Virus record (IMG/VR): IMGVR_UViG_2713896902_000001
DNA from: a virus
Lineage: Duplodnaviria; Heunggongvirae; Uroviricota; Caudoviricetes
Length of the DNA stretch: 31,164 bases
Reading direction: 5' to 3' (one strand)
Shown here: positions 1 to 31,164 of the stretch, one piece after another
Layout of the letters: each line of letters opens with the position of its first letter
How positions within the stretch are numbered: position 1 is the stretch's first letter
The notes under the pieces: generated by a model
What the model was told of the DNA's origin: nothing
What the model saw: only the letters and a program-made list of their open reading frames with translations
Databases searched by the model: none
Made by a program: the position numbers and the translations under genes

Positions 1-159
1 ATGAAAAACATTGCAGCTATAAAACGTAATAACCGCAAGATTCACGCTCGTAAGTTCCTGTCTACGCCAGAGGGAAAAGCCTGGCTAGAGCGAAAGCAAC
101 GAGAGAACGAAGAAAGAAAACTCCTTAGTGAGTTGAAATGGCTTAGAGAGGATTTCTGA
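1..159 (+). CDS. small basic ORF (52 aa), possibly complete or the C-terminal end of a gene beginning left of the window
   Basis: ATG at position 1, open frame to TGA at 157-159 (MKNIAAIKRNNRKIHARKF...KWLREDF); below the 60-aa track cutoff; no upstream context visible. Confidence 0.25.
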   Translation: MKNIAAIKRNNRKIHARKFLSTPEGKAWLERKQRENEERKLLSELKWLREDF

Positions 160-289
160 AAATCTCCAGAACGCAACAGGACGCATTCTAACGCTGTTTT
201 CATTGCTTTGTATAGGGATGTATAGGTGATGTGTGTTTAATGCGTCTGCGCGCTTGTTTTGTGCCTTATTTTGCATTTTCATAATGCAG

Positions 290-520
290 AAGAGAACACG
301 GAAAGCCTTAAAATTAATTATTGGGGTATTTAAGGGTATTTTCAGGTTATTTAAGGGTATTAAACTTGATTTAATTGATTAAAATATAAACAGATAGTTC
401 TGTATCTTATTGATTTATAAGGTTATTTTTAAATAAAGGTAAATAAAAAATAAATAGCCATAAATAGCTATAAATACATCTAAATACCTATAAATACATC
501 TAAATACCTATATCCCTTCC
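290..520. repeat. AT-rich tandem direct repeats (GGTATTTAAGGGTATT-like x2; six 10-11 bp units of TAAATA(C/G)CNA)
   Basis: Read directly: ...ataaatagccataaatagctataaatacatctaaatacctataaatacatctaaataccta...; lies 3' of the serine recombinase gene. Confidence 0.5.
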
Positions 521-608
521 CTTATGGCTAGATTGCGAGAGGTGCTTAACGCGATTTTTAGCGCCCCCCGATCTGGAAAATCCAGAATCCCCAAATATCA
601 AGGAGGCG

Positions 609-1148
609 TTACGCCTCCTCTTCTTCCTTCTTAATTCGCTGTACCGTCGAAGGAGCAACATTAAAGATCTCGGCGGTTTTACGCACTGACACGCCATCAG
701 AAAGGGCTTTCTTTATACCTTCTCTATCTACTGCCTTACCTTTACCACGCTTTGTAGGATTGACGGCTTGCGCTTCTCGTTTACGCTCTAACATCAGTTC
801 ACGTTCACACGTTGCAACTGCCGACAACATCGTAAGCATCATCTTTCCCATCGCGCTTGTAATGTCTGCAATGATCCCTTCTTTGTGAAATCGAACAATC
901 ACACCTCGATTATTAAGTTGTTCAACTAAAGCAAGGATATCTAAGGTGTTACGTCCTAAACGGTCGAGAGAGTGCACGTGTAAGGTGTCGCCTTCTCTCA
1001 GATAGGATAAACACGCCTGCAATCCTGGACGGTTAGTGTCTTTACCTGACAGCTTATCTTCAAAGACTTTATCAAGCGTTACTCCTGCAAGCTGGCGATC
1101 AGTGTTCTGATCTACAGTGCTCACACGCTTATAACCGATATTGCTCAT
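609..1148 (-). CDS. small serine recombinase (resolvase/invertase family)
   Basis: 179 aa; N-terminal MSNIGYKRVSTVDQ with catalytic-Ser context, DRLGR motif, C-terminal HTH (VSVRKTAEIFNVAPSTVQRIKK); size and layout match Hin/Tn3-resolvase-type recombinases. Confidence 0.85.
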   Translation of the reverse strand: MSNIGYKRVSTVDQNTDRQLAGVTLDKVFEDKLSGKDTNRPGLQACLSYLREGDTLHVHSLDRLGRNTLDILALVEQLNNRGVIVRFHKEGIIADITSAMGKMMLTMLSAVATCERELMLERKREAQAVNPTKRGKGKAVDREGIKKALSDGVSVRKTAEIFNVAPSTVQRIKKEEEEA

Positions 1149-1400
1149 AAAATCCTCTTAATGTATCGATTTGGCACTACTTCAATGCAAATGAGTATAT
1201 CGTATTCATTTGGTCTGTTTCAAGCCTTATGGGTACGGAATATTACACGATTTAGCTGTATTCATTTGGTATGCCTAATGGATACACAGGGGAATAGATT
1301 AAATGGTGTTCTGTTTATACAGGTTTATTTGTTAGATCAACAAGTTGGCATTTCTAAACAGATGTTTGAACGTTGCCAAATGTCTTGACAACACAAGAAA
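1149..1400. promoter_or_regulatory. candidate res-like recombinase site / control region upstream of the serine recombinase
   Basis: Direct repeat GTATTCATTTGGT twice (about 1199 and 1258) plus TGTTT..ACAG-type half-sites immediately 5' of the recombinase start; track ORFs 1161..1388(+) and 1332..1544(-) here look non-coding. Confidence 0.25.
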
Positions 1401-1419
1401 AGGGCTTGCTATGCCACGC

Positions 1420-1840
1420 ATTACACGAAATAAGGCTGTAAAAACAAAATAAATTTTAAAATTTGCACAAACAAGAAAACTCATTAAGAAACAAGCAGAA
1501 CATTTTTTAGCCAATAATTTCTGATGGTGCCCTGTAAGCCGCATTACACAAGGCTTTGCGAAAGTGATGTAAAAGTGAAGAAAGTAAGAATTGCATTTTT
1601 AAGCTACTTTTCACTGAATTTTTAGTAGGGAATTACACAGGAATAAGTTAGGGATATTCTATGATTTACACAGGGAATATAGGGGGATTATGGCACACAC
1701 ATAGAAAGACATTACACAGAGTGCTATGTGACAAATGGATGTAACGAGAGGTTACATTCAGCTATCTGAAATGCTCTCTGTAAGAAAGTTGGTAGTAACG
1801 GTAGGTCACTGTGAGCTAGGGGGTAGGTCACTGTGAACTA
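1420..1840. repeat. iteron-like direct repeats (TTACAC(A/G) x5; GGTAGGTCACTGTGA x2)
   Basis: TTACACAG-like copies near 1422, 1544, 1633, 1666, 1712; 15-bp GGTAGGTCACTGTGA at about 1800 and 1822 separated by 7 bp; no ORF of 60 aa or more on the track between 1544 and 3076. Confidence 0.45.
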
Positions 1841-1899
1841 CAATAAGACTATTAATAAAACTATATTAGATTATTAATTAGATCATAATAATAATATTC

Positions 1900-2340
1900 T
1901 TTATATATATGATCTTTTGCCTTCCGGCGTTAGCTTCACTCTCTGGCAAGCAGCCTTACTCCGCTACCTTTCGGGCTACGTTGGCTGGCCCGTTCCGCTC
2001 ACACCGAAAGCAAAGCGTTACTTTCTTCGTGTAACTATCGTTGGCGGTAACGCCCACGAAGAAATACTATTGCGCTGTGCGCAGTAAGAGTAATCACCTA
2101 ACCAATCATACTGATTGCTTATGTGTTAACTCTCTCTAACTCTTAATTACCCTCCTACATTTAATAACTCTGTTATTCTCTGTAGTCGTGTAATTACTCG
2201 AAGAGAGAGCGGCTAAAGCTCAATTACACTCTGCTTTCCTCGTGTAATTTCACTAAGCCTCAATACAATTCCACTTCCACATTCTGTAGTCGTGTAATTG
2301 TTTTCGGTGGAAAAGCCAGAGGCGACACCGAAAGAGAATT
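1900..2340. other. structured non-coding segment with repeated TCTGTAGTCGTGTAATT (x2), CGTGTAAT(T/C) variants and CACCGAAAG (x2)
   Basis: 17-bp exact direct repeat at about 2179-2195 and 2283-2299; hairpin TTCTTCGTG...CACGAAGAA near 2025-2065; GC-rich island inside AT-rich flanks. Confidence 0.35.
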
Positions 2341-2929
2341 CTGATCTTATTAATCTTATCTATCTTAGTTAATCTTCTTACTTTATCTTACTTATCTTAT
2401 CTACTTTATTATTAATAATAGCTTTATAAGCTCTCTGTGTAGCTCTATGACGCAAGAAACAGCATTCAGGAAGGGAATCACCTTAGAAAAGTGTTCTTTG
2501 CGTCATAATGTGTTTTATGAAGGATTCAGAGGTGTTTCATACCACAAGGTATAGAGGATACTTTTAATTAATTAAAAATAAGGGGTCTAAATGCTTCTCT
2601 AACAGCATTAAGCAGGGTAGGGAATGGAAACGCATTGCCTACACATATAAGCTCACTACAGGGCTTTACAGAGCGTTTTATAAAGTGACTCTCTATCTTA
2701 TATCTACCATCACCTTTTCATATACCTAACAAATACAAATTAAGCCCCTTAAATAAGCCTATGGCGAGCTAAACAGCCATTACATAAGGGAATGTATTGC
2801 TTTTATCAAAACCTCGTTAGAACGCGTTTTAGAGCGTTTTAGACAATAATGAAGAATAGCACCACACAGAAGAGCACGAATTGCTAAGACAAATTATAAC
2901 ATGCTGAAAAAGATCGATTTTTTTCGAAA

Positions 2930-2970
2930 AGGGTATTGACAAATGTTTCTTTATATGTAATAATAGGTAT
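2930..2970 (+). promoter_or_regulatory. sigma70-like promoter for the rightward operon (TTGACA -N17- TAATAA)
   Basis: gggtattgacaaatgtttctttatatgtaataatagg about 110 bp upstream of the 3076 start; a short hairpin + T-run (aagccgtcaggctt...tttttt) precedes the RBS. Confidence 0.3.
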
Positions 2971-3075
2971 TAGAGGGACAGAAAAACATTCTTCTCTAAA
3001 TAATCAAAATCAATGCACTTTGAAGCCGTCAGGCTTGCAAGGTGTTTTTTCTTTTAACTGAATAAGGAGTTTTTT

Positions 3076-3264
3076 ATGAAATGGTTTACACCGGAGCACG
3101 TCGTCTCGGCATTTAAAAAAGGTGAGTTATCTCGCCACCAAGTAGTAATGAATCGTAATATGGCAAGGAGTCGAGGCTATCCAGAGCGAGCAGCTTGCTT
3201 CAATGAAGCACTCAAGATTATTGATGAACTAAGAAAAAATGAAAAAGAATCTGAAACAGAGTAA
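3076..3264 (+). CDS. hypothetical small protein (62 aa)
   Basis: Track ORF; AAGGAG RBS 7 nt upstream; first gene after the promoter. Confidence 0.5.
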   Translation: MKWFTPEHVVSAFKKGELSRHQVVMNRNMARSRGYPERAACFNEALKIIDELRKNEKESETE

Positions 3265-3283
3265 AGAATAGAAGGAGAAAACT

Positions 3284-3454
3284 ATGAGCGAAACTACAGA
3301 AAAGAAAAGACAACCACGCACTTGCTTTCATATTCCTGATGAAGTATTTCAGGTGTTATTTAAAGAAGCCAGAAGTAGACGTATCACTGTCACAGATTAC
3401 ATTCTTGATATGTTGAAAAGAGAGGCTGAAACACTCTCAAATAAAAGCAAGTGA
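3284..3454 (+). CDS. hypothetical small protein (56 aa), possibly ribbon-helix-helix-like
   Basis: ATG at 3284 with GAAGGAG RBS; MSETTEKKRQPRTCFHIPDEVFQVLFKEARSRRITVTDYILDMLKREAETLSNKSK; below track cutoff. Confidence 0.4.
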   Translation: MSETTEKKRQPRTCFHIPDEVFQVLFKEARSRRITVTDYILDMLKREAETLSNKSK

Positions 3455-3507
3455 TTTTTATCACCATAGTAGCGCCATAGAGCGTGATTACATCAAGGAG
3501 ATTTTTA

Positions 3508-4065
3508 ATGATTAACCAACTAACTTTTACAAAACACTATGACACGTTTGATAATGTATCAAAGATTTATTCTGATAAATTCCCTCAAGGAAAAGATTTA
3601 GATCTATTACATATTGTGCTTTATTTTCGATTCCTTAGTTATCAGGAAAACAACCTTAATTGTTATGAAAGTCACGAAACATTAGCTAAGATTTTTAAGT
3701 CTTCATCGTCAACAATTAAACGTAAGATAAACGATCTTAAAGAGATGGGATTATTAGAAACATCCCCACATCCTGATCCGTATATTTCATCTTTGATTTA
3801 CAATGCTCTCCCTCTCACAGATGCACATATTACTCCCCCAGGAGAATCATCACTCTCTGATCTTTCTGAGGCAGAAGAAGCACAGGAACAACCTAAAGGC
3901 CATAAACAGCCTTCTTTTGATGTTCTTGATGATTGGGATGCGCCTTTGCCGTGGGAGACGGAAGAAACACCTGTTTCATCAAGTGAAAAGGTAGCTAATG
4001 ATAATGAGGCATATTTTTCTAAGCATTACCCAAATGTGTATGATGACTTTGATATTCCATTTTAA
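3508..4065 (+). CDS. HTH-type DNA-binding protein with acidic C-terminal tail; possible replication-initiation or regulatory protein
   Basis: Track ORF 3484..4065 (GTG); preferred start is ATG 3508 with AAGGAG RBS; winged-helix-like segment (ETLAKIFKSSSSTIKRKINDLKEMGLLE) then acidic tail; sits downstream of the iteron-rich region. Confidence 0.6.
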   Translation: MINQLTFTKHYDTFDNVSKIYSDKFPQGKDLDLLHIVLYFRFLSYQENNLNCYESHETLAKIFKSSSSTIKRKINDLKEMGLLETSPHPDPYISSLIYNALPLTDAHITPPGESSLSDLSEAEEAQEQPKGHKQPSFDVLDDWDAPLPWETEETPVSSSEKVANDNEAYFSKHYPNVYDDFDIPF

Positions 4066-4076
4066 TAAGGAGGGTT

Positions 4077-4355
4077 ATGATTCAATATTTAGTAAAAAAT
4101 CAAGTAGACAGAATTCAGTGTAATGACACAGGAAAACGCATCTACGAAACACTTGCTTACCTCTATAAAGGAAAGCCAACACCGCTAAAATATAGCGATG
4201 TGTTACACCGAGCAGGGTGCTCTGAAGATGGTTTAAAATTCTGGCTGAAACAGCTATCAAATTTCGGTGTTATAGAGATTAAAGAATTATCTTTCTCTAC
4301 ATTCAATCTCAAAAGACTAAATAGAGAAATAGACTTCATCTATTCCACTCTCTAA
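4077..4355 (+). CDS. hypothetical small protein, possible HTH regulator (92 aa)
   Basis: Track ORF; TAAGGAGGG RBS directly upstream. Confidence 0.6.
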   Translation: MIQYLVKNQVDRIQCNDTGKRIYETLAYLYKGKPTPLKYSDVLHRAGCSEDGLKFWLKQLSNFGVIEIKELSFSTFNLKRLNREIDFIYSTL

Positions 4356-4484
4356 AATCTCTCTATGTAATTAAAATATAAAAGGAAAACATTATTATGA
4401 TAGTAGCTATGTATTGGTTATTGTTCTTTCTCACGTTAGAAACATATTTCGGGGTGTTTTCCTTTAAAAGAAAAGGAAAAATAA

Positions 4485-4895
4485 ATGGCAAAAAGAAAAA
4501 ACAACGTTGTTAAGAAGATCGGTGATTCAGCTTCTCTTCTAAGTAAACCTAAATCTATTCTAAGACGTAAAGACTTTAAAGAGCTAGTTACGCTCACCAA
4601 GCATAATAGCGCCCCTGGCGAATGGAAAACAGAGATCATAGAACATTCTCCCTCTGTGCCTTGTGGAGATGAATTTAACGCCTTACAAGAAATCTTATCT
4701 TCAACACCTGGCGTATTCTGGAAGCCTAGAAAAAGAAAAGAGTATATCGTTGATAGCTCTGATTTACGCAAATACCAGATTTTAGGATTTGAAGACTATA
4801 ACCACTACGTCGGTTATCTCGCCACCAATGGCCTAAATAATTTAGTTCCTGAATTCCAAATTCTAGATAATGCTGATCACTATGGAGACTTTTAA
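4485..4895 (+). CDS. hypothetical protein with basic N-terminus (136 aa); small-terminase-like or DNA-binding role is a guess
   Basis: Track ORF; N-terminal MAKRKNNVVKKIG...KSILRRK is strongly basic; antisense track ORF 4436..4771 judged spurious. Confidence 0.6.
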   Translation: MAKRKNNVVKKIGDSASLLSKPKSILRRKDFKELVTLTKHNSAPGEWKTEIIEHSPSVPCGDEFNALQEILSSTPGVFWKPRKRKEYIVDSSDLRKYQILGFEDYNHYVGYLATNGLNNLVPEFQILDNADHYGDF

Positions 4896-4896
4896 T

Positions 4897-5232
4897 ATGA
4901 ACAACACGTATGATACAATTTATTCACTAATTAATTATTATGAGGATGATTACCTCCTGCCTTTAAACCGTGCTGAACTTGAAGCATATAAAGAAAACAC
5001 ACCATCGGCACTAAATGAGGCGTTTAAACACTGGGATTTAGCTGTGAATGCCTTTGAGCACCTCTCTAAGCGTGTAGAGATGCTCTGCAAGCGCGAAAAC
5101 GCATATCTGACAGCCTCTCAGGTATGGGATCTATCAAACTGGATAGAAGATATCGAAGCTGATGTTCGCTATGTAGGAGACGGACTTGTTGAACTAGCTC
5201 AACGCTTAGGCGCTACTATCACAGAAGAATAA
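4897..5232 (+). CDS. hypothetical acidic protein (111 aa)
   Basis: Track ORF 4870..5232; start placed at ATG 4897 just after the upstream stop (same frame as the track ORF). Confidence 0.55.
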   Translation: MNNTYDTIYSLINYYEDDYLLPLNRAELEAYKENTPSALNEAFKHWDLAVNAFEHLSKRVEMLCKRENAYLTASQVWDLSNWIEDIEADVRYVGDGLVELAQRLGATITEE

Positions 5233-5254
5233 AAAAAGCAACAAAAAAGTTGTA

Positions 5255-5560
5255 AAATATCTTGACATTTCATATATTGTATGTTAATATAATTATATGG
5301 GGTGATTATTTTTCCTTTATTGGTTCGATATTAAAAATTCTTCTTGTCGTTAAAGGGGAGTAAAATCTCCGCTCCCCGCTTCTCCTCCTTAAGTAAATAC
5401 TGTGTCATTATTACCTCTTTTTTCCTTTGTTATGCATACATCTTGGAGTGTGCATAACATAGGGTAATTACAAAGGCGGCTTTAAATGCTGCCTTTTATT
5501 TTGCCCGTTATGCAACTTAAAAGTTGTATTTCTTACTTTAAACAAGGTAACAAGGTTTAT
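5255..5560 (+). promoter_or_regulatory. structured leader with promoter-like TTGACA-N17-TAATAT and several hairpins upstream of the structural-type genes
   Basis: cttgacatttcatatattgtatgttaatat; hairpins GGGGAGtaaaatctccgCTCCCC, GTTATGCATACA...TGTGCATAAC, AAAGGCGGCtttaaatGCTGCCTTT followed by a T-run. Confidence 0.3.
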
Positions 5561-5564
5561 ATAA

Positions 5565-5777
5565 ATGTTGTTTTTAAACGATAAAGAGCAAATCATCAAG
5601 TATCGAGATGAAATGCTGCGAATTACTCCACAAATTACCGAAATGGTAGCTAAATACGCTGGGTGTTCTGTCGAAGAAGTAGAAAGATGTGTTGAAAAAT
5701 ATTTTTCTCCTTCTTCTCCGTCTACACCTTCCCTTAATGAATTAATCAAATTAAAAGCTAAGGAGATTACTAAATGA
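5565..5777 (+). CDS. hypothetical small protein (70 aa)
   Basis: Track ORF; weak RBS; stop overlaps the start of the next gene. Confidence 0.45.
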   Translation: MLFLNDKEQIIKYRDEMLRITPQITEMVAKYAGCSVEEVERCVEKYFSPSSPSTPSLNELIKLKAKEITK

Positions 5778-6136
5778 TTATTGATTTAGACACTCTGTTT
5801 CCAGTTCGAAAGACTTTCACAGATATTGTAAGTTATTGTACTGATCCGTTTGCCTCTGTAGAAAGCAAGGTTTTTGCTTCTCTTCCTGCTGATGTTGAGT
5901 GCGGAGACTTGATCACCAGCACGGGCGCTAAATATGAATCAGGAGATGATGTCTATGTTGTTATGAGTGAGTTTGTAACGGCTGGAGACAACAAGCCTGT
6001 AGATATTTTACGTAGCAATGCTGGGCTTGTATGCATCAAAGCTGATGCCCTGAATGCTGTAAGTGAAGCAGCAAAAACAGCATTAATTAAAAAAGGCTTC
6101 CAGCTTGAAGGCTTTAATACGGTTTTCACTTCTTAA
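5774..6136 (+). CDS. hypothetical protein (120 aa), possibly a head-decoration-like protein
   Basis: Track ORF; AAGGAG RBS; size, composition and position immediately 5' of the capsid-like gene recall lambda D-type decoration proteins; assignment by context only. Confidence 0.55.
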   Translation: MIIDLDTLFPVRKTFTDIVSYCTDPFASVESKVFASLPADVECGDLITSTGAKYESGDDVYVVMSEFVTAGDNKPVDILRSNAGLVCIKADALNAVSEAAKTALIKKGFQLEGFNTVFTS

Positions 6137-6154
6137 TAAAAGGAATAATAATAA

Positions 6155-7183
6155 ATGATTCTAGGTAATGATTACGTTGATTTAGCTCCGCTTTTCCAGG
6201 CTCATAGCACTAGAAATTATCTGCTTTCTACTCTCGACTTCACTGATCCGGTGGGCGTTAGTTCTCATAAAGTAGCTGTTTCCCAGCTTGTCGAAAGCAA
6301 CGAATCTCTCTTTAACAAAGAAACCTCTCGTTTCTCTTCTGAACACAATGTTACTAAGCGAGAACAAGGTAAAGAATGGCTGATTGAAATCCCGTATTTT
6401 CTTCGTGAGGATGTGATTCGTCCTTCTGATGTTCAAGGCAAGCGTAAGCCTGGCACTGATTTTCAGGAAACACTCACTGATATTTATGCTGAGTATGTTG
6501 CTAAACACCACGTAGCGTATCAGCGTACAAAAGAGAGCGTATTGGCTGCTTCTTTGTTCTCTGGCAAAACTTACACACCGAAAACTGATGATGTGTTAAT
6601 TGAGTGGGGCAAGCTGTTTAACGTATCAGCTATGAAAGCCACTGTGAACGCTTCCAGCACTGACACCACGAAGATTTTTAAAGAATTTGATCAGATTGCT
6701 ACTAACATTTTTGAAATCACACAAAGCCAGGCGTCAGCGGTAGAAAGAATTGTTGTTTTCTGTAAGCCGGAAGCCTTCTCTGCAATTCGATTCTCTGCGG
6801 GTATGGCAAACGCATTCCAGTATGTAAGCCCACTGGAAGAGGGGAATGTTGTGTACCAGCGTCGTGACCTGCTGCCAGGAGTGACAGCGTTCACTATTCC
6901 AGGAACTAACATTGATGTTGTTAAACTGGTAGATCCGCTACACCTTGCACATATGACCGCTGACGCTGTAGCTGTTCCGAAGTTTGCTAAAGGCTCTAAT
7001 GTATATCAGAACATCTACGGGGCTGCTTCCAGCACCTTTGAACTGATTAATGCCGCTCCTGCTGAGGTGTACAGCTATAGCTATGAATCTTCTCGTGGTG
7101 ATGCTGTTAACGTTGTTACAGAGAATAGCCAGATGGTTGTAAACCACGGTGTAGGCTTCTCCGTTCAAATCACTGTTAAATAA
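6155..7183 (+). CDS. putative major capsid-like structural protein (342 aa)
   Basis: Track ORF; Ala/Ser/Thr/Val-rich, Cys-poor composition; followed by a strong intrinsic terminator; preceded by a decoration-like gene; about the size of lambda E-type capsid proteins; no search run. Confidence 0.6.
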   Translation: MILGNDYVDLAPLFQAHSTRNYLLSTLDFTDPVGVSSHKVAVSQLVESNESLFNKETSRFSSEHNVTKREQGKEWLIEIPYFLREDVIRPSDVQGKRKPGTDFQETLTDIYAEYVAKHHVAYQRTKESVLAASLFSGKTYTPKTDDVLIEWGKLFNVSAMKATVNASSTDTTKIFKEFDQIATNIFEITQSQASAVERIVVFCKPEAFSAIRFSAGMANAFQYVSPLEEGNVVYQRRDLLPGVTAFTIPGTNIDVVKLVDPLHLAHMTADAVAVPKFAKGSNVYQNIYGAASSTFELINAAPAEVYSYSYESSRGDAVNVVTENSQMVVNHGVGFSVQITVK

Positions 7184-7196
7184 TATTTAACGTGTA

Positions 7197-7236
7197 ATAG
7201 AGGCGTGGCGTGTATTCACGCTTCGCCTTTTTTTAT
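7197..7236 (+). terminator. Rho-independent terminator after the capsid-like gene
   Basis: gaggcgtggcgtgtattcacgcttcgcc stem followed by tttttttatttatttttt. Confidence 0.6.
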
Positions 7237-7268
7237 TTATTTTTTAAATTTTGAGAGGTGATTAAAAT

Positions 7269-7472
7269 ATGGAAGTGATTCTGAAATCAAAAAATGGTGT
7301 ACACGTACATTTAGATGCTAATGATTCTAGAGGCTTGTTAAATCTGAAATATCTATGTTCTCTCTTAGATGTGCCATATGAAGGAGTAAAAGCCCGTATG
7401 TTCAGATTAAACGAGAGTATTGATCAGGCTCTACACCATTTCTTAAGCAAAGAAGGTGGTAAAAATGATTAA
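7269..7472 (+). CDS. hypothetical small protein (67 aa)
   Basis: Track ORF; GAGAGGTGA RBS. Confidence 0.45.
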   Translation: MEVILKSKNGVHVHLDANDSRGLLNLKYLCSLLDVPYEGVKARMFRLNESIDQALHHFLSKEGGKND

Positions 7473-7486
7473 TAAGGGGATTTTAA

Positions 7487-9331
7487 ATGTTAGAAATTAA
7501 CACTTCTAAAATTAAGAACACAGTTACATTTAGTGTAGATAAAGACAGCTTGAAAAAAGCGAAAGACTCTATTACAGGCTTAAAGGAATTCGCAGAGAAC
7601 ATCAAGCCAGCTAAATTAAGGTTTGATAATGTCACTAAAGGCTATAAGAAAGCACAAAACGAAGTAGACAAGATTGCTCAACAGAAAGCTAAAACAGAAA
7701 AGCAGAATCAAAGAGCACAAGCTGCCGCAGCAAGAGCACAGGCAAGGCAACAGGCACAAATAGCAGCACGTAAAGAGAAAGCAGAATTAAAACTTCTCGA
7801 TGTGTCAAGCTCTATCAGTGCAATGCACCGCCTCTCTGTAGCGGAACAATACAAAGCTATTGCACAGGCTAGAGAGATAGCAAAACAATATGAGCAAGGG
7901 GCTATCTCGCTTGCACGTATGAATAGCCAAATGAAACGCTTACAACAACAACAACGTAAGATTAATGGCAACAGAAAAGCTCAATTTGCCCCCGTTAAAG
8001 GAGGATCAGGGAATTCCGCCACTATGGGCGCTCTGTTATTTGGAGGCGCTACAGCGGCGGCTGGCGTGATGGCTGTAAGCAAAGCCTCTGATTTTGTTAC
8101 TAGCAGCTTCGCTAACGCAGAGACGCAAGGGGAGCTAATTCAACGGGCCAAGCTGGGCGGTGTAGACGTTAACCAGATGTATAATATTACAGAATGGGCG
8201 TATAGAAACGGCGTTGACTCTATGATGGGTGATCAAGGTGCTAGGAAATACCTGGATCAGATGAAAGATGTTAGGGAACGTGCCGCAAAATCCTATAGTG
8301 AAGCTGAATTAGTGAAAGATAAGAAAACCGGAAAATCAGGGAAATGGAAAGGCGGTGATAACGCTATTAATGAACTTCTAAACATCGGTGTTATTAACAA
8401 AAGCGACCTTAAAAAATTTGCTGATAATCCAGCCGGATTAATTTCTAAGGCTGTTAATGGAATGATGAAAAAAGGGTTTTCAGACTCCCAAATTGGACAA
8501 CGTTTAGAAGACCTGGGCGATGATTTGATGCTTACGTCAAAATATTGGCAACGTTCCGTTAAAGATGTACAAGAAAGTATTAATCAGCAAAAAGCCTCTG
8601 GAAAATGGCTAACAGAAACACAGCAAGAATCTATCGTTAAATTCAGAGAACTAAACAGACAGCTTTCACAGCTTTCTGATGCAAGGCAAGTAGCATTCGT
8701 AGACGGCTTTATGAAATCTCTCGATCCAAAAGTAACGGAAGAGTTTATGAAAAACCTTTCTAATCTCACTCCGTATTTTACGAAGCTGGGAGAAGCTGCA
8801 GGAAGTCTCTTTGAGGCCATTATGAAGATTGTAAACTGGTTTAATCGTAATGATGATAAGACAGATGCTATTCAGAAAAATTTAGGTGATGCACCGCCAT
8901 TAAGCAATGATGGAATGAAACAGCATCTTTCTAATCTCGTTCCTGATCAATATAAAGGCGCTGGCACTGCAACAACTACACCTGATAATAGTCATTCTCT
9001 CTTTAACACGATTAAGGGATTGCTTTTCGATGATAATGCTTCTTCTGTATCAGATGTAAAAATGTCAGTCAGCGAAGCACCGATAACCAATCTCAAACAG
9101 GGTGCTTTAAATAATCTTGCAATGACAACTCCGGCTTATAATTTATCTCCTGTGTTTAATCTGAATCCAACGTTTGAAGTGGTAACAGAGGTTCCTCTTA
9201 CTATTAATTCTGACACATCCAGATTAAGCGATTATGTGGATTTTACAGCGAGAGCAAGTCGGGATAGCTTCTTGAAATCATTAACATTAACCAGCTTATC
9301 AGGACAATCTAACGGCGGGGACCCGCCATAA
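7487..9331 (+). CDS. large coiled-coil protein with a Gly/Ala-rich hydrophobic segment (614 aa); virion-internal, tape-measure-like or ejection-like protein
   Basis: Track ORF; AAGGGGA RBS; N-terminal Ala/Gln/Lys-rich heptad-like region (QKAKTEKQNQRAQAAAARAQARQQAQIAARKEK), hydrophobic GGSGNSATMGALLFGGATAAAGVMAV; antisense Cys-rich ORF 7708..7971 is a mirror artefact of the Ala/Gln codons. Confidence 0.7.
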   Translation: MLEINTSKIKNTVTFSVDKDSLKKAKDSITGLKEFAENIKPAKLRFDNVTKGYKKAQNEVDKIAQQKAKTEKQNQRAQAAAARAQARQQAQIAARKEKAELKLLDVSSSISAMHRLSVAEQYKAIAQAREIAKQYEQGAISLARMNSQMKRLQQQQRKINGNRKAQFAPVKGGSGNSATMGALLFGGATAAAGVMAVSKASDFVTSSFANAETQGELIQRAKLGGVDVNQMYNITEWAYRNGVDSMMGDQGARKYLDQMKDVRERAAKSYSEAELVKDKKTGKSGKWKGGDNAINELLNIGVINKSDLKKFADNPAGLISKAVNGMMKKGFSDSQIGQRLEDLGDDLMLTSKYWQRSVKDVQESINQQKASGKWLTETQQESIVKFRELNRQLSQLSDARQVAFVDGFMKSLDPKVTEEFMKNLSNLTPYFTKLGEAAGSLFEAIMKIVNWFNRNDDKTDAIQKNLGDAPPLSNDGMKQHLSNLVPDQYKGAGTATTTPDNSHSLFNTIKGLLFDDNASSVSDVKMSVSEAPITNLKQGALNNLAMTTPAYNLSPVFNLNPTFEVVTEVPLTINSDTSRLSDYVDFTARASRDSFLKSLTLTSLSGQSNGGDPP

Positions 9332-9352
9332 CATTACAAGGAAATTATTATT

Positions 9353-10066
9353 ATGGCGACCGCCGGGATTTTAACCATACGTGCAGCAAATACTCCAGAA
9401 CAACACGTTCAGGCTGTTTACAAAGCAGAACAAGATATAAACTCTACAAAAAACGAAAATAGCAAAGCTAATAAAACAAAAGGAGAGAACGGATTTGCTA
9501 TTGTTACCAGTGGACTGGCATCTTCTGGTAATGATGTTTATGAAAATTATATGGCACTGGCCTTTGATAGTGTTGACGATGTGAACGTGAGACGTTCGGC
9601 AGATGTCACAAGCTACCCCGTAGAAAATGGTGCTACTGTGTCTGATCACGTTCAAATTAAAAACAATAAGTTCTCTCTTAAAGGGCGTATCTCTGAAACA
9701 CCGATTAAAAGCGATCCTGGCTTGTTAAAGAGTGCAGGGGTGAACGGGAACAGAAGATCATTGGCTATTGATTATCTGAATCAGATTATGGACAGTAGAC
9801 AGCCTTTTCTTCTTGTTACAGAAAATAAAACTTTTGAGAACGTTGTTTTAACAGGCATCGAATACACAGAAGAGGCAAGCGAATCCCTGGTATTTGATCT
9901 TAGCTTTGAGCAGATCAGGCTCGTTTCGTATGGCACTGTAAACACTGTAGCTATCAAAACACAGCCATCTAAGAACATCGGGGCTAATATGAAAAAACGT
10001 GTTAACACTGAAAAACCAAGTAGTGAAGGTGAAGACACTATTACTCCTGCCTTTAAACAGGAATAG
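9353..10066 (+). CDS. hypothetical protein (237 aa), possibly structural
   Basis: Track ORF; AAGGA RBS; last gene of the rightward operon. Confidence 0.65.
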   Translation: MATAGILTIRAANTPEQHVQAVYKAEQDINSTKNENSKANKTKGENGFAIVTSGLASSGNDVYENYMALAFDSVDDVNVRRSADVTSYPVENGATVSDHVQIKNNKFSLKGRISETPIKSDPGLLKSAGVNGNRRSLAIDYLNQIMDSRQPFLLVTENKTFENVVLTGIEYTEEASESLVFDLSFEQIRLVSYGTVNTVAIKTQPSKNIGANMKKRVNTEKPSSEGEDTITPAFKQE

Positions 10067-10104
10067 CCGTAAATGCCTCTAAAACGCTCTGTAACGATGT
10101 AATT

Positions 10105-10140
10105 ATAAAAGAGGCTACCAACTATGTTGAATCCTCTTTA
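10105..10140. terminator. hairpin between convergent genes (bidirectional terminator candidate)
   Basis: TAAAAGAGGctaccaactatgttgaatCCTCTTTA between the 9353..10066 gene and the minus-strand integrase. Confidence 0.4.
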
Positions 10141-10146
10141 TTGCGT

Positions 10147-11481
10147 CTATGACGTTGTTTTACGCCTTAAATTTGATTTTTTATTGATTGATAAGCCTTT
10201 CTCTATTTCAGGGTAGCGTAGAAGCTCAATATATTTTTTAAGCTCTACTGGAGAAGCTGCATTCTTGCTATATGTGCGGAATGTTTCTGTATTGCCGCGT
10301 GTATGGCCCAGGAGAAGGGCGATCCTGTCTTCTGGAATTTGATTTCGATCAAGAAGCTGTGCTACTCCGTGTCTCAGAGAATGAAACACTTTCCTTTCTG
10401 TTCCCTTTTCCCCTAAAGCCTTTCGTTTAGCTCTTGTAAATCTCTGCGTGTGCCACGTGGAACGTTTACCATCAGCACGCTCTGTAATGCTGGCGTGATA
10501 GAACAAAAAGCCATTATGAGGCTTTTCACGCAGCGACAACACCAACGGAGTGATAAGGCTATGCACAGGAACAAGACGTGCCGCAGCTTTCGTTTTTCCC
10601 TGTGTGATTTCAAAACACAGCACACCTTCGATCTCTTTCACATCGTCTATTGTGAGACTTGCTATCTCATTGATCCGCATACCTGTATAAGCACCGATAA
10701 GACACAAAGCCATCATTTCTTTGTTTTCTGCTGAATCACCGGAAAATACTTGCAACACCTGCAATAGCTCTTTGTTAGAAAATGCCTCATAGCTCTCTCT
10801 ACTTTGTGCCACATCAAGCCTATGCCCTCGCCAGGGGGAGAGCGCCCTTTCTGGCGCATCGTGGTAACGTGATGAAGCTAACTCCCATAGCTGGGCCATT
10901 GGGCTGATATAATTTGCAATTGATTGTTGTGAAAGGGTTTTTTGCATGTGTTCTATCCAGCCTGTAACAGTGGTGCGGCTTACATCTTGCAATGCAATAT
11001 CAGGCTTTTTACGGTAGGAGAGAAACATCTCTACCGCTTTTCTTGCCTTAGCTAAAGTGGCTGGCTTCTTCTTCGTGCTGTTAATTGTCAGGTAGATTTC
11101 AAGAATTTTAAGCAATGACGGACACGAAGACGCTGTATCTTGCATTCTGGTAGCTGTTTTGGCGTATTTAGCCTTACTGCGTAACAGTTCCAGCGTGTTC
11201 TCTATTGTGCTGTTTACAGGAGCGACACTCTCGCGTAAGCAATGGTATTCATCTGCAATCTGATCACGCTTTCTACGTGCAACACGAAGGTTACTTGTAT
11301 GCAGACTCCTGACAAACGTCCTTTTTCCTTCAAAAAAGGGCTGCATATACACAGGCAGCGTGATCCTTAAATAGTAGTTACCGTAAGAATCACAGATTAT
11401 GTATTGATTGGGCTTGTATCTCATAAACTCCCCGGCTAAAGTGTCGGAGCGTTTGTAATGTGAAAATTGATTGTAACGCAT
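10147..11481 (-). CDS. int: tyrosine recombinase / phage-type integrase (444 aa)
   Basis: C-terminal catalytic signature: R in GMRINEI, HSLRHG (H-x-x-R), LLGH, Y in TFRTYSK; N-terminal arm-binding-like region. Confidence 0.85.
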   Translation of the reverse strand: MRYNQFSHYKRSDTLAGEFMRYKPNQYIICDSYGNYYLRITLPVYMQPFFEGKRTFVRSLHTSNLRVARRKRDQIADEYHCLRESVAPVNSTIENTLELLRSKAKYAKTATRMQDTASSCPSLLKILEIYLTINSTKKKPATLAKARKAVEMFLSYRKKPDIALQDVSRTTVTGWIEHMQKTLSQQSIANYISPMAQLWELASSRYHDAPERALSPWRGHRLDVAQSRESYEAFSNKELLQVLQVFSGDSAENKEMMALCLIGAYTGMRINEIASLTIDDVKEIEGVLCFEITQGKTKAAARLVPVHSLITPLVLSLREKPHNGFLFYHASITERADGKRSTWHTQRFTRAKRKALGEKGTERKVFHSLRHGVAQLLDRNQIPEDRIALLLGHTRGNTETFRTYSKNAASPVELKKYIELLRYPEIEKGLSINKKSNLRRKTTS

Positions 11482-11751
11482 AGAAAATGATAATTTTTTC
11501 TATAAGATTCAATCAATTAGTAATGGTCGTAGGTGATGGCATTAACACGAGATTAATCGAGTGTTTTACTCCTATTATCGGCACCATTCAAACATCTCCC
11601 CAAGTCTACTAAAGTCTTTCAAAACCCCTTATAATCCACGTATTAAAGCCCCGTTCGTCTTTTGACGTCTACTAAAGTCCCTCAAAATCTACGGTCAGAT
11701 GGGGGTACTTATGGGGGTATTTGCTGTTCGGTTTAGTGGAGGTACCCCCAA
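11482..11751. promoter_or_regulatory. shared control region between divergent integrase genes with 20-bp direct repeats
   Basis: GTCTACTAAAGTC(T/C)(T/C)TCAAAA twice (about 11605 and 11660); GGGGGTACttatgggggtatttgctgttcggtttagtggagGTACCCCC inverted repeat just before the int start; partly duplicated near 30794-31035. Confidence 0.4.
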
Positions 11752-12966
11752 GTGAAACTCAATGCCCGTCAAATAGACACAGCCAAGCCAAAAGAGAAGG
11801 CTTACAAGCTGGCCGATGGTGGCGGTTTGTATCTCTTGGTAAAACCTAATGGAGGTAAATACTGGCGACTTAAATATCGTGTAGCTGGTAAAGAGAAGCT
11901 ATTGGCACTAGGTGTGTATCCTGAGGTTACTCTAGCCGATGCTCGGGCAAAACGTGAAGATGCGAAAAGAGGTATCGCTGGTGGTATCGATCCGATGGAA
12001 GCGAAACGAGAGGAAAAGATTGCCCGGGAAACGCAGTTAAACAACACCTTCAAAGATATTGCCCTTGAGTGGCACAGCAGCAAATTAAAAAAATGGTCTG
12101 CTGGTTATGCTTCAGACATCCTCGAAGCCTTCAACAAAGATGTGTTCCCTTACATTGGCAAAAAACCAATCGCCGAAATCAAACCACTTGAACTTCTGAA
12201 TGTGCTGCGGCGCATCGAGGGGCGCGGTGCGACAGAAAAAGCCAAAAAAGTGAGGCAGCGGTGCGGGGAAGTTTTCCGCTATGCAATAGTCACTGGTCGC
12301 GCAGAGTATAACCCTGCACCAGACCTTACTAGCGCGATGCAAGGCCATGAATCTAATCATTACCCTTTCCTTACGACCAAAGAATTACCTGATTTTTTCA
12401 AGGCATTGTCCAGTTACTCAGGAAGCGCATTGGTTGTTATGGCGGCTCGTCTACTGATTATCACCGGCTTGCGAACTGGCGAACTACGTGGCGCATTATG
12501 GGATGAAATTGATTTCAACAAGGCTATATGGGAGATACCCGCTTCACGTATGAAAATGCGGCGGCCTCATATTGTGCCATTGTCTGAGCAGGCTCTTTCG
12601 CTTATTGGGAAGATTAGAGAAATAACAGGCAATTACCCTCTTATGTTTCCCGGGCGCAATGATCCAAGGAAAACAATGAGTGAGGCCAGCATAAACCAAG
12701 TGTTTAAGCGCATTGGCTACGCTGGACGTGTAACTGGTCATGGGTTCCGGCACACTATGAGTACGATTTTGCATGAGCAGGGCTATAACACTGCGTGGAT
12801 AGAAACACAGCTCGCTCACGTTGATAAGAACTCAATTCGTGGCACATACAACCATGCGCAATATCTGGATGGAAGGCGGGAGATGCTTCAATGGTATGCC
12901 GACTATATGGATGCGCTGGAGAAGGAGGAGAACGTTGTTCATGGTTCGTTTGGGAAACGAGCTTGA
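11752..12966 (+). CDS. int: P4-type tyrosine integrase (404 aa)
   Basis: GTG start with GGAGGT RBS; N-terminal arm-binding domain motif GGGLYLLVKPNGGKYWRLKYR; C-terminal catalytic residues (GLRTGEL, HGFRHT, Y in RGTYNH). Confidence 0.9.
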   Translation: MKLNARQIDTAKPKEKAYKLADGGGLYLLVKPNGGKYWRLKYRVAGKEKLLALGVYPEVTLADARAKREDAKRGIAGGIDPMEAKREEKIARETQLNNTFKDIALEWHSSKLKKWSAGYASDILEAFNKDVFPYIGKKPIAEIKPLELLNVLRRIEGRGATEKAKKVRQRCGEVFRYAIVTGRAEYNPAPDLTSAMQGHESNHYPFLTTKELPDFFKALSSYSGSALVVMAARLLIITGLRTGELRGALWDEIDFNKAIWEIPASRMKMRRPHIVPLSEQALSLIGKIREITGNYPLMFPGRNDPRKTMSEASINQVFKRIGYAGRVTGHGFRHTMSTILHEQGYNTAWIETQLAHVDKNSIRGTYNHAQYLDGRREMLQWYADYMDALEKEENVVHGSFGKRA

Positions 12967-13100
12967 CTGTATGAATAGACAGTGTCAAGCAATGGTAGTA
13001 GACTTATGTAGACGAACAAAGAATAGGCTATGTCTAGGCTGATCCCCGAAAACCCGTACACCCCTACGGGCTGGCATAGCCGTCAGAATTAGGGGCGCGG
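12967..13100. other. nested hairpin structures downstream of int (terminator or structured RNA/att-like element)
   Basis: GCTTGACtgtatgaatagacagtGTCAAGC, then GGCTATG...CCCGTAcacccctACGGG...CATAGCC nested stems. Confidence 0.3.
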
Positions 13101-13108
13101 GGTGGCGT

Positions 13109-13990
13109 ATGGTGAGAGCCAAAAAACAAGATTTAGCATGGTTTGATATTAATAATTATGAATTTTTAAATGATTTAACCTTGCCGGACTTGATTCAAGA
13201 ATTAGAGTGGCGTGATTTTTTATTGCGTCATGCAAAAGATGACACTGCTATATTCAAAGAAGAGTACGATATAAAATATGAAAGAATTTTTTCGGGCGAT
13301 CCTAACCTAACCATTCTCAATGAAGAAGAGGAAGAGGTTGAAGAATTTATTCGCAAAGTAAATGATGAAGCCCCATCATTAAGAAATGAGTACGATGATC
13401 TTCCCTCATTATCTTCAGCTATGGGGGTTAGTCCAGTAACATTTTCAGAGCTGGCTATGTACTCTTTCTCATCGATAGATCAAGGCTTTTTTAAAAGAGA
13501 CGAAGAGGATTGCTACCTCAAGGCAAACGCTATGCTTGCGAGTGTTACTGGAAACCTAAGTAATTGTTCCCCTAACATCATACTCGTTTCTATAGATTTA
13601 GATGACGCCACTGATGACGAAATTATTACCAGCCTGACTCACCTTCTACCTCTATGGCGAAAAGAGTTAAAAGTACCAGAGAGAGAGCATGTCGCTCAGA
13701 AAAGGATTGGATTAAAGACCCTCCAGAAGTTGATATCTAATAGAGTGATACCTATTGTTGATCTGCTGATTTGGGGTGAGAAGTCAGGTAAGGAAGTGAG
13801 CAATCCGATGATTTCTGCCTTGGTTTTTAGTGATGATCCGAAAGATACGCAGGCTATTAAGGAATCAATAAAGCCTTTTGCACTTGAATCCATAAGCGAG
13901 AGATACACCCGCTTGCTTCAGCTTTATGTAAACAAAGACAGAGAAATGAGCTTGATAAAAATATCTGATTTAATGAGTAGAGATTTATAG
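13109..13990 (+). CDS. hypothetical protein (293 aa), AT-rich cargo gene between int and alpA
   Basis: Track ORF; visibly lower GC than flanking int and alpA; acidic runs (NEEEEEVEEF, DLDDATDDEI); no recognisable catalytic motif by eye. Confidence 0.7.
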   Translation: MVRAKKQDLAWFDINNYEFLNDLTLPDLIQELEWRDFLLRHAKDDTAIFKEEYDIKYERIFSGDPNLTILNEEEEEVEEFIRKVNDEAPSLRNEYDDLPSLSSAMGVSPVTFSELAMYSFSSIDQGFFKRDEEDCYLKANAMLASVTGNLSNCSPNIILVSIDLDDATDDEIITSLTHLLPLWRKELKVPEREHVAQKRIGLKTLQKLISNRVIPIVDLLIWGEKSGKEVSNPMISALVFSDDPKDTQAIKESIKPFALESISERYTRLLQLYVNKDREMSLIKISDLMSRDL

Positions 13991-14034
13991 CAAGCAAAAT
14001 CCTACGTAAACGTTTTAAGTAAATTTCGCGATTT

Positions 14035-14069
14035 CCGCTTTGAATACGCTACTGTGTATTTCAAAGCGG
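14035..14069. promoter_or_regulatory. perfect 10-bp inverted repeat CCGCTTTGAA / TTCAAAGCGG (operator or terminator) between the cargo gene and alpA
   Basis: Read directly; not followed by a clear T-run, so operator favoured over terminator. Confidence 0.3.
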
Positions 14070-14187
14070 ATAATCTTCTCAAAAAAATATTTTATTTTTA
14101 TCCGCTATCACCCACTCACCTGTTTGTTTAATCTCCTTTCTGTCTACTGATGTCCATTAAAGAAGATGACAGAATATAGGAGTAAAC

Positions 14188-14385
14188 ATGTCTCAATCAT
14201 TTATTCGTCTTTCTGAGGTTCAACGCCGTACTGGTTACAGCAAAGCGTGGATTTATCGGCTCATCAAAGAACAGCGATTCCCTCAATCTGTAAAGATTGG
14301 AAGCCGATCAATTGCGTTTATTGAAAGTGAAATTGAAGAATGGATTAATCAGCGCATCGCTGAGTCGCGTGGCGAGGTAGCGTAA
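14188..14385 (+). CDS. alpA: AlpA/Vis-family phage transcriptional regulator (65 aa)
   Basis: HTH pattern LSEVQRRTGYSKAWIYRLIKEQRFP...IESEIEEWINQR typical of AlpA-family proteins; position after int as in P4-like and PICI-like islands. Confidence 0.85.
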   Translation: MSQSFIRLSEVQRRTGYSKAWIYRLIKEQRFPQSVKIGSRSIAFIESEIEEWINQRIAESRGEVA

Positions 14386-14816
14386 TGAATAAGAAAAACC
14401 GCCCATTACAGGCGGCTAATTCAGATATTCGCGTATCTGATGTTACGCCCCTTACAAAATCCCTTCAAGCACCAAAGCGCACACCGAAAAAGCATCGTGC
14501 CAGAGTCTATATGCTGCGTACTGGTATAGAGGGATGGACAGAAAATGACATTCTTCGCTACTGCCGTCTGTCTTCTGGTCGTAACTATGCAACAGAGTTA
14601 GAACGCCAGCTTGGAATCACTCTGGAGCGTATCGACGAAAAGAATCCTGATGGTATCGGAACACACCTTCGCTACCGTTTCTCCTGCCGTGGTGATGTTC
14701 TGAAAGTGATCACTCATGTTAACCATCTTGCGAACATAAATGATCACAACGGACTTTCTCAGCAGGAAATTGCCGACATTCTGAAACTCTACCCGGACGC
14801 GTTTAACGCCGCCTAA
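14385..14816 (+). CDS. hypothetical protein (143 aa)
   Basis: Track ORF; ATG overlaps the alpA stop (translational coupling). Confidence 0.6.
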   Translation: MNKKNRPLQAANSDIRVSDVTPLTKSLQAPKRTPKKHRARVYMLRTGIEGWTENDILRYCRLSSGRNYATELERQLGITLERIDEKNPDGIGTHLRYRFSCRGDVLKVITHVNHLANINDHNGLSQQEIADILKLYPDAFNAA

Positions 14817-14828
14817 CGGAGACTGAAA

Positions 14829-15662
14829 ATGAACATCGAAAAAAGCAGATTAATTTCTGAGGCCGCCCCTCATCTGAACGCCTCTCTGGGCACAATTAAC
14901 GGTAATGAATTTGCCGCAATTGTCCCGGTTATTCCTGGTCATATCGGTGGGCGTGAAACCAATATTGTTAGCGCAAAAGCGTTACACAAAGCGTTGGGCG
15001 TGGGAAAAGACTTCTCTACATGGATCACTGATCGCATCTCTGAATATGACTTCACCATTGGGCACGATTACTCAGTCCATAAAACAATTTCCCCAAATTT
15101 GGGGAAAAGCCCGAATGGCGCGGCTTACAGCAAGATTAAGCAGTCTGGCAGACCCGGCAAAGACTATCTGTTAAGTGTCGGAATGGCGAAAGAACTGGCA
15201 ATGATCGAACGCAATGATCAGGGTCGCGCTATCCGTCGTTATTTCATCCAGTGCGAGGAAGAATTACAGCGTAGCGTGCCTGAAATCGCCGCCCGCTATC
15301 GTCGCCAGCTAAAAGCCCGTATCAGTGCCGCAAACAACTTTAAGCCAATGTGCGATGCGCTGAATATGGCCCGTGCCGAGCAGGGGAAAACGACGCAGCA
15401 ACACCACTACACAAACGAGAGCAATATGATTTCTCGTATCGTTCTTGGAGGGCTAACTGCTAAGCAGTGGGCGCGGATAAATGGCTATTCTGGCGAACCT
15501 CGCGACCATATGAACGCAGAACAGCTTGAGCACCTCTCATATCTCGAAAGCACCAATATCACGTTAATTGATATGGGCATGGAATATGAGCAACGTAAAG
15601 GAGAACTCACCCGCCTGTCGCAACGCTGGCTCGCCAAGCGTCTGGAGGCGGTCCATGTTTAA
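14829..15662 (+). CDS. hypothetical protein (277 aa), possibly phage regulatory/antirepressor-like; family not assigned
   Basis: Track ORF; GGAG RBS; placed in the regulatory block between alpA and the primase. Confidence 0.65.
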   Translation: MNIEKSRLISEAAPHLNASLGTINGNEFAAIVPVIPGHIGGRETNIVSAKALHKALGVGKDFSTWITDRISEYDFTIGHDYSVHKTISPNLGKSPNGAAYSKIKQSGRPGKDYLLSVGMAKELAMIERNDQGRAIRRYFIQCEEELQRSVPEIAARYRRQLKARISAANNFKPMCDALNMARAEQGKTTQQHHYTNESNMISRIVLGGLTAKQWARINGYSGEPRDHMNAEQLEHLSYLESTNITLIDMGMEYEQRKGELTRLSQRWLAKRLEAVHV

Positions 15663-15837
15663 GCCGACAGGAACACCACAACCTCAAAAACGCTACAAAG
15701 ATGCCCACGGAGCACTCGTTACTGTCGAAAGCGTGTCTCACAACCGAGTGACGTTTTATCGCGACGGGTATCAATCGCCATGCGTACAACCGCTGGCGCG
15801 CTTCATGAAGGAGTTCGCGGAGGTTAACAAATGCTAA
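15655..15837 (+). CDS. hypothetical small protein (60 aa)
   Basis: ATG 15655 with GGAGG RBS overlapping the upstream stop; internal start of track ORF 15568..15837. Confidence 0.4.
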   Translation: MFKPTGTPQPQKRYKDAHGALVTVESVSHNRVTFYRDGYQSPCVQPLARFMKEFAEVNKC

Positions 15838-16898
15838 CCGTCCAGAAGAAGATATTTTCACTGGCTGGTATGTCACCAAAATCCAGCAATATGACAGCAA
15901 AGTCTGGCATTAATACAGCAGATACAAGCAAAGTTTATCATTTTCTGGTGGTAGGAGCGGATGCCTTAACTATGTCAGAAATTACGGTCGATGGTGTTAG
16001 CGTTGAGAAGGTCAGCGGCTGCGCCAGAGAATTTCTGGTCGTAGATGGCTTTCTCTGCTCGCGTAGTGACTCCACAAAAACCTTCGTCCATACGCGCGAC
16101 GTTAACGAAATGAGCGCGATGTATTGTGCATCTGGTGCTTCCAATAGTGAGTTTTCGGAGTCCATAAAAAAGAGCTTGCCGTTATGCGGCAACACGGTTT
16201 ATGGTTATAAGGCACCTCATAAAACGGGTGCCGGGATTGGCGTCCTGAAAATTCTGAAGGCGACATATGACGCGCCGAGCGTCTTTTTTTATGTCGTAGG
16301 TCTGACTCACCCATTTTTTGGGCGTTGGTGTATAATCCAGCGCCTTTGTCAATCAATGGTGGCTCAGGCGGGGGCTTCTTCGGAAGCGCCGGTATCCTTC
16401 AGAGCCGGTTACGCCAACCCTGTCTGGGCTACCACCAGCGAAATTGGCGTTTCCGGTGGTAGCGTAACCTGCTATCTGAAGGAGGCTGCCACATGCTGGC
16501 TACTACCCCTACCCAAAAACCGCAATTTATCTGGATTATCGCCGCAGTTCGCCGCGATTGCCCGACAATTACCGCCAAAATTCATCATATTGCTGCCGAG
16601 TCTGAACGCGATGCTCGCCGTTCTCTGGTGCGCGATCACGTCTGCTTTTTTGCTGGTCGTATCCGCATGGAGGTGGCACATGATTAAAACCTACGATGTG
16701 CATATGGATCCCCTCGAACGCACAAGCCAGATCATCACACTGACAGAAGTGATTAATGACATTCTGGTGAGCAACTCTCCCTCACGAGACGAAAAACTGA
16801 AGGCGTTACTCGCGATATTGGATCTCGCCGTTCGTGACGTTCATTTCCTGCTGGAAGGTGGCGAAATGCCAGGAAAAACGGGGGCAACCAATGAATAA
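15831..16898 (+). CDS. long ORF of uncertain authenticity (355 aa); the 3' part probably corresponds to separate small genes
   Basis: No stop in this frame, but a well-supported 64-aa gene (16493..16687) is embedded in another frame and a strong internal RBS/ATG sits at 16680; composition looks atypical (Cys/Trp-rich). Confidence 0.3.
16493..16687 (+). CDS. hypothetical small protein (64 aa)
   Basis: Track ORF; AAGGAGG RBS 8 nt upstream of ATG. Confidence 0.4.
   Translation: MLATTPTQKPQFIWIIAAVRRDCPTITAKIHHIAAESERDARRSLVRDHVCFFAGRIRMEVAHD
16680..16898 (+). CDS. hypothetical small protein (72 aa)
   Basis: GGAGG RBS then ATG 16680 overlapping the stop of 16493..16687; same frame as the long ORF. 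Confidence 0.4.
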   Translation: MIKTYDVHMDPLERTSQIITLTEVINDILVSNSPSRDEKLKALLAILDLAVRDVHFLLEGGEMPGKTGATNE

Positions 16899-17085
16899 CT
16901 CAATTAATGCCCCTCGACTTACGTCCGCACTTCAATTAATCGAGCAAGCAGCGGCTGTCCTGGTTGCTGTCAGTCTTTCGGCTGAAGAAATGGACGCTGC
17001 TGATGTCGTGGATGCGATTAAAGCGTGCTCATCTTTGGTTAACGATGCTCGTGCAGAGCTGGTAATTCTTGGGGGTGAAAAATGA
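16891..17085 (+). CDS. hypothetical small protein (64 aa)
   Basis: Internal ATG of track ORF 16834..17085; ATGAATAA overlap with the upstream stop. Confidence 0.5.
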   Translation: MNNSINAPRLTSALQLIEQAAAVLVAVSLSAEEMDAADVVDAIKACSSLVNDARAELVILGGEK

Positions 17086-17345
17086 ATATCAACTTAATTT
17101 ATCGTCATCCGTGTGAGCTGGAAATTGAATCATTGCTGAGCCGTGAAGAGCCATATCCAGACACATTCACTCTTGCAGATCGCACGACTGAACGGCTTAC
17201 CAGAGCGCGCACAGGTCTGGTTCATGTGATGAATGAGATTCTTCCATCGGTGGGAGGGGAACAGGCGACAGTAATCACTAGCTGGCTACAAAAAGTTACC
17301 TCTCTGATAGATATCAGTTTAATCGATGCGGAGAGTGCGAAATGA
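17082..17345 (+). CDS. hypothetical small protein (87 aa)
   Basis: Track ORF; ATGA start/stop overlap. Confidence 0.55.
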   Translation: MNINLIYRHPCELEIESLLSREEPYPDTFTLADRTTERLTRARTGLVHVMNEILPSVGGEQATVITSWLQKVTSLIDISLIDAESAK

Positions 17346-17563
17346 CCAACATCCAGCTCATTGAAGCACAATGTCGCATCGAACAGGTTCAGACTGTTTT
17401 AGGGTTCTGGCTTGAAGGGGCCAGCCCCAGCAACAGAGACAAGTTAATGATTGGCGCGGTTATGTCACTGCTCAATGGCGTACCAGAAGCTATTCAGGAA
17501 GCAGACGAATTGTTGGGCAAATATGAGTTACAGAATCATTCAGGCGAGGCGAAACATGAATAA
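17342..17563 (+). CDS. hypothetical small protein (73 aa)
   Basis: Track ORF; ATGA overlap. Confidence 0.55.
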   Translation: MTNIQLIEAQCRIEQVQTVLGFWLEGASPSNRDKLMIGAVMSLLNGVPEAIQEADELLGKYELQNHSGEAKHE

Positions 17564-17780
17564 TTTCTTAACTTTCCATGCAGAAGCAACGCCTGACGGC
17601 GTAAACATCATGTATCGCAGCAACGATGGCATGACAGAACGCGTTGAGGCCGTCTCATATATTGATGCCGTAAATCGTCTGGATGCCGGGGATTATGACG
17701 ATAAACCAGATGAAGGTATGTCAATACATCTCGCTATTGCCGATGGCGGCAACCAGGGATATTTCGATTACACATCATAG
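17556..17780 (+). CDS. hypothetical small protein (74 aa)
   Basis: Internal ATG of track ORF 17451..17780; ATGAATAA overlap with upstream stop. Confidence 0.5.
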   Translation: MNNFLTFHAEATPDGVNIMYRSNDGMTERVEAVSYIDAVNRLDAGDYDDKPDEGMSIHLAIADGGNQGYFDYTS

Positions 17781-17792
17781 CATAACGTCATT

Positions 17793-18158
17793 ATGTGGAG
17801 ATGGCTGATCGCAACAGTATTCATGCTGGAAATGAGAGAGGAAAACGGCACTGTCAGTATCATTGATGATACTGGCAATCCTTCCGAAGTGGCTGTTTAT
17901 TCCAACGGCATCGTCGCCATACCGCTGTATCCAGTAGCAGAGCGCCTCGCTATGGCAAACAACATTGAGGGCGCGATGATAGAACGTTTTGGCATCGAGT
18001 CTGGCACAGAACGCGCCATCATTTTCTACAGAGCCATGATGGATGTGGAACAAGGAGCACTGACTCCATTTGGTCGTGAAACGCTTGCTGAACTTCACAA
18101 CAGCTTTATAGCTGAACTGAATGAAAACGGCATGCCAGCGGAACCAGTGACGCACTGA
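17793..18158 (+). CDS. hypothetical protein (121 aa)
   Basis: Track ORF; start uncertain (alternative ATG about 17826). Confidence 0.5.
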   Translation: MWRWLIATVFMLEMREENGTVSIIDDTGNPSEVAVYSNGIVAIPLYPVAERLAMANNIEGAMIERFGIESGTERAIIFYRAMMDVEQGALTPFGRETLAELHNSFIAELNENGMPAEPVTH

Positions 18159-18168
18159 GGATGGAACC

Positions 18169-18510
18169 ATGATTACTAAAAATTTCCGACTGAATGCGCT
18201 GGCAAATAAGTATGCGTCGGCACTGTATAACCACATTACCTCCACCAGCGGCGGGGACTATTTCATGGTTGATGCGGACGGCGAGGCCGTACGTGTGGAA
18301 ATCGTCAATGGAGTAAAAGGCGTTCGCAGCCTGATCGATAGCTACACACTGGCAGCCATGAAAGTGTTCTACCCGCAGTGGGAAACCGTGGGGATCGAGC
18401 TTCTTGAGCGTTGCGTCACTAAGGACGGATTGACTGACGTCGGGCGTGAGATATGGCAAAGCATGGTTAATGACATGGGCGCAACTGTAGCGGGAGGTTC
18501 TCATGCGTGA
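18169..18510 (+). CDS. hypothetical protein (113 aa)
   Basis: Track ORF; GAGGATGG RBS. Confidence 0.6.
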   Translation: MITKNFRLNALANKYASALYNHITSTSGGDYFMVDADGEAVRVEIVNGVKGVRSLIDSYTLAAMKVFYPQWETVGIELLERCVTKDGLTDVGREIWQSMVNDMGATVAGGSHA

Positions 18511-18874
18511 AAATGCAGAAATGGCGCTTAGCTCCGCAATCGGAGAGCTGGTGGCAAAGATTGCTGGTGCTGTGTGGATTCATAACCTTCATTCTACTGG
18601 TGAAGAGAAAATGGCAATTCAGACGCCAGAGGGACGCACCATTACTACATCTCTGAAGCCGTCAGATGTTTGTGATCTGATTTGCGCATTCATGTACCCA
18701 GCAATGAGGACTGTCCACGGCGATAAGTGGAAACTTGCGACAACCGCTGAATTTGATATGTGGCTAAACAATGATGGCATGCTGACTGATTACGGAATAA
18801 CCAAGTGGCAGATGCTGGTTAGCCATATCGCAAACGCTATAGACCACGTGGGGTACGGTGATGCGAAACATTGA
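18503..18874 (+). CDS. hypothetical protein (123 aa)
   Basis: Track ORF; overlaps neighbours at both ends. Confidence 0.6.
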   Translation: MRENAEMALSSAIGELVAKIAGAVWIHNLHSTGEEKMAIQTPEGRTITTSLKPSDVCDLICAFMYPAMRTVHGDKWKLATTAEFDMWLNNDGMLTDYGITKWQMLVSHIANAIDHVGYGDAKH

Positions 18875-21617
18875 TCTTATCCGTCAGGTTATCAGTGCGT
18901 CTGAAAACAACTGGCCTCATGTGCTGGGCTGCCTGAACATAAATGTCCCTGACTCTCCGCGCCGTCATGCTCCCTGCCCTGCATGTGGGGGCAAAGATCG
19001 ATTCCGGTTCGATGACAACGGGCGCGGTAGCTTCATCTGTAATCAGTGCGGCGCTGGTGATGGGCTGGATTTAATTAAACGCGTAAATAACTGCGACACA
19101 ACAGAGGCGGCGCTTCTTGCCGCTGATGTTCTGGGTATTGATTACCGGACAACGGAAACACCAGAAGCCACCAGCCAGAAACGGGAACAACTGGAAACCG
19201 AGCGCCAGCGACGCGAACAGGAGCGCCTGAAAAGGGCAGAGAAGGACGAACAACAAAGACGGGATACGTTTTCCCGTCAGTTTGATGACATGCGCAGAAA
19301 GGCTGTAAACGGCAAATCTGATTATCTGGTTGCGAAAGGGGTAGGTGATTTTACATTCCCCGTGTTGCCTGATGGATCTCTGTTGCTGGCGCTGGTGGAT
19401 AAATCCGGCGCAGTCACAGCAGCACAGACTATTACCTCACATGGTGAAAAAAGACTCCTGACAGGTTCAGCAAAGCGGGGGGCATATCACGCCATAAACG
19501 CACCAGAAACAACACAGAGCATCTTAATCGCAGAAGGGCTGGCAACGGCATTATCTGCCCATTTAATTCGTCCAGAGGCGCTGACAGTGGCGGCGATTGA
19601 TGCCGGGAACCTGTTATATGTCGCCCAGGTACTGCGGGATAAATTTCCTTCAGCACAAATCATCATTGCTGCGGATAACGACCACAGCGAAGGAAGACAA
19701 AACACGGGGAGAATAGCAGCAGAAAAAGCAGCTTTATCTGTTTCTGGATGGGTGGCATTACCCCCGACAGGTCACAAAGCAGACTGGAATGATTACCACC
19801 AAAAACACGGCATTAAATGCGCCACAGAAGCGTTCAATAAGTCAATGTACCAACCACAGGGTAATGGCGTGAAACAGGAGCCACAGACCATTGAGGGAAG
19901 CGATTTTAAGGTTATGGATACCGACCCACTGAAACCAAGAATAGAAAGCCGCGAGGATGGTATTTATTGGGTATCTCCGAGAGCTGACAGCCAGAGTGGA
20001 GAAATCATCAATAACGAAAGCTGGTTATGTTCTCCGTTAAGCGTTATCGGTACTGGCAGAGACGATAAAGACCAGTATCTCATTCTTCGCTGGCTGTCGT
20101 TTGGTTCTGAAACGCCGACAACCGCTGCCATTCCACTGGCTGATATTGGTGAACGTGAAGGATGGCGCACACTTAAAGCTGGTGGGGTAAATGTCACGAC
20201 CAAAAGCAGCCTCAGAGCAATACTGGCAGACTGGCTACAACGCAGTGGCTCTCGTGAATTGTGGCGTGTTGCTCATGCCACTGGCTGGCAATGCGGAGCG
20301 TACATCATGCCTGATGGGGAAATCATCGGAACACCTGAAAATCCTGTGCTGTTCAGCGGGAGAAGCTCAGCCGCAGCCGGATATACCGTCTCAGGGAGCG
20401 CGAAAAGCTGGCGTGATAACGTGGCGCGTCTGGCCTTTGGTAACTATTCAATGATGACCGGGATCGGCGCAGCACTGGCAGCGCCATTGATTGGGCTGGT
20501 GGGCGCTGACGGGTTCGGCATTCATTTCTATGAGCAGTCGAGCGCAGGTAAGACCACCACGGCAAACGTGGCGAGCAGCTTATACGGCAACCCTGATTTA
20601 CTGCGGCTGACGTGGTATGGAACCGCGCTGGGGCTGGCAAATGAGGCCGCCGCCCACAATGACGGACTAATGCCGCTTGATGAAGTTGGTCAGGGCGCTG
20701 ATCCTGTCAGCGTTTCACAGTCTGCCTATGCGTTATTTAACGGTGTAGGGAAACTGCAAGGCGCTAAAGATGGTGGAAACCGGGATCTAAAACGCTGGCG
20801 TACAGTGGCAATCAGCACCGGAGAAATGGATTTAGAAACATTTATCGCTACTTCCGGGCGAAAAACCAAAGCCGGGCAACTGGTGCGACTGCTGAATATT
20901 CCGTTGAGTAAAGCAGTACGCTTTCACGATTACCAGAACGGAAAACAGCACGCAGACGCACTGAAAGACGCTTACCAGCATCACCACGGCGCAGCCGGGC
21001 GTGAGTGGATTAAATGGCTGGCAGACCACCAGCAACAGGCAATTAAAACTGTTCGTGACTGCGAAAGCAGATGGAGAAGTCTGATCCCATCCGATTATGG
21101 TGAGCAGGTTCACCGTGTAGCCGCGCGATTTGCCATTCTGGAGGCCGCATTGCTGTTAGGCGAGGTTGTAACAGGCTGGGATGCTCAGACATGCCGTGAT
21201 GCGATACAGCACAGCTATAACGCATGGTTGCGCGAGTTCGGCACAGGTAACAAAGAACATCAGCAGATTATTGAACAAACGGAGGCATTTCTTAATGCCT
21301 ATGGGCTTAGCCGTTTTGCACCATTTCCATACAGCCCGGCAGATTTGCCCATCAAAGATTTAGCCGGATACCGTCAGCGTGGAGAACATGACGAAAGCCC
21401 AATGATTTTCTACACATTCCCGGCCACATTTGAAAAGGAGATCGCATGTGGTTTCAACGCAAAACAGTTTGCTGAAGTGTTGAAAAAAGCCGGGATGCTA
21501 ACCCCACCAAACAGTGGTCGTGGATACCAAAGAAAATCACCACGTATTCAGGGACGACAAATAAACGTTTATGTACTCAATTACCAGCCAGGAGATTACA
21601 ACTCATCTGAAGAATGA
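18861..21617 (+). CDS. primase-helicase, P4 alpha-like (zinc-ribbon + TOPRIM primase, C-terminal NTPase)
   Basis: Zinc ribbon CPACGGKDRFRFDD...CNQCG; TOPRIM acidic motif IIAADNDHSEGRQ; Walker A-like SSAGKTT and Walker B-like LMPLDEVG; followed directly by the iteron cluster. Confidence 0.9.
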   Translation: MRNIDLIRQVISASENNWPHVLGCLNINVPDSPRRHAPCPACGGKDRFRFDDNGRGSFICNQCGAGDGLDLIKRVNNCDTTEAALLAADVLGIDYRTTETPEATSQKREQLETERQRREQERLKRAEKDEQQRRDTFSRQFDDMRRKAVNGKSDYLVAKGVGDFTFPVLPDGSLLLALVDKSGAVTAAQTITSHGEKRLLTGSAKRGAYHAINAPETTQSILIAEGLATALSAHLIRPEALTVAAIDAGNLLYVAQVLRDKFPSAQIIIAADNDHSEGRQNTGRIAAEKAALSVSGWVALPPTGHKADWNDYHQKHGIKCATEAFNKSMYQPQGNGVKQEPQTIEGSDFKVMDTDPLKPRIESREDGIYWVSPRADSQSGEIINNESWLCSPLSVIGTGRDDKDQYLILRWLSFGSETPTTAAIPLADIGEREGWRTLKAGGVNVTTKSSLRAILADWLQRSGSRELWRVAHATGWQCGAYIMPDGEIIGTPENPVLFSGRSSAAAGYTVSGSAKSWRDNVARLAFGNYSMMTGIGAALAAPLIGLVGADGFGIHFYEQSSAGKTTTANVASSLYGNPDLLRLTWYGTALGLANEAAAHNDGLMPLDEVGQGADPVSVSQSAYALFNGVGKLQGAKDGGNRDLKRWRTVAISTGEMDLETFIATSGRKTKAGQLVRLLNIPLSKAVRFHDYQNGKQHADALKDAYQHHHGAAGREWIKWLADHQQQAIKTVRDCESRWRSLIPSDYGEQVHRVAARFAILEAALLLGEVVTGWDAQTCRDAIQHSYNAWLREFGTGNKEHQQIIEQTEAFLNAYGLSRFAPFPYSPADLPIKDLAGYRQRGEHDESPMIFYTFPATFEKEIACGFNAKQFAEVLKKAGMLTPPNSGRGYQRKSPRIQGRQINVYVLNYQPGDYNSSEE

Positions 21618-21641
21618 GCTACTTCATGTGCGTAGAAAAGG

Positions 21642-21753
21642 TGTTGGTTCAGTTGGTTCAGTTGGTTCAATTTGTAAAGAGCGTTGTTTTATAAGGATTT
21701 TATTCTTTTTGTTGAACCAACACTGAACCAACAACACGGCATTTTGAACCAAC
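21642..21753. repeat. ori-like iteron cluster: 3 tandem GTTGGTTCA, AT-rich spacer, 3 inverted copies (TGAACCAAC)
   Basis: ggtgttggttcagttggttcagttggttcaatttgtaaagagcgttgttttataaggattttattctttttgttgaaccaacactgaaccaacaacacggcattttgaaccaacac immediately 3' of the primase gene. Confidence 0.6.
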
Positions 21754-21850
21754 ACAATGTGACTGAATTGATGTGCACAACACCTGGCTGGCATTAGAGA
21801 GTGTTTTACGAAATCTGAACACCACATCAACTGGTTTCAGTGGGAGATTG

Positions 21851-22309
21851 ATGATGAAGATAATCGCAAAGGCTTTTCATCATGTATTTGGCAAAGTATC
21901 CGATTTGCCATCTGTAATACCGATGAACAACAGAAGGGAGACGCTGCTTGATGTGGTTGTGTTCCCATACATAGACCTTTCTGAACCAATGAAAGCAACT
22001 CTTTTCAGAAAGTATCTTGGCGACTTTAAACGCCGTTTTACAGGCGTTAACGGGATGGTTGATATCTGCGCCATCAGAGATATTGTTGAACTTGCAGGGA
22101 TTAATTTGTGGGGAGAAGCGGCAGCAGCATACAAATGGCTTGAACGCCTGCACTGTGTTTCATTCAGTGACATGAGTGCTGATATCGCTTTAATGGTTCC
22201 TCACAAAATCAATATGGTCTTTGCTGGTGGCAATTACACTTATCCATGGAACAAGGAACAAAGAGAGAACAGGAAAGCTCACGCCATGAAGAGTAATGCG
22301 ACTCCATAA
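21851..22309 (+). CDS. hypothetical protein (152 aa)
   Basis: Track ORF 21773..22309; start placed at ATG 21851 with GGGAGA RBS, since the track start lies inside the iterons. Confidence 0.5.
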   Translation: MMKIIAKAFHHVFGKVSDLPSVIPMNNRRETLLDVVVFPYIDLSEPMKATLFRKYLGDFKRRFTGVNGMVDICAIRDIVELAGINLWGEAAAAYKWLERLHCVSFSDMSADIALMVPHKINMVFAGGNYTYPWNKEQRENRKAHAMKSNATP

Positions 22310-22363
22310 ATATAGTTTTTAGAGTCCATAAAAAACTGTCAAAACTTGACATACAGAACGATG

Positions 22364-22395
22364 CCACCAGCTACTGAGCGGTGGCATTTTCTTGT
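22364..22395 (+). terminator. Rho-independent terminator candidate
   Basis: GCCACCagctactgagcGGTGGC followed by attttcttg; a TTGACA -35-like element sits just upstream at about 22346. Confidence 0.45.
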
Positions 22396-22488
22396 GCTAT
22401 TCGTTTCACATTTTGCAATGAACATGATGAATGTTGCGTTTTATGAAACTATAATAACTGTTGTTTTATACAGTTCTAAGGGGGCGTT

Positions 22489-22650
22489 ATGGCTATTTCA
22501 GTAAAGCCGGTATTGATAAGTGAGAAGCAAATGGAAGCGATAAAGAAAATTCAGGAAGAGCAGCGTAAAAAATCAGGAATTGGAGTAGCGCCAACTCTGC
22601 ATGAAATTGCACGAGGGTTAATAGATAAGGCGCTGGCAGGCTGTATGTGA
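22489..22650 (+). CDS. hypothetical small protein (53 aa), possibly RHH-like
   Basis: AAGGGGG RBS then ATG 22489; MAISVKPVLISEKQMEAIKKIQEEQRKKSGIGVAPTLHEIARGLIDKALAGCM; below track cutoff. Confidence 0.35.
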   Translation: MAISVKPVLISEKQMEAIKKIQEEQRKKSGIGVAPTLHEIARGLIDKALAGCM

Positions 22651-22666
22651 AAATGGATGGCACCGC

Positions 22667-23128
22667 ATGGAACTAAAATTTATTGATAACCCGGTGCGAT
22701 TACAGGCCTTTCTTAACGAGCCTGCCAATACCGAAAATATTGTTGAGCCGGGGCACACGTACTACATCAAGCCTGATGCGGTATATCTCGGCATCTACGA
22801 AGGATTGGTGCTGGCTGGCGTTCATGAAGTGCGTAACTTCTGGCATAGCATTGTTGAATGTCATGCGGTGTACGACCCCGGATTCCGTGGTGAATATGCA
22901 CTGCAAGGGCATCGATTATTCTGCAAATGGCTTCTCGAAAACTCACCATTCCTTAACAGCATCACTATGGTTCCTGACACCACGAAATACGGACGGTCAA
23001 TTATCCGTTTGCTTGGCGCTACCCGTGTTGGTCACCTGGCCGATGCATATATCAGATGTGGTAAACCCGTCGGCGTAACGCTTTATCAGTTAACTCGGCA
23101 ACAATATAAGGAACTCAGCGAATGTTAA
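22667..23128 (+). CDS. hypothetical protein (153 aa)
   Basis: Track ORF; stop overlaps the next gene start. Confidence 0.6.
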   Translation: MELKFIDNPVRLQAFLNEPANTENIVEPGHTYYIKPDAVYLGIYEGLVLAGVHEVRNFWHSIVECHAVYDPGFRGEYALQGHRLFCKWLLENSPFLNSITMVPDTTKYGRSIIRLLGATRVGHLADAYIRCGKPVGVTLYQLTRQQYKELSEC

Positions 23129-23799
23129 TTACCCATATAGCTCATAAACATCTCAATCGTGCCGTATACGAAAAAGGCGGTGATGGTGGTGCCTCTAAAG
23201 CTCAGGCGAAGGCCCAGCAGCAGGCAATTGATTTGCAGCGCGAGCAGTGGAATACGGTGATGAATAATCTCAAGCCGTATGCAGAAGTCGGATTGCCTGC
23301 TTTACAACAACTACAAGGGCTGATGACTCTGGAAGGGCAGAATAAAGCCGCGAATGATTTCTTTGGTTCTGGTTTATATAAAACACAGGCAGATCAGGCC
23401 CGTTATCAGAACCTTGTCTCAGCAGAAGCTACCGGGGGGCTTGGCTCAACAGCTACCAGTAACCAGTTATCTTCCATTGCGCCCATGCTTTATAACAATT
23501 GGCTTAGTGGGCAAATGCAAAATTATGGAAACCTGCTAAATGTCGGGATGAATGCGGCATCAGGGCAGGCAACGGCTGGGCAAAACTACGCCAATAATAC
23601 CGGACAACTCTTGCAGGGGCTTGGCGCTATTCGTGCAGGTCAGGCGCAGCAGCCATCCAGTCTTGCGCGTGGTATTGGTGGGGCAGCATCAGGCGCTTTA
23701 GCGGGTGCGCAACTTGGTTCCGTTGTTCCTGGAATAGGTACTGCGGCCGGCGCTATTGGTGGTGGGATTATTGGTCTTGTTGGGGGGCTTGGATTCTAA
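23122..23799 (+). CDS. Gly/Ala/Gln-rich protein with C-terminal glycine-zipper hydrophobic tail (225 aa); ejection/internal-virion-protein-like
   Basis: C-terminus GIGGAASGALAGAQLGSVVPGIGTAAGAIGGGIIGLVGGLGF; first of three translationally coupled genes. Confidence 0.6.
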   Translation: MLITHIAHKHLNRAVYEKGGDGGASKAQAKAQQQAIDLQREQWNTVMNNLKPYAEVGLPALQQLQGLMTLEGQNKAANDFFGSGLYKTQADQARYQNLVSAEATGGLGSTATSNQLSSIAPMLYNNWLSGQMQNYGNLLNVGMNAASGQATAGQNYANNTGQLLQGLGAIRAGQAQQPSSLARGIGGAASGALAGAQLGSVVPGIGTAAGAIGGGIIGLVGGLGF

Positions 23800-25118
23800 T
23801 GGCGACATGGCAACTTGGCGGGCTGCCTAGCATGGCACCGCAAAATGATAATGCTCCTCGTTCTTCCGTTCCTCAGCCCGTGCAGTATCAGCAGCAGCCA
23901 AACGTAGGTTTAATGGCGCTACAGGGGCTAAGAGGCGTTGCTGAGATTAATCAGCAGGCGCAAATTTCCCAGCAGCTAAAAGAATATCAGGCACGGTTGG
24001 GTAGTGCGGTAGCTAATAATGATCGTGTTAGCGTGCAGAAGTTAATGGCCCAGTATCCCCAGTTTATGGCTGATTCCCAAAAACAGATGGGATTCATTGA
24101 TGCTGAGCAAAATCGACAGACCGCTGACGCTGCCATGAATCTGCGTCTTGCGTCACAAACTGGAGATCCACTGACCATGCAGAAGGCCATTCAGCAGGCA
24201 AATCCAGTATTACAGCGATTTGGTCTTCCTGCTGAAGAGGTTTATCAGTCTTGGCAGAATGACCCACAGGAATTCAACAGAATCACTGACCTCATCCACC
24301 TCCATGCTGATCCAAATAGTTACTTTAGTGTTCAAGAGAAGCAGCAAGGGCAGAGCATTGCACAGCAGAACGCAGATACATCTGCATATAATGCTCAGGT
24401 TAATGCGGAACAGGGTAATCGGCGTCTCGATATGGAGCAGTTCAAAGTCCTATCCGATAACCAACTACGCACGAGAGAAATGGTTCTGAAAGCACGACTT
24501 GGACGTGCTCAAAATGACATCGAGAGAGACAAGCTCAATGCTGAACTGAGCAAGGTACAGCAGGCGAAAGTGGAGAAGATGAACGATAAAATTAATACTG
24601 TTGCAGGTAACATCGACTCCTTGAACTCTGCGCTTGAAGTGGGTCATGAACTGGCGGGAATTGTAGGGAAACATCCTTCGGCCGTTACCCGCTCGCAGAA
24701 CTATAACCCCCTGACGCTGGGGTTTGGATTCCTTCCTGATGTAGCAGAAGACACACGAAGCCTACGCGCCAAAGCTGATGAATACAACCTAAAGGTTATT
24801 CTGCCTAGCCTCAAAGGGACTTTTGGCTCTAACCCAACCGAAGGGGAAAGGGCTGCCCTTATGCAATCTCAAAATGGCATTAAGTCAGCAACCAGCAATG
24901 AGGCATTTTTACGAGAGTTGAATAAAGCGCAGGACGTAATTATTCGAATGCAGAAACGACAGATTGCCGGGCTCGGTATTCCTGTAACCAAATCTAAGGA
25001 CGAAGAAACTGATACCAAAATGCTGTTGCAGGATCCTTCACTGGTTAAGGATTATGTGACCGCACATGGCTATCTGCCGGAAAGTTACTATCAGGCAAAA
25101 CTTAAGGGATGGCAATGA
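23799..25118 (+). CDS. Gln-rich coiled-coil protein (439 aa); ejection/internal-virion-protein-like
   Basis: Track ORF; start overlaps the upstream stop; low-complexity Q/A-rich heptad-like segments. Confidence 0.65.
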   Translation: MATWQLGGLPSMAPQNDNAPRSSVPQPVQYQQQPNVGLMALQGLRGVAEINQQAQISQQLKEYQARLGSAVANNDRVSVQKLMAQYPQFMADSQKQMGFIDAEQNRQTADAAMNLRLASQTGDPLTMQKAIQQANPVLQRFGLPAEEVYQSWQNDPQEFNRITDLIHLHADPNSYFSVQEKQQGQSIAQQNADTSAYNAQVNAEQGNRRLDMEQFKVLSDNQLRTREMVLKARLGRAQNDIERDKLNAELSKVQQAKVEKMNDKINTVAGNIDSLNSALEVGHELAGIVGKHPSAVTRSQNYNPLTLGFGFLPDVAEDTRSLRAKADEYNLKVILPSLKGTFGSNPTEGERAALMQSQNGIKSATSNEAFLRELNKAQDVIIRMQKRQIAGLGIPVTKSKDEETDTKMLLQDPSLVKDYVTAHGYLPESYYQAKLKGWQ

Positions 25119-27835
25119 TGGCACAACTGACAGAAAAACAGAAAGCCTATTCCCGTCATCTCGATGAAAAATATGGTTTCCCATCAGGGACGATGGAAAC
25201 ATTAGTTGGCAATGAATCTAGTGGTAACGGAAGTGCCGAGTCACCGAAAGGAGCTAGAGGATTTGCTCAACTGATGCCCTCAGTAATGAGTGATGCTGGT
25301 TATCGTGGAACTGATCCGCGCTCACTGCCATTTGAAAAGCAAATGGATATCGCAGCAAACCATCTCAATAAAGGAATGAAGCGATTTGGTGATATAGGTA
25401 TGGCATTGGCTGGGTATAATTCTGGCTATGCTCGTATTAATGCCGTCAGAAACGGTAAATCTACACTGCCAGATGAAACGGCTAATTACGTAAGTAAATT
25501 TGCAGATGCCGGAATAATCCCTGATGACAGTGAAATCTTGCAGTTTGCACAAACCAGTCAACATCGCAATCTTCAGCAGCCTGACTACTCAGAGCTTGAT
25601 AAAGAAATCTCTCAGGTGGGAGATATTTCTGCATGGGAAGCAAAACGTCAGCAATTTAAGAACATAGAAGCAGGACTACCAACAGCCAGTTCATGGGAGC
25701 AGAAAAGAGCTCAGTTTCTCGCCGATGAAAATGCCGGGGAACCGCAGCAGCAAGTAGCCAAGTCTAACCTTAATCCTGAGATGGAATATCTTTCGCCAGG
25801 ACTGAAAGCTGCGCCAGAGCAGATGGCCAGAGGGATTGCTAATATACCGTTTGATGTAATGGACGCAGGCGTGGGGGTAGTCAATGCGGCGCAATCAGCC
25901 GGAGCATGGGCAGCTCAGAAGCTTGGTGTGGGTGATGGCACATACACGCCCATATCACCTGTCTTTCGCCCAGTAGACCAACCTACAGATCCATACGCGC
26001 AGGCTGGTGAGCAGCTAGCACCTTACCTTATTACAGGATTAGGTGCAGGAAAGGCAGCTACCGCAGCTTCTTCAGTTGCCAACGCTCCACGTGCTGAACG
26101 TGCGGCCACAAAGGTGGCTAGTATGTTGGCAGAAAACCTGCCAGGTACATTGGTGAACGCCCAAAAGAACGGGCAGATCAGCCCAGAAGACCTAGCAAAA
26201 GAGACAGGTATTGGCCTAGCAGGATCGCTAGGAGCACGCGCTTTAATAAAGAGCGGACAGACAGCCAGTGACGTAATGCGAGATGTATTGCGGAGTAATA
26301 CAAATCAATCAGGCCATGTGTTAGGGGCAGCAAATACTCTGGAAACCGCCAATGATGTATCGAAAGCAGCGCGTTCTGCCGTAGGCCGAGAGCATATCGC
26401 ATCGCAGGCATCAAACGTCAGAGATGATGTCGCTAAGGCGGCGAAAATCACTGGTATTAATATCAACACCCTGACGCCTGGAATGCGCTCAGGTAGTCGT
26501 GGAATTGCCCAAGCAGAAGGTGTTCTGGCATCAACTCCTGGGAATGTTCAGGATGCTCACCTTACGGCCTTCAATGAAATATCCTCAAAGTTGAATAAGC
26601 AGTTGTCTGATTTCGGTGCTGAGTCTGGAAGCGCATCAGAAAAAAGCGCAGCAATTAAAGAGCGCATCATCGCGAGCCTCAGTGATATGAAAACAGCAGA
26701 GAATATGGCATGGGCAGAACTGCGAAGCACGATGCCACGCGAAAGGATGAAAATGAGTAATGGGATGGCTGTCGTCCAAGCAGAAAAAGCAGCCAATGTT
26801 CCACTCAGCCCGGAGATGAAACAGTTTCAGGCTGCCAACAACCAAGGTGGCGGCATAACCTTCGACGGGATGAAGGCATGGCGTGCTAAGTTTGCTGATG
26901 CTGAACAAGCAAACACCCGGGCAGGTAAGGCCAATGCCGCCCGGATTGCCGGAGAAATGCGCAGAGCTATCACTGATGACATGCGCATCATGGCTGAAAA
27001 AGGAAACTTCCTCACAGAATGGCAGAAAGCTAACGATCTCTCTAAAAGTTACATTATCGCCAAACAAAATGCCGAATCTGTTTTTGGTCGAGATCTCGCA
27101 TCAGACGCTATGGTAAGAAAAGGTGTCGATACGCTTAAGGCATCCGCAAACACTGGAACGGGAGCTTTTCACCGCCTTATCTCCGCGCTGCCGGAAGCAG
27201 AACGCCAACCAGCAATAGCATCTATTCTTCAGCATGCTGTGGCGCAGGGAGAGAAGGGAGGAATCGGTGAAGAGTCTGGTATCCAGTATTTTGCCAAGCT
27301 CATGACCCAGCAGAATGTAAACGCCATCAGTCGTCATGCGCCAGATCTCGGTAGAATGATGAAAGAGTTCGGTGTACTCGCTAAAGCCAGCACCAGACCG
27401 CAGCGATACGTAGAACGCACGGGAAGAACAACTGAGGCTCTCAAAACGCTCGATTCAGGCCTTCCAAAGATCGTCGGTGTGATTATGAACGGAGTTCAAC
27501 AGTCAGGTGCGATCGCTGGAGGCTTTGGCGGTGGTGTAATTGGTTCGATTAGTGGTTTGGTTGCTGGTGGCGCACTGAGAAATACTGTGGCTAAGATTGG
27601 GGCGACAAGAAGTGGTCGATATGCGATAGAGAAAGCCGTTCAGGAAGCTACAAAAGCAGTGCGCGCAGGGGCATCACCAGCAGCGATCGCCGCAGCAGAG
27701 AAACGATTTTCGGCCAATAAAATTGCCATGAAAGCAATTCGTGATGCCGTTGGGGCTGAAGAATTCGTGAAACTGACAAGGGCCGGGATTGTAGCTACCC
27801 TCAGTGGCATGAAAGATGTTAGCGAATGGGAATAG
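25109..27835 (+). CDS. large protein with N-terminal lytic transglycosylase (SLT) domain and Ala/Gly-rich C-terminal region (908 aa); ejection/internal-virion-protein-like or tape-measure-like
   Basis: SLT-type motifs near the N-terminus (NESSGNGSAESPKGARGFAQLMPS ... ALAGYNSGYARIN); glycine-rich hydrophobic segment GVQQSGAIAGGFGGGVIGSISGLVAGGAL near the C-terminus. Confidence 0.8.
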   Translation: MAMMAQLTEKQKAYSRHLDEKYGFPSGTMETLVGNESSGNGSAESPKGARGFAQLMPSVMSDAGYRGTDPRSLPFEKQMDIAANHLNKGMKRFGDIGMALAGYNSGYARINAVRNGKSTLPDETANYVSKFADAGIIPDDSEILQFAQTSQHRNLQQPDYSELDKEISQVGDISAWEAKRQQFKNIEAGLPTASSWEQKRAQFLADENAGEPQQQVAKSNLNPEMEYLSPGLKAAPEQMARGIANIPFDVMDAGVGVVNAAQSAGAWAAQKLGVGDGTYTPISPVFRPVDQPTDPYAQAGEQLAPYLITGLGAGKAATAASSVANAPRAERAATKVASMLAENLPGTLVNAQKNGQISPEDLAKETGIGLAGSLGARALIKSGQTASDVMRDVLRSNTNQSGHVLGAANTLETANDVSKAARSAVGREHIASQASNVRDDVAKAAKITGININTLTPGMRSGSRGIAQAEGVLASTPGNVQDAHLTAFNEISSKLNKQLSDFGAESGSASEKSAAIKERIIASLSDMKTAENMAWAELRSTMPRERMKMSNGMAVVQAEKAANVPLSPEMKQFQAANNQGGGITFDGMKAWRAKFADAEQANTRAGKANAARIAGEMRRAITDDMRIMAEKGNFLTEWQKANDLSKSYIIAKQNAESVFGRDLASDAMVRKGVDTLKASANTGTGAFHRLISALPEAERQPAIASILQHAVAQGEKGGIGEESGIQYFAKLMTQQNVNAISRHAPDLGRMMKEFGVLAKASTRPQRYVERTGRTTEALKTLDSGLPKIVGVIMNGVQQSGAIAGGFGGGVIGSISGLVAGGALRNTVAKIGATRSGRYAIEKAVQEATKAVRAGASPAAIAAAEKRFSANKIAMKAIRDAVGAEEFVKLTRAGIVATLSGMKDVSEWE

Positions 27836-27985
27836 ACGCTCTAACTAACAAAACCATAATAGCCAAGGACGGCATACTGATATTGAGCCAACTATCAAAA
27901 TTCCATATCACATTACGAGCCTGTGGCTTACATTCGCTTACAGTGATGATAATTTATAACCACGCAATTCTTAGGTGAGATTATC

Positions 27986-31164: not shown

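Follow-up and report, generated by a model that had tools for sequence, protein, structure and literature searches.

Which function can be ascribed to a 1.7-kb stretch of DNA that is free of genes and densely filled with repeats? This question is raised by positions 1390-3075 of a viral sequence of 31,164 nucleotides (IMG/VR record IMGVR_UViG_2713896902_000001, Caudoviricetes), which is called the window in the following. An earlier note on this DNA had proposed a replication origin, a packaging site or a structured RNA for this stretch, which is located between a serine recombinase gene and the first genes of helix-turn-helix type. According to the analysis described here, the stretch most likely serves a small phage-satellite-like island of E. 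coli and related bacteria as replication origin and control region. The island, apparently undescribed, is of an ordinary kind and shows several unusual details.

The island and its distribution

The island comprises about 11 kb, is located at a tRNA-Thr gene (thrW) and codes for a capsid protein, a tape-measure-like protein, a Dit-like tail protein and an integrase. It is carried by 756 of 5426 complete E. coli genomes (14%), including O104:H4 strain 2011C-3493, and occurs in seven or more further genera of enterobacteria. All relatives possess, at the same position, a gap of 1.1-2 kb that is poor in ORFs and separates the small recombinase gene from the rightward operon (E. coli, Klebsiella, Enterobacter, Citrobacter, Cronobacter, Dryocola, Serratia and Sodalis).

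Searches of the island proteins (609-11481) against Pfam and PHROG recognised only a resolvase, an HTH_36 initiator-like protein and capsid-E-like, tape-measure-like, Dit-like and integrase proteins. In these searches, the hallmarks of P4 (alpha primase, sid/psu/delta) and of PICI (alpA, pri-rep) were absent, and those of cfPICI (portal, protease, terminase) were not recognised, by which the island differs from all three kinds of satellite. P4-like hallmarks are found in a separate neighbouring element, from position 11752 onward. The closest phage relatives of the tape-measure-like protein belong to rV5-like myophages (34-36% identity). The island genes are annotated as hypothetical in public records, and nothing relevant on the island, either on its thrW site or on a satellite of T5-like or rV5-like phages, was found in the library searched. 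The element is common in E. coli and also occurs in several other clinical genera.

Repeats and reading frames of the gene-free stretch

All repeats listed in the earlier note are present where it had placed them and occur far above chance. These are five copies of TTACAC(A/G) on the plus strand (1421, 1544, 1633, 1666 and 1712), a pair of the 15-bp repeat GGTAGGTCACTGTGA (1800-1814 and 1822-1836), an exact pair of the 17-bp repeat TCTGTAGTCGTGTAATT (2179-2195 and 2283-2299), the sequence (A)CACCGAAAG at 2001-2010 and 2325-2334, and a long imperfect hairpin with arms of 16 nt (2446-2461 and 2492-2507; 88% complementary). Additionally, four TTACACR copies on the minus strand (2028, 2187, 2241 and 2291), which had been missed, and a third, 76% copy of TCTGTAGTCGTGTAATT at 2233 were detected. 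Nine of the 16 TTACACR copies of the whole window lie within the stretch, as opposed to an expectation of 0.45, and none of 5000 resamples under a first-order Markov model reached nine. The repeats had been taken as one feature; they actually belong to at least five different parts.

TTACACR itself was tried as a DnaA box and rejected, as the best copy (ATTTACACA) deviates by one mismatch and the other copies by two or three. Likewise, it is no family-wide motif; its equivalents in other genera are TTGCAC/GTGCAA or wholly different sequences. The right-hand copies are simply the arms of hairpins.

The GC-rich core between AT-rich flanks was found as described previously (G+C content of 0.50 at 1901-2100 vs about 0.33 in the flanks). 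The sign change of the GC skew at about 1850 reflects the C-rich plus strand of this core and not a replication bias, and because the sign change is explained in this way, GC skew was set aside as evidence for an origin.

No ORF of 60 or more amino acids exists in 1545-3075 on either strand; an ORF of 70 amino acids on the minus strand (1332-1544) overlaps the left edge of the interval given in the earlier note. That note had also considered that conserved small protein genes might cover the region. None of the 13 small ORFs of the stretch is kept in the homologues; they are truncated, interrupted by in-frame stops or missing outside E. coli. The first real gene (3076-3264), in comparison, was covered to at least 85% in every locus tested. 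In RefSeq, no gene is annotated in the stretch at a locus with 98.6% identity, and tRNA or tmRNA genes were not detected in the region. An ORF of 74 amino acids on the minus strand of the core in loci of Citrobacter and K. aerogenes was dismissed, as it has no counterpart in the window.

Iterons, A+T-rich run and initiator-like protein

Three features speak for an origin:

1800-1836, plus strand: iterons, two copies of GGTAGGTCACTGTGA, 22 bp from start to start (direct-repeat mapping)
1837-1914: A+T-rich run, candidate DNA-unwinding element, with GATC at 1881 and 1911
3508-4065, plus strand: gene of an initiator-like protein, lambda-O/DnaD-like (Pfam, PHROG)

The most A+T-rich 60-mer of the region (92%) begins at 1850, 14 bp past the last iteron. 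Other E. coli loci possess one to five copies of the GGTAGGTCACTGTGA type with a spacing of 22-24 bp, and TATTAGATCA-like repeats recur at the position of the A+T run in Citrobacter and Dryocola. Homologous loci without repeats would speak against a functional site, as the earlier note had pointed out. In the homologues the layout is kept and the repeat sequences are swapped: two to five phased direct repeats are followed by an A+T run with GATC and by a G+C-richer conserved module, each time with different repeats. A consensus DnaA box (TT[AT]TNCACA) was not found in 1150-3075, only two DnaA-like sites with one mismatch, and neither was a consensus IHF site (WATCAANNNNTTR) in the same interval. 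Their absence is unusual in comparison to enterobacterial iteron origins.

In the initiator-like protein, a winged-helix N-terminus (HTH_36/DUF6945) is joined by an acidic linker to a C-terminal part that ends in ...YDDFDIPF; a helicase or primase domain was not detected in the protein. Twelve of 13 variants matched lambda-O-like, DnaD-like or other replication-initiator families of PHROG (best E-value 1e-15), and the top matches were all replication initiators. Two of the 13 additionally matched families of unknown function, and none matched a terminase. The motif at the C-terminus of SSB is DDDIPF (PMC5872125), which the ending DDFDIPF of the initiator resembles. The tail D-(I/L/C)-P-F is present in the versions from E. 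coli, Enterobacter, Dryocola and Sodalis; the initiators of Klebsiella, Citrobacter and Cronobacter are devoid of an SSB-like tail. The protein encoded in the window lacks a segment of about 45 amino acids which most relatives possess, and this copy may therefore be impaired.

The repeats beside the A+T run co-vary with the N-terminus of this protein. GGTAGGTCACTGTGA adjoins the A+T run only where the initiator has an N-terminus of type A (12 of 12 loci). When repeat type and N-terminal type were compared at 65 distinct loci, the pairs A-a (12/12), B-d (4/4), C-c (12/12) and F-f (4) were observed and cross pairs did not occur. The C-c pairs include N-termini from other genera with an identity of only 70%, and type D is paired with ACAGAATTCTGTTA in E. 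coli, Citrobacter and Dryocola. The N-terminus is swapped as a module between loci: the flanking genes g1 (3076-3264) and g4 (4077-4355) are mostly 85-98% identical among the E. coli loci despite the swap, and mosaic loci retain, in a distal position, remnants of arrays of other types. As the repeats and the protein gene are linked on the DNA at a distance of 1.7 kb, this association could partly reflect inheritance and not selection.

The hairpin-rich module and a model for the origin

Directly behind the A+T run lies a second conserved part, which is followed by an insert:

1915-2345, minus strand: conserved hairpin-rich module of about 430 bp (folding, homologues, covariation)
2022-2031/2055-2064: closing helix of a three-way junction in the module, supported by reading of the sequences only
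2072-2082: invariant GCGC-TGT-GCGC of the module
2103-2117: hairpin of the module
2130-2209: long hairpin of the module
2211-2259: hairpin GGCTAAAG...TAAGCC of the module
2302-2333: hairpin TTTCGGTG/CACCGAAA of the module
2315-2322: GCCAGAGG block of the module
2345-2600: lineage-specific insert with A+T-rich ATCTTA-type repeats (2344-2408) and the long imperfect hairpin (2446-2507)

The module contains both 17-mers, both copies of CACCGAAAG and the four TTACACR copies of the minus strand. The 17-mer at 2179-2195 and the TTACACR copy at 2241-2247 are 3' arms of hairpins, and the partner arm of the latter is AATTACAC at 2222-2229. RNA folding, which the earlier note had suggested, showed that 1915-2345 folds far better than dinucleotide shuffles (z = -5.4 for the plus strand and -7.8 for the minus strand). 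Homologues of the module were found as 37 distinct sequences in genomes and metagenomes. In an alignment of 27 sequences, 89% of the cells are paired vs 81% in shuffles (reached by 0 of 500) and 27-47% in slid controls, and nine pairs change on both sides. The module is thus conserved across genera with compensatory changes. The ratio of G.U to A.C was 73:27 in favour of the minus strand, a value biased by its measurement on a structure predicted from the minus-strand alignment. The module is missing in L027 and L029, where an unrelated gene replaces the initiator gene. The insert occurs only in E. coli loci with this core type and is missing in L006-L008; in other genera, the right block follows directly after the GCCAGAGG block.

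The region is probably the cis-acting control centre of an integrative phage-satellite-like island, with an iteron-type replication origin as its core. Of the options named in the earlier note, the origin is supported by comparison of loci: iterons lie beside an A+T-rich run, and the DNA-binding domain of an initiator-like protein changes together with the iteron type. Helically phased direct repeats, the adjacent A+T run and an island-encoded initiator-like protein matched to the repeat type are characteristics of iteron origins, and conserved strand-specific hairpins near an origin, here directly abutting the A+T run, are a characteristic of single-strand initiation sites. A weak point is the low number of iterons, with only two in the window and one in some relatives.

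In the proposed mechanism, the lambda-O/DnaD-like winged-helix protein would bind to the direct repeats at 1800-1836 and thereby open the adjacent A+T run, which would expose the module. Its hairpins, probably as single-stranded DNA of the minus strand, may then serve as entry or priming site for host replication proteins; this role of the module is a guess. As the initiator possesses no helicase or primase domain and the region no consensus DnaA box, it is proposed that the SSB-like tail (DDFDIPF) recruits an SSB-binding host factor, for example PriA, DnaG or the chi subunit. Directly shown are the arrangement of the parts and its conservation, the co-variation of repeats and protein, the covarying structure and the lack of inversion, whereas replication activity, host partners and the strand and kind of nucleic acid that folds are inferred. 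If only the core of this proposal holds, the region is the ordinary origin of a mobile element. With an origin and a matching initiator located, there is a direct route to ask whether and when the island replicates and which phage helps.

It is possible, but rather doubtful, that the module is a structured non-coding RNA gene transcribed leftward from the minus strand, acting as a primer like RNA II of ColE1 or as an immunity or regulatory RNA, instead of or alongside a role as single-stranded DNA. Its strongly non-random folding, the compensatory changes in several helices and the G.U excess on the minus strand would fit such an RNA, as would the GNRA-like tetraloops (GTAA, GTGA) capping some of the hairpins and the use of small RNAs by the neighbouring P4-like element of the window. 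The strand asymmetry is weakened by the bias mentioned above. A covariance-model scan with Rfam 15 yielded no match in the region at the gathering score, and raising the E-value limit to 10 gave only three matches at chance level (13-18 bits vs thresholds of 42-100). Furthermore, E. coli, Enterobacter, Citrobacter and Klebsiella share no conserved sigma-70 promoter or terminator for the module on either strand, promoter-like matches are no commoner than in shuffles, and the loss of the module along with the initiator gene ties it to the replicon. The structured RNA of the earlier note is supported only in part: a conserved hairpin with U-run behind the main promoter and the covarying module speak for it, the lack of an Rfam family and of a conserved module promoter against it.

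Comparison with known replication systems

The iteron origin proposed here resembles that of phage lambda in the order of direct repeats and A+T-rich run. Like lambda O, the initiator-like protein has an N-terminal winged helix, for which DNA binding is predicted, and a C-terminal part, which is proposed to recruit the helicase-loading machinery; PHROG families of O-like replication initiation match the 12 variants mentioned above. In contrast to lambda, the proposed origin of the island is placed in DNA free of ORFs, 1.7 kb upstream of the initiator gene and not inside that gene, a P-like partner was not recognised in the island, the C-terminus ends in an SSB-like tail, and a conserved hairpin module of 430 bp follows the A+T run.

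SaPI/PICI satellites carry their own initiator and iterons which flank or adjoin an A+T run. According to Ubeda et al., origin and Rep specificity reportedly come in pairs in SaPI/PICI, and otherwise similar islands exchange matching types of initiator and iteron together. The island shares its own initiator-like protein, the iterons beside an A+T run and the matched type swaps with them. PICI initiators carry primase or helicase domains, whereas that of the island consists only of DNA-binding domain, linker and tail.

In oriR of plasmid P1, an A+T region containing GATC adjoins the iterons, as does the A+T run of the island. Plasmid R1 possesses a hairpin-forming single-strand initiation site (G-site) a few hundred bp downstream of the initiator-binding site of oriR, at which primase starts the leading strand. 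The hairpin module near the predicted initiator-binding repeats is similar to it in layout, with no similarity in sequence being claimed, and it is about four times longer. Unlike in oriR of P1 and R1, DnaA boxes were not found in the region of the island.

The second option of the earlier note, a packaging site, appears improbable. Repeats and module would then be a pac/cos site, and the winged-helix protein would be a factor similar to a small terminase which hands the DNA of the island to the terminase of a helper. As no terminase was recognised beside its capsid and tail genes, the island must carry a packaging signal at some place; repeat arrays are also bound by small terminases, through an N-terminal winged helix, and one motif is common to the island and the terminal-repeat region of T5-like phages. 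The PHROG matches of the protein, however, are almost all to families of replication initiators and helicase loaders and none to terminases. The A+T run with GATC beside phased repeats is the signature of an origin, the SSB-type tail points to replication proteins, and no phage with the same repeats or core was found by blastn in the phage collection.

Equally improbable is a purely regulatory region, with the winged-helix protein as a transcription factor, the arrays as its operators and no role in replication. In public records, and in profile-search matches from E. coli only, the protein is named 'transcriptional regulator', and its Pfam match is a helix-turn-helix domain only. MarR, FadR and Lrp-type regulators are among the best solved relatives of the winged-helix domain, and the region contains a promoter, a leader terminator and other palindromes. 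DnaD also belongs to these solved relatives, and the matches of 12 of 13 variants to phage initiator families argue against this reading. The arrays are located 1.1 kb upstream of the only conserved promoter and beside an A+T run, and operators rarely consist of two to five direct repeats with a phasing of 22 bp.

Recombinase and candidate recombination sites on the left side

The following features border the proposed origin on its left side:

609-1148, minus strand: small serine recombinase gene, 179 amino acids (Pfam Resolvase and HTH), left border of the region
1194-1286: candidate res-like recombination sites, overlapping the recombinase promoter (function by analogy with Tn3 res)
1201-1237: imperfect palindrome CGTATTCAT...ATGGGTACG, candidate res-like site of 37 bp
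1257-1286: imperfect palindrome TGTATTCAT...ATGGATACA, candidate res-like site of 30 bp
1310-1362: conserved palindrome TTGGCA...TGCCAA (inverted repeat)
1497-1760: left conserved block, kept in all E. coli variants

The best solved relatives of the serine recombinase are the gamma-delta/Tn3 resolvases (1e-28), to which it is most similar; invertases score almost as well (Gin, 3e-27). As in Tn3 and gamma-delta, unequally spaced imperfect palindromes precede the gene and overlap its promoter (promoter-like site on the minus strand, 1223-1194). They share the direct repeat GTATTCATTTGG at 1202 and 1258, and a weaker half-site match occurs at 1162. The res site of Tn3 comprises three resolvase-binding subsites, in contrast to only two clear candidate sites in the island. 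A small tyrosine recombinase (183-205 amino acids) occupies the same position in most other genera and in the E. coli locus L007, which is a further difference from Tn3/gamma-delta, and the relatives L003 and L006 possess no recombinase gene at all. By analogy, the left-hand sites and the small recombinase are most simply read as a putative multimer-resolution system for a replicating circle; the exchange of serine and tyrosine recombinases at one place fits a shared task such as dimer resolution.

An invertible phase-variable switch, flipped by a small recombinase of Hin or Fim type, can practically be dismissed: a small serine or tyrosine recombinase adjoins the region except in L003 and L006, TTACACR copies face each other across the centre, and the tyrosine-recombinase loci L007 and L023 have a ATGATCATTTTCA-like 13-mer beside the gene with an inverted counterpart about 20 bp ahead of the main promoter, but in 53 of 53 loci the core keeps the same orientation with respect to the capsid gene, no inverted (minus-strand) segment occurs in about 20 E. 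coli loci, and an inverted site pair was not found for the serine-recombinase type.

The palindrome at 1310-1362 has an identity of 82-85% in loci of Enterobacter and can also be discerned in Cronobacter and Dryocola. The left block contains four TTACACR copies of the plus strand, a hairpin of AAGCC (1536-1540) and GGCTT (1552-1556) and the palindrome GTAAC-N5-GTTAC (1741-1755). Enterobacter, Citrobacter, Cronobacter and Klebsiella have a recognisable form of its core CTGTAAGCC...GGCTT..AAGTG.

Phage motif, promoter and leader on the right side

Between the insert and the first gene, three further features were identified:

2796-2845, plus strand: motif TCAAAACCTCGTTAGAACGCGTTTTAGAGCGTTTTAGAC... 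of T5-like phages, about 50 bp, with a degenerate second copy at 2649-2680
2936-2964, plus strand: main rightward promoter TTGACA, 17 bp, AATAAT, with extended TG (11 of 12 consensus positions)
2966-3062, plus strand: predicted transcribed leader; conserved hairpin resembling an intrinsic terminator at 3015-3045, followed by a U-run at 3045-3054; the first gene begins at 3076

The TCAAAACCTCGTTAGAACGCGTTTTAGAGCGTTTTAGAC motif matched 345 phage records, and the best 25 are nearly all genomes of 107-115 kb. Its place in the Demerecviridae phages KPN4 and TrudiGerster is an ORF-free region that adjoins the pre-early genes (A1 and A2 are annotated in TrudiGerster), and the identity to KPN4 is 91.5% over 46 bp. 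In T5 (AY587007), 19 of 20 bases match at 6196-6215, overlapping the annotated 'inverted repeat B'' upstream of the pre-early promoter T5P4. Untranslated repeat regions are known from the first-step-transfer DNA of T5-like phages (Davison, bioRxiv 10.1101/866236). As in the phages, the motif of the island is located roughly 100-150 bp upstream of a strong promoter. It is the only part in common: paired DnaA boxes and the other T5 repeats are missing from the island, and its capsid and tape-measure-like proteins are not T5-like. The motif may couple expression of the island to such a phage. The common motif also provides a handle on the still unexplained untranslated repeats of these phages.

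A more far-reaching combination of these findings is speculative and rather unlikely as a whole. The island would represent an undescribed family of enterobacterial satellites with a DnaA-free origin, at which a minimal lambda-O-like initiator, made only of a swappable winged helix and a mimic of the SSB tail, brings the restart primosome or primase of the host to the hairpin module beside the unwound iterons, and the promoter would be wired to T5-like phages via the first-step-transfer repeat (IRB'), by which the satellite would be switched on with the pre-early programme of its helper. With an initiator bearing an SSB tail, a mobile element would have a novel means of drawing on the replication apparatus of its host.

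A perfect TTGACA is found at the same place in Enterobacter, Citrobacter and Klebsiella. The leader hairpin comprises 13 pairs, four of them with compensatory changes, and is followed by TTTTTCTTTT (RNAalifold, 10 loci); a terminator in this position can gate the operon.

Location and distribution of the island

The DNA of the window is E. coli chromosome. In strain FORC_042, whose locus is 98.6% identical, the region (1390-3075) is located inside an island of approximately 11-12 kb, next to proA and at a tRNA-Thr.

Features of the island
609-1148, - strand: small serine recombinase
rightward: operon of small genes
6155-7183: capsid-E-like protein
within 7487-10066: tape-measure-like protein of 614 aa (tape-measure PHROG match)
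directly after the tape-measure-like gene: Dit-like tail protein
10147-11481: DUF6538 tyrosine integrase

Sequences like the region were found in 756 of 5426 complete E. coli genomes; in a bovine E. coli strain (NZ_AP042515.1, 302920-306295; hit H18) the match overlies an annotated IS1414 transposase gene. Capsid homologues (38-97% identity) mark the same island type in Citrobacter, Klebsiella, Enterobacter, Cronobacter, Dryocola, Sodalis and Serratia, and in each of these genera a small recombinase gene is followed by an ORF-poor gap of 1.1-2 kb and then by the operon. By its gene set the island fits neither P4-like nor PICI nor cfPICI satellites, and a literature search on the island yielded no paper. 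Tail-length and baseplate-hub genes are unusual in a satellite. The best phage relatives of the tape-measure-like protein occur in rV5-like myophages (Phapecoctavirus, Justusliebigvirus; 34-36% identity), and the capsid protein shows only a distant likeness, to Pseudomonas myophage capsids.

Composition of the region

The earlier note had described an ORF-free, repeat-dense stretch with a GC-rich core in AT-rich flanks. Every repeat listed there was recovered by sequence reading and with a repeat finder, and the G+C content is 0.50 at 1901-2100 vs. about 0.33 in the flanks.

Repeats of the region
1421 to 1712, + strand: five copies of TTACAC(A/G)
1800 and 1822: two copies of the 15-mer GGTAGGTCACTGTGA
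2179 and 2283: two copies of an exact 17-mer
within the region: two copies of CACCGAAAG
2446-2507: hairpin with 16-nt arms

Four further TTACACR copies on the - strand (2028-2291) had been overlooked; 9 of the 16 copies in the window fall within the 1.7-kb region, where 0.45 were expected. From 1545 to 3075, no ORF reaches 60 aa. The 13 smaller ORFs are not kept in homologues, whereas the first gene after the gap is kept. RefSeq annotates no gene from the recombinase to the first small gene in the FORC_042 locus.

Alignment with homologous elements, as the earlier note had proposed, revealed conserved blocks and the same order of parts across genera. Among the E. coli variants, blocks 1497-1670 and 2660-3100 are always conserved; between them the sequence is mosaic, with differing types and numbers of repeats around 1764-1870. 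Across genera, two to five direct repeats, spaced by roughly two helical turns, are followed by a very A+T-rich run with GATC sites and then by a G+C-richer segment, in which conserved blocks can be recognised (CCGCTCA, the invariant GCGCTGTGCGC, GGCTAAAG...TTCACTAAGCC and GCCAGAGG). In the window, the A+T run includes a 60-mer of 92% A+T from 1850, with GATC at 1881 and 1911. The region comprises several parts rather than one feature and is a control centre, whose core is best supported as an iteron origin.

Pairing of the repeats with an initiator-like protein

Only one gene nearby is strongly variable, the third of the operon (3508-4065); its best local identity falls to about 30%, while its neighbours mostly show 85-98% among the E. 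coli loci. The product is modular, consisting of a winged-helix N-terminus (several unrelated-looking types), an acidic linker and a C-terminus, which ends with YDDFDIPF in the window. It matches HTH_36/DUF6945 in Pfam, and in PHROGs the matches of 12 of the 13 variants are to families of phage replication initiators, whether lambda-O-like, DnaD-like or other (best E-value 1e-15). No helicase, primase or loader domain was detected in this protein.

In 65 distinct loci, the repeat type adjoining the A+T run pairs with the N-terminal type with zero exceptions, although these counts are inflated by physical linkage.

N-terminal types and their repeats
Type A: GGTAGGTCAC, 12 of 12 loci
Type B: AGGAAATGAGTTCC, 4 of 4 loci
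Type C: CCCCTATCA, 12 of 12 loci, including Enterobacter-type proteins only 70% identical
Type D: ACAGAATTCTGTTA, in E. coli, Citrobacter and Dryocola
Type F: CATCAAAATGATG, 4 loci (and one with the GGTGTCAA type)

More divergent N-termini have their own repeat types. In mosaic loci, arrays of other types are kept farther off and the proximal array is of the matching type. Because the sequence between repeat and gene is highly conserved, recombination should break such pairs unless they are selected. An origin and its initiator would be expected to show just such pairing, which is the chief ground for concluding that the centre of the region is probably an iteron origin whose initiator is matched and swappable. 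The origin suggested by the earlier note is supported, by comparison, through the repeats, the A+T run and the matched initiator-like protein. Unusually, neither a consensus DnaA box nor an IHF site is present in the region. An iteron origin with a matched initiator is a known kind of element; variant features of the candidate origin are the minimal initiator with an SSB-like tail, the lack of DnaA boxes, the long covarying hairpin module and the T5-type motif.

The tail of the predicted initiator closely resembles DDDIPF, the C-terminal hexapeptide through which SSB is described as binding DnaG and many other partners (PMC5872125). Versions of the protein from E. coli, Enterobacter, Dryocola and Sodalis carry this tail, and those from Klebsiella, Citrobacter and Cronobacter lack it. 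Judging from this likeness, the tail might recruit an SSB-binding replication protein; such host partners are proposed with far less confidence than the origin. The window protein is a short allele (3508-4065, 185 aa vs. 229-230 aa in most alleles, as in the homologous locus L003, 5135-5827) and lacks a C-terminal segment of about 45 aa (EDVLENFASLIIQEK...RPNGI) that most relatives have. In another locus (L002) the gene is annotated as frameshifted. The replicon may be defective in some islands.

The hairpin-rich module

On RNA folding, the conserved 430-bp module at 1915-2345 folds far better than shuffles (z = -5.4 for the + strand and -7.8 for the - strand). A pattern derived from one of its hairpins matched 14 viral and 80 metagenomic stretches, which gave 37 distinct homologues. 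Covariation was tested in an alignment of 27 sequences for the segment equivalent to 2098-2261: 89% of the cells were paired vs. 81% in shuffles (0 of 500 reached 89%) and 27-47% in slid controls, and nine pairs showed changes on both sides. Entire helices are swapped for other complementary sequences between lineages (CTCTCTCT/AGAGAGAG in E. coli, CTCTACCT/AGGTAGAG in Enterobacter-type and CTGACT/AGTCAG in Klebsiella-type sequences). The ratio of G.U to A.C is 73:27 if the - strand folds, which is a lean and no proof, because the structure itself was derived on that strand. The hairpin arms comprise the 17-mer at 2179-2195, the CACCGAAAG copy at 2326-2334 and the - strand TTACACR at 2187 and 2241; the module also contains the second 17-mer (2283-2299, including TTACACR at 2291), for which no pairing partner was identified. 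Reading of the sequences by eye suggests a three-way junction at 2022-2064.

In none of four genera was a conserved promoter or terminator found that would turn the module into a transcript. The module is absent exactly where an unrelated gene replaces the initiator gene (loci L027 and L029). For both reasons it was treated as part of the replicon and would most simply be a single-strand initiation or primosome-assembly site beside the unwinding element; the main rival explanation is a structured RNA.

In Enterobacter L027 (4804-7563) and Serratia L029 (3690-7637), the initiator has given way to unrelated 308-aa and 497-aa proteins, and the iterons and the core module are gone. This suggests an exchange of whole replicon modules within the island family.

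Promoter, leader and T5-like motif

The sole promoter conserved across genera is TTGACA-17-AATAAT (2936-2964). In the leader after it, a second hairpin (3015-3045) and a U-run are conserved, with four compensatory pairs; they form a putative attenuator or short-RNA end ahead of the first gene. The conserved left block at 1533-1570 (GTAAGCC-GCATTACACA-AGGCTTTGCGAAAGTG) resembles this leader terminator (3015-3050, GAAGCC-GTCA-GGCTTGCAAGGTG) in the same orientation, and in Enterobacter both carry GGTTT for GGCTT. The likeness may point to a duplication of the element or to pairing between the two.

Within the region, phage matches are confined to 2796-2845, which alone matches 345 phage records; the best 25 of these 345 are nearly all genomes of 107-115 kb. 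In the two phages inspected, both Demerecviridae, the motif lies in an ORF-free region beside the pre-early genes. In TrudiGerster, where these genes bear the annotations A1 and A2, a pair of DnaA boxes adjoins the motif. In T5, 19 of 20 bases agree at 6196-6215. This stretch overlaps 'inverted repeat B'', which is annotated in the untranslated Repeat Region 2 and lies upstream of the pre-early promoter T5P4; the untranslated repeats of T5 have been described, their function being unproven (bioRxiv 10.1101/866236). Related copies occur at the same relative position in the other genera. The motif may mark regulatory cross-talk with T5-like phages. The tape-measure-like protein, however, has its nearest relatives in rV5-like myophages, and the helper need not be T5-like.

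Recombinases and neighbouring elements

Upstream of the recombinase gene, two imperfect palindromes with unequal spacing (1201-1237 and 1257-1286) overlap a - strand promoter-like site. The serine recombinase is nearest to the gamma-delta and Tn3 resolvases; in other genera its place is taken by a tyrosine recombinase of 183-205 aa, weakly like Xer and Fim enzymes. The simplest shared task would be multimer resolution of a replicating circle. An invertible region was rejected, as inversion was seen in 0 of 53 loci and in none of about 20 E. coli loci.

In loci L007 (2006, 4118) and L023 (3646, 6040), a ATGATCATTTTCA-like site lies by the tyrosine recombinase gene and recurs in inverted form about 20 bp upstream of the main promoter's -35; the entire gap lies between the two sites, and inversion was nonetheless not seen. 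Related sequences, read by eye, occupy the same place in the window (TGAAAAAGATCGAT, ~2905-2918) and in L008 (TGAAAAATGATCAA). Left of the recombinase gene, window 300-510 holds two short direct-repeat arrays (GGTATTTAAGG-type and ATAAATAGC/CTAAATACC-type), and tyrosine-recombinase loci have similar arrays within the ORF-free gap (L007 2060-2330, L023 3680-3980, L029 3820-3880). Such arrays may serve as integrase arm-type sites or bind some other protein.

Shortened copies in two loci (L004, L005) adjoin thiM, not thrW; they hold recombinase, gap and first genes, and the operon stops after the initiator gene. They look like remnants or a second insertion site.

A P4-like element (11752-31164) lies in tandem with the island, and thus two satellite-like elements are adjacent at thrW.

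Features of the P4-like element
11752-12966: integrase
13027-13094: int-alpA RNA
16212-16289: isrK
16352-16439: C4 antisense RNA
18858-21617: ORF of 919 aa, whose size alone suggests the P4 primase

Follow-up and report, generated by a model that had tools for sequence, protein, structure and literature searches.

We found that the left part of the window, that is, of the whole 31,164-nt stretch of DNA analysed, is occupied by a discrete integrative element of ~12.2 kb with att repeats, an integrase of its own, and an initiator-like winged-HTH (wHTH) gene beside an iteron-like cluster. Its recognisable virion genes number exactly four and code for a decoration protein, a major capsid protein, a tape measure, and a tail-tube initiator. 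This element is probably a helper-dependent phage satellite, whose likely helpers are virulent myoviruses of the phi92/phAPEC8 group (~145 kb). Its features are the following:

609-1148, minus strand: serine recombinase (resolvase/invertase; Pfam Resolvase, E = 9.5e-34), in the variable accessory end
1242-2298, no strand: non-coding iteron-like cluster (ATTACAC/GTGTAAT), conserved, with no notable ORFs
2936-2964, plus strand: sigma-70-type promoter by consensus match only (TTGACA-17-AATAAT with upstream TG, 11 of 12 matches)
3076-3454, plus strand: two small conserved proteins of 62 and 56 aa (60-66% identity in Klebsiella)
3508-4065, plus strand: wHTH replication-initiator-like protein, 185 aa, ATG at 3508 (phrog_270, Pfam HTH_36)
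4077-5232, plus strand: three proteins of 92, 136, and 120 aa conserved across genera (dN/dS 0.13-0.23)
5262-5506, plus strand: promoter, ~210-nt structured leader, and intrinsic terminator, upstream of the structural genes
5565-5777, plus strand: conserved 70-aa protein that opens the structural block, position kept across the family (dN/dS 0.24)
5774-6136, plus strand: predicted head decoration protein, 120 aa, gpD/SHP-like fold (AF2 model, Foldseek, BFVD)
6155-7183, plus strand: major capsid protein by profile, 342 aa, lambda gpE/HK97-fold family (Pfam Phage_cap_E, phrog_29)
7200-7224, plus strand: intrinsic terminator-like hairpin after the capsid gene (nine-pair stem, then a T run)
7269-7472, plus strand: 67-aa HTH-like protein directly upstream of the tape measure, position kept in all family members
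7487-9331, plus strand: tail tape measure homologue, 614 aa (phrog_16051, E = 1.6e-53)
9353-10066, plus strand: Dit-like tail-tube initiator/baseplate protein, 237 aa (Pfam Dit_like PF21821, E = 2.6e-29)
10147-11481, minus strand: tyrosine integrase (Pfam Phage_integrase, DUF6538, Phage_int_SAM_5)
11568-11587, plus strand: attR, a 20-bp direct repeat of the tRNA-Thr (thrW) 3' end

The element extends from the E. coli tRNA gene thrW, its host locus, to the att repeat at 11568-11587, whose sequence, ACTCCTATTATCGGCACCAT, is that of the thrW 3' end by comparison with FORC_042; attL lies inside thrW, ~610 bp left of the window start. In five metagenome contigs carrying both repeats, the att-to-att spacing is 12.08-12.44 kb. 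The tyrosine integrase holds an identical position in every family member and is only 24% identical to K-12 IntF; on comparison, the element is neither Sakai Sp1 nor K-12 CP4-6. At the other end, only about half of the examined E. coli copies carry the serine recombinase gene, and Klebsiella and Serratia relatives have a short tyrosine recombinase in its place.

At least 80% of the element is covered in 273 of 5,426 complete E. coli genomes (at least 5%). A search for homologous elements, as the first-pass annotation had suggested, returned a family across genera with Stephanstirmvirinae as candidate helper group: a common order of 11-12 genes is found in E. coli, Klebsiella, Citrobacter, Kluyvera, Buttiauxella, and Serratia, and also at several integration sites. 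Among members from at least six genera the capsid proteins are 38-76% identical, and gene lengths and the ~12 kb size are also kept. Of 13 E. coli copies, nearly all have every gene intact, and dN/dS values of 0.01-0.24 (at dS 0.06-0.25) show strong purifying selection, so that the array is no chance ORF pattern; non-coding regions are conserved as well as coding ones among these copies. Copies that are otherwise alike have swapped alleles of the replication and regulator genes as well as the tape-measure/initiator module, a mosaicism typical of elements tracking different helpers. RefSeq annotates just the capsid and baseplate genes amid hypothetical proteins.

The rightward array that the first-pass annotation had reported at 3076-10066 is present, with its small, 120-aa, 342-aa, 614-aa, and 237-aa ORFs, although the last of these, the Dit-like gene, had gone unmentioned there. 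Profile comparisons confirm the 342-aa product, which had been called capsid-like, as a major capsid protein of the lambda-E/HK97 type. It matches Pfam Phage_cap_E over its full length (E = 3.7e-13; 49.7 bits, cut-off 22.9), and its family profile matches phi92 gp124, its best solved relative, likewise over the full length (E = 2e-19). Identity to the JohannJBalmer capsid protein is 22% over the full length, and the gene has a dN/dS of 0.084. The terminator noted after this gene was also recovered, as the hairpin at 7200-7224.

Directly 5' of the capsid gene, as in JohannJBalmer, lies the gene for the 120-aa protein, proposed to be decoration-like; structure prediction, the suggested check, confirmed a head-decoration fold in the model (AF2, pLDDT 83, pTM 0.75). 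Its best seven Foldseek PDB matches are chains from the capsid reconstructions of Bas63, Sf14, and PhiTE, and the next is the SHP decoration protein of phage 21 (TM 0.47-0.61). The 9ncf chain matched by the model is named head stabilization/decoration protein, and head decoration proteins in BFVD are matched with E = 1.8e-4. Distant members of the 120-aa family match phrog_2680 ('head decoration'), which is also the PHROG of the Justusliebigvirus decoration protein.

The 614-aa protein had been presented as a coiled-coil protein, but the HMM search gave a specific tape-measure match rather than a generic coiled-coil or pilot protein, and the gene is therefore a tail gene (dN/dS 0.114). The protein has a Gly/Ala-rich hydrophobic segment near residues 170-200, and compared with the JohannJBalmer tape measure (659 aa) it is 54% identical over residues 1-66 and 28% over residues 173-611. 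By tblastn it matched only 134 phage records, nearly all of Stephanstirmvirinae type and of ~142-152 kb. The 237-aa protein shares 58-60% identity with the 'tail tube initiator' encoded by Justusliebigvirus and Phapecoctavirus phages (Stephanstirmvirinae), a value that rises to 75-79% in other family members. Its gene includes 79 nt that are 91% identical to phage DNA, has a dN/dS of 0.057, and is missing from some members of the family.

The claim that terminase, portal, protease, and tail genes are lacking therefore stands for the first three, from ORF sizes and HMM scans, but not for tail genes. None of the ORFs reaches the length needed for a portal, large terminase, sheath, or hub, those left unassigned having at most 136 aa, and the HMM scans gave no match to a portal, terminase, protease, sheath, or tube family. 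No small terminase, cos/pac site, or helper-sensing repressor was identified in the element. Helicase, primase, and polymerase are absent, and a helper or host replisome would therefore be borrowed. The statement that both elements of the window carry virion-internal-type proteins was borne out, the neighbour encoding P22 gp7/gp20/gp16-type ejection proteins.

Each of the virion genes leads to a single phage group, the Stephanstirmvirinae. The four genes evolve under purifying selection and share their relative order with the module of phi92, phAPEC8, and JohannJBalmer (in the latter, decoration-capsid ... small gene-tape measure-initiator), where ~30 further morphogenesis genes lie between and around them. 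Tape measures and initiators of E. coli, Klebsiella, and other members match essentially only Stephanstirmvirinae-type phages, with which the element also shares three patches of 42-79 nt at 91-100% identity. GC content is 38.9% in the element and 37.7% in the phage, while the host flanks have 52-59%. Over its full length the capsid protein is homologous to that of the phages, and the decoration protein shares the fold named above. The element's capsid and decoration proteins form an old separate lineage (~22% identity), and the tail-core genes look recently exchanged. Since the capsid protein is only ~22% identical to that of the putative helper, co-assembly with the helper portal and scaffold cannot be taken for granted, and the actual helper may be a phage that has not yet been sampled.

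ATTACAC matches number 14 in the whole window, against 3.8 expected by chance, and nine of them fall within 1242-2298, where nucleotide identity among copies is mostly 93-99% (~90% at 1701-1900); this region is a candidate replication origin or other cis site. Across the non-coding DNA of 1150-3075, the only stretch found in common with phages is a 46-nt match to Klebsiella phage KPN4, whose genome (109 kb) is far below the 142-152 kb of the candidate helpers. The promoter at 2936-2964 precedes the early/regulatory block. There, the 62-aa and 56-aa proteins have no HMM match; the latter looks like a ribbon-helix-helix regulator, and its gene comes in two allelic forms in E. coli (46% versus 96-100% identity). 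The wHTH protein gave a match to phrog_270 ('replication initiation protein') at 1.2e-8, and Stephanstirmvirinae phages encode double-wHTH proteins with 32% identity to it. Alleles of this gene have been swapped among E. coli copies (31-99% identity), and positions 3467-3515, comprising ~45 nt upstream and the start codon, align with phages Mt1B1_P17 and BI-EHEC at 96-100% identity. For the three proteins of 4077-5232, searches of Pfam, PHROGs, NCBIfam, PADLOC, and PDB returned nothing informative, and the 70-aa protein had no family match.

Upstream of the structural genes, the segment 5262-5506 has a TTGACA-17-TAATAT promoter with TG and a terminator at 5472-5496. Its leader folds with z = -5.3 (none of 200 shuffles folds as well) and has no Rfam match. 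Identity among copies is ~97-98%, no lower than in the capsid gene. The segment is a candidate small RNA or termination switch. The 67-aa gene has the lowest dN/dS of the element (0.014); four of nine members of its family show weak Sigma70_r4_2 matches, single members show other weak HTH matches, and the phage gene at the same position is unrelated.

Could the element instead be an integrative anti-phage island, never packaged, whose structural homologues serve as decoys? In that case, its divergent subunits of capsid, tape measure, and initiator would co-assemble with those of infecting phages and poison head and tail assembly of Stephanstirmvirinae. The structural proteins are indeed homologous to, yet diverged from, those of one virulent phage group, and purifying selection fits equally well. 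There is also no sign of packaging: none of ~24 whole metagenome contigs is circular or terminally redundant, and the IMG/VR matches all have isolate-genome-style identifiers, which to us indicate prophage calls and not virome particles. Systems encoded by satellites and prophages are documented to interfere with tail assembly (PMC11364771). We nevertheless regard this explanation as unlikely. It does not account for the constant ~12 kb size and the replication module, and the pairing of a capsid with its matching decoration protein speaks more for a working shell than for one poisonous subunit. The family has reached different genera and integration sites with no relaxase or conjugation family in the Pfam, NCBIfam, and PADLOC scans, which is hard to achieve without particle-mediated transfer. 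The PADLOC scan covered the small ORFs, the rep-like protein, and the resolvase and gave no significant match for them. Moreover, interference and satellite transfer can coexist, as in P4, PICIs, and PLE, which do both.

That a decayed temperate myovirus prophage retained its capsid, decoration, tape-measure, and initiator genes by chance might be suspected from the sparse RefSeq annotation and from the thrW hotspot, which also houses degraded prophages such as Sakai Sp1 and K-12 CP4-6. This is very improbable given the recurrence of gene order, gene lengths, and size in at least six genera at capsid identities of 38-76%, the intact genes under purifying selection, non-coding DNA as conserved as coding DNA, and the lack of truncated structural genes between the retained ones. 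Furthermore, the related phages are virulent: no integrase occurs in the 30 kb structural region examined, and the papers retrieved call them lytic. A very small autonomous virus-like entity forming its own particles without a helper would agree with the presence of capsid, decoration, replication initiator-like protein, and integrase, but deserves almost no credence. HK97-type capsids require a portal and terminase for DNA packaging, for which no ORF is large enough, and a tape measure and initiator are useless without the tube, sheath, and baseplate, which are absent here. A helper-dependent satellite with a minimal structural set is the reading best supported by these data, while capsid remodelling is something that we infer. 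The first-pass observation is thus partly confirmed, and its interpretation as a capsid-remodelling satellite partly supported.

The element fits none of the P4-like, PICI, cf-PICI, and PLE types. It resembles P4 (11.6 kb) in size, in tRNA-gene integration, in a genome length that would fit a T=4 shell, and in its proposed dependence on a myovirus helper. However, P4 has no capsid protein. Its external scaffold Sid resizes the capsid of P2, and it also encodes Psu, Delta, and the alpha primase; HMM scans found none of these in the left element. The helpers differ as well, those of the P2 type being temperate and the candidates here virulent. PLE of Vibrio cholerae is, as proposed for the element, a chromosomal island parasitising a large virulent myovirus, and shrinks helper capsids as the element would. 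In contrast to the element, with its own capsid and decoration proteins and tyrosine integrase, PLE uses the helper's coat protein, the TcaP scaffold, and a large serine recombinase, and is not known to carry tape-measure or initiator genes. The capsid protein of its helper ICP1, a virulent myovirus, belongs to the same broad lineage (PMC12846349). Like the element, cf-PICIs are integrative, have their own HK97-fold major capsid protein, and, as proposed here, take other virion parts from a helper. They encode every head and packaging function (protease, portal, head-tail connectors, TerS, TerL, HNH) with no tail genes, and an AlpA and primase-replicase module (Alqurainy et al. 2023, summarised in PMC10690885); the element lacks that module and has only capsid and decoration plus two tail-core genes. 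The Streptomyces phage satellites MulchRoom and MiniFlayer combine virulent helpers with their own capsid protein, as proposed here, but encode terminase subunits, portal, scaffold, and head-tail adaptor and no replication genes (PMC10690885), the reverse of the element, which has no portal or terminase but an initiator-like protein and tail-core genes.

Under the satellite reading, helper infection would trigger excision and replication of the element. The promoter-leader-terminator segment at 5262-5506 and the small HTH proteins would be the likely switch keeping the structural genes silent until the helper arrives. The element's capsid and decoration proteins would then assemble with helper portal, scaffold, and protease into shells sized for ~12 kb, into which the helper terminase would package the element DNA; P4 packs its 11.6 kb into a T=4 shell. 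Helper-made tails would incorporate the element's tape measure, either alone or together with the initiator, and the DNA-delivery protein that element-carrying particles then eject into the next cell would be one encoded by the element. Diversion of portals, terminase, and tail cores would lower helper yield and so amount to interference. We did not find the family described in open-access papers and preprints, the scope of our literature search, which makes the claim of novelty a weak one. With this proviso, the family looks like an undescribed phage satellite that hijacks phi92/phAPEC8-type phages.

The window corresponds to the E. coli chromosome directly downstream of proA-thrW and matches strain FORC_042 at 99.9% identity. 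Its left part contains twelve rightward ORFs in an unbroken array (3076-10066). The first-pass annotation had described this layout accurately:

3076-5232, plus strand: early block, preceded by a near-consensus sigma-70 promoter (2936-2964)
5565-10066, plus strand: structural block, with a second promoter (5262-5290) and a terminator-like hairpin (5472-5496) ahead of it
7200-7224: strong terminator-like hairpin downstream of the 342-aa gene
10147-11481, leftward: tyrosine integrase of the element, adjoining the right att repeat
11568-11587: right boundary just past the integrase, where 20 bp repeat the 3' end of thrW (ACTCCTATTATCGGCACCAT)

The integrase and the 20-bp att repeats, 12.1-12.4 kb apart (12.08-12.44 kb in five metagenome contigs), delimit a discrete mobile element that encodes its own means of integration. 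Because thrW, the left boundary, lies outside the window, ~610 bp left of its start, the full length is ~12.2 kb. The thrW-proximal end is an accessory zone (609-1148), where about half of the E. coli copies encode a serine resolvase and the Klebsiella and Serratia relatives a short tyrosine recombinase, the Klebsiella one also carrying a Dam methylase. Relatives in other genera have different integrases and different insertion sites. No tRNA gene is present within the window, and an Rfam scan of 1-12000 returned no family. Identity with Sakai Sp1/Sp2 was rejected, Sp1 being a lambdoid remnant with different genes, as was identity with K-12 CP4-6, whose IntF is only 24% identical to the element integrase.

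By its profile matches, the 342-aa protein (6155-7183) is a Phage_cap_E/HK97-fold major capsid protein, in agreement with its earlier description as capsid-like. It matches Pfam PF03864 over its full length (residues 15-341; 49.7 bits, cut-off 22.9), and the best PDB match of its family profile is phi92 gp124, a solved capsid protein (E 2e-19; 2-341 versus 4-332). The 120-aa protein encoded next to it (5774-6136) has no sequence-family match, and an exhaustive profile search recovered only 20 representatives of its relatives among 1.84 billion proteins. The most distant of these match phrog_2680 'head decoration', to which the decoration protein of Justusliebigvirus also belongs; when the 120-aa protein was compared directly with that phage protein, by sequence and by profile, no significant similarity emerged. 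Close homologues alone gave an AlphaFold model with a pLDDT of 53, and a confident one (pLDDT 83, pTM 0.75) needed the deeper alignment from the exhaustive search. The top Foldseek matches of this model in PDB and BFVD were capsid-reconstruction chains of Bas63, Sf14 and PhiTE, phage 21 SHP, and named decoration proteins, with TM scores of 0.47-0.62 and modest E-values (1.8e-4 to 1e-2). The predicted fold is therefore that of gpD/SHP-like decoration proteins, and with the adjacency of the gene to the capsid gene it supports the proposed decoration-like assignment.

The structural block also encodes two putative tail proteins. The 614-aa protein (7487-9331), previously read as a generic coiled-coil protein, matches phrog_16051 'tail length tape measure' (E 1.6e-53, residues 127-611) and aligns with the 659-aa tape measure of phage JohannJBalmer (BLASTP E 6.5e-33), sharing 54% identity across residues 1-66 and 28% across residues 173-611. 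From this homology, which spans most of the protein, and from the placement of its gene before the initiator gene, as in the phage, it is identified as a tape measure of the Stephanstirmvirinae type. The 237-aa ORF (9353-10066) matches the Dit-like family PF21821 (E 2.6e-29, 102.3 bits, cut-off 24.2) and shares 58-60% identity with proteins annotated 'tail tube initiator' in Justusliebigvirus and Phapecoctavirus phages (60% with that of JohannJBalmer), which identifies it as a Dit-like tail-tube initiator or baseplate protein. No ORF is long enough to encode a portal, large terminase (TerL), sheath or hub, the unassigned ones being at most 136 aa, and no protease or tube family came up in the HMM scans. 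The first-pass annotation thus stands for the capsid and decoration proteins and for the absence of portal, large terminase and protease, but not for the supposed absence of tail genes. As in satellites, the virion gene set is incomplete, and the element therefore cannot form particles alone.

All four virion genes point by homology to the Stephanstirmvirinae, virulent myoviruses of ~142-152 kb (phi92, phAPEC8). JohannJBalmer has them in the same relative order, decoration-capsid, then small gene-tape measure-initiator. The 67-aa protein of the element was considered as a counterpart of the phage gene upstream of the tape measure and rejected as unrelated. The tape measures of the E. coli and Klebsiella elements retrieve a nearly identical set of 134 phage records, and initiators of other family members reach up to 75-79% identity with phage proteins. 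Capsid and decoration are far more distant from their phage counterparts (~22% identity) and behave as the vertically inherited core of the element family; the same capsid lineage is found with different tape-measure/initiator modules in different copies.

The link extends beyond the virion genes. Double-wHTH proteins of Stephanstirmvirinae share ~32% identity with the rep-like protein of the element, and ~45 nt containing the RBS and start codon of the rep-like gene (3467-3515) are 96-100% identical to phages Mt1B1_P17 and BI-EHEC, although the adjoining coding sequence is diverged from them, a pattern that points to recent recombination or a shared regulatory site. Two more DNA patches are 91-93% identical to Stephanstirmvirinae, and the GC content is 38.9% in the element, 37.7% in the phage and 52-59% in the host flanks. 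Comparison of the 1150-3075 non-coding region with phages, for cos/pac-like DNA, turned up nothing beyond one match of 46 nt, to the 109 kb Klebsiella phage KPN4. This match (2799-2844, 91.5% identical) falls in an unannotated phage region and overlaps a local direct repeat at 2810-2841 (...GCGTTTTAGAGCGTTTTA).

A search for homologous elements recovered the same gene order across several genera, including Klebsiella, Serratia, Citrobacter, Kluyvera, Buttiauxella and others: recombinase, small regulators, rep-like gene, three small unknowns and a 70-aa gene, followed by decoration, capsid, a 65-aa HTH-like gene, tape measure (~615-640 aa), an optional initiator, and integrase. Capsid homologues occur in Enterobacterales only; they share 38-97% identity, and each has a length of 341-348 aa. 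The element is present at ≥80% query coverage in 273 of 5,426 complete E. coli genomes. All genes are intact in 13 E. coli copies, except that the tape measure is split in two of the copies, and median dN/dS is 0.084 for capsid, 0.114 for tape measure, 0.057 for initiator, 0.17 for decoration and 0.014 for the 67-aa gene (dS of these five genes 0.14-0.26). A defective prophage remnant would be recognized by pseudogenes, truncation, varying content and relaxed selection; here ORFs are intact, dN/dS ranges from 0.01 to 0.24 across the element genes, and gene order is conserved. The element is a conserved family, not debris.

One part of the element varies in a different manner. Among E. coli copies, the 56-aa regulator and the rep-like gene (3284-4065) occur as unrelated alleles (46% and 31-80% identity, respectively), while the structural genes of the copies with swapped alleles share 93-100% identity for the most part; in two copies the tape measure falls to 88%. 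Such swapping suggests the switching of a module for replication or immunity specificity. The rep-like gene (3508-4065) encodes a wHTH replication-initiator-like protein, and the ORF-poor 1.9-kb stretch left of the operon holds 9 of the 14 ATTACAC motifs of the window, against a chance expectation of 3.8 for the whole window. These cluster as ATTACAC/GTGTAAT at 1242-2298, in both orientations, and include two exact 17-nt repeats (TCTGTAGTCGTGTAATT) at 2179 and 2283. Judging from sequence features, the iteron-like stretch and the wHTH protein look like an origin/initiator pair; no helicase, primase or polymerase is encoded in the element. Conservation of the ORF-poor stretch among copies is mostly 93-99%, and ~90% at 1701-1900. 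Within this AT-rich non-coding region lies a GC-rich island (1917-2087), 98-99% conserved among copies and with no Rfam match, whose minus strand folds modestly better than shuffled sequences (z = -2.75) and whose plus strand does not (z = -1.63).

Between the early and structural blocks, the segment 5262-5506 comprises a strong promoter, a ~210-nt leader and an intrinsic terminator. The ~210-nt transcript has an MFE of -61.7 kcal/mol (z = -5.3) and no Rfam match, and the segment is ~97-98% conserved among E. coli copies, at least as much as the capsid gene. It could be a small RNA or a termination switch. Phage satellite P4 has a termination-based immunity, which this promoter-leader-terminator unit recalls. 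Searches of Pfam, PHROGs, NCBIfam, PADLOC and PDB profiles returned nothing informative for the 62-, 56-, 92-, 136-, 120- (early block), 70- and 67-aa proteins, with the sole exception of weak HTH signals in the 67-aa protein.

A helper-dependent phage satellite is the best-supported reading of these data, and we regard it as reasonably probable. The case for helper-dependent induction, packaging and transfer is circumstantial: homology, patches of shared DNA and a matching GC content tie the element to a single phage group. Neither circular nor virome-derived copies turned up: IMG/VR matches carry isolate-genome-style identifiers, which we read as prophage calls, and of the many metagenome contigs of 12.5-14.5 kb none has a terminal overlap, the breaks falling just outside the att repeats. 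That the element is an autonomous mini-virus is excluded by the lack of portal and terminase, and that it is a decayed prophage is contradicted by its conservation and by the selection acting on its genes. A defence island whose virion proteins act as decoys would fit both the homology and the selection, but would not explain why the genome size is constant, why there is a replication module, or how the family spread between genera with no mobilisation genes.

If the element is a satellite, infection by a helper would trigger its excision and its replication with borrowed replisome parts. The capsid and decoration proteins would then assemble on the portal and scaffold of the helper into shells sized for ~12 kb, into which the helper terminase would package element DNA. 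The tape measure, with or without the initiator, would nucleate or enter helper tails, which would make the element, not the helper, the source of the protein ejected before the DNA. The promoter-leader-terminator unit at 5262-5506 may serve to silence the structural genes. Alternatively, the element capsid protein might co-assemble with the helper coat and alter its curvature, since the ~22% identity between the two capsid proteins is in the range of divergence of the T4 gp23/gp24 pair.

Among known satellites, the closest analogy is with cf-PICIs, which likewise encode their own capsid protein. Besides the capsid protein, cf-PICIs carry a portal, prohead protease, head-tail connectors, TerS/TerL and HNH, but tail genes are absent from them (PMC10690885). 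Of that head and packaging set the element has the capsid protein only, and neither families nor ORF sizes suitable for the rest. Classical PICIs are characterized by an int-alpA-primase/replicase core and by packaging redirection through TerS, Ppi or Rpp; here the integrase is present, but AlpA, primase, replicase and TerS/Rpp/Ppi families were not detected, although the small ORFs could hide some of these. Similarly, the Sid, Psu, Delta and alpha primase-helicase proteins of P4-like satellites were not detected in the left element, and a DUF927/Toprim primase-helicase is found only in its neighbour. PLEs were set against the element on integrase type and capsid strategy only. The combination of capsid, decoration, tape measure and initiator with no other virion gene is unusual, and searches of open-access papers and preprints found no description of the family, of satellites of Stephanstirmvirinae or of satellites with capsid and tape-measure genes. 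Within this literature the family is provisionally taken to be new.

The neighbouring, unrelated element (11752-28684) starts with a P4-type integrase (11752-12966), and the two are in tandem because the attR copy also serves the second as its attachment site. It encodes DUF6387, AntA and Ash proteins and a 919-aa Zn-ribbon/Toprim/DUF927 primase-helicase, together with a P22-type ejection cargo:

22667-23128: DUF2824 protein
23122-23799: gp7
23799-25118: gp20-like injectosome translocase
25109-27835: 908-aa SLT-domain protein in the position of gp16

No capsid, portal or tail genes were found among its scanned ORFs, and from its gene content it looks like another type of satellite with its own DNA-delivery proteins. 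It is tempting, if rather speculative, to see in the left element the first family of satellites to rebuild the helper virion at both ends (the shell, and the tape measure, often with the initiator), and in the two tandem elements a general rule whereby a satellite brings DNA-delivery proteins of its own that suit its type of helper.

If confirmed, a virion to which the satellite contributes only the capsid shell and tail core, and the helper the portal, terminase, sheath and baseplate, would represent a new division of labour. Satellite finders keyed to P4, PICI, cf-PICI and PLE markers are expected to miss such elements. Stephanstirmvirinae phages are virulent, have a broad host range and are often proposed for therapy; a satellite resident in 5% or more of the complete E. 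coli genomes, as well as in Klebsiella, Citrobacter and Enterobacter, could cut the yield of therapy phages and turn them into vehicles of gene transfer. The family would also provide a system in E. coli for the setting of capsid size by the capsid protein and for the role of a tape measure with respect to the DNA it precedes.

Follow-up and report, generated by a model that had tools for sequence, protein, structure and literature searches.

The tRNA-Thr gene thrW ranks with the tDNA hotspots in most frequent use (PMC7545054). It is occupied by tandem prophages in O157:H7 (PMC9997748), and three similar att sites are usual in tandem pairs (PMC10111431). In K-12, the equivalent position reads thrW, CP4-6, intF, a thrW copy and yagP. 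Tandem accretion at thrW is an ordinary arrangement that is already known. For the satellite P4, Int and Vis are reported to repress Pint, and Vis to leave footprints in attP (PMC7286903, PMC2603039).

We analysed a DNA stretch of 31,164 nucleotides (IMG/VR record IMGVR_UViG_2713896902_000001), which is called the window here. The window was identified as the E. coli thrW (tRNA-Thr CGU) integration hotspot, which runs from proA to yagP/paoD, and yagP'/paoD adjoin the region in the closest genomes. It carries two integrase genes that lie back to back. We concluded with high confidence that they belong to two independent mobile elements, A and B, which were inserted successively at thrW. Several integrative elements stand there head to tail, and each junction bears a thrW 3'-end copy. 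The features are listed in Table 1.

Table 1. Positions of elements, genes and repeats in the window.
Feature	Position	Strand	Remarks
Element A, right ~11.5 kb	1..11567		Left att just outside the window
Integrase A, longest ORF	10147-11481	-	444 aa
Integrase A, RefSeq-type start	10147..11424	-	Start 11424, 425 aa; longest ORF to 11481
Inverted repeat, 23-nt arms	11465-11487 and 11496-11518		Spans the longest-ORF start of integrase A
thrW 3'-end copy ACTCCTATTATCGGCACCATT	11568..11588	+	21 bp; identical to K-12 thrW
Direct repeat copy 1 GTCTACTAAAGTCTTTCAAAA	11604..11624	+	Int-proximal arm of B
Direct repeat copy 2 GTCTACTAAAGTCCCTCAAAA	11667..11687	+	Spacing to copy 1, 63 bp
Tandem 12-bp doublet ATGGGGGTACTT and ATGGGGGTATTT	11699..11722	+	Matches the P4-type attP arm repeat, int side
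Inverted arm-repeat copy TGGGGGTACCT	11740..11750	-	Abuts the intB start codon
Integrase B, ORF	11752-12966	+	404 aa; GTG start, GGAGG Shine-Dalgarno
int-alpA RNA motif RF02996	13027..13094	+	46.7 bits; gathering score 35.8
AlpA/Vis-type excisionase-regulator	14188..14385	+	PHROGs 'excisionase and transcriptional regulator'
Arm-repeat doublet TGGGGGTGCTT and TGGGGGTATCT	30797..30819	+	Far (right) arm of B
Degenerate thrW 3' copy TCCTATTATCG-CACCATT	30879..30896	+	One G missing; attR for B, attL for a third element
Element C, start	30897..31164	+	Decayed P4-type element

The junction between elements A and B

An earlier sequence-only reading had described two divergent tyrosine integrase genes 270 bp apart, with direct repeats and an inverted repeat in the spacer. 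This description was confirmed from the ORFs and Pfam. Both recombinases were intact, and the R, HxxR, H and Y motifs were found in both by eye. The two genes were unrelated, with an identity of only 24% across the catalytic domain. The spacer measured 270 bp by the longest ORF and 327 bp with the RefSeq start of the minus-strand gene, a start preceded by a GGGGAG Shine-Dalgarno sequence. The direct repeats were 21 nt long and identical at 19/21 positions, and the inverted repeat with 23-nt arms was the largest in the spacer. An Rfam scan of the spacer at E<=1 gave no match, and thus no known RNA accounts for the repeats.

Integrase A lies at the right end of element A and reads leftwards. It contained an N-terminal DUF6538, SAM_5 and PF00589 in Pfam, and its best match among phages was only 28% identical, so that no close phage homologue was found. 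It was not accepted as an orthologue of IntF, since it showed 24% identity with K-12 IntF in the catalytic domain only. Its thrW identity block was about 20 bp, compared with about 47 bp for CP4-6 in K-12. Integrase B lies at the left end of element B and reads rightwards. It had the P4-type architecture, with Arm-DNA-bind_3 (E = 1e-28), Phage_int_M (1e-34) and PF00589 (2e-26). It was 42% identical to P4 Int over the full length (E=2e-116) and about 49% identical to integrases of the Sf6, CUS-3 and HK620 type. Its score against NF007246 was 300 bits, under the cutoff of 434 bits.

The key feature of the spacer was the 21-bp thrW 3'-end copy, which was absent from the sequence-only reading. It was located by a pattern search prompted by the K-12 context. 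ARAGORN detected no tRNA, either in the window or in the MS 85-1 locus, which was expected because only 3' fragments of the tRNA are present. The copy is the attR of element A and the attL of element B, an att core common to both, and the megablast breakpoints of genomes with A only and with B only coincided with it. Element A aligned to MS 85-1, where a further thrW copy lies at its left end. The degenerate copy at the right end of B was also present in MS 85-1 and was followed there directly by chromosomal yagP'. In the window, it is followed by element C, with a B-like arm (GTCTACTTAAGT at 30912) that was 82% identical to 11562-11633. The int pseudogene of element C has lost roughly codons 3-175, and tblastn showed 70% identity to IntB residues 176-212. 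An att copy was found at every junction, each element was found alone elsewhere, the empty site was found, and each element has its own integrase by its att.

For the newcomer, the target was the intact thrW or else the thrW 3' copy at the edge of the resident element. Both orders and both routes give the same junction, and the order of insertion is therefore not readable from the structure. Each integrase would recombine inside the common core and would assemble on its own arm DNA. The arm of A lies on the left of the core and holds the promoter region of intA as well as the large inverted repeat; the arm of B lies on the right. The suggestion of the sequence-only reading that one element had entered the attachment region of the other was essentially right in this sense. 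Both elements may still be able to excise, and the missing G in the right att copy of B might impair excision of that element.

The large inverted repeat overlapped promoter-like hexamers on both strands, and it was unchanged in a genome carrying A alone. We regard this repeat as a candidate promoter/operator of the intA gene. The promoter scan found promoter-like hexamers only in this repeat and no convincing sigma-70 promoter for intB in the arm of B. Motifs common to the left and right arms of A were limited to a 10-mer and an 8-mer, which were unconvincing. The distance between the candidate IntB/AlpA sites described below and the intA promoter region is about 120 bp or less, and the 20-bp core is common to both integrases.

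The array might also have been built by homologous recombination between strains, through transduction or conjugation, with shared flanks or thrW copies as the sites of exchange. This was considered unlikely. In its favour, the modules are mosaic between strains, since what comes after A is B, the vat island or the chromosome. In addition, the cargo of B between int and alpA was unlike that of MS 85-1, and the junction sequence would be identical by either route. However, both integrase genes retained their catalytic motifs, and the junction was a precise att hybrid, as site-specific insertion predicts. The original arrival of the elements was by site-specific integration in any case.

Repeats in the arms of element B

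The motif TGGGGGTAYTT formed doublets on both arms of B. These doublets, together with the inverted copy beside the intB start codon, would be arm-type integrase sites. Arm sites on both arms and int beside the core were found, as in a P4-type attP, and the int-side arm of B corresponds to the P4-type P' arm. The positions were compared with the attP arm repeats of P4 in the GenBank annotation. The int-side doublet was located 111-134 bp from the core in B and 113-136 bp in P4, and the doublet of the other arm was located at 60-82 bp and 54-77 bp, respectively. An inverted arm repeat over the int start was found in P4 as in B. For both elements, the target is a tRNA gene 3' end and int is beside attL; the gene is thrW for B and leuX for P4. 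P4 attP also contains two CCGAG-N4-GTCC direct repeats, which are likewise 63 bp apart, at the position aligned with the pair in B. However, the repeat sequences were unlike. The arm repeats were TGGGGGTA in B and TGGGGGCA in P4, and the direct repeats of B contained the 12-mer GTCTACTNAAGT in place of CCGAG-N4-GTCC. The AlpA-like protein of B was 39% identical to P4 Vis (ORF88).

By analogy with P4, Int and Vis/AlpA would bind the repeats of B, and Pint would be autorepressed, with the arm repeats probably responsible for the autorepression of int. The two GTCTACTNAAGT boxes are most likely sites for the AlpA/Vis-type excisionase. This assignment is weak because the extra near-copies of the GTCTAC box at 13002 and 14142 were not conserved in MS 85-1. 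The boxes are possibly extra Int sites or IHF-assisted sites.

It was considered rather improbable that the GTCTACTAAAGTC direct repeats arose by chance or are decaying duplications that have no binding function. There were only two perfect copies, and the lack of conservation of the near-copies in MS 85-1 also fits such an origin. In contrast, the 12-mer was over-represented in the window, with 5 occurrences at <=1 mismatch against 0.35 expected, and 0/100 shuffles reached 5. Copy 1 was invariant in six B-type arms, some of which were only 84-89% identical overall, and both copies kept their sequence in these diverged arms. Copy 1 persisted even in the decayed element C. It was found beside the intact thrW where B is alone and was absent where A is alone. 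The pair in P4, with another sequence at the same position and the same spacing, also argues against chance. The P4 attP layout, made up of doublets on the arms, an inverted copy that overlies the int start and two boxes at a spacing of 63 bp, is conserved in a relative that targets thrW, and it offers candidate binding sites for studies of island excision control.

Occupancy of thrW across E. coli genomes

A sample of 5426 complete E. coli genomes was surveyed. The thrW site was empty in 948 of them. The arm of A was found in about 452 genomes, B-type arms in about 974 and either in about 1344. The arms of A and B were joined in only 71 genomes, including O104:H4 outbreak strains. The empty, A-only, B-only and A+B states were all found when genomes lacking one or both elements were compared. 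Element B directly followed the intact thrW in EC17GD31 and JNU. Element A was found alone between the intact thrW and yagP' in OkiPb01705 and in GPEC1366, where it measured about 12.5 kb, and it also adjoined another element of the B type, the vat island. The counts implied both arms in about 82 genomes, compared with 81 expected if they were independent, and the 71 joined cases are likewise close to the number that independence predicts; this comparison draws on three separate queries and takes no account of the phylogeny of the genomes.

These results bore out the proposal of the sequence-only reading that two independent elements meet at one junction. Many E. coli genomes carried the left half of the spacer alone or the right half alone, with the breakpoint exactly at the thrW 3' copy. 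The same reading had named constant co-occurrence of the two integrases as the observation that would speak against it, and only 71 of the approximately 1344 genomes with either arm had both joined. Its other suggestion, a shared bidirectional control region, found no support, since the direct repeats were present only in the arm of the P4-type element and the large inverted repeat only in that of the other. A single composite element, with the spacer as a shared control region for both integrase genes, was practically dismissed: the genes are divergent and close, the spacer is rich in repeats and the arrangement recurs in 71 genomes, but the arms are mostly apart (452 and 974 compared with 71 joined), the breakpoints lie exactly at the thrW copy, A and B have thrW copies of their own as borders where either is alone, and the repeats segregate with one element only. 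A single element with two integrases had already been refuted by the population data.

For annotation, the integrase pair should not be taken for one element or for a regulatory novelty. In addition, the thrW 3' copies allow the borders of three elements to be placed exactly in the window, which aids the calling of islands and prophages. Two further ideas were regarded as very doubtful, namely that the hybrid junction might couple A and B functionally and, separately, that both may be undescribed satellite-like families. If the coupling were true, induction of one element could alter the expression or excision of its neighbour, or the array could move as a composite unit.

Contents of the elements and comparison with known systems

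Element A had a low GC content of 34-43%. Pfam and PHROGs assigned its genes to a resolvase, a rep-like HTH protein, a lambda-E-like capsid protein, a 614-aa TMP-like protein, a Dit-like protein and integrase A. Element B was a P4-related element of about 19 kb, with the gene order int, alpA, Bro-type genes (AntA, Ash), primase and late-type genes. It encoded an alpha-type primase and a P22-like ejection-protein cassette, and Rfam matched int-alpA, isrK and C4 RNAs. The doubtful idea of satellite-like families concerns the DUF6538 integrase together with the capsid, TMP-like and Dit-like genes in A, and the P4-type backbone with its own P22-like ejection proteins in B. PADLOC matched no defence gene, neither for the variable DUF6387 gene nor for other cargo. 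Nothing was found in the literature on DUF6538 or on satellites with P22 ejection proteins. In a megablast of the window against phages, only short matches were obtained, in a gp14-like region and a 116-bp segment, which indicated that neither element is a known phage.

The class of element B was compared with the criteria for P4-like satellites of Moura de Sousa & Rocha (int, psu, delta, sid, alpA, epsilon, alpha; PMC8628076). No PHROGs or Pfam match to psu, delta, sid or epsilon was obtained in the subset of B ORFs that was scanned. Since psu, delta and sid had no match, B was described as P4-related and was not filed as a canonical P4-like satellite. The AntA and Ash 'Bro-zone' genes and the P22-like ejection cassette belong to B and distinguish it from P4. 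Gram-negative PICIs, or int-alpA islands, have the gene order and the int-alpA RNA motif of B (zones: PMC10111431, PMC6092414). However, no packaging or capsid-redirecting genes were recognised in B, no helper phage is known for it, and its length exceeds that of typical E. coli PICIs.

The locus as a whole was most similar to the known tandem arrays at thrW, namely CP4-6 in K-12, vat-PAI/PAI III536 in ExPEC and the O157:H7 prophages. The chromosomal site is the same (proA-thrW ... yagP-paoD). Like the window, these arrays have a thrW 3' copy at every junction and an integrase of its own beside the att of each element, and their occupancy depends on the strain (PMC7545054, PMC9997748). The window differs in its partners, with a DUF6538-integrase element beside a P4-related element.

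Two elements meeting at a thrW core

Megablast placed the window region on the E. coli chromosome. The corresponding array in MS 85-1 stopped at a truncated LysR gene (yagP), with paoD and paoC beyond it. In K-12, the yagP-paoD side is the right border of the cryptic prophage CP4-6, and the left border is thrW, the tRNA-Thr (CGU) gene adjoining proA. ARAGORN found no tRNA in the window because thrW was present as 3' fragments only. The core copy of the thrW 3' end (Table) is attR of the left element (element A) and attL of the element to its right (element B). The thrW copy at 30879 closed element B and opened a third, decayed element, whose arm was 82% identical to that of element B and whose int gene lacked roughly codons 3-175.

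A 701-bp junction query was searched against 5426 complete E. coli genomes. It matched 1344 of them, with both halves covered in only 71. The other matches were either of a right type (query 319-701, window 11568 onwards), annotated as tRNA-Thr and integrase, or of a left type (query 1-343/347, up to window 11592-11596). In EC17GD31, intact thrW ran directly into the right-hand sequence of the window, both direct repeats included. In OkiPb01705 and GPEC1366, the left-hand sequence with the large inverted repeat led into the 21-mer and then into the chromosomal flank AAAATCAAAG...yagP'; GPEC1366 carried element A alone, with about 12.5 kb bounded by intact thrW and a 21-mer copy. An artificial join of proA-thrW and the yagP flank, used as the empty-site query, matched over its full length in 948 genomes (e.g. 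ATCC 8739). Genomes with element A alone, with element B alone and with neither were all found by these comparisons. Separate arm searches gave 452 genomes for the arm of element A and 974 for B-type arms; both occurred in about 82 genomes versus 81 expected if independent, by rough arithmetic on the 1344 with either that ignores phylogeny. Element A also occurred joined at this point to another P4-type island, the vat pathogenicity island. The sequence-only reading had proposed two elements meeting at one junction. This was correct, because each half occurred without the other, with breakpoints at the core, and not as an obligate single element.

Table. Positions of the integrase genes, att-related repeats and ejection cassette in the window
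Feature	Position	Strand	Details
Integrase A, longest ORF	10147-11481	minus	444 aa
Core ACTCCTATTATCGGCACCATT	11568-11588		identical to the last thrW bases plus two downstream bases
Direct repeat copies 1 and 2	11604-11624, 11667-11687		21 nt each, 19/21 identical, 63 bp apart
Element B int-side doublet ATGGGGGTACTT + ATGGGGGTATTT	11699-11722		111-134 bp from core
Element B inverted arm repeat TGGGGGTACCT	11740-11750		abuts intB GTG start
Integrase B ORF	11752-12966	plus	404 aa
Element B ejection cassette	22667-27835		gp14-like 153 aa, gp7-like 225 aa, gp20-like 439 aa, gp16-like 908 aa
Element B far-arm doublet TGGGGGTGCTT + TGGGGGTATCT	30797-30819		60-82 bp from right-hand core
Degenerate second copy of thrW 3' end	30879-30896		one G missing

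Integrase genes and candidate arm sites

The two integrase ORFs were borne out in coordinates and strands, and both encoded tyrosine recombinases. Integrase A combined PF00589 with a DUF6538 domain at the N terminus and a SAM-like domain. Integrase B had the P4-type architecture suggested earlier, with Arm-DNA-bind_3, Phage_int_M and PF00589. The R, HxxR, H and Y motifs were visible in both translations, and the two proteins were only 24% identical, in the catalytic domain alone. The 270-bp spacer of the sequence-only reading held for the longest ORF of integrase A. However, RefSeq annotation of near-identical genomes starts intA at the ATG equivalent to 11424, with a GGGGAG Shine-Dalgarno, and therefore the real intA-intB spacer is probably 327 bp. 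No intB promoter was identified. The inverted repeat noticed in the spacer was one of several, the largest with 23-nt arms (11465-11518). The right arm of element A, left of the core, held the integrase A start and this large inverted repeat, together with promoter-like hexamers on each strand.

Judged by its sequence, element B is P4-related. IntB was 42% identical to P4 Int, and a small HTH protein (14188-14385) was 39% identical to P4 Vis. Element B also encoded an alpha-type primase and gave Rfam matches to the int-alpA motif, isrK and C4/CI-type antisense RNA. In the P4 GenBank record, 12-bp 'attP arm sequence repeats' are annotated at four sites. One tandem doublet lies on the int side, 113-136 bp from the core, and another on the other arm, 54-77 bp from the core; an inverted copy overlaps the int start codon, and a further copy lies inside int. 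Element B showed the same layout for the int-side doublet, the inverted copy and the other-arm doublet, with related sequence, and its reconstructed attP was collinear with that of P4. Because of this layout and collinearity, the doublets, which had not been flagged before, are the strongest candidates for arm-type sites of IntB. If they act as their P4 counterparts do (PMC7286903), they would also mediate int autorepression.

The direct repeats recognized earlier were real. Their GTCTACTAAAGTC boxes were located between the core and the arm doublet in the left arm of element B. They were kept in B-type arms of only 84-89% overall identity, and copy 1 persisted even in the arm of the decayed third element. 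At the aligned positions, P4 carried the direct repeats CCGAGAAAGTCC and CCGAGGTTGTCC, likewise exactly 63 bp apart. The P4 Vis sites are two boxes between the core and int. Vis reportedly gives a footprint inside attP and represses Pint (PMC2603039, PMC7286903). From these properties of P4 Vis, we infer that the GTCTACTAAAGTC boxes are most likely AlpA/Vis-type excisionase sites.

The 12-mer GTCTACTNAAGT was over-represented, with five copies in the window versus 0.35 expected. Extra near-copies were present at 13002-13013 (minus), just downstream of intB, and at 14142-14153 (plus), 46 bp upstream of the alpA-like gene. MS 85-1 had a single near-copy just downstream of int (23693 in its own locus coordinates) and none near alpA.

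Gene content of the two elements

Element A (window 1-11567; 6849-19320 in a second locus) was a compact low-GC island (34-43% GC, ~12.5 kb), and about 452 of the 5426 E. coli genomes carried it. Its products included a lambda-E-like major capsid protein, a 614-aa tape-measure-like protein, a Dit-like tail protein, a resolvase/invertase, a rep-like HTH protein and the DUF6538 integrase. No terminase or portal gene was recognised in it, no close phage relative of its integrase was found, and a full-text literature search for DUF6538 turned up no papers. Element A is possibly a satellite-like or defective element that has not been described before.

Element B carried an intact cassette resembling P22-like podophage ejection proteins, within the element and with cognate P4-type arms on either side. 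The gp16-like protein had an extra N-terminal transglycosylase-like region and was only 46-52% identical to its counterparts in known P22-like phages. No psu, delta or sid gene was recognised among the element B ORFs scanned with PHROGs and Pfam. The cassette could be a set of late genes that a satellite of P22-like phages has captured. A DUF6387 gene (13109-13990), without a PADLOC match, lay between int and the alpA-like gene. The MS 85-1 element, otherwise 97% identical to element B, had 493 bp of unrelated sequence instead, and the cargo at this position seems to vary. The plus-strand matches to isrK (16212-16289) and C4 antisense RNA (16352-16439) fell within a 355-aa Ash-family ORF (15831-16898). 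Either the true ORF is shorter than called, or these RNAs lie inside a coding region, as they do in P4-type immunity regions.

Order of arrival and known insertions at thrW

The right att copy of element B, TCCTATTATCG-CACCATT, lacked one G both in the window and in MS 85-1 (40044-40061 of that locus), and the left copy was perfect. If the G is already missing from the attP of element B, strand exchange would fall on the 3' side of that position, inside CACCATT; a later mutation is an equally good explanation. This one-base deletion may or may not affect excision. The MS 85-1 array had a fourth member left of element A (at 6157 of that locus), in which remnants of phage tail fibres accompanied RnlAB toxin-antitoxin genes. 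At its junction a longer thrW stretch was kept, from the anticodon arm onwards, as with the K-12 IntF-type element, and therefore at least three integrase lineages use overlapping, unequal parts of thrW.

Element A may have entered intact thrW upstream of resident element B, or element B may have inserted into the thrW copy that bounded resident element A. Both histories yield exactly the present sequence, and therefore the insertion order is not readable from the structure.

The A-B arrangement occurred in 71 complete RefSeq genomes, O104:H4 outbreak strains among them. thrW is among the most-used tDNA integration hotspots in E. coli, with several named islands (PMC7545054), and O157:H7 has tandem prophages there (PMC9997748). 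Island mapping routinely includes a class of tandem pairs that have three similar att sites (PMC10111431). Hotspots gather integrases, and tandem P4-like elements have been reported (PMC8628076). Tandem insertion at thrW is already known in phenomenon and mechanism, and the junction needs no new explanation.

Follow-up and report, generated by a model that had tools for sequence, protein, structure and literature searches.

The gene directly upstream of alpA in this phage satellite encodes a protein of the DUF6387 family. Very probably, this place is a fixed slot which in other islands is filled by other single proteins, many in number and unrelated to one another. The best reading of its function is that DUF6387 would be an alpA-linked island factor, by analogy with IOLG of the Vibrio PICMIs, and the probability of this reading is estimated at about 0.45. 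The window, that is the whole stretch of DNA analysed, has 31,164 nucleotides.

The slot is a single-gene, hypervariable position with DUF6387 as a commoner occupant, and DUF6387 was not seen elsewhere. The orphan Rfam RNA in front of the gene is read as its translational leader, with a two-box design. At stake is whether the gene is a component of the life-cycle switch or belongs to a new class of single-protein defence. The authors of the PICMI study explicitly ask how alpA is turned on by helper phages (PMC10803314), and hardly any discussion of the gene adjoining alpA was found in the literature. A reading of RNA, slot gene and alpA as one control module, if true, would address how helper phages activate alpA, and it would assign a function to the Rfam motif, so far an orphan, as well as to protein families of the dark matter, several dozen in number. 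The int-alpA RNA motif is also a sequence handle by which protein families of the same functional class could be collected, with hundreds of uncharacterised ones in prospect.

The island and its features

Judged from its sequence, the island at thrW belongs to the Gram-negative PICIs. In its plan int, alpA and primase all run in one direction, a Bro/immunity-RNA zone is present, and the late zone contains genes captured from a helper (Table 1). This is the zone plan of Gram-negative PICIs (PMC10111431). The att core is identical to the final 19 nt of the L007 tRNA-Thr, and the homology to thrW islands begins there. The window holds no complete tRNA. It also holds no second copy of the core that would mark where the island ends on the right. 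A hexamer of the GTCTACTAAAGTC repeats reappears reversed after int and once before alpA, and the repeats are candidate arm-type or AlpA binding sites. The P4-type integrase and alpA, named as the neighbours of the gene in the preliminary description, were both confirmed, and the same integrase is annotated as such in E. coli records. AlpA is the excisionase/activator-type regulator of the island.

The helper phage may be P22-like, as the DUF2824 and ejection-protein genes and the precedent of EcCIMP1 point to. EcCIMP1 is a PICI of E. coli whose helper is Kapi1, a P22-like phage (PMC11773190). Its island plan is that of the window, with int, alpA and primase followed by genes that it has in common with the helper, DUF2824 and DNA-transfer-like ones. 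The difference is EcCIMP1_002, given there as a small protein mis-annotated as UvrB and not as DUF6387; its gene number suggests that it lies in the int-alpA slot.

Table 1. Features of the island segment that contains the DUF6387 gene.
Feature	Position	Strand	Remarks
Left att core	11568..11586	+	19-nt copy of tRNA-Thr (thrW) 3' end; exact match
Direct repeats GTCTACTAAAGTC	11604-11616, 11667-11679	+	between att core and int
P4-type integrase (int)	11752..12966	+	404 aa; Arm-DNA-bind_3, Phage_int_M, Phage_integrase
TAGAC repeats (three)	12976-12980, 12999-13003, 13009-13013	+	overlap sigma-70-like site TAGACA-17-TAGACT
Candidate promoter or operator	12976..13013		of leader and slot gene
int-alpA RNA (RF02996)	13027-13094		ends 14 nt short of slot ATG
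Outer stem P1	13027-13034 / 13073-13080	+	part of int-alpA RNA
Inner hairpin P3	13053-13057 / 13066-13070	+	loop 13058-13065 (ACACCCCT)
Box 1 (purine, AGGGG)	13091-13095	+	complementary to P3 loop
Box 2 (GGGGTG)	13099-13104	+	slot-gene Shine-Dalgarno, 10 nt before ATG
DUF6387 family gene	13109..13990	+	ATG start, 293 aa, standalone; starts 142 nt past int stop (12966), ends 197 nt short of alpA ATG (14188)
Hairpin/palindrome 3' of slot gene	14031..14073	+	arms 14034-14044 / 14060-14070
Third half-site TTATCCGCT of palindrome	14098-14106
alpA leader hairpin	14125..14188	+	anti-SD CTCCT 14133-14137 pairs alpA SD AGGAG 14178-14182 (MFE fold)
GTCTACT repeat	14142		inside alpA leader hairpin
alpA	14188..14385	+	65 aa; Phage_AlpA E=9e-20
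Rest of backbone	14385..21617	+	PM1773-family 143-aa protein, AntA/Bro protein, small ORFs, primase
isrK RNA	16212-16289		within over-long 'Ash' ORF
C4 RNA	16352-16439		within over-long 'Ash' ORF
Toprim-DUF927 primase	18858-21617	+	island backbone

The DUF6387 protein

The standalone ORF of 293 aa is real. The preliminary description saw no recognisable motif in it, which was wrong. A profile search identified a full-length member of Pfam DUF6387 (PF19924; E=2e-38, 132.8 bits vs a cut-off of 28.9), and the match spans residues 5-269 of 293 and model positions 6-256 of 258. The protein is 99% identical to entries annotated 'DUF6387 family protein'. The homologues are mostly single-domain proteobacterial proteins of 250-330 aa, and the window member fits this pattern. 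The homologous clusters, 47 in number with 43-99% identity, are nearly all 292-297 aa long, and the whole family comprises 501 clusters in a search of 1.84 billion representatives. With the close-homologue alignment as query, matches were obtained in only 5 species-representative genomes. The AT-richness and the acidic runs described before were also found. The GC content is 37.6% in the ORF and 34.0% in the spacer to alpA, vs 47.5% in int, 43.4% in alpA and 51.2% in the primase. The acidic runs are NEEEEEVEEF (residues 72-81) and DLDDATDDEI (residues 163-172).

A non-functional slot ORF, either a chance ORF or a decaying remnant in an AT-rich spacer, was considered as well, but AT-rich DNA favours long ORFs only to a slight degree. 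This explanation has next to no probability and is already refuted by the conservation data. Besides the full-length Pfam match and the numbers of homologous and family clusters, 71 columns are invariant in an alignment of 18 DUF6387 sequences, and dN is 0.22-0.29 with saturated synonymous sites. The confident structural model and a Shine-Dalgarno at -10 stand against it as well.

Structure prediction had been recommended as a check, and the AlphaFold2 model is confident with a pLDDT of 92.9 from a 132-sequence alignment. A model from 18 close homologues only reached a pLDDT of 60.6 and was left out of the fold search. No fold match for the confident model was obtained among PDB or viral structures, and winged-helix/HTH-like fold echoes were weak and sub-threshold. 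The profile search of PDB sequences gave chance-level matches only (E of at least 0.26), the NCBIfam search gave no match, and the only PHROGs match was phrog_23422, a family of unknown function. The near-invariant residues are W11, F12, Y17, R35, L180, R184, D218, L219, and W222, and no catalytic constellation is present among the conserved residues. Pfam, NCBIfam and conservation did not reveal an enzymatic or membrane motif, and a second domain or fusion was absent from ten longer members. DUF6387 is probably a non-enzymatic, mostly helical protein. In the literature, it was found only as gene-table entries of ICEKp258.2 and a Serratia island.

The slot and its turnover

The suggestion of a variable single-gene position between the P4-type integrase and alpA of a PICI-like satellite is supported by a survey of 240 loci fetched by the int-alpA RNA motif. 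The general module is an RNA leader followed by one ORF (median about 290 aa, range 148-434) and then by alpA. The slot holds exactly one ORF in every full-module locus, and these ORFs fall into 39 unrelated clusters. Pfam matches among the 39 were limited to DUF6387 and one weak MutL_C, and none of the clusters, all from complete leader-ORF-alpA loci, matched PADLOC. Nuclease and transposase matches to Pfam and PADLOC matches had appeared in the first 100 ORF clusters; they were gone once alpA was required downstream, and these clusters are not counted among the slot occupants. The slot families exchange parts. Modules are common to clusters 0/2/5, 3/10 and 4/5, and the C-terminal part of DUF6387 reappears with another N-terminus in cluster 6. 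The GC content of the slot is lower than that of int in 47 of 48 loci, by about 10 points.

When occupancy was compared between islands of the same integrase lineage (at least 88% aa identity), at least seven unrelated slot proteins were found. In sister islands with 96-98% identical int and alpA DNA, the leader and the slot gene are both absent. Conservation of the gene in all related islands, which had been named as the observation against variable cargo, was not what was found. The homology is lost precisely at the ATG of the slot gene and returns at the alpA ribosome site. The exchangeable cassette, as read from these alignments, has the slot ATG as its left and the alpA ribosome-binding site as its right border, and because of these borders it carries the downstream hairpin and the alpA leader. 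In E. coli genomes, the empty-slot spacer is present in 281 and DUF6387 in 87. Carriers of the thrW island include strain KOr019 (NZ_CP091665.1) and O111:H8 strains, and NZ_LR882973.1 is an example of a naturally empty slot. DUF6387 is one of the commoner slot occupants. Near-identical islands with an empty slot are commoner in E. coli, so the gene is not generally essential for such islands.

Linkage of DUF6387 to alpA

alpA lies directly downstream of DUF6387 in every informative context, even where int is elsewhere. The pair is found in the window and in L001-L003, L005, L008 and L010. Among distant members (about 20-32% identity), a co-directional Phage_AlpA gene is directly downstream in 8 of 8 informative cases, with an IS in between in one of them. 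The pairing is kept in ICEKp258.2 and in a Serratia island, where int is not the left neighbour, and a circular capsid-bearing satellite has the pairing too. DUF6387 gave no match in true phage records and is nearly absent from plasmids. With respect to int, distant members overlap it by 4 nt (L021) or 1 nt (L262), or follow it after a 10-nt gap (L016). From the universal adjacency to alpA, the gene had been read as a conserved core gene and not as cargo; this reading was dropped after the sister islands and the motif-anchored survey.

Compared with the window, L002 shows an identity of 68% for DUF6387, 42% for Int and 91% for AlpA. The corresponding values of L003 are 66%, 67% and 64%. The identity of DUF6387 thus does not track that of Int or AlpA, and a close physical association with one of these two proteins would not be expected to give this pattern. 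YfjH, a protein of ~300 aa from the intA-alpA interval of K-12 CP4-57, was considered as a relative. It lies on the opposite strand and has no Pfam match, and hhalign gave a probability of 0.4%, indicating that it is unrelated.

The int-alpA RNA as a leader

The nested stems reported upstream of the gene are real and non-chance. They correspond to Rfam RF02996, the int-alpA RNA, with a covariance-model score of 46.7 bits vs a gathering score of 35.8 (E=8e-8), and, true to its name, the match falls in the interval from int to alpA. The plain MFE fold of the whole 144-nt int-to-ORF spacer is unremarkable (z=-0.6). Our own leader model R1 scores the window element at 88.8 bits. In the alignment of 95 leaders, which was itself fitted to the model, 98.2% of cells are paired and 25-51% in slid controls. 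Two-sided changes occur in 11 of 15 pairs, and their number is 346 vs 88.5 in shuffles. The slot ORF starts at a median of 15 nt after the RNA, in unrelated gene families. RF02996 is typed as gene/sRNA in Rfam, whereas the window copy behaves as a 5' leader to the ORF in the slot. We take the motif to be from Weinberg et al. 2017. The main text of that paper makes no mention of int-alpA.

Two boxes further downstream covary with the P3 loop, and the Shine-Dalgarno is one of them. The complement of the loop occurs twice in 47 of the 57 distinct leaders (permutation mean 7.8, maximum 17). The pattern suggests that translation of the slot gene may be set by which pairing of the P3 loop forms, with the decoy box or with the Shine-Dalgarno. 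No published description of such a loop/decoy-box/Shine-Dalgarno design was found. The RNA is missing from about half of the DUF6387 loci. The TAGAC repeats in front of it are kept in 7-8 of 8 enteric islands, whichever slot gene is present, and they may mark a promoter or operator; sigma-70-like sites in the promoter scan were not enriched over shuffles.

A possible role in the AlpA switch

The iolg/icg genes of PICMIs (Barcia-Cruz et al. 2024, PMC10803314) are function-unknown genes between int and alpA. They comprise 13 unrelated families spread over 35 PICMI subfamilies, and some islands have none (PMC10803314). A delta-iolg mutant of PICMI115 loses helper-induced excision; it was complemented only with int and iolg jointly, and a polar effect is possible (PMC10803314). 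This iolg is the only gene in such a position with an experiment, and it points to a role in excision. The likeness to DUF6387 is one of position. In both cases a single gene lies between int and alpA, co-directional with both, and many unrelated families are found in the position, which is sometimes empty. Some DUF6387 members overlap int by 1-4 nt. On the other hand, the window gene is 142 nt away from int with an RNA leader between them, whereas iolg overlaps int.

DUF6387 would act within the AlpA switch and correspond to IOLG/ICG there. Its synthesis would accompany that of int while the island is quiescent, and it would be needed for AlpA-dependent activation and excision or tune them, and may give each island its own helper-phage specificity. 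It would not be a free-standing defence enzyme. This reading is preferred because of the obligate alpA linkage, the absence from true phages and near absence from plasmids, and the lack of fusions. The members overlapping or abutting int have the iolg/icg arrangement, and the PICMI precedent is a loss of excision. The one-ORF slot of narrow size range is unlike a generic hotspot. The shuffling of modules between slot families, the lack of a catalytic constellation, the conserved covarying leader, and the cassette borders at the ATG and the alpA ribosome-binding site argue for the same reading. Against it, the extreme diversity and the low GC resemble those of accessory genes that spread by horizontal exchange. 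The commoner empty-slot islands, the independent identities of DUF6387, Int and AlpA, and the possible polar effect in the PICMI mutant also weigh against it.

The wider idea that int-alpA RNA, variable ORF and alpA form one conserved control module, shared by Gram-negative satellites and related islands, is unlikely as a whole. The slot protein would be an island-specific input and couple a particular helper cue to AlpA-driven excision and its synthesis would be gated by the leader, in which an anti-SD-like hairpin loop would toggle between the decoy box and the real Shine-Dalgarno.

Stl, the master repressor of the staphylococcal SaPIs, is integrase-adjacent, has roughly 250-300 aa, and sets the inducing helper phage. 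It is extremely divergent between islands and modular in its domains, is divergently transcribed, and has a clear N-terminal HTH. DUF6387 is similar in its integrase-adjacent place, size, strong divergence and modularity. However, it is co-directional with alpA, and its HTH-like echoes are sub-threshold only. In addition, the loss of iolg in the PICMI blocks excision and gives no derepression (PMC10803314).

Possible defence or other cargo

The preliminary description went from a variable slot to a candidate defence system, and this step is not supported. The PADLOC check of DUF6387 returned 0 families at E<=0.01, with PADLOC-DB 2.0 dating from 2023 and newer systems outside its reach. Defence or counter-defence is no longer the best-supported reading. 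It would mean single-protein anti-phage, superinfection-exclusion or counter-defence cargo in a one-gene hotspot. The quiescent island would express the occupants, with a tight leader controlling their translation, and DUF6387 would be an effector or sensor among them. Such a role is less likely than that of an island factor, but it is a serious rival. The hypervariable slot with its clean cassette borders, the presence/absence polymorphism among the sister islands, and the low slot GC all fit it. The position makes co-expression with int in the quiescent state plausible, and tight control by the leader is what a toxic effector would call for. Defence hotspots have been described in satellites (PMC10803314, citing Rousset 2022, Fillol-Salom 2022). 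Superinfection immunity has been observed with EcCIMP1, which is an island of this type, and the gene behind it was not named (PMC11773190). However, PADLOC matches are nil for DUF6387 and for the 39 bona fide slot clusters, enzymatic and membrane motifs were not found, and the slot always holds one gene of similar size. DUF6387 is never away from the position upstream of alpA, and its phage and plasmid distribution agrees with this. Since defence genes move between many contexts, a single context is unusual for a defence gene.

In P4, the hotspot of Rousset 2022 reportedly sits between psu and int, and its content ranges from one gene to many, often with systems that can be recognised. The int-alpA slot differs from it in holding exactly one gene and in its 0 of 39 occupant clusters that match PADLOC. 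The likeness to P4-like/PICI defence hotspots, as presented in PMC10803314 (citing Rousset et al. 2022, Fillol-Salom et al. 2022), is that of a variable integrase-adjacent satellite locus with rapid cassette turnover between near-identical backbones.

Accessory cargo that serves neither the island cycle nor phage conflict, such as a host-directed regulator or an addiction module, is quite improbable. It would leave unexplained the strict alpA linkage and the leader conserved across unrelated occupants, and an antitoxin-sized partner gene is absent from the slot. Host-directed regulators do occur in the island class (PMC11773190), for example PerC of EcCIMP1 and H-NS of EARL islands. H-NS genes are also present in ICEKp258.2 and L013, and the weak winged-helix-like fold echoes point in the same direction.

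The interval before alpA

The inverted repeat downstream of the gene had been described as perfect, with 10-bp arms. It is perfect, with 100% complementarity, but the arms are 11 nt long and lie 15 nt apart. The extended fold of the repeat has z=-5.8, and 0 of 200 shuffles were equally stable. The intrinsic-terminator scan did not call this hairpin, and a T-run directly after it is absent. The hairpin, which falls within the variable cassette, may be a terminator-like insulator or an operator. The hairpin design before alpA, with an anti-SD pairing to the SD, is also visible in L002, L003, L011, L013, and L016. In 84 distinct alpA leaders, 6.4 of the 10 positions of the SD window are paired vs 4.5 in shuffles.

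The slot gene and its product

The 293-aa ORF described between the integrase gene and alpA is present, with an ATG start on the plus strand. It occupies the position directly upstream of alpA, hereafter the slot, starting 142 nt past the stop codon of the P4-type integrase gene and ending 197 nt before alpA, whose product matches Phage_AlpA (E=9e-20). The preliminary description called it AT-rich, and its GC content is indeed 37.6%, below that of int (47.5%), alpA (43.4%), and the primase gene (51.2%). The spacer between the slot ORF and alpA has 34.0%. The acidic runs are also seen in the translated ORF. The nested stems upstream were identified as the Rfam int-alpA RNA, RF02996 (46.7 bits versus a gathering score of 35.8). 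The downstream inverted repeat is perfect as reported, but its arms measure 11 nt rather than 10; it sits in a fold much stabler than shuffled sequences (z=-5.8). The protein had been thought to lack any recognisable motif. This was wrong, since it matches Pfam DUF6387 along its entire length (E=2e-38).

Coordinates of features in the window
Feature	Position	Remark
Siphovirus-type prophage end	7487-11481	left of island
tRNA-Thr, last 19 nt	11568-11586	thrW, site of the island
GTCTAC/GTAGAC hexamer	11604, 11667	as GTCTACTAAAGTC, between att core and int
int	11752-12966	P4-type integrase
Hexamer, inverted	12976-13013	three copies, just past int
int-alpA RNA	13027-13094	RF02996
P3 loop	13058-13065	ACACCCCT
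Box 1	13091-13095	AGGGG
Box 2	13099-13104	GGGGTG
Slot gene	13109-13990	DUF6387
Inverted repeat	14034-14044 / 14060-14070	
alpA 5' leader	14125-14188	hairpin
Hexamer	14142	46 nt upstream of alpA, orientation as at 11604/11667
alpA	14188-14385	
PM1773-family protein	14385-14816	
AntA	14829-15662	
'ash family protein' ORF	15831-16898	355 aa
isrK RNA	16212-16289	
C4-type antisense RNA	16352-16439	
Small ORFs	up to 18874	
Toprim-DUF927 primase	18858-21617	
DUF2824 (phrog_651) and P22-like ejection/DNA-transfer protein genes	22667-27835	

In Escherichia, Yersinia, Pantoea, Pectobacterium, Salmonella, Klebsiella, Providencia, Morganella, and Xenorhabdus, the slot protein has close relatives of 43-99% identity, nearly all with 292-297 aa. 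An exhaustive profile search of 1.84 billion representatives gave 501 DUF6387 clusters (E<=1e-3), most of 250-330 aa, and none of ten longer members carried a second domain. Against three comparison loci (L002, L003, L010), the slot gene showed a dN of 0.22-0.29 with saturated synonymous sites. Therefore, it is under purifying selection. Residues W11, F12, Y17, R35, L180, R184, D218, L219, and W222 are near-invariant across 132 diverse members and do not make up a catalytic signature. AlphaFold2 with this 132-member alignment gave a confident, mostly helical model (pLDDT 92.9, pTM 0.87). The search for remote homologues brought up no protein of convincingly similar structure: Foldseek found no match below E=1 in PDB or BFVD, and a profile search of PDB sequences gave none. 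PADLOC and NCBIfam gave no match for the protein, and its PHROGs match is a family without assigned function. In the literature consulted, DUF6387 is mentioned by two papers, in both as a gene-table entry.

Variability of the slot

The occupancy of the slot was compared across related islands. Sister islands of E. coli, with int and alpA DNA 96-98% identical to that of the window, lack the gene; homology ends at 12966, the int stop codon, and restarts at alpA codon 4 (14197), and an unrelated 442-bp spacer fills the interval. The slot gene, a DUF6387 allele that had been annotated before, is carried by 87 of 5,426 complete E. coli genomes, at >=99% identity in 85. The empty-slot spacer was found in 281 of these genomes and the RNA leader in 114. 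The cassette borders were determined with ten islands sharing 75-89% DNA identity in the integrase region. The left block of homology stops at 13081-13114, around the slot ATG (13109), in nine; in the tenth (L010) it continues to 13947 because this island carries DUF6387 itself. The right block restarts at 14178-14203, around the alpA ATG, in all islands reaching alpA. Integrases of >=88% protein identity are accompanied by at least seven unrelated slot proteins. With these and the empty slots, the position is hypervariable; the preliminary description had proposed a variable cargo position.

A different arrangement was observed in the island at yicC of E. coli AHM8C212RI (L009), which has a window-like alpA-to-primase backbone and a different integrase. 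Its 216-aa protein (3672-4322) has no Pfam match and no RNA leader, and its gene has a 4-nt overlap with the int stop, resembling iolg, the gene between int and alpA in the Vibrio satellites named PICMIs.

The int-alpA RNA as a probable leader

The Rfam-type structure was 98.2% paired on 95 sequences, with 346 two-sided changes versus 88.5 in shuffles; slid controls were 25-51% paired. Although the model had been used to fit the alignment, the margin is large. Outside the published model, the loop of the inner hairpin P3 covaries with the 3' tail. An exact complement of the loop 5-mer lies in the tail of 49 of the 57 distinct leaders (permuted mean 5.5, maximum 14), and a loop 4-mer complement is present twice in 47 of the 57 (permutation mean 7.8, maximum 17). 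The second complement is typically 10-12 nt upstream of the start codon, which is the Shine-Dalgarno position. Loop and box vary in matched fashion, for example CCTCT/AGAGG, CCTTC/GAAGG, CCGCAA/TTGCGG, CCCGTA/TACGGG, and CCTGA/TCAGG. We infer from these patterns that the leader is a translational switch. Pairing of the loop with box 1 would leave the ribosome site open, and pairing with box 2, the Shine-Dalgarno of the ORF, would shut it. Rfam types this RNA as an sRNA, but its features resemble those of a leader acting in cis on translation of the slot ORF. In the literature consulted, one paper mentions the int-alpA RNA, as a list entry, and its assignment as the leader of the slot gene, with the decoy-box/Shine-Dalgarno design, appears to be new.

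The 60 nt from int to the motif are kept among enteric islands with any slot gene, and contain three TAGAC repeats overlapping a weak sigma-70-like site. The leader is present in the window and in comparison loci L001-L004, L008, L010, L015, L018/19, and L263. It is not universal for DUF6387, being absent from the DUF6387 loci L005, L011, L012, L013, L016, L021, and L262. The DUF6387-less islands L006, L007, and L009 also lack it.

Survey of slot occupants

A 16-base pattern from the RNA motif fetched at least 120 viral and at least 120 metagenomic loci. The covariance model was applied to 200 of the 240 and confirmed, at E<0.01, 99 in the first hundred and 92 in the second. Together with the earlier loci (n=250), a same-strand ORF of >=80 aa lies just past the motif, within about 15 nt, in 209 of the 250 motif loci listed, and these ORFs form at least 112 BLAST clusters among the matches listed. 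Module statistics were taken from pattern-fetched loci with alpA within 400 nt after the ORF. Among the matches listed, these alpA-bearing loci have a median motif-to-ORF distance of 15 nt, a median ORF length of 290 aa (range 148-434), and a median ORF-alpA gap of 150 nt; in 47 of 48 loci the slot has a lower GC content than int, with a median difference of 9.8 points.

In all 109 alpA-bearing loci listed, the ORFs fall into at least 39 clusters. Among the matches listed, Pfam recognised DUF6387 in three of the 39 clusters and one weak MutL_C, nothing else, and PADLOC gave no match. By profile-profile comparison the families are unrelated to DUF6387 except cluster 6, in which the C-terminal part of DUF6387 (residues 142-259) is joined to a different N-terminus; single modules are common to clusters 0/2/5, 3/10, and 4/5. 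By our own detection, an integrase lies left of the motif in only about one third of the loci listed, and the largest family has small ORFs there. Therefore, the conserved unit is the leader, one ORF, and then alpA. Slots of this kind are thus a general feature of different island types, which appears not to have been described before.

The commonest occupant among the matches listed is cluster 0, an unannotated protein of about 320 aa in 37 loci (L022, L026, L030, L038, L086, and 32 others) without a Pfam or PADLOC match. Its module shared with clusters 2 and 5 is C-terminal, and instead of int, HK97-gp10-like and terminase genes lie within about 0.5 kb upstream. Lower-scoring int-alpA RNA matches follow tail genes or DNA polymerase in L028, L074, L106, and L050, phage-like contigs mostly without alpA. 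Nuclease, transposase, and PADLOC matches of the first survey were rejected as slot occupants; none came from loci with alpA downstream, and they probably stem from such phage-like loci.

Linkage to alpA and possible function

The order int, DUF6387, alpA is kept in all five species-representative genomes, with Int identities of 42%-99%. Ten distant DUF6387 members were looked up, and in all eight on contigs long enough to judge, a co-directional Phage_AlpA gene is directly downstream. Their contexts are primase-bearing satellites, a type I R-M island, and EARL-type mobilisable islands (TraD, pilin), in one of which an IS605-type element separates DUF6387 from alpA. The pair is also found in the published ICEKp258.2, where the left neighbour is not an integrase, and in a published Serratia island with the recombinase downstream of alpA. 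True phage records gave no DUF6387 match, and plasmid records gave 5 in 72,556, several being islands or chromosomes. That DUF6387 is an obligate occupant of the slot appears to be new. The K. pneumoniae 'plasmid' pKp_Goe_795-4 (L021, CP018459.1; 16,971 bp, circular) carries capsid, head-tail adaptor, and terminase genes with the order int, DUF6387 (4-nt overlap with int), alpA, and looks like an excised capsid-forming satellite rather than a plasmid.

In PICMI115, deletion of iolg abolishes helper-induced excision, and the genes at this position belong to 13 unrelated families in PICMIs (PMC10803314). This is the only experiment on a gene of such a position. Based on this result, on a slot that always holds exactly one gene of similar size, on occupants none of which resembles a known defence protein or enzyme, and on DUF6387 being found nowhere but upstream of alpA, we favour with moderate confidence that the slot protein acts inside the AlpA switch of the island. 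The last three points also weigh against a dedicated single-protein defence or exclusion function. That function is a serious rival, possible rather than probable, as the free cassette exchange, low GC, and empty slots have the look of accessory cargo. Of the defence-cargo proposal in the preliminary description, the variable slot is supported and the step to defence is not. With action in the AlpA switch, the hyperdiversity and domain shuffling of the occupants would reflect different helper-phage inputs, not different defence mechanisms.

Two further elements were noted. The GTCTAC/GTAGAC hexamer, found upstream of alpA also in L003, L010, and L015, probably serves the integrase arm domain or AlpA as a binding site. 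In the hairpin of the alpA leader, the alpA Shine-Dalgarno is paired with an anti-SD (CTCCT), and this hairpin was noted also for L002, L003, L011, L013, and L016. In 84 distinct alpA leaders (median MFE z of -2.0), pairing involves 6.4 of the 10 positions of the SD window, versus 4.5 in shuffles.

Setting of the island

The isrK and C4-type RNAs are P1/P7/P4-style immunity RNAs. Their genes fall within the 'ash family protein' ORF, a call which is probably too long. The backbone order matches the zone plan of Gram-negative phage-satellite islands (PICIs), namely integration, a Bro zone with immunity RNAs, replication, and captured late genes (PMC10111431). EcCIMP1, mobilised by the P22-like phage Kapi1, has an agreeing plan (PMC11773190). 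The DUF2824 and ejection-protein genes follow the primase also in E. coli KOr019 and in EcCIMP1. Therefore, this region is probably the captured late zone of the satellite, not a separate prophage remnant, and points to a P22-like helper.

In E. coli records, the same island comes after proA and tRNA-Thr. The prophage to its left contains a tape measure, a Dit-like protein, and a minus-strand DUF6538-type integrase, and strain E66 (L006) has the same prophage-island arrangement. Since only the 19-nt tRNA-Thr 3' end separates the two elements, the arrangement suggests that thrW is occupied in tandem by prophage and island, as in E66.

Follow-up and report, generated by a model that had tools for sequence, protein, structure and literature searches.

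A Pri-Rep primase-helicase with a putative two-part iteron origin in an EcCIMP1-like phage-inducible chromosomal island

The stretch of DNA analysed here (IMG/VR virus record IMGVR_UViG_2713896902_000001; 31,164 nucleotides, hereafter the window) contains, at roughly 11.6-30.9 kb, an island with a P4-type integrase, AlpA, AntA, an 'Ash' region with isrK and C4 RNAs, a pri-rep gene, cargo and PerC (Table 1). The pri-rep gene encodes a zinc-ribbon/TOPRIM/NTPase protein and is followed by three direct and three inverted copies of the 9-bp iteron GTTGGTTCA around an AT-rich spacer (module 1), at exactly the coordinates given in an earlier sequence-only reading made without database searches. These six iterons are real, although that reading missed the six further exact copies at 30092-30212, which form a second module (module 2) in inverted orientation relative to module 1. 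The window thus holds 12 exact copies of GTTGGTTCA, compared with 0.24 +/- 0.45 in shuffled sequences, none of which reached 12. Between the two modules lies the cargo, which includes P22-type DNA-ejection genes.

Table 1. Positions of the island features in the window, with the basis of each assignment
Feature	Position	Strand	Basis or remark
P4-type integrase	11752-12966		Island gene set
AlpA-like ORF	14188-14385		Inspection by eye and synteny with the NGF1 annotation
pri-rep gene	18858-21617	+	Primase-helicase-initiator fusion; phrog_1139 and database match P0001
Zinc ribbon, aa 35-70, CxxC...CxxC	18960-19067	+	Pfam Zn_Ribbon_Prim PF08273, E=2.8e-15
TOPRIM primase catalytic domain, aa 222-319	19521-19814	+	Pfam Toprim_3 PF13362, E=1.7e-14
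DUF927 helicase domain, aa 366-644	19953-20789	+	Pfam PF06048, E=3.5e-47
C-terminal tail, aa ~855-910	21420-21587	+	Putative iteron-recognition domain, by co-variation
RKSPRI specificity stretch, aa 892-897	21531-21548	+	Predicted main determinant
Module 1 tandem iterons, 3x GTTGGTTCA	21643-21669	+	Starts 21643, 21652, 21661; head-to-tail, 9-bp pitch
Module 1 spacer, 43 bp, 77% A+T	21670-21712	.	Putative DNA-unwinding element
Module 1 inverted iterons, 3x GTTGGTTCA	21713-21753	-	Starts 21713, 21724, 21745; spacing 11 and 21 bp
CCTGGCTGGCA motif	21783-21793	+	In relatives, centre of contiguous double modules
Cargo between the origin halves	21794-30091	+	Pfam and synteny
P22-type gp14	22667-23128		In cargo; Pfam set DUF2824, P22_gp7, Inj_translocase, SLT
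P22-type gp7	23122-23799		In cargo; Pfam P22_gp7
P22-type gp20	23799-25118		In cargo; P22-type DNA-ejection gene
SLT/gp16-like protein	25109-27835		In cargo; Pfam SLT
Conserved ORF in cargo	29534-29989	-	Synteny; adjoins module 2 in split loci
Module 2 spaced iterons, 3x GTTGGTTCA	30092-30142	+	Starts 30092, 30113, 30134; 21-bp pitch
Module 2 spacer, 43 bp, 77% A+T	30143-30185	.	Composition equals module 1 spacer
Module 2 tandem iterons, three head-to-tail	30186-30212	-	Starts 30186, 30195, 30204; then conserved TTTTTGCTTATCTATATA
PerC-family gene, first after module 2	30249-30536	+	Pfam PF06069, E=2.6e-33

Islands that match 82-87% of the length of the element at 98% identity occur in at least 51 complete E. 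coli genomes; one of these is NGF1, whose island is of the EcCIMP1 type and has both modules. At least 80% of the pri-rep gene plus module is present in 396 of 5426 complete E. coli genomes, and in a circular 12-kb record of this type of island, which has no match to the ejection genes, both modules lie 1.8 kb apart. Phage Kapi1 induces and transduces EcCIMP1, an island of E. coli MP1 for which the same gene set is listed (PMC11773190), and the identity of about 98% to the NGF1 island suggests that the window element may likewise undergo helper-dependent induction and transfer. The paper on EcCIMP1 nowhere mentions iterons (PMC11773190), and among the papers of a searchable library none gives the origin of an EcCIMP1-type island. 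In a search of a phage collection, matches are confined to the ejection-gene cargo and involve the P22-like phages Louie and Kapi1, the latter being the helper of EcCIMP1. A phage replication module was rejected as an identity for the region, since only this cargo matches P22-like phages. Also rejected was the reading of the window as a P22-like prophage whose replication module had been replaced, since genes for capsid, portal, terminase and tailspike are absent from the island; this reading is further countered by the match to a published PICI and by the 12-kb circular version.

Two start codons are possible for pri-rep, a GTG at 18858 (919 aa) and an ATG at 18861 (918 aa). The product of the latter is 100% identical to the 918-aa database protein P0001, and Pri-Rep matches phrog_1139 ('DNA primase') over its full length (E=3.7e-178). 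The DUF927 match covers 278 of 284 profile positions, and invariant residues in 25 homologues comprise the zinc cysteines C40, C43, C61 and C64, the TOPRIM residues E226 and D273-N274-D275, the G564-K565-T566 of Walker A (SSAGKTT, aa 561-567) and the D608-E609 of Walker B. The protein had initially been described as a P4-alpha-like primase-helicase, with alignment to P4 alpha and D5-like primases as the proposed check. This description holds from residue 1 to about 340, where BLASTP aligns the N-terminal part of Pri-Rep, with zinc ribbon and TOPRIM, to P4 alpha at 33% identity over 359 aa (E=2e-41), but not for the rest of the protein, as no BLASTP similarity to P4 alpha, helicase included, is detected beyond aa ~340. 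The Pfam domains of P4 alpha are Zn_Ribbon_Prim, Toprim_3, D5_N, DUF5906 and Pox_D5; in the Pfam scan of Pri-Rep, the helicase half matches DUF927 only, and neither a D5-type helicase (D5_N and DUF5906) nor a C-terminal Pox_D5-type origin-binding domain is detected. The sole relatives of Pri-Rep in a PDB sequence search are 8tch_A, a staphylococcal pathogenicity-island protein that matches aa 403-814 (E=1e-11), and 5dgk_A, an 'Active helicase' chain (E=0.007). Judged by its sequence, Pri-Rep is a chimaera that joins a P4-type primase to a SaPI-type helicase, and the label 'P4 alpha-like' needs correcting for this reason; the proper family of the protein is Pri-Rep of Gram-negative PICIs. AlphaFold models of the full-length protein from 25 homologues (mean pLDDT 41) and of the C-terminal 130 aa alone from 10 sequences (pLDDT 39) are too low in confidence for use, and a profile of the C-terminal tail has no solved relative among PDB sequences, the best match (3vu0) being at chance level (E=0.49).

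The iterons of module 1 begin 25 nt past the pri-rep stop codon. The A+T content of their spacer compares with 56% across the whole window, and the spacer includes TTTATAAGGATTTTATT, which is kept across iteron classes. A survey of iterons beside orthologous primases, suggested together with the initial description, identifies a module after the pri-rep stop codon in 58 of 59 evaluable loci, the exception being L058, which has no iterons. In these 58 loci, which belong to Enterobacterales and show identities of 51-81%, the module starts 22-45 nt past the stop codon. The GTTGGTTCA iterons are very probably the origin used by Pri-Rep. The proposal of a compact replicon module survives insofar as the repeats behave, in position, co-variation and a natural swap (see below), like iterons read by Pri-Rep; it fails insofar as it implies a self-contained unit, because module 1 is one half of an inverted pair.

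The other half, module 2, is located 8.4 kb downstream in mirror-image arrangement, with 8.3 kb of cargo between the two. A 55-nt perfect inverted repeat pairs positions 21636-21690 with 30165-30219, and, over its tandem-proximal 21 nt, the module 2 spacer is identical to the reverse complement of the corresponding part of the module 1 spacer; outside the shared 55 nt, the modules have unlike iteron spacing. Module 2 appears to be a second binding cluster for Pri-Rep, which could act as a second half-origin or, by analogy with P4 crr, as an auxiliary cis site at a distance, and the evidence leans slightly towards its taking part in replication. Among the 58 surveyed loci with iterons, 42 have two modules, either contiguous (about 280 bp; 30 loci) or split by 0.4-9 kb (12 loci), and 16 have a single module within the available flank. 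Given these single-module loci and the iteron-less L058, a second module, or even a first, is not an absolute requirement. In addition, about half of the contiguous double modules have a GC-rich second spacer (68% G+C in L004), which argues against module 2 as a melting site in those elements. It is a rather doubtful, more far-reaching idea that the origin of this satellite family is obligately two-part, with mirror-image iteron/AT-rich modules read by residues 892-897, a centre that repeatedly takes up kilobases of cargo (typically copies of helper DNA-injection genes) and halves that cooperate by looping like P4 ori and crr. If this were true, the origin would also be a hotspot of cargo insertion, and editing six residues could switch its specificity.

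Alternatively, module 1 alone might be the origin and module 2 an operator or promoter by which Pri-Rep regulates the rightward gene (PerC here), and perhaps a divergent minus-strand ORF, coupling expression to replication. In every case, the tandem iterons of module 2 directly precede the next gene to the right, with a conserved TTTTGCTTATATATA-like sequence behind them. This position, directly before PerC or another rightward gene, fits a role in transcription, and the conserved minus-strand ORF adjoins module 2 in split loci; the GC-rich second spacer of many contiguous double modules would also make a poor unwinding element. However, scans around both modules for sigma-70 promoters and intrinsic terminators found none, and the gene after module 2 is inconstant, with PerC following module 1 in L013, L018, L021 and L026. 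Moreover, module 2 of the window has an AT-rich spacer and retains all of the iteron grammar seen in module 1, which goes beyond the needs of an operator. This arrangement is considered unlikely. It is considered improbable, too, that the inverted pair is a by-product of recombination, in which the origin copies would serve as mobile stretches of homology by which related islands swap or invert cargo cassettes, the second copy having no role in replication. Such a scenario could draw on the 55-nt inverted repeat common to both modules and on the wide differences in cargo among split loci (0.4 to 9 kb), where P22 ejection genes, tape-measure proteins, SLT proteins, a Beta protein or small ORFs are found. 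Yet the double module is intact in 30 cargo-free loci and across seven iteron classes, which points to selection on the pair itself; the orientation of the cargo relative to the primase gene is identical in every split locus with mapped cargo genes, giving no sign of inversion; and the unlike iteron spacing outside the 55 nt indicates that the modules are not simple recent duplicates.

The two-part origin can be compared with three known systems. In Gram-negative PICIs, the origin lies directly 3' of pri-rep and consists of two iteron sets around an AT-rich region (PMC6092414). For one such island only, EcCICFT073, the rep-ori segment is shown to support replication of a plasmid, an ability lost in a rep mutant (PMC6092414). 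The window shares with EcCICFT073, EcCIEDL933 and EcCIMP1 the integrase, AlpA, a rightward operon, pri-rep, the 3' origin and PerC, and has the same type of origin, with 3 + 3 iterons and a 43-bp AT-rich spacer directly 3' of pri-rep. An O157 island is also alike: its DUF927 protein is homologous, C-terminal tail included, and its double module comprises 11 iterons. The region is probably the replication module of an integrated satellite, an EcCIMP1-like phage-inducible chromosomal island, with a two-part origin read by Pri-Rep as proposed here. A difference is that in the window the origin halves are 8.4 kb apart and mirrored, with virion ejection genes between them; by its sequence, this would be an undescribed layout that recalls P4 ori/crr in an otherwise ordinary PICI replicon. 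The second system is that of the SaPI Reps: these helicases load themselves, and a winged-helix domain at their C terminus reads 6-12 iterons that follow rep (PMC9371898, PMC7581432). Pri-Rep resembles SaPIbov1 Rep, Rep2 and SCCmec Cch in its DUF927 P-loop helicase, in an origin right after the gene and, as co-variation suggests for Pri-Rep, in an iteron specificity located near the C terminus. In contrast to SaPI Reps, it carries a fused primase of the DnaG/TOPRIM type, while SaPIbov1 and SaPI5 have AEP-family primases (PMC7581432); the iterons have 9 bp rather than the 5-6 bp of SaPIs, and the host is Gram-negative.

The third system is P4, and a true P4-family replicon, with an alpha orthologue and ori/crr-type sites of new specificity, is a further, quite improbable, reading of the locus. 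The primase is homologous, with the N-terminal 340 aa 33% identical to P4 alpha, and both elements possess a P4-type integrase and C4-type immunity RNA (isrK/C4 in the window). The iteron grammar and the site directly 3' of the gene also match P4 crr, which, according to the P4 GenBank annotation and a reading of its sequence, is made of units of three spaced iterons, an AT-rich spacer of about 35 bp and two tandem iterons at 9-bp pitch directly 3' of alpha, with the P4 ori 4.5 kb away; the window likewise has its second cluster kilobases off. Nevertheless, the helicase and origin-binding two-thirds of Pri-Rep come from other families and are unrelated to alpha by sequence (DUF927 instead of D5_N/DUF5906/Pox_D5), no match to psu, sid or delta occurs among the scanned proteins, and the characterised relative has a P22-like podovirus as its helper rather than P2 (PMC11773190). 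In P4, alpha lies between ori and crr, crr being a direct duplication, whereas both modules of the window are downstream of the gene and mutually inverted. The iteron GTTGGTTCA also differs from the P4 type I iteron TGTTCACC, which the sequence-only reading had stated correctly.

The accompanying suggestion that this is a separate specificity group is correct yet too modest, as at least seven iteron classes occur within a single orthologous family, GTTGGTTCA being the commonest, and both modules of a locus always share one class. Sequence comparison localises the feature that tracks iteron class to the last ~60 residues of Pri-Rep, mainly residues 892-897: identity between classes, as a ratio to identity within a class, is about 1.0 (1.00-1.02) over aa 1-800 and 0.65 at aa 881-918, and five of the six fixed residue differences between the proteins of classes A and B fall at aa 892-897, a co-variation resting on few independent changes because the classes are few and their members related. 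The tail of the O157 island protein resembles that of class C, and a blind prediction of its iteron matched 7 of 8 bases; its 11 iterons read GCGGGTTA, one base off the class C iteron ACGGGTTA. A natural swap is present in the sister element of E. coli M160133, in which the backbone upstream of the gene is 98% identical and the cargo is the same. Here, the protein beyond aa ~340 is replaced by a DUF5906 helicase, and the repeats at both the proximal and the distal position are CCTRTACCA instead of GTTGGTTCA, which agrees with an iteron specificity set by the tail. These patterns suggest that the C-terminal tail recognises the iterons, with RKSPRI as the putative main specificity determinant. 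It is very hard to credit that another island protein binds the repeats (e.g. at a partition or packaging site) and that they lie beside pri-rep by chance: similar repeats are known in centromere-like sites, but those studied here are exchanged along with the helicase/C-terminal half of Pri-Rep, against a remaining backbone that stays 98% identical, and the identity of PerC to the window protein does not track class (45-52% in class A, 48-57% in class B).

In the mechanism proposed for Pri-Rep and its two-part origin, a P22-like helper phage would induce the island, resulting in excision and in expression of Pri-Rep, whose last ~60 residues would recognise the 9-bp GTTGGTTCA, mainly through RKSPRI (892-897). 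Positioned on the tandem and inverted iterons that flank the 43-bp AT-rich spacer, Pri-Rep may then melt this spacer, so that its DUF927 helicase, of the SaPI Rep/Cch type, could self-load onto the opened DNA, possibly with a requirement for module 2. Finally, the N-terminal TOPRIM domain, within the sole part homologous to P4 alpha, would make primers for the host polymerase. The main value of the analysis is annotation, an origin being assigned to EcCIMP1-type islands found in hundreds of complete E. coli genomes. In addition, it predicts a six-residue specificity determinant in Pri-Rep and a two-part origin with halves separable by up to 9 kb, and the catalogue of at least seven predicted cognate iteron/tail pairs is useful for incompatibility and cross-activation between co-resident islands. 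Should module 2 prove necessary, these islands would offer a tractable system in which to study long-range effects on origin firing by self-loading helicases.

Several minor features of the locus can be added. The cargo also holds ORFs of unknown kind, and the PerC homologue of EcCIMP1 silences LEE1 (PMC11773190). An Rfam search of the window and of 21600-22700 detects nothing in or between the modules besides a chance match of a miRNA model to the iteron palindrome. The single-strand fold of module 1 is far more stable than those of shuffled sequences (z=-6), which is given no weight because it is a trivial outcome of inverted iterons. Inspection of CCTGGCTGGCA by eye for sigma-54 or sigma-70 features gave no consensus match, and this reading was dropped. 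In the window, the cargo starts immediately past this motif, which also follows the unrelated iterons of locus L082.

The region is the pri-rep/ori replicon of a Gram-negative phage-inducible chromosomal island (PICI), a known kind of replicon, here in an island type described in earlier publications. The analysis makes modest additions: an inverted second iteron module with cargo between the two halves, cognate classes of iteron and protein tail, and a candidate six-residue determinant. The anatomy described in the sequence-only reading, a zinc-ribbon/TOPRIM/NTPase protein (here Pri-Rep) followed by three direct and three inverted iterons with an AT-rich spacer, was accurate, and its coordinates were recovered. 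The 9-bp iteron GTTGGTTCA (class A) occurs as an exact match 12 times in the window against 0.24 expected, a number reached by no shuffle. Six of these copies form module 1, directly 3' of pri-rep; the remaining six, overlooked in that reading, form module 2, where a 43-bp spacer (77% A+T) separates three copies at 21-bp pitch from a minus-strand tandem of three. The two modules are joined by a 55-nt perfect inverted repeat.

Features of the replicon, its island and the neighbouring element (window positions unless given as residues)
Feature	Position	Strand	Remarks
Resolvase	609-1148	-	left-hand element
Inverted repeats	2800-2841 / 10070-10111		left-hand element
HTH protein	3484-4065		left-hand element
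Major capsid protein E homologue	6155-7183		left-hand element
Dit-like tail protein	9353-10066		left-hand element
Integrase	10147-11481	-	left-hand element's own
P4-type integrase	11752-12966
int-alpA RNA	13027-13094		Rfam, above gathering score
AlpA-like gene	14188-14385		by eye and synteny with the NGF1 annotation
'Ash' ORF	15831-16898		355 aa; contains isrK and C4 antisense RNA
isrK	16212-16289		Rfam, above gathering score
C4 antisense RNA	16352-16439		Rfam, above gathering score
AntA			upstream of pri-rep
pri-rep ORF	18858..21617	+	GTG start, 919 aa; or ATG at 18861, 918 aa
Primase-helicase zinc ribbon	aa 35-70 of Pri-Rep		Pfam
TOPRIM domain	aa 222-319 of Pri-Rep		Pfam
DUF927	aa 366-644 of Pri-Rep		Pfam
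Module 1 tandem iterons	21643-21669	+	three head-to-tail GTTGGTTCA; start 25 nt past the pri-rep stop
Module 1 spacer			43 bp between tandem and inverted iterons; 77% A+T vs 56% in the window
Module 1 inverted iterons	21713, 21724, 21745	-	three
CCTGGCTGGCA motif	21783-21793		centre of the module pair; cargo starts directly after
Module 2	30092-30212		mirror orientation to module 1
PerC-family gene			directly after module 2

Among 77 related loci retrieved, 58 comprised an orthologue (51-81% identity; Enterobacter, Klebsiella, Pantoea, Erwinia, Serratia, Pectobacterium, Yersinia and others) and usable downstream sequence with a repeat cluster, which in all 58 starts 22-45 nt past the stop codon with unchanged geometry. 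Iterons are thus present beside homologous primases, with one further orthologue lacking them. This sole clear exception found, L058 (Serratia sp. NPDC078593; 51% identity, class-D-like tail), lacks an iteron cluster in the 1.5 kb downstream of the gene. The repeat sequence varies among loci; GTTGGTTCA is the commonest, the class-B repeat is given as GTTGTCTC, and others are TGTTGTCTC, ACGGGTTA, GTCGGTTC(A), GTCGGGTA, GTGGGTTA, TGGGATAAGT and GGTCGGTT. A Yersinia pekkanenii locus (L034), in which the primase match is unusually long, carries three same-class iteron arrays at about -5700, -1100 and +64 nt from the primase stop, which may reflect tandem or rearranged islands.

The two-part layout recurs in these loci: with counts that depend on clustering thresholds and 10-kb flanks, the halves are contiguous in 30 of the 58 (about 250-330 bp, 8-12 repeats) and split by 0.4-9 kb in 12, and for the remaining 16 the available flank contains one module. 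The contiguous form opens with a tandem of three repeats, which an AT-rich spacer of ~45 bp separates from three inverted ones spaced by 11 and 21 bp; a centre of about 30 bp with a conserved CCTGGCTGGCAG follows, and the second half has two or three repeats at 21-bp pitch, a spacer and three opposite-strand tandem repeats, ending with a conserved TTTTGCTTATATATA-like sequence. This contiguous double form may already be drawn in the PICI-origin figure of PMC6092414. The anatomy of module 2 is shared by every split locus examined, and the iteron class is always equal in both modules, including a split class-G locus (L063) and the helicase-swapped island L082. Between the origin halves, CCTGGCTGGCA(G) is kept regardless of iteron class, even in the swapped island, where it lies about 135-145 nt past the stop codon; it stands at the double-module centre in L004, L008, L022, L024, L036, L046 and L047, and no promoter consensus fits the motif.

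Module 2 is inferred to provide Pri-Rep with a further cluster of binding sites, which may act as a second half-origin or as an auxiliary cis element working at a distance. Its spacer is AT-rich in the window and several lineages but GC-rich in roughly half of the contiguous forms (68% G+C in L004), so module 2 is not universally a melting site. The nearest precedent is satellite phage P4, whose cis replication site crr immediately follows the 3' end of alpha, with ori 4.5 kb off; crr shares the grammar of the modules, its spaced iterons being set apart from a 9-bp-pitch tandem by an AT-rich spacer of ~35 bp. Module 2 could alternatively act as an operator of the gene that follows it, since it always lies ahead of a rightward one; however, the gene in question varies, and a search for a promoter consensus found none. 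The pair could also be a by-product of recombination, although its retention in 30 loci without cargo between the halves is hard to square with such an origin.

The repeats co-vary with the tail of Pri-Rep. In an alignment of 46 orthologues, the ratio of different-class to same-class identity is ~1.0 over aa 1-800 and 0.65 over aa 881-918; the independent class changes underlying this co-variation are few. When class A (29 sequences) is compared with class B (5), the ratio outside the tail region is 1.00-1.02, with the class signal absent, and only six fixed differences are found, five of them contiguous, where RKSPRI (892-897) becomes GRV-RE; residues 892-897 are a candidate six-residue specificity determinant. 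In one blind test, the DUF927 protein of an O157:H7 island (a capsid-encoding PICI) was found to have a class-C-like tail and 11 downstream repeats GCGGGTTA, one base off class C ACGGGTTA. A natural swap is provided by L082 (E. coli M160133, NZ_CP022164.1, 4504-8112), in which the 1.8 kb preceding the primase gene match the window at 98% identity and the cargo is shared, while the protein has a DUF5906 helicase in place of the window sequence beyond residue ~340. Its repeats, CCTRTACCA, lie directly past the stop (6886-6988) and 1.1 kb downstream (8008-8112), and neither GTTGGTTCA nor TGTTCACC is present in the locus. Because both helicase and repeats are swapped on a 98% identical backbone, it is the helicase/C-terminal half of Pri-Rep that the repeats track, rather than the remaining island. 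This swap also makes it unlikely that a different protein binds the repeats, and the two islands constitute a natural specificity-swap pair that could be used experimentally. Four comparative lines (position, classes, co-variation and natural swap) thus argue, at the level of sequence, that the repeats are iterons for Pri-Rep.

The ATG start of pri-rep agrees with the database protein P0001 (918 aa), and over its entire length Pri-Rep belongs to the 'DNA primase' family phrog_1139 (PHROGs, E=3.7e-178); the zinc cysteines, TOPRIM acidic residues and Walker A and B motifs are invariant in 25 homologues. The label 'P4 alpha-like', however, applies to the primase third only: P4 alpha aligns to aa 8-340 (33% identity, E=2e-41) and not beyond, and it combines D5_N, DUF5906 and Pox_D5 where Pri-Rep has DUF927 instead. 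The only sequence relatives of solved structure are 8tch ('Pathogenicity island protein'; aa 403-814, E=1e-11) and 5dgk ('Active helicase'; E=0.007). DUF927 is the family to which Cch belongs, with the SaPIbov1 Rep helicase as a relative (PMC7581432), and Rep2, a SaPIbov1 Rep homologue, falls into the MCM-like SF6 group (PMC9371898). Since the P4 alpha match stops at ~340 and is followed by DUF927 with SaPI-type relatives, Pri-Rep is a chimaera, with a primase of P4 type and an initiator helicase of SaPI type. Other E. coli islands have this primase N-terminus (88% nucleotide identity) joined to a DUF5906 helicase, so shuffling at the junction can be seen within the species. For the tail, a helix-helix-hairpin, winged-helix-like fold is hinted at with low confidence. 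A true P4-family replicon is highly improbable, as the helicase and C-terminal domain comparisons go against it.

The best-supported reading of the origin is a SaPI/PICI-type mechanism, by analogy with a published model (PMC9371898, PMC7581432, PMC6092414) that places the origin directly 3' of rep. Oppositely pointing iterons would flank an AT-rich centre and be read by a C-terminal DNA-binding domain, melting would be ATP-independent and two hexamers would self-load. Replication has been assayed for EcCICFT073, with its rep gene placed behind an inducible promoter on a temperature-sensitive vector. In contrast to that model, the primase of Pri-Rep is of TOPRIM type and fused to the helicase.

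By comparison with the literature, the element is an EcCIMP1-like PICI. EcCIMP1 of E. coli MP1 is induced and transduced by the P22-like phage Kapi1, and its gene list comprises integrase, AlpA, antirepressor, Ash, DNA primase, 'DNA transfer' genes and PerC; the paper makes no mention of iterons or an origin (PMC11773190), and the single further paper found citing EcCIMP1 added nothing. Kapi1 matches the window cargo. At least 51 complete E. coli genomes, NGF1 and NC101 among them, hold at least 80% of the 19.7-kb stretch at ~98% identity, and the NGF1 island carries both modules, 8.4 kb apart, with 12 exact iterons in total. A 12-kb circular record is of the same island type and has no ejection-gene match. 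Several small ORFs also lie upstream of pri-rep, and isrK and C4 inside the 'Ash' ORF, which is possibly over-called, suggest that an RNA immunity region of P4/P1 type precedes the primase operon.

The 8.3 kb between the modules codes for homologues of P22 gp14 (DUF2824), gp7, gp20 and an SLT-domain gp16-like protein, and has several unknown ORFs. The satellite thus has its own P22-type ejection proteins (22667-27835), copies of the DNA-injection proteins of the helper; the EcCIMP1 paper mentions them solely as possible genes for packaging (PMC11773190). In other split loci the cargo is again virion- or DNA-injection-related, with SLT, tape-measure and baseplate-hub-like proteins and a P4 Beta-family protein; one Leclercia locus has the gp14-gp7-gp20-gp16 set at 82-88% amino-acid identity. 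The observation extends to L032, L055, L018, L060, L021 and L035, and related islands have tape-measure, SLT or baseplate-hub proteins in the same place.

Several further repeats were observed. A 53-nt direct repeat (77% identical; 11581-11633 / 30889-30941) brackets the island, with GTCTACTAAAGTC copies at 11604, 11667 and 30912, and probably represents att or arm-type integrase sites; the window has no tRNA gene, and the NGF1 copy lies at tRNA-Thr. The 22-nt direct repeat AGTTTTnnGAGTCCATAAAAAA (91% identical), located just upstream of isrK (16150-16171) and upstream of the gp14 operon (22314-22335), also occurs in L082 and may be a shared regulatory site; its second copy has no Rfam match. 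Short direct repeats at 29995-30035 (ACTGTATAAC/ACTGTTATAC in the window, GTAAGACAGTGTAAGACA upstream of module 2 in L018, L026 and L060) precede a conserved minus-strand ORF (29534-29989) and look operator-like. Finally, a separate second integrative element, which also includes a 614-aa ORF, lies in tandem to the left of the island (1-11500).

Follow-up and report, generated by a model that had tools for sequence, protein, structure and literature searches.

A P22-type ejection-protein module in a PICI-type satellite of Escherichia coli

Why should a phage satellite without capsid or tail genes encode homologs of the proteins with which P22 delivers its DNA? The question arises from a stretch of 31,164 nucleotides (the window) of the IMG/VR virus record IMGVR_UViG_2713896902_000001, in which a sequence-only reading had seen a podovirus-style ejection trio inside a P4-like satellite island. 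In 2025 Pick, Stadel and Raivio reported in ISME J that Kapi1 is required for excision of the element EcCIMP1 of E. coli MP1 and also transduces it, thereby showing that a P22-like phage mobilises it (PMC11773190). As will be seen, the island in the window is essentially EcCIMP1, a PICI-type satellite of E. coli already published (PMC11773190). The element itself is thus known; the idea that it encodes an injection set of its own is new.

The island and its surroundings

The island (11570-30888, 19.3 kb) is flanked by two att cores, TCCTATTATC, of which the window holds two exact copies (0.08 expected), and an identical core has been reported for EcCIMP1 (PMC11773190). Between them lie the ejection-protein genes together with genes for an integrase, AlpA, an antirepressor, Ash, a primase and PerC (Table 1). 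The layout is that of a PICI: att-flanked, with integrase, AlpA and primase/replication genes in order, and of a size within the usual range of about 10-20 kb. The integrase is 98-100% identical to those of the islands of MP1 and UPEC132, and the identity between window and EcCIMP1 is 96-100% for gp14, gp7, gp20, gp16-SLT and the lipoprotein (gp16-SLT and the MP1 protein match at 99.7%). In EcCIMP1, alpA was shown experimentally to be the master regulator of excision (PMC11773190). The iteron cluster, three direct copies of GTTGGTTCA followed by three of the complement TGAACCAAC, is a candidate origin of replication.

Table 1. Features of the island, in window coordinates
Feature	Coordinates	Strand	Basis or remark
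Left att core TCCTATTATC	11570..11579	+	3' end of tRNA-Thr; then GGCACCA
Tyrosine integrase, Arm-DNA-binding N-terminal domain, P4-type architecture	11752..12966	+	Pfam Phage_int_M, Arm-DNA-bind_3, Phage_integrase
AlpA-family regulator	14188..14385	+	Pfam Phage_AlpA, E 9e-20
AntA/AntB-family antirepressor	14829..15662	+	Pfam AntA, E 1e-21
Ash-family protein	15831..16898	+	Pfam Phage_ASH, E 5e-34; RefSeq name 'ash family protein'
Primase-helicase, Zn-ribbon + TOPRIM + DUF927	18858..21617	+	Pfam; phrog_1139 'DNA primase', E 4e-178
Iteron cluster, candidate replication origin	21637..21755		Repeat search; directly 3' of primase stop codon
P22 gene 14 homolog, DUF2824, 'head morphogenesis', 153 aa	22667..23128	+	Pfam, PHROG
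Ejection protein gp7 homolog, 225 aa	23122..23799	+	Pfam P22_gp7
Ejection protein gp20 homolog, 439 aa	23799..25118	+	Pfam Inj_translocase; phrog_917, phrog_2534
Ejection protein gp16 homolog, 908 aa, N-terminal SLT added	25109..27835	+	Pfam SLT; phrog_770
Outer-membrane lipoprotein, lipobox LLAGC	27986..28684	+	Fills slot of P22 sieA; accompanies ejection module
PerC-family regulator	30249..30536	+	Pfam PerC, E 3e-33
Right att core TCCTATTATC	30879..30888	+	Second copy of core

That the locus is a satellite island, as first read, stands. A strictly P4-like satellite was rejected, since no scanned island ORF had a Pfam or PHROG match to Psu, Sid or Delta (epsilon). The domain architectures of the primase (Zn-ribbon, TOPRIM, DUF927) and of the integrase (Arm-binding domain) fit the P4 type; P4 itself is absent from the sample of phage matches listed.

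Between the att sites, Pfam and PHROG scans of the island ORFs revealed no gene for capsid, portal, terminase, tail or lysis functions. The earlier remark that coat, portal, terminase and tail genes are missing nearby therefore holds inside the island but not for the window, in which a separate 12-kb integrative element (1-11569) bears a capsid-like and a tape-measure-like gene. The island is the second in a tandem array, after another thrW element. Beyond the right att core (30888) the sequence resembles the left end of another element with a P4-type integrase. The ejection genes do not belong to an adjacent prophage, since in other genomes the same island stands alone at tRNA-Thr. In one respect it departs from the definition of PICIs, which excludes virion-structural and lysis genes: the homologs of gp7, gp20 and gp16 are virion proteins, and these are what distinguish it from other PICIs.

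Four overlapping genes of P22 type

The three ORFs first noticed, of 225, 439 and 908 aa, were confirmed in coordinates, strand, lengths and overlapping junctions. The 153-aa gene upstream overlaps the gp7 gene by 7 nt (ATGTTAA), so that the coupled block comprises four genes rather than a trio; a lipoprotein gene follows and travels with it. The gp7 and gp20 genes overlap by 1 nt (TAATG) and those of gp20 and gp16 by 4 nt (ATGA). In near-identical E. coli loci RefSeq starts gp16 two codons later (25115; 906 aa) and calls the other genes alike. The order 14-7-20-16, all in one direction, is that of P22, as seen from comparison of the window ORFs with the annotations of P22, Kapi1 and Louie.

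The Pfam and PHROG matches of the four gene products are far beyond chance. The gp14 homolog (Pfam DUF2824, E 2e-60; phrog_651, E 6e-66) is 85% identical to gp14 of Kapi1. The gp7 homolog (PF25688 P22_gp7, 246 bits vs a cutoff of 28, E 5e-73), whose C-terminus is the expected hydrophobic tail, rich in Gly and Ala and bearing 7 GxxxG motifs, is 56% identical to gp7 of P22 and 58% to that of Kapi1. Among islands gp7 is 83-100% identical, whereas identity to any phage gp7 is only 50-63%; judged from these values, island gp7 belongs to a satellite-specific clade of its own. The gp20 homolog, Gln-rich (11.6%) as had been noted, matches PF16928 Inj_translocase with aa 34-196 (79.5 bits vs a cutoff of 29.7, E 4e-22) as well as phrog_917 and phrog_2534 (E 1e-42 to 6e-44); its first ~190 aa are conserved, its C-terminal part is allele-specific, and it is 26% identical to gp20 of Kapi1 and 28% to that of P22.

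The gp16 homolog matches PHROG 770 ('DNA transfer protein') with aa 189-864 (E 8e-121). It is 48-52% identical to gp16 of CUS-3, epsilon34, HK620 and Louie (51% over aa 177-903 with Louie/CUS-3) and 24% to gp16 of Kapi1, and gp16 of P22 itself aligns with it along 76 aa only. An ortholog at 84% identity carries the precomputed Pfam domains SLT and PF26808 Phage_P22_gp16. The N-terminal SLT domain already recognised from the sequence was confirmed (PF01464, aa 17-119, 48 bits vs a cutoff of 21.3, E 1e-12) and contains the motifs of family-1 lytic transglycosylases (E36-S, GFAQLM(51), GYNSG(102)), from which activity is predicted. A 2022 review stated that P22-like phages lack a lytic transglycosylase on their largest ejection protein (PMC8954989). 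SLT-bearing gp16 is found in the true P22-like phages Dewey and Huey (47% identity over aa 21-903) and in a Serratia prophage; the satellite does encode an SLT-bearing ejection protein, but this fusion is not specific to the island.

A VirB1-like transglycosylase of a T4SS and a tail tape-measure protein had been named as alternatives. Both were rejected, because the 700 aa following the SLT domain are gp16 and the gene lies between those for gp20 and a lipoprotein; profile scans and RefSeq annotation reveal neither T4SS nor tail genes in the island. By their sequences the ORFs at 23122-27835 are true homologs of P22 gp7, gp20 and gp16 in P22 order, which goes beyond the resemblance in architecture first described.

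In the EcCIMP1 paper the genes were labelled "DNA transfer"-like and a role in packaging was guessed (PMC11773190), the proteins downstream of the primase diverting helper packaging to island DNA. The module does occupy the place of the packaging or capsid-remodelling genes in other PICIs (PMC11773190), and the function of P22 gp14 is poorly defined. However, P22 gp7, gp20 and gp16 are dispensable for packaging, mutant particles being filled with DNA but unable to inject it (PMC10461980, PMC8402733), and Pfam and PHROG scans detected no terminase-like domain in the module proteins. We consider a packaging role very improbable.

Conservation, distribution and proposed role

The complete module is under strong purifying selection. 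Relative to a 98.6%-identical copy its pN/pS is 0.11-0.18, and relative to islands of other Enterobacteriaceae dN/dS is about 0.07-0.09 at a saturated dS of at least 1. In these islands the primase is only 72-74% identical, while gp14, gp7, gp20, gp16 and the lipoprotein are kept at 82, 73, 82, 84 and 89% identity. The first reading had asked whether the trio recurs in related islands; it does, also in diverged islands of other Enterobacteriaceae. Of 5426 complete E. coli genomes, about 234 contain the junction from primase to gp14 and gp7, 72 the whole block of allele type A and 44 a type-C island. There are three allele types and two integration sites; type C has only the gp20 and gp16 pair plus a SieA homolog. 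Among assessable relatives of the island primase in IMG/VR the ejection module is present in only 8 of 72. A true P22-like prophage of Serratia contains the same block, lipoprotein included, between its tail needle gene and its Arc and tailspike genes.

Mosaic breakpoints are visible, as in gp20, where alleles A and B are identical over the first 53 aa and then diverge, and one could regard the block as a functionless remainder of recombination between an island and a P22-like prophage. This is extremely improbable in view of the low dN/dS and of ORFs that are intact in all copies inspected and full-length across hundreds of genomes as well as in other genera. Moreover, the block has been swapped for other full-length alleles rather than decayed, whereas the genuine P22-like remnant of EDL933 has a truncated needle gene and lacks gp16.

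As the best reading we propose that capsids built by the helper are loaded with the satellite's own ejection proteins. A PICI ancestor would have taken the module and the following lipoprotein gene from a P22-like phage, and on balance we think it somewhat probable that 22667-27835 is a complete P22-type ejection module so captured and kept as a working part. When a P22-like helper enters lytic growth, AlpA activates the island, which is excised and replicated (shown for EcCIMP1); the rightward gene string with the four overlapping genes would then be expressed. The helper's scaffolding protein would bring satellite gp7, gp20 and gp16 into procapsids via their conserved N-terminal parts. In P22 the scaffold recruits the ejection proteins independently of one another, for which the N-terminal part is enough in gp7 and gp20 (PMC8402733), and whole foreign sets only 22-26% identical are incorporated and functional (PMC10461980), which is why we assume such recruitment. 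After adsorption the ejection proteins would be the first to leave the particle, peptidoglycan would be cut by the SLT domain, and the matched gp20/gp16 pair would form a trans-envelope conduit for the packaged DNA. Speculatively, the likely benefit would be delivery that does not depend on the helper's gp20/gp16 allele; exclusion proteins aimed at helper alleles, SieA-type or the island's own lipoprotein, might therefore be evaded. A link to exclusion speaks for the proposal, namely the SieA homolog of type C and the added superinfection immunity with EcCIMP1, both described below.

In P22 gp20 and gp16 must match, while gp7 is exchangeable (PMC10461980), and it is exactly this pair that type C has retained. 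Should a cell make both sets of ejection proteins, mixed particles might perform worse rather than better, which would speak against the proposal. Kapi1 transduces EcCIMP1 very inefficiently (about 5e3 per ml; PMC11773190), so the module is clearly insufficient for efficient spread with this phage. The natural helper is uncertain, since only 2 of 21 EcCIMP1 strains contain a Kapi1-like prophage.

A rival interpretation is interference: island proteins would be built into new particles of the helper or other P22-like phages and, since gp16 and gp20 from different types fail to cooperate, would spoil their infectivity and so shield neighbouring cells. P22 with a single foreign gene 16 or 20 forms particles that contain the protein and are non-infectious (PMC10461980), identity to Kapi1 is only 24-26% for island gp20 and gp16, the gp7 clade is unusually divergent from all phage gp7s, and PICIs are known to encode virion-assembly blocks such as Tai (PMC11364771). 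Yet induced lysogens yield equal Kapi1 titres with and without EcCIMP1, and Kapi1 infection of non-lysogens is unaffected by it (PMC11773190). One mismatched protein would be enough as a poison, whereas what is conserved is a complete matched set, or in type C exactly the matched pair. Interference is therefore unlikely in our view.

Kapi1 lysogens are more immune to superinfection by Kapi1 when they carry EcCIMP1, in which no known defence system was found (PMC11773190); PADLOC likewise detected none on the island in the window. Conceivably the ejection proteins, whether produced at low level or in response to superinfection, insert into the envelope of the carrier and jam the conduit of an incoming P22-like phage. 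Such a role is without precedent, and the genes lie in a late rightward string past the primase, an unlikely site for expression in the lysogenic state. A simpler candidate for the immunity phenotype is the lipoprotein, a candidate entry-exclusion factor, or in type C the SieA homolog. The latter, a multi-pass membrane protein, is encoded exactly at the P22 sieA position, after gene 16 and on the opposite strand (L006:16792-17406), and its similarity to P22 SieA (30% identity over 108 aa, E 2e-8; phrog_7745, E 2e-4) places it in the SieA family; gp16 and gp20 are the targets of SieA (PMC10461980). Exclusion by the ejection proteins themselves is accordingly quite improbable.

Returning to the proposed delivery role, it is a tentative and rather doubtful generalisation that there is a family of PICI satellites whose own envelope-crossing delivery proteins are suited to the kind of helper, with the module paired with an exclusion gene. 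If true, P22-type gp20/gp16, alone or together with gp14 and gp7, would serve podovirus helpers in some islands, the equivalent in sister islands would be an SLT-bearing tape-measure protein with a baseplate hub, and the exclusion partner would be a SieA homolog or a TraT/PelC-like lipoprotein. Phages that rely on the common injection proteins would be shut out of the cell by the satellite, whose particles could still enter with their private set.

Comparison with known systems

EcCIMP1 and the island in the window have in common the att core, the gene order from integrase to PerC and the tRNA-Thr site (the latter in other genomes); the island is shorter at the PerC end (19.3 kb vs 19,963 bp). 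The complete 14-7-20-16 module, its allele types and its distribution were not recognised in the EcCIMP1 paper. The Gram-negative PICIs (e.g. EcCICFT073), the capsid-forming PICIs and P4 resemble the island in the integrase-AlpA-primase backbone, att flanks, size and helper dependence, but carry genes for packaging redirection, capsid remodelling or capsids. In the literature searched we found DNA-ejection proteins in no described satellite type.

Tai and other virion-assembly blocks of satellites and prophages likewise act from a mobile element on phage virion proteins (PMC11364771). However, the Tai proteins are small inhibitors, whereas the island has a complete, working-looking set of homologs and leaves the helper titre unaffected. 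The internal core protein gp16 of T7 is analogous in that the largest ejection protein has an N-terminal lytic transglycosylase, but beyond the SLT domain its homology to island gp16 is undetectable, the remainder of the island protein being P22-type gp16. The closest counterpart is the ejectosome of P22, to which the module is related by sequence homology, gene order, tight coupling and an exclusion-type gene after gene 16. It differs from P22 in being encoded by a satellite without capsid or tail genes, in its gp7 of a separate clade, and in its gp16, a protein of CUS-3/epsilon34/Louie type to which an SLT domain has been added.

The ejection-protein genes of the island

The sequence-only reading had compared three coupled genes of the island with the internal-virion and ejection modules of podoviruses. 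The three open reading frames lie exactly where that reading had placed them, all on the plus strand, and the Pfam and PHROG matches together with the P22 gene order identify their products as homologs of P22 proteins, not look-alikes (see the table). A fourth gene, encoding a gp14 homolog, overlaps the gp7 gene by 7 nt and is a member of the same block, which thus comprises four genes. The gp7 and gp20 genes overlap as TAATG and, given the RefSeq start of gp16 at 25115, the gp20 and gp16 genes overlap as ATGA. In the P22 record the order is 14-7-20-16, followed by sieA, the superinfection-exclusion gene, on the opposite strand. RefSeq annotates the corresponding genes of islands of the EcCIMP1 type (see below) as ejection proteins.

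Features of the window and of related loci (L-numbers)
Feature	Coordinates	Strand	Match or remark
Resolvase (12-kb element)	609-1148	-	
Replication-initiator-like protein (12-kb element)	3484-4065		
Capsid-E-like protein (12-kb element)	6155-7183		
Tape-measure-like protein (12-kb element)	7487-9331		phrog_16051, E 2e-53
Dit-like/phrog_817 protein (12-kb element)	9353-10066		
Own integrase of the 12-kb element	10147-11481	-	
AntA-family antirepressor	14829-15662		C-terminal half: PADLOC candidate defence family PDC-S22, E 1e-10
Iteron cluster	21637-21755		Directly 3' of primase
gp14 homolog, 153 aa	22667-23128		Upstream of gp7; Pfam DUF2824, E 2e-60; phrog_651, E 6e-66 (P22 gene 14)
gp7 homolog, 225 aa	23122-23799	+	Pfam P22_gp7, E 5e-73
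gp20 homolog, 439 aa	23799-25118	+	Pfam Inj_translocase (P22 gp20), E 4e-22; phrog_917, phrog_2534
gp16-SLT homolog, 908 aa	25109-27835	+	PHROG 770 'DNA transfer protein', E 8e-121, aa 189-864
Lipoprotein	27986-28684		
SieA homolog, 204 aa, type-C island	L006:16792-17406	-	Multi-pass membrane protein; 30% identical to P22 SieA, E 2e-8
Tape-measure-like slot, sister island	L055:10358-14336		
Tape-measure-like slot, sister island	L059:11170-13762		

The 225-aa protein ends in a hydrophobic Gly/Ala-rich tail that contains seven GxxxG motifs, the 439-aa protein contains 11.6% glutamine, and the 908-aa protein begins with a lytic-transglycosylase (SLT) domain (aa 17-119) in which the E-S, GFAQLM and GYNSG motifs of family-1 lytic transglycosylases are kept. 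Assignment to tape-measure proteins or to VirB1-like transglycosylases of type IV secretion systems was dismissed because the remainder of the 908-aa protein is gp16. A PDB sequence search with this protein gave zero matches, NCBIfam has no family for the four proteins of the block or for the lipoprotein encoded behind them, and PADLOC gave no match to the ejection proteins or to the lipoprotein.

With gp16 of the phages CUS-3, epsilon34, HK620 and Louie the 908-aa protein shares 48-52% identity. Relative to P22 itself, identity is 56% for gp7 and 28% for gp20 over the N-terminal 200 aa, and gp16 aligns across a 76-aa stretch only; differences of this extent are usual among such highly mosaic proteins (PMC10461980). 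Compared with Kapi1, the proven helper phage of EcCIMP1, the identities are 85% (gp14), 58% (gp7), 26% (gp20) and 24% (gp16). The fusion of SLT to gp16 is no oddity of the island: it is also found in the phages Dewey and Huey (47% identity, aa 21-903) and in a Serratia prophage. A 2022 review describes P22-like phages as having no lytic-transglycosylase activity of this kind (PMC8954989).

An ordinary P22-like prophage of Serratia surfactantfaciens has the same arrangement as the island, namely gp14, gp7, gp20, SLT-gp16 (44% identical over the full length) and then the lipoprotein (62% identical), which is in the position of sieA in P22. There the block is flanked by a tail needle gene and by Arc/tailspike genes. 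This shared arrangement indicates that the island acquired the block, lipoprotein included, from such a P22-like phage. The lipoprotein is better conserved than the ejection proteins (89% identity across genera, dN/dS 0.04), and its predicted model has a PelC/TraT/CsgG-like fold with a very long beta-hairpin. Its phage context came solely from protein-cluster look-ups, a tblastn search of 50,697 phage records having given zero matches.

Selection, recurrence and allele types

In the comparison with the 98.6%-identical island copy of strain PF9285, the four genes have pN/pS values of 0.11-0.18, in the same range as primase (0.06) and integrase (0.26). In the comparison with L096-L099, islands from other Enterobacteriaceae, dN/dS is 0.07-0.09 at dS values of at least 1. 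In the latter islands, which have SSB and ProQ genes in addition, primase identity falls to 72-74%, but gp14 (82% identity), gp7 (73%), gp20 (82%), gp16-SLT (84%) and the lipoprotein (89%) are retained. All four genes are also kept in a diverged IMG/VR lineage (L046 and L047; primase 75% identical) that does not occur in the E. coli genomes.

The junction from primase to gp14-gp7 is present in 234 of 5426 complete E. coli genomes and the whole block of the window island (type A) in 72 of them. A figure of about 490 genomes for island-type gp14-gp7 is an overestimate and the junction-based count is safer, because the 95-99% identity band also takes in prophage remnants of O157:H7. Together with 44 genomes of type C (see below), this puts islands with the ejection-protein module (E module) at roughly 5% of the complete E. 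coli genomes. A search of genome contigs with a gp20 alignment found only 7 loci (1 island, 6 true prophages), too few for a cross-genus census.

Besides type A there are two further allele types. In type B (UPEC132) gp14 and gp7 are as in type A, gp20 is different, and gp16 has 701 aa without BLASTP-detectable similarity to that of type A. The gp20 proteins of types A and B (23799-23960 versus L003:15133-15290) are identical in their first 53 aa and diverge sharply beyond, a switch point that marks a recombination breakpoint within the conserved N-terminal domain. This conserved part of some 190 aa is retained in the island gp20. Type C (UMNK88), held by at least 44 genomes, has another integrase and another integration site, between yicC and dinD; it lacks gp14 and gp7 and consists of gp20 and gp16 only, followed by a SieA homolog in the position and orientation of sieA in P22. 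Alleles of the module have thus been replaced and have not decayed.

Among islands of different hosts gp7 is 83-100% identical. Its identity to the phage gp7 proteins is no more than 50-63% throughout, compared with 68-96% among the phage proteins themselves (Escherichia, Salmonella, Yersinia, Erwinia); by sequence, the island gp7 forms a satellite-specific clade of its own. Unlike gp7, gp14 has no such split between island and phage copies.

How a decaying copy looks can be seen in O157:H7 EDL933 (1473294-1476110), where a P22-like remnant adjoining IntS and tRNA-Arg consists of a truncated tail-needle gene, the DUF2824 gene, gp7 and a short gp20, and lacks gp16; its gp14 gene has 96% DNA identity to part of the island gp14. 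The module could be an inert relic of the phage from which it came, but selection, recurrence, allele replacement, the satellite-specific gp7 and the contrast with EDL933 contradict this and argue that the satellite maintains the E module as a working part.

The island, its site and its neighbours

Two copies of the att core TCCTATTATC, at 11570 and 30879 (0.08 expected in the window), enclose an island of 19.3 kb. In its first part the island encodes an integrase, a DUF6387 protein, AlpA, the AntA antirepressor (the only PADLOC match), Ash and several small ORFs; then come a Zn-ribbon/TOPRIM/DUF927 primase, the iteron cluster, the four-gene block, the lipoprotein gene and PerC. The primase had been called P4-alpha-like; P4 is absent among its listed phage matches. 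Promoter and terminator consensus scans were uninformative, the sites being fewer than, or no more than, in shuffled sequence.

Capsid, portal, terminase, tail and lysis proteins are not encoded in the island. The earlier statement that coat and tail genes are absent nearby therefore holds for the island; it does not hold for the window, whose first 11.5 kb contain capsid-like and tape-measure-like genes. These belong to a different integrative element of about 12 kb and low GC content (36-42%), which shares the tRNA-Thr site with the island in a tandem arrangement. It is present at 80% coverage or more in 277 E. coli genomes, and in strain FORC_042 it occupies this tRNA alone. Possibly it is a further satellite-like element. 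That the E module is part of an adjacent prophage structural module can be dismissed, since the capsid-bearing neighbour has its own integrase and also occurs alone, and since other E. coli genomes have the island by itself at tRNA-Thr, with proA on one side and pao/yagU on the other. A scan of the window gave no tRNA; with the other element in front, the left att of the island has no more of tRNA-Thr than its 3' end.

Immediately behind the right att core (30889-31164) the pattern of the left end of the island is repeated, and a degenerate P4-type integrase fragment follows that was left by a third element. At this position MP1 and UPEC132 have the Vat toxin island. In the spacer between primase and gp14, a segment of about 450 bp (21812-22265) is missing from the PF9285 copy, and many genomes match this region at only 84%. 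A 178-aa ORF (21773-22309) spans this indel, has no family match and is probably not a gene.

Of 72 assessable IMG/VR relatives of the primase, 8 are followed by the E module, 12 by a protein with an SLT domain at its C-terminus in the same slot (L054, L055, L056, L059, L061-L064, L067, L071, L083, L085) and 52 by neither. In the twelve sister islands the primase is 60-71% identical, the int/AntA/Ash-type backbone is present in most, and the SLT protein lies 3' of the primase. ORFs were scanned in two of them, L055 and L059; in both, this protein is tape-measure-like, with a baseplate-hub gene (phrog_196) and small tail genes behind it. These elements are 17-19 kb in size, with no room for capsid or terminase genes. 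In the unrelated 12-kb element, too, a tape-measure-like gene is paired with one of phrog_817. In long-tailed phages the conduit role is ascribed to tape-measure proteins, which are also targeted by exclusion proteins (PMC10461980). All this hints that carrying its own DNA-delivery proteins may be a general habit of this satellite family.

Predicted role and comparison with known satellites

The interpretation made from the sequence alone, P22 ejection-protein homologs inside a satellite island, is essentially right by homology, gene order and att boundaries; the function of the module in the satellite is a prediction. In P22, scaffolding protein recruits the ejection proteins independently, the N-terminal parts of gp7 and gp20 being sufficient (PMC8402733). 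Foreign whole sets, with a gp16 only 22-26% identical, are incorporated and infectious P22 results; gp16 and gp20 must share their source and gp7 is swappable (PMC10461980). These published P22 genetics make a supply in trans plausible. The island conforms well to the P22 rules with respect to the gp20 N-terminus, the divergence of gp20 and gp16 from the helper, and type C, a minimal version with exactly the obligatory matched gp20-gp16 pair.

We therefore propose, by analogy, that procapsids built by the helper would be loaded with the ejection proteins of the island, that these would form the injection channel of particles from island-carrying cells and that the SLT domain would cut the cell wall; we rate this course of events as somewhat better than an even bet. 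A role in packaging conflicts with the finding that P22 7-, 16- and 20- mutants package DNA normally (PMC10461980, PMC8402733). Interference with the helper via mismatched gp16 and gp20 is mechanistically attractive, being consistent with the P22 mismatch (PMC10461980) and having precedents in PICIs (PMC11364771), but Kapi1 titres are the same with or without the island (PMC11773190). That the ejection proteins themselves act in exclusion by the resident cell is possible but found no support.

What the satellite would gain from loading its own proteins is more speculative: it would not depend on the helper allele and could escape exclusion directed against gp16 and gp20. SieA acts on these two proteins to block injection, and one foreign set partly escapes (PMC10461980). 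This suggestion draws on the SieA homolog of type C, on the sieA-slot position of the lipoprotein and on the superinfection immunity seen with EcCIMP1, for which the lipoprotein is a candidate source.

EcCIMP1, a PICI of E. coli MP1 described by Pick, Stadel & Raivio (ISME J 2025; PMC11773190), has the same att core and gene order as the window island, with 96-100% identity in the five genes of interest. EcCIMP1 neither excises nor circularises unless the cell carries the P22-like prophage Kapi1, and alpA and int are both needed; Kapi1 transduces it at a very low rate, and its titres are not lowered (PMC11773190). The element adds to the superinfection immunity of Kapi1 lysogens, though it has no known defence system, and was described as being without structural genes (PMC11773190).

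The element itself is thus already known. Satellite-encoded ejection proteins were described in no paper found and, as far as the searchable literature shows, the following would be new: a complete, selected and modular ejection set as hallmark of a satellite family, the acquisition of this set, along with the sieA-slot gene, from a P22-like phage, a minimal form with only gp20 and gp16, and the divergence of gp20 and gp16 between island and helper. Current satellite finders will misfile such islands, because virion genes are counted against satellite status or such elements are scored as defective. The proposal, if true, bears on the spread of E-module islands, the window type of which has the Vat toxin island as its neighbour in uropathogenic strains, on the high variability of gp16 and gp20 in P22-like phages and on the unexplained immunity conferred by EcCIMP1. 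Known satellites take over capsids, tails and packaging enzymes, and proteins that open the recipient are not among their described cargo; if gp7, gp20 and gp16 of the island are loaded into helper capsids, the satellite and not the phage would control part of the infectivity of the transducing particle, and probably also its sensitivity to exclusion.
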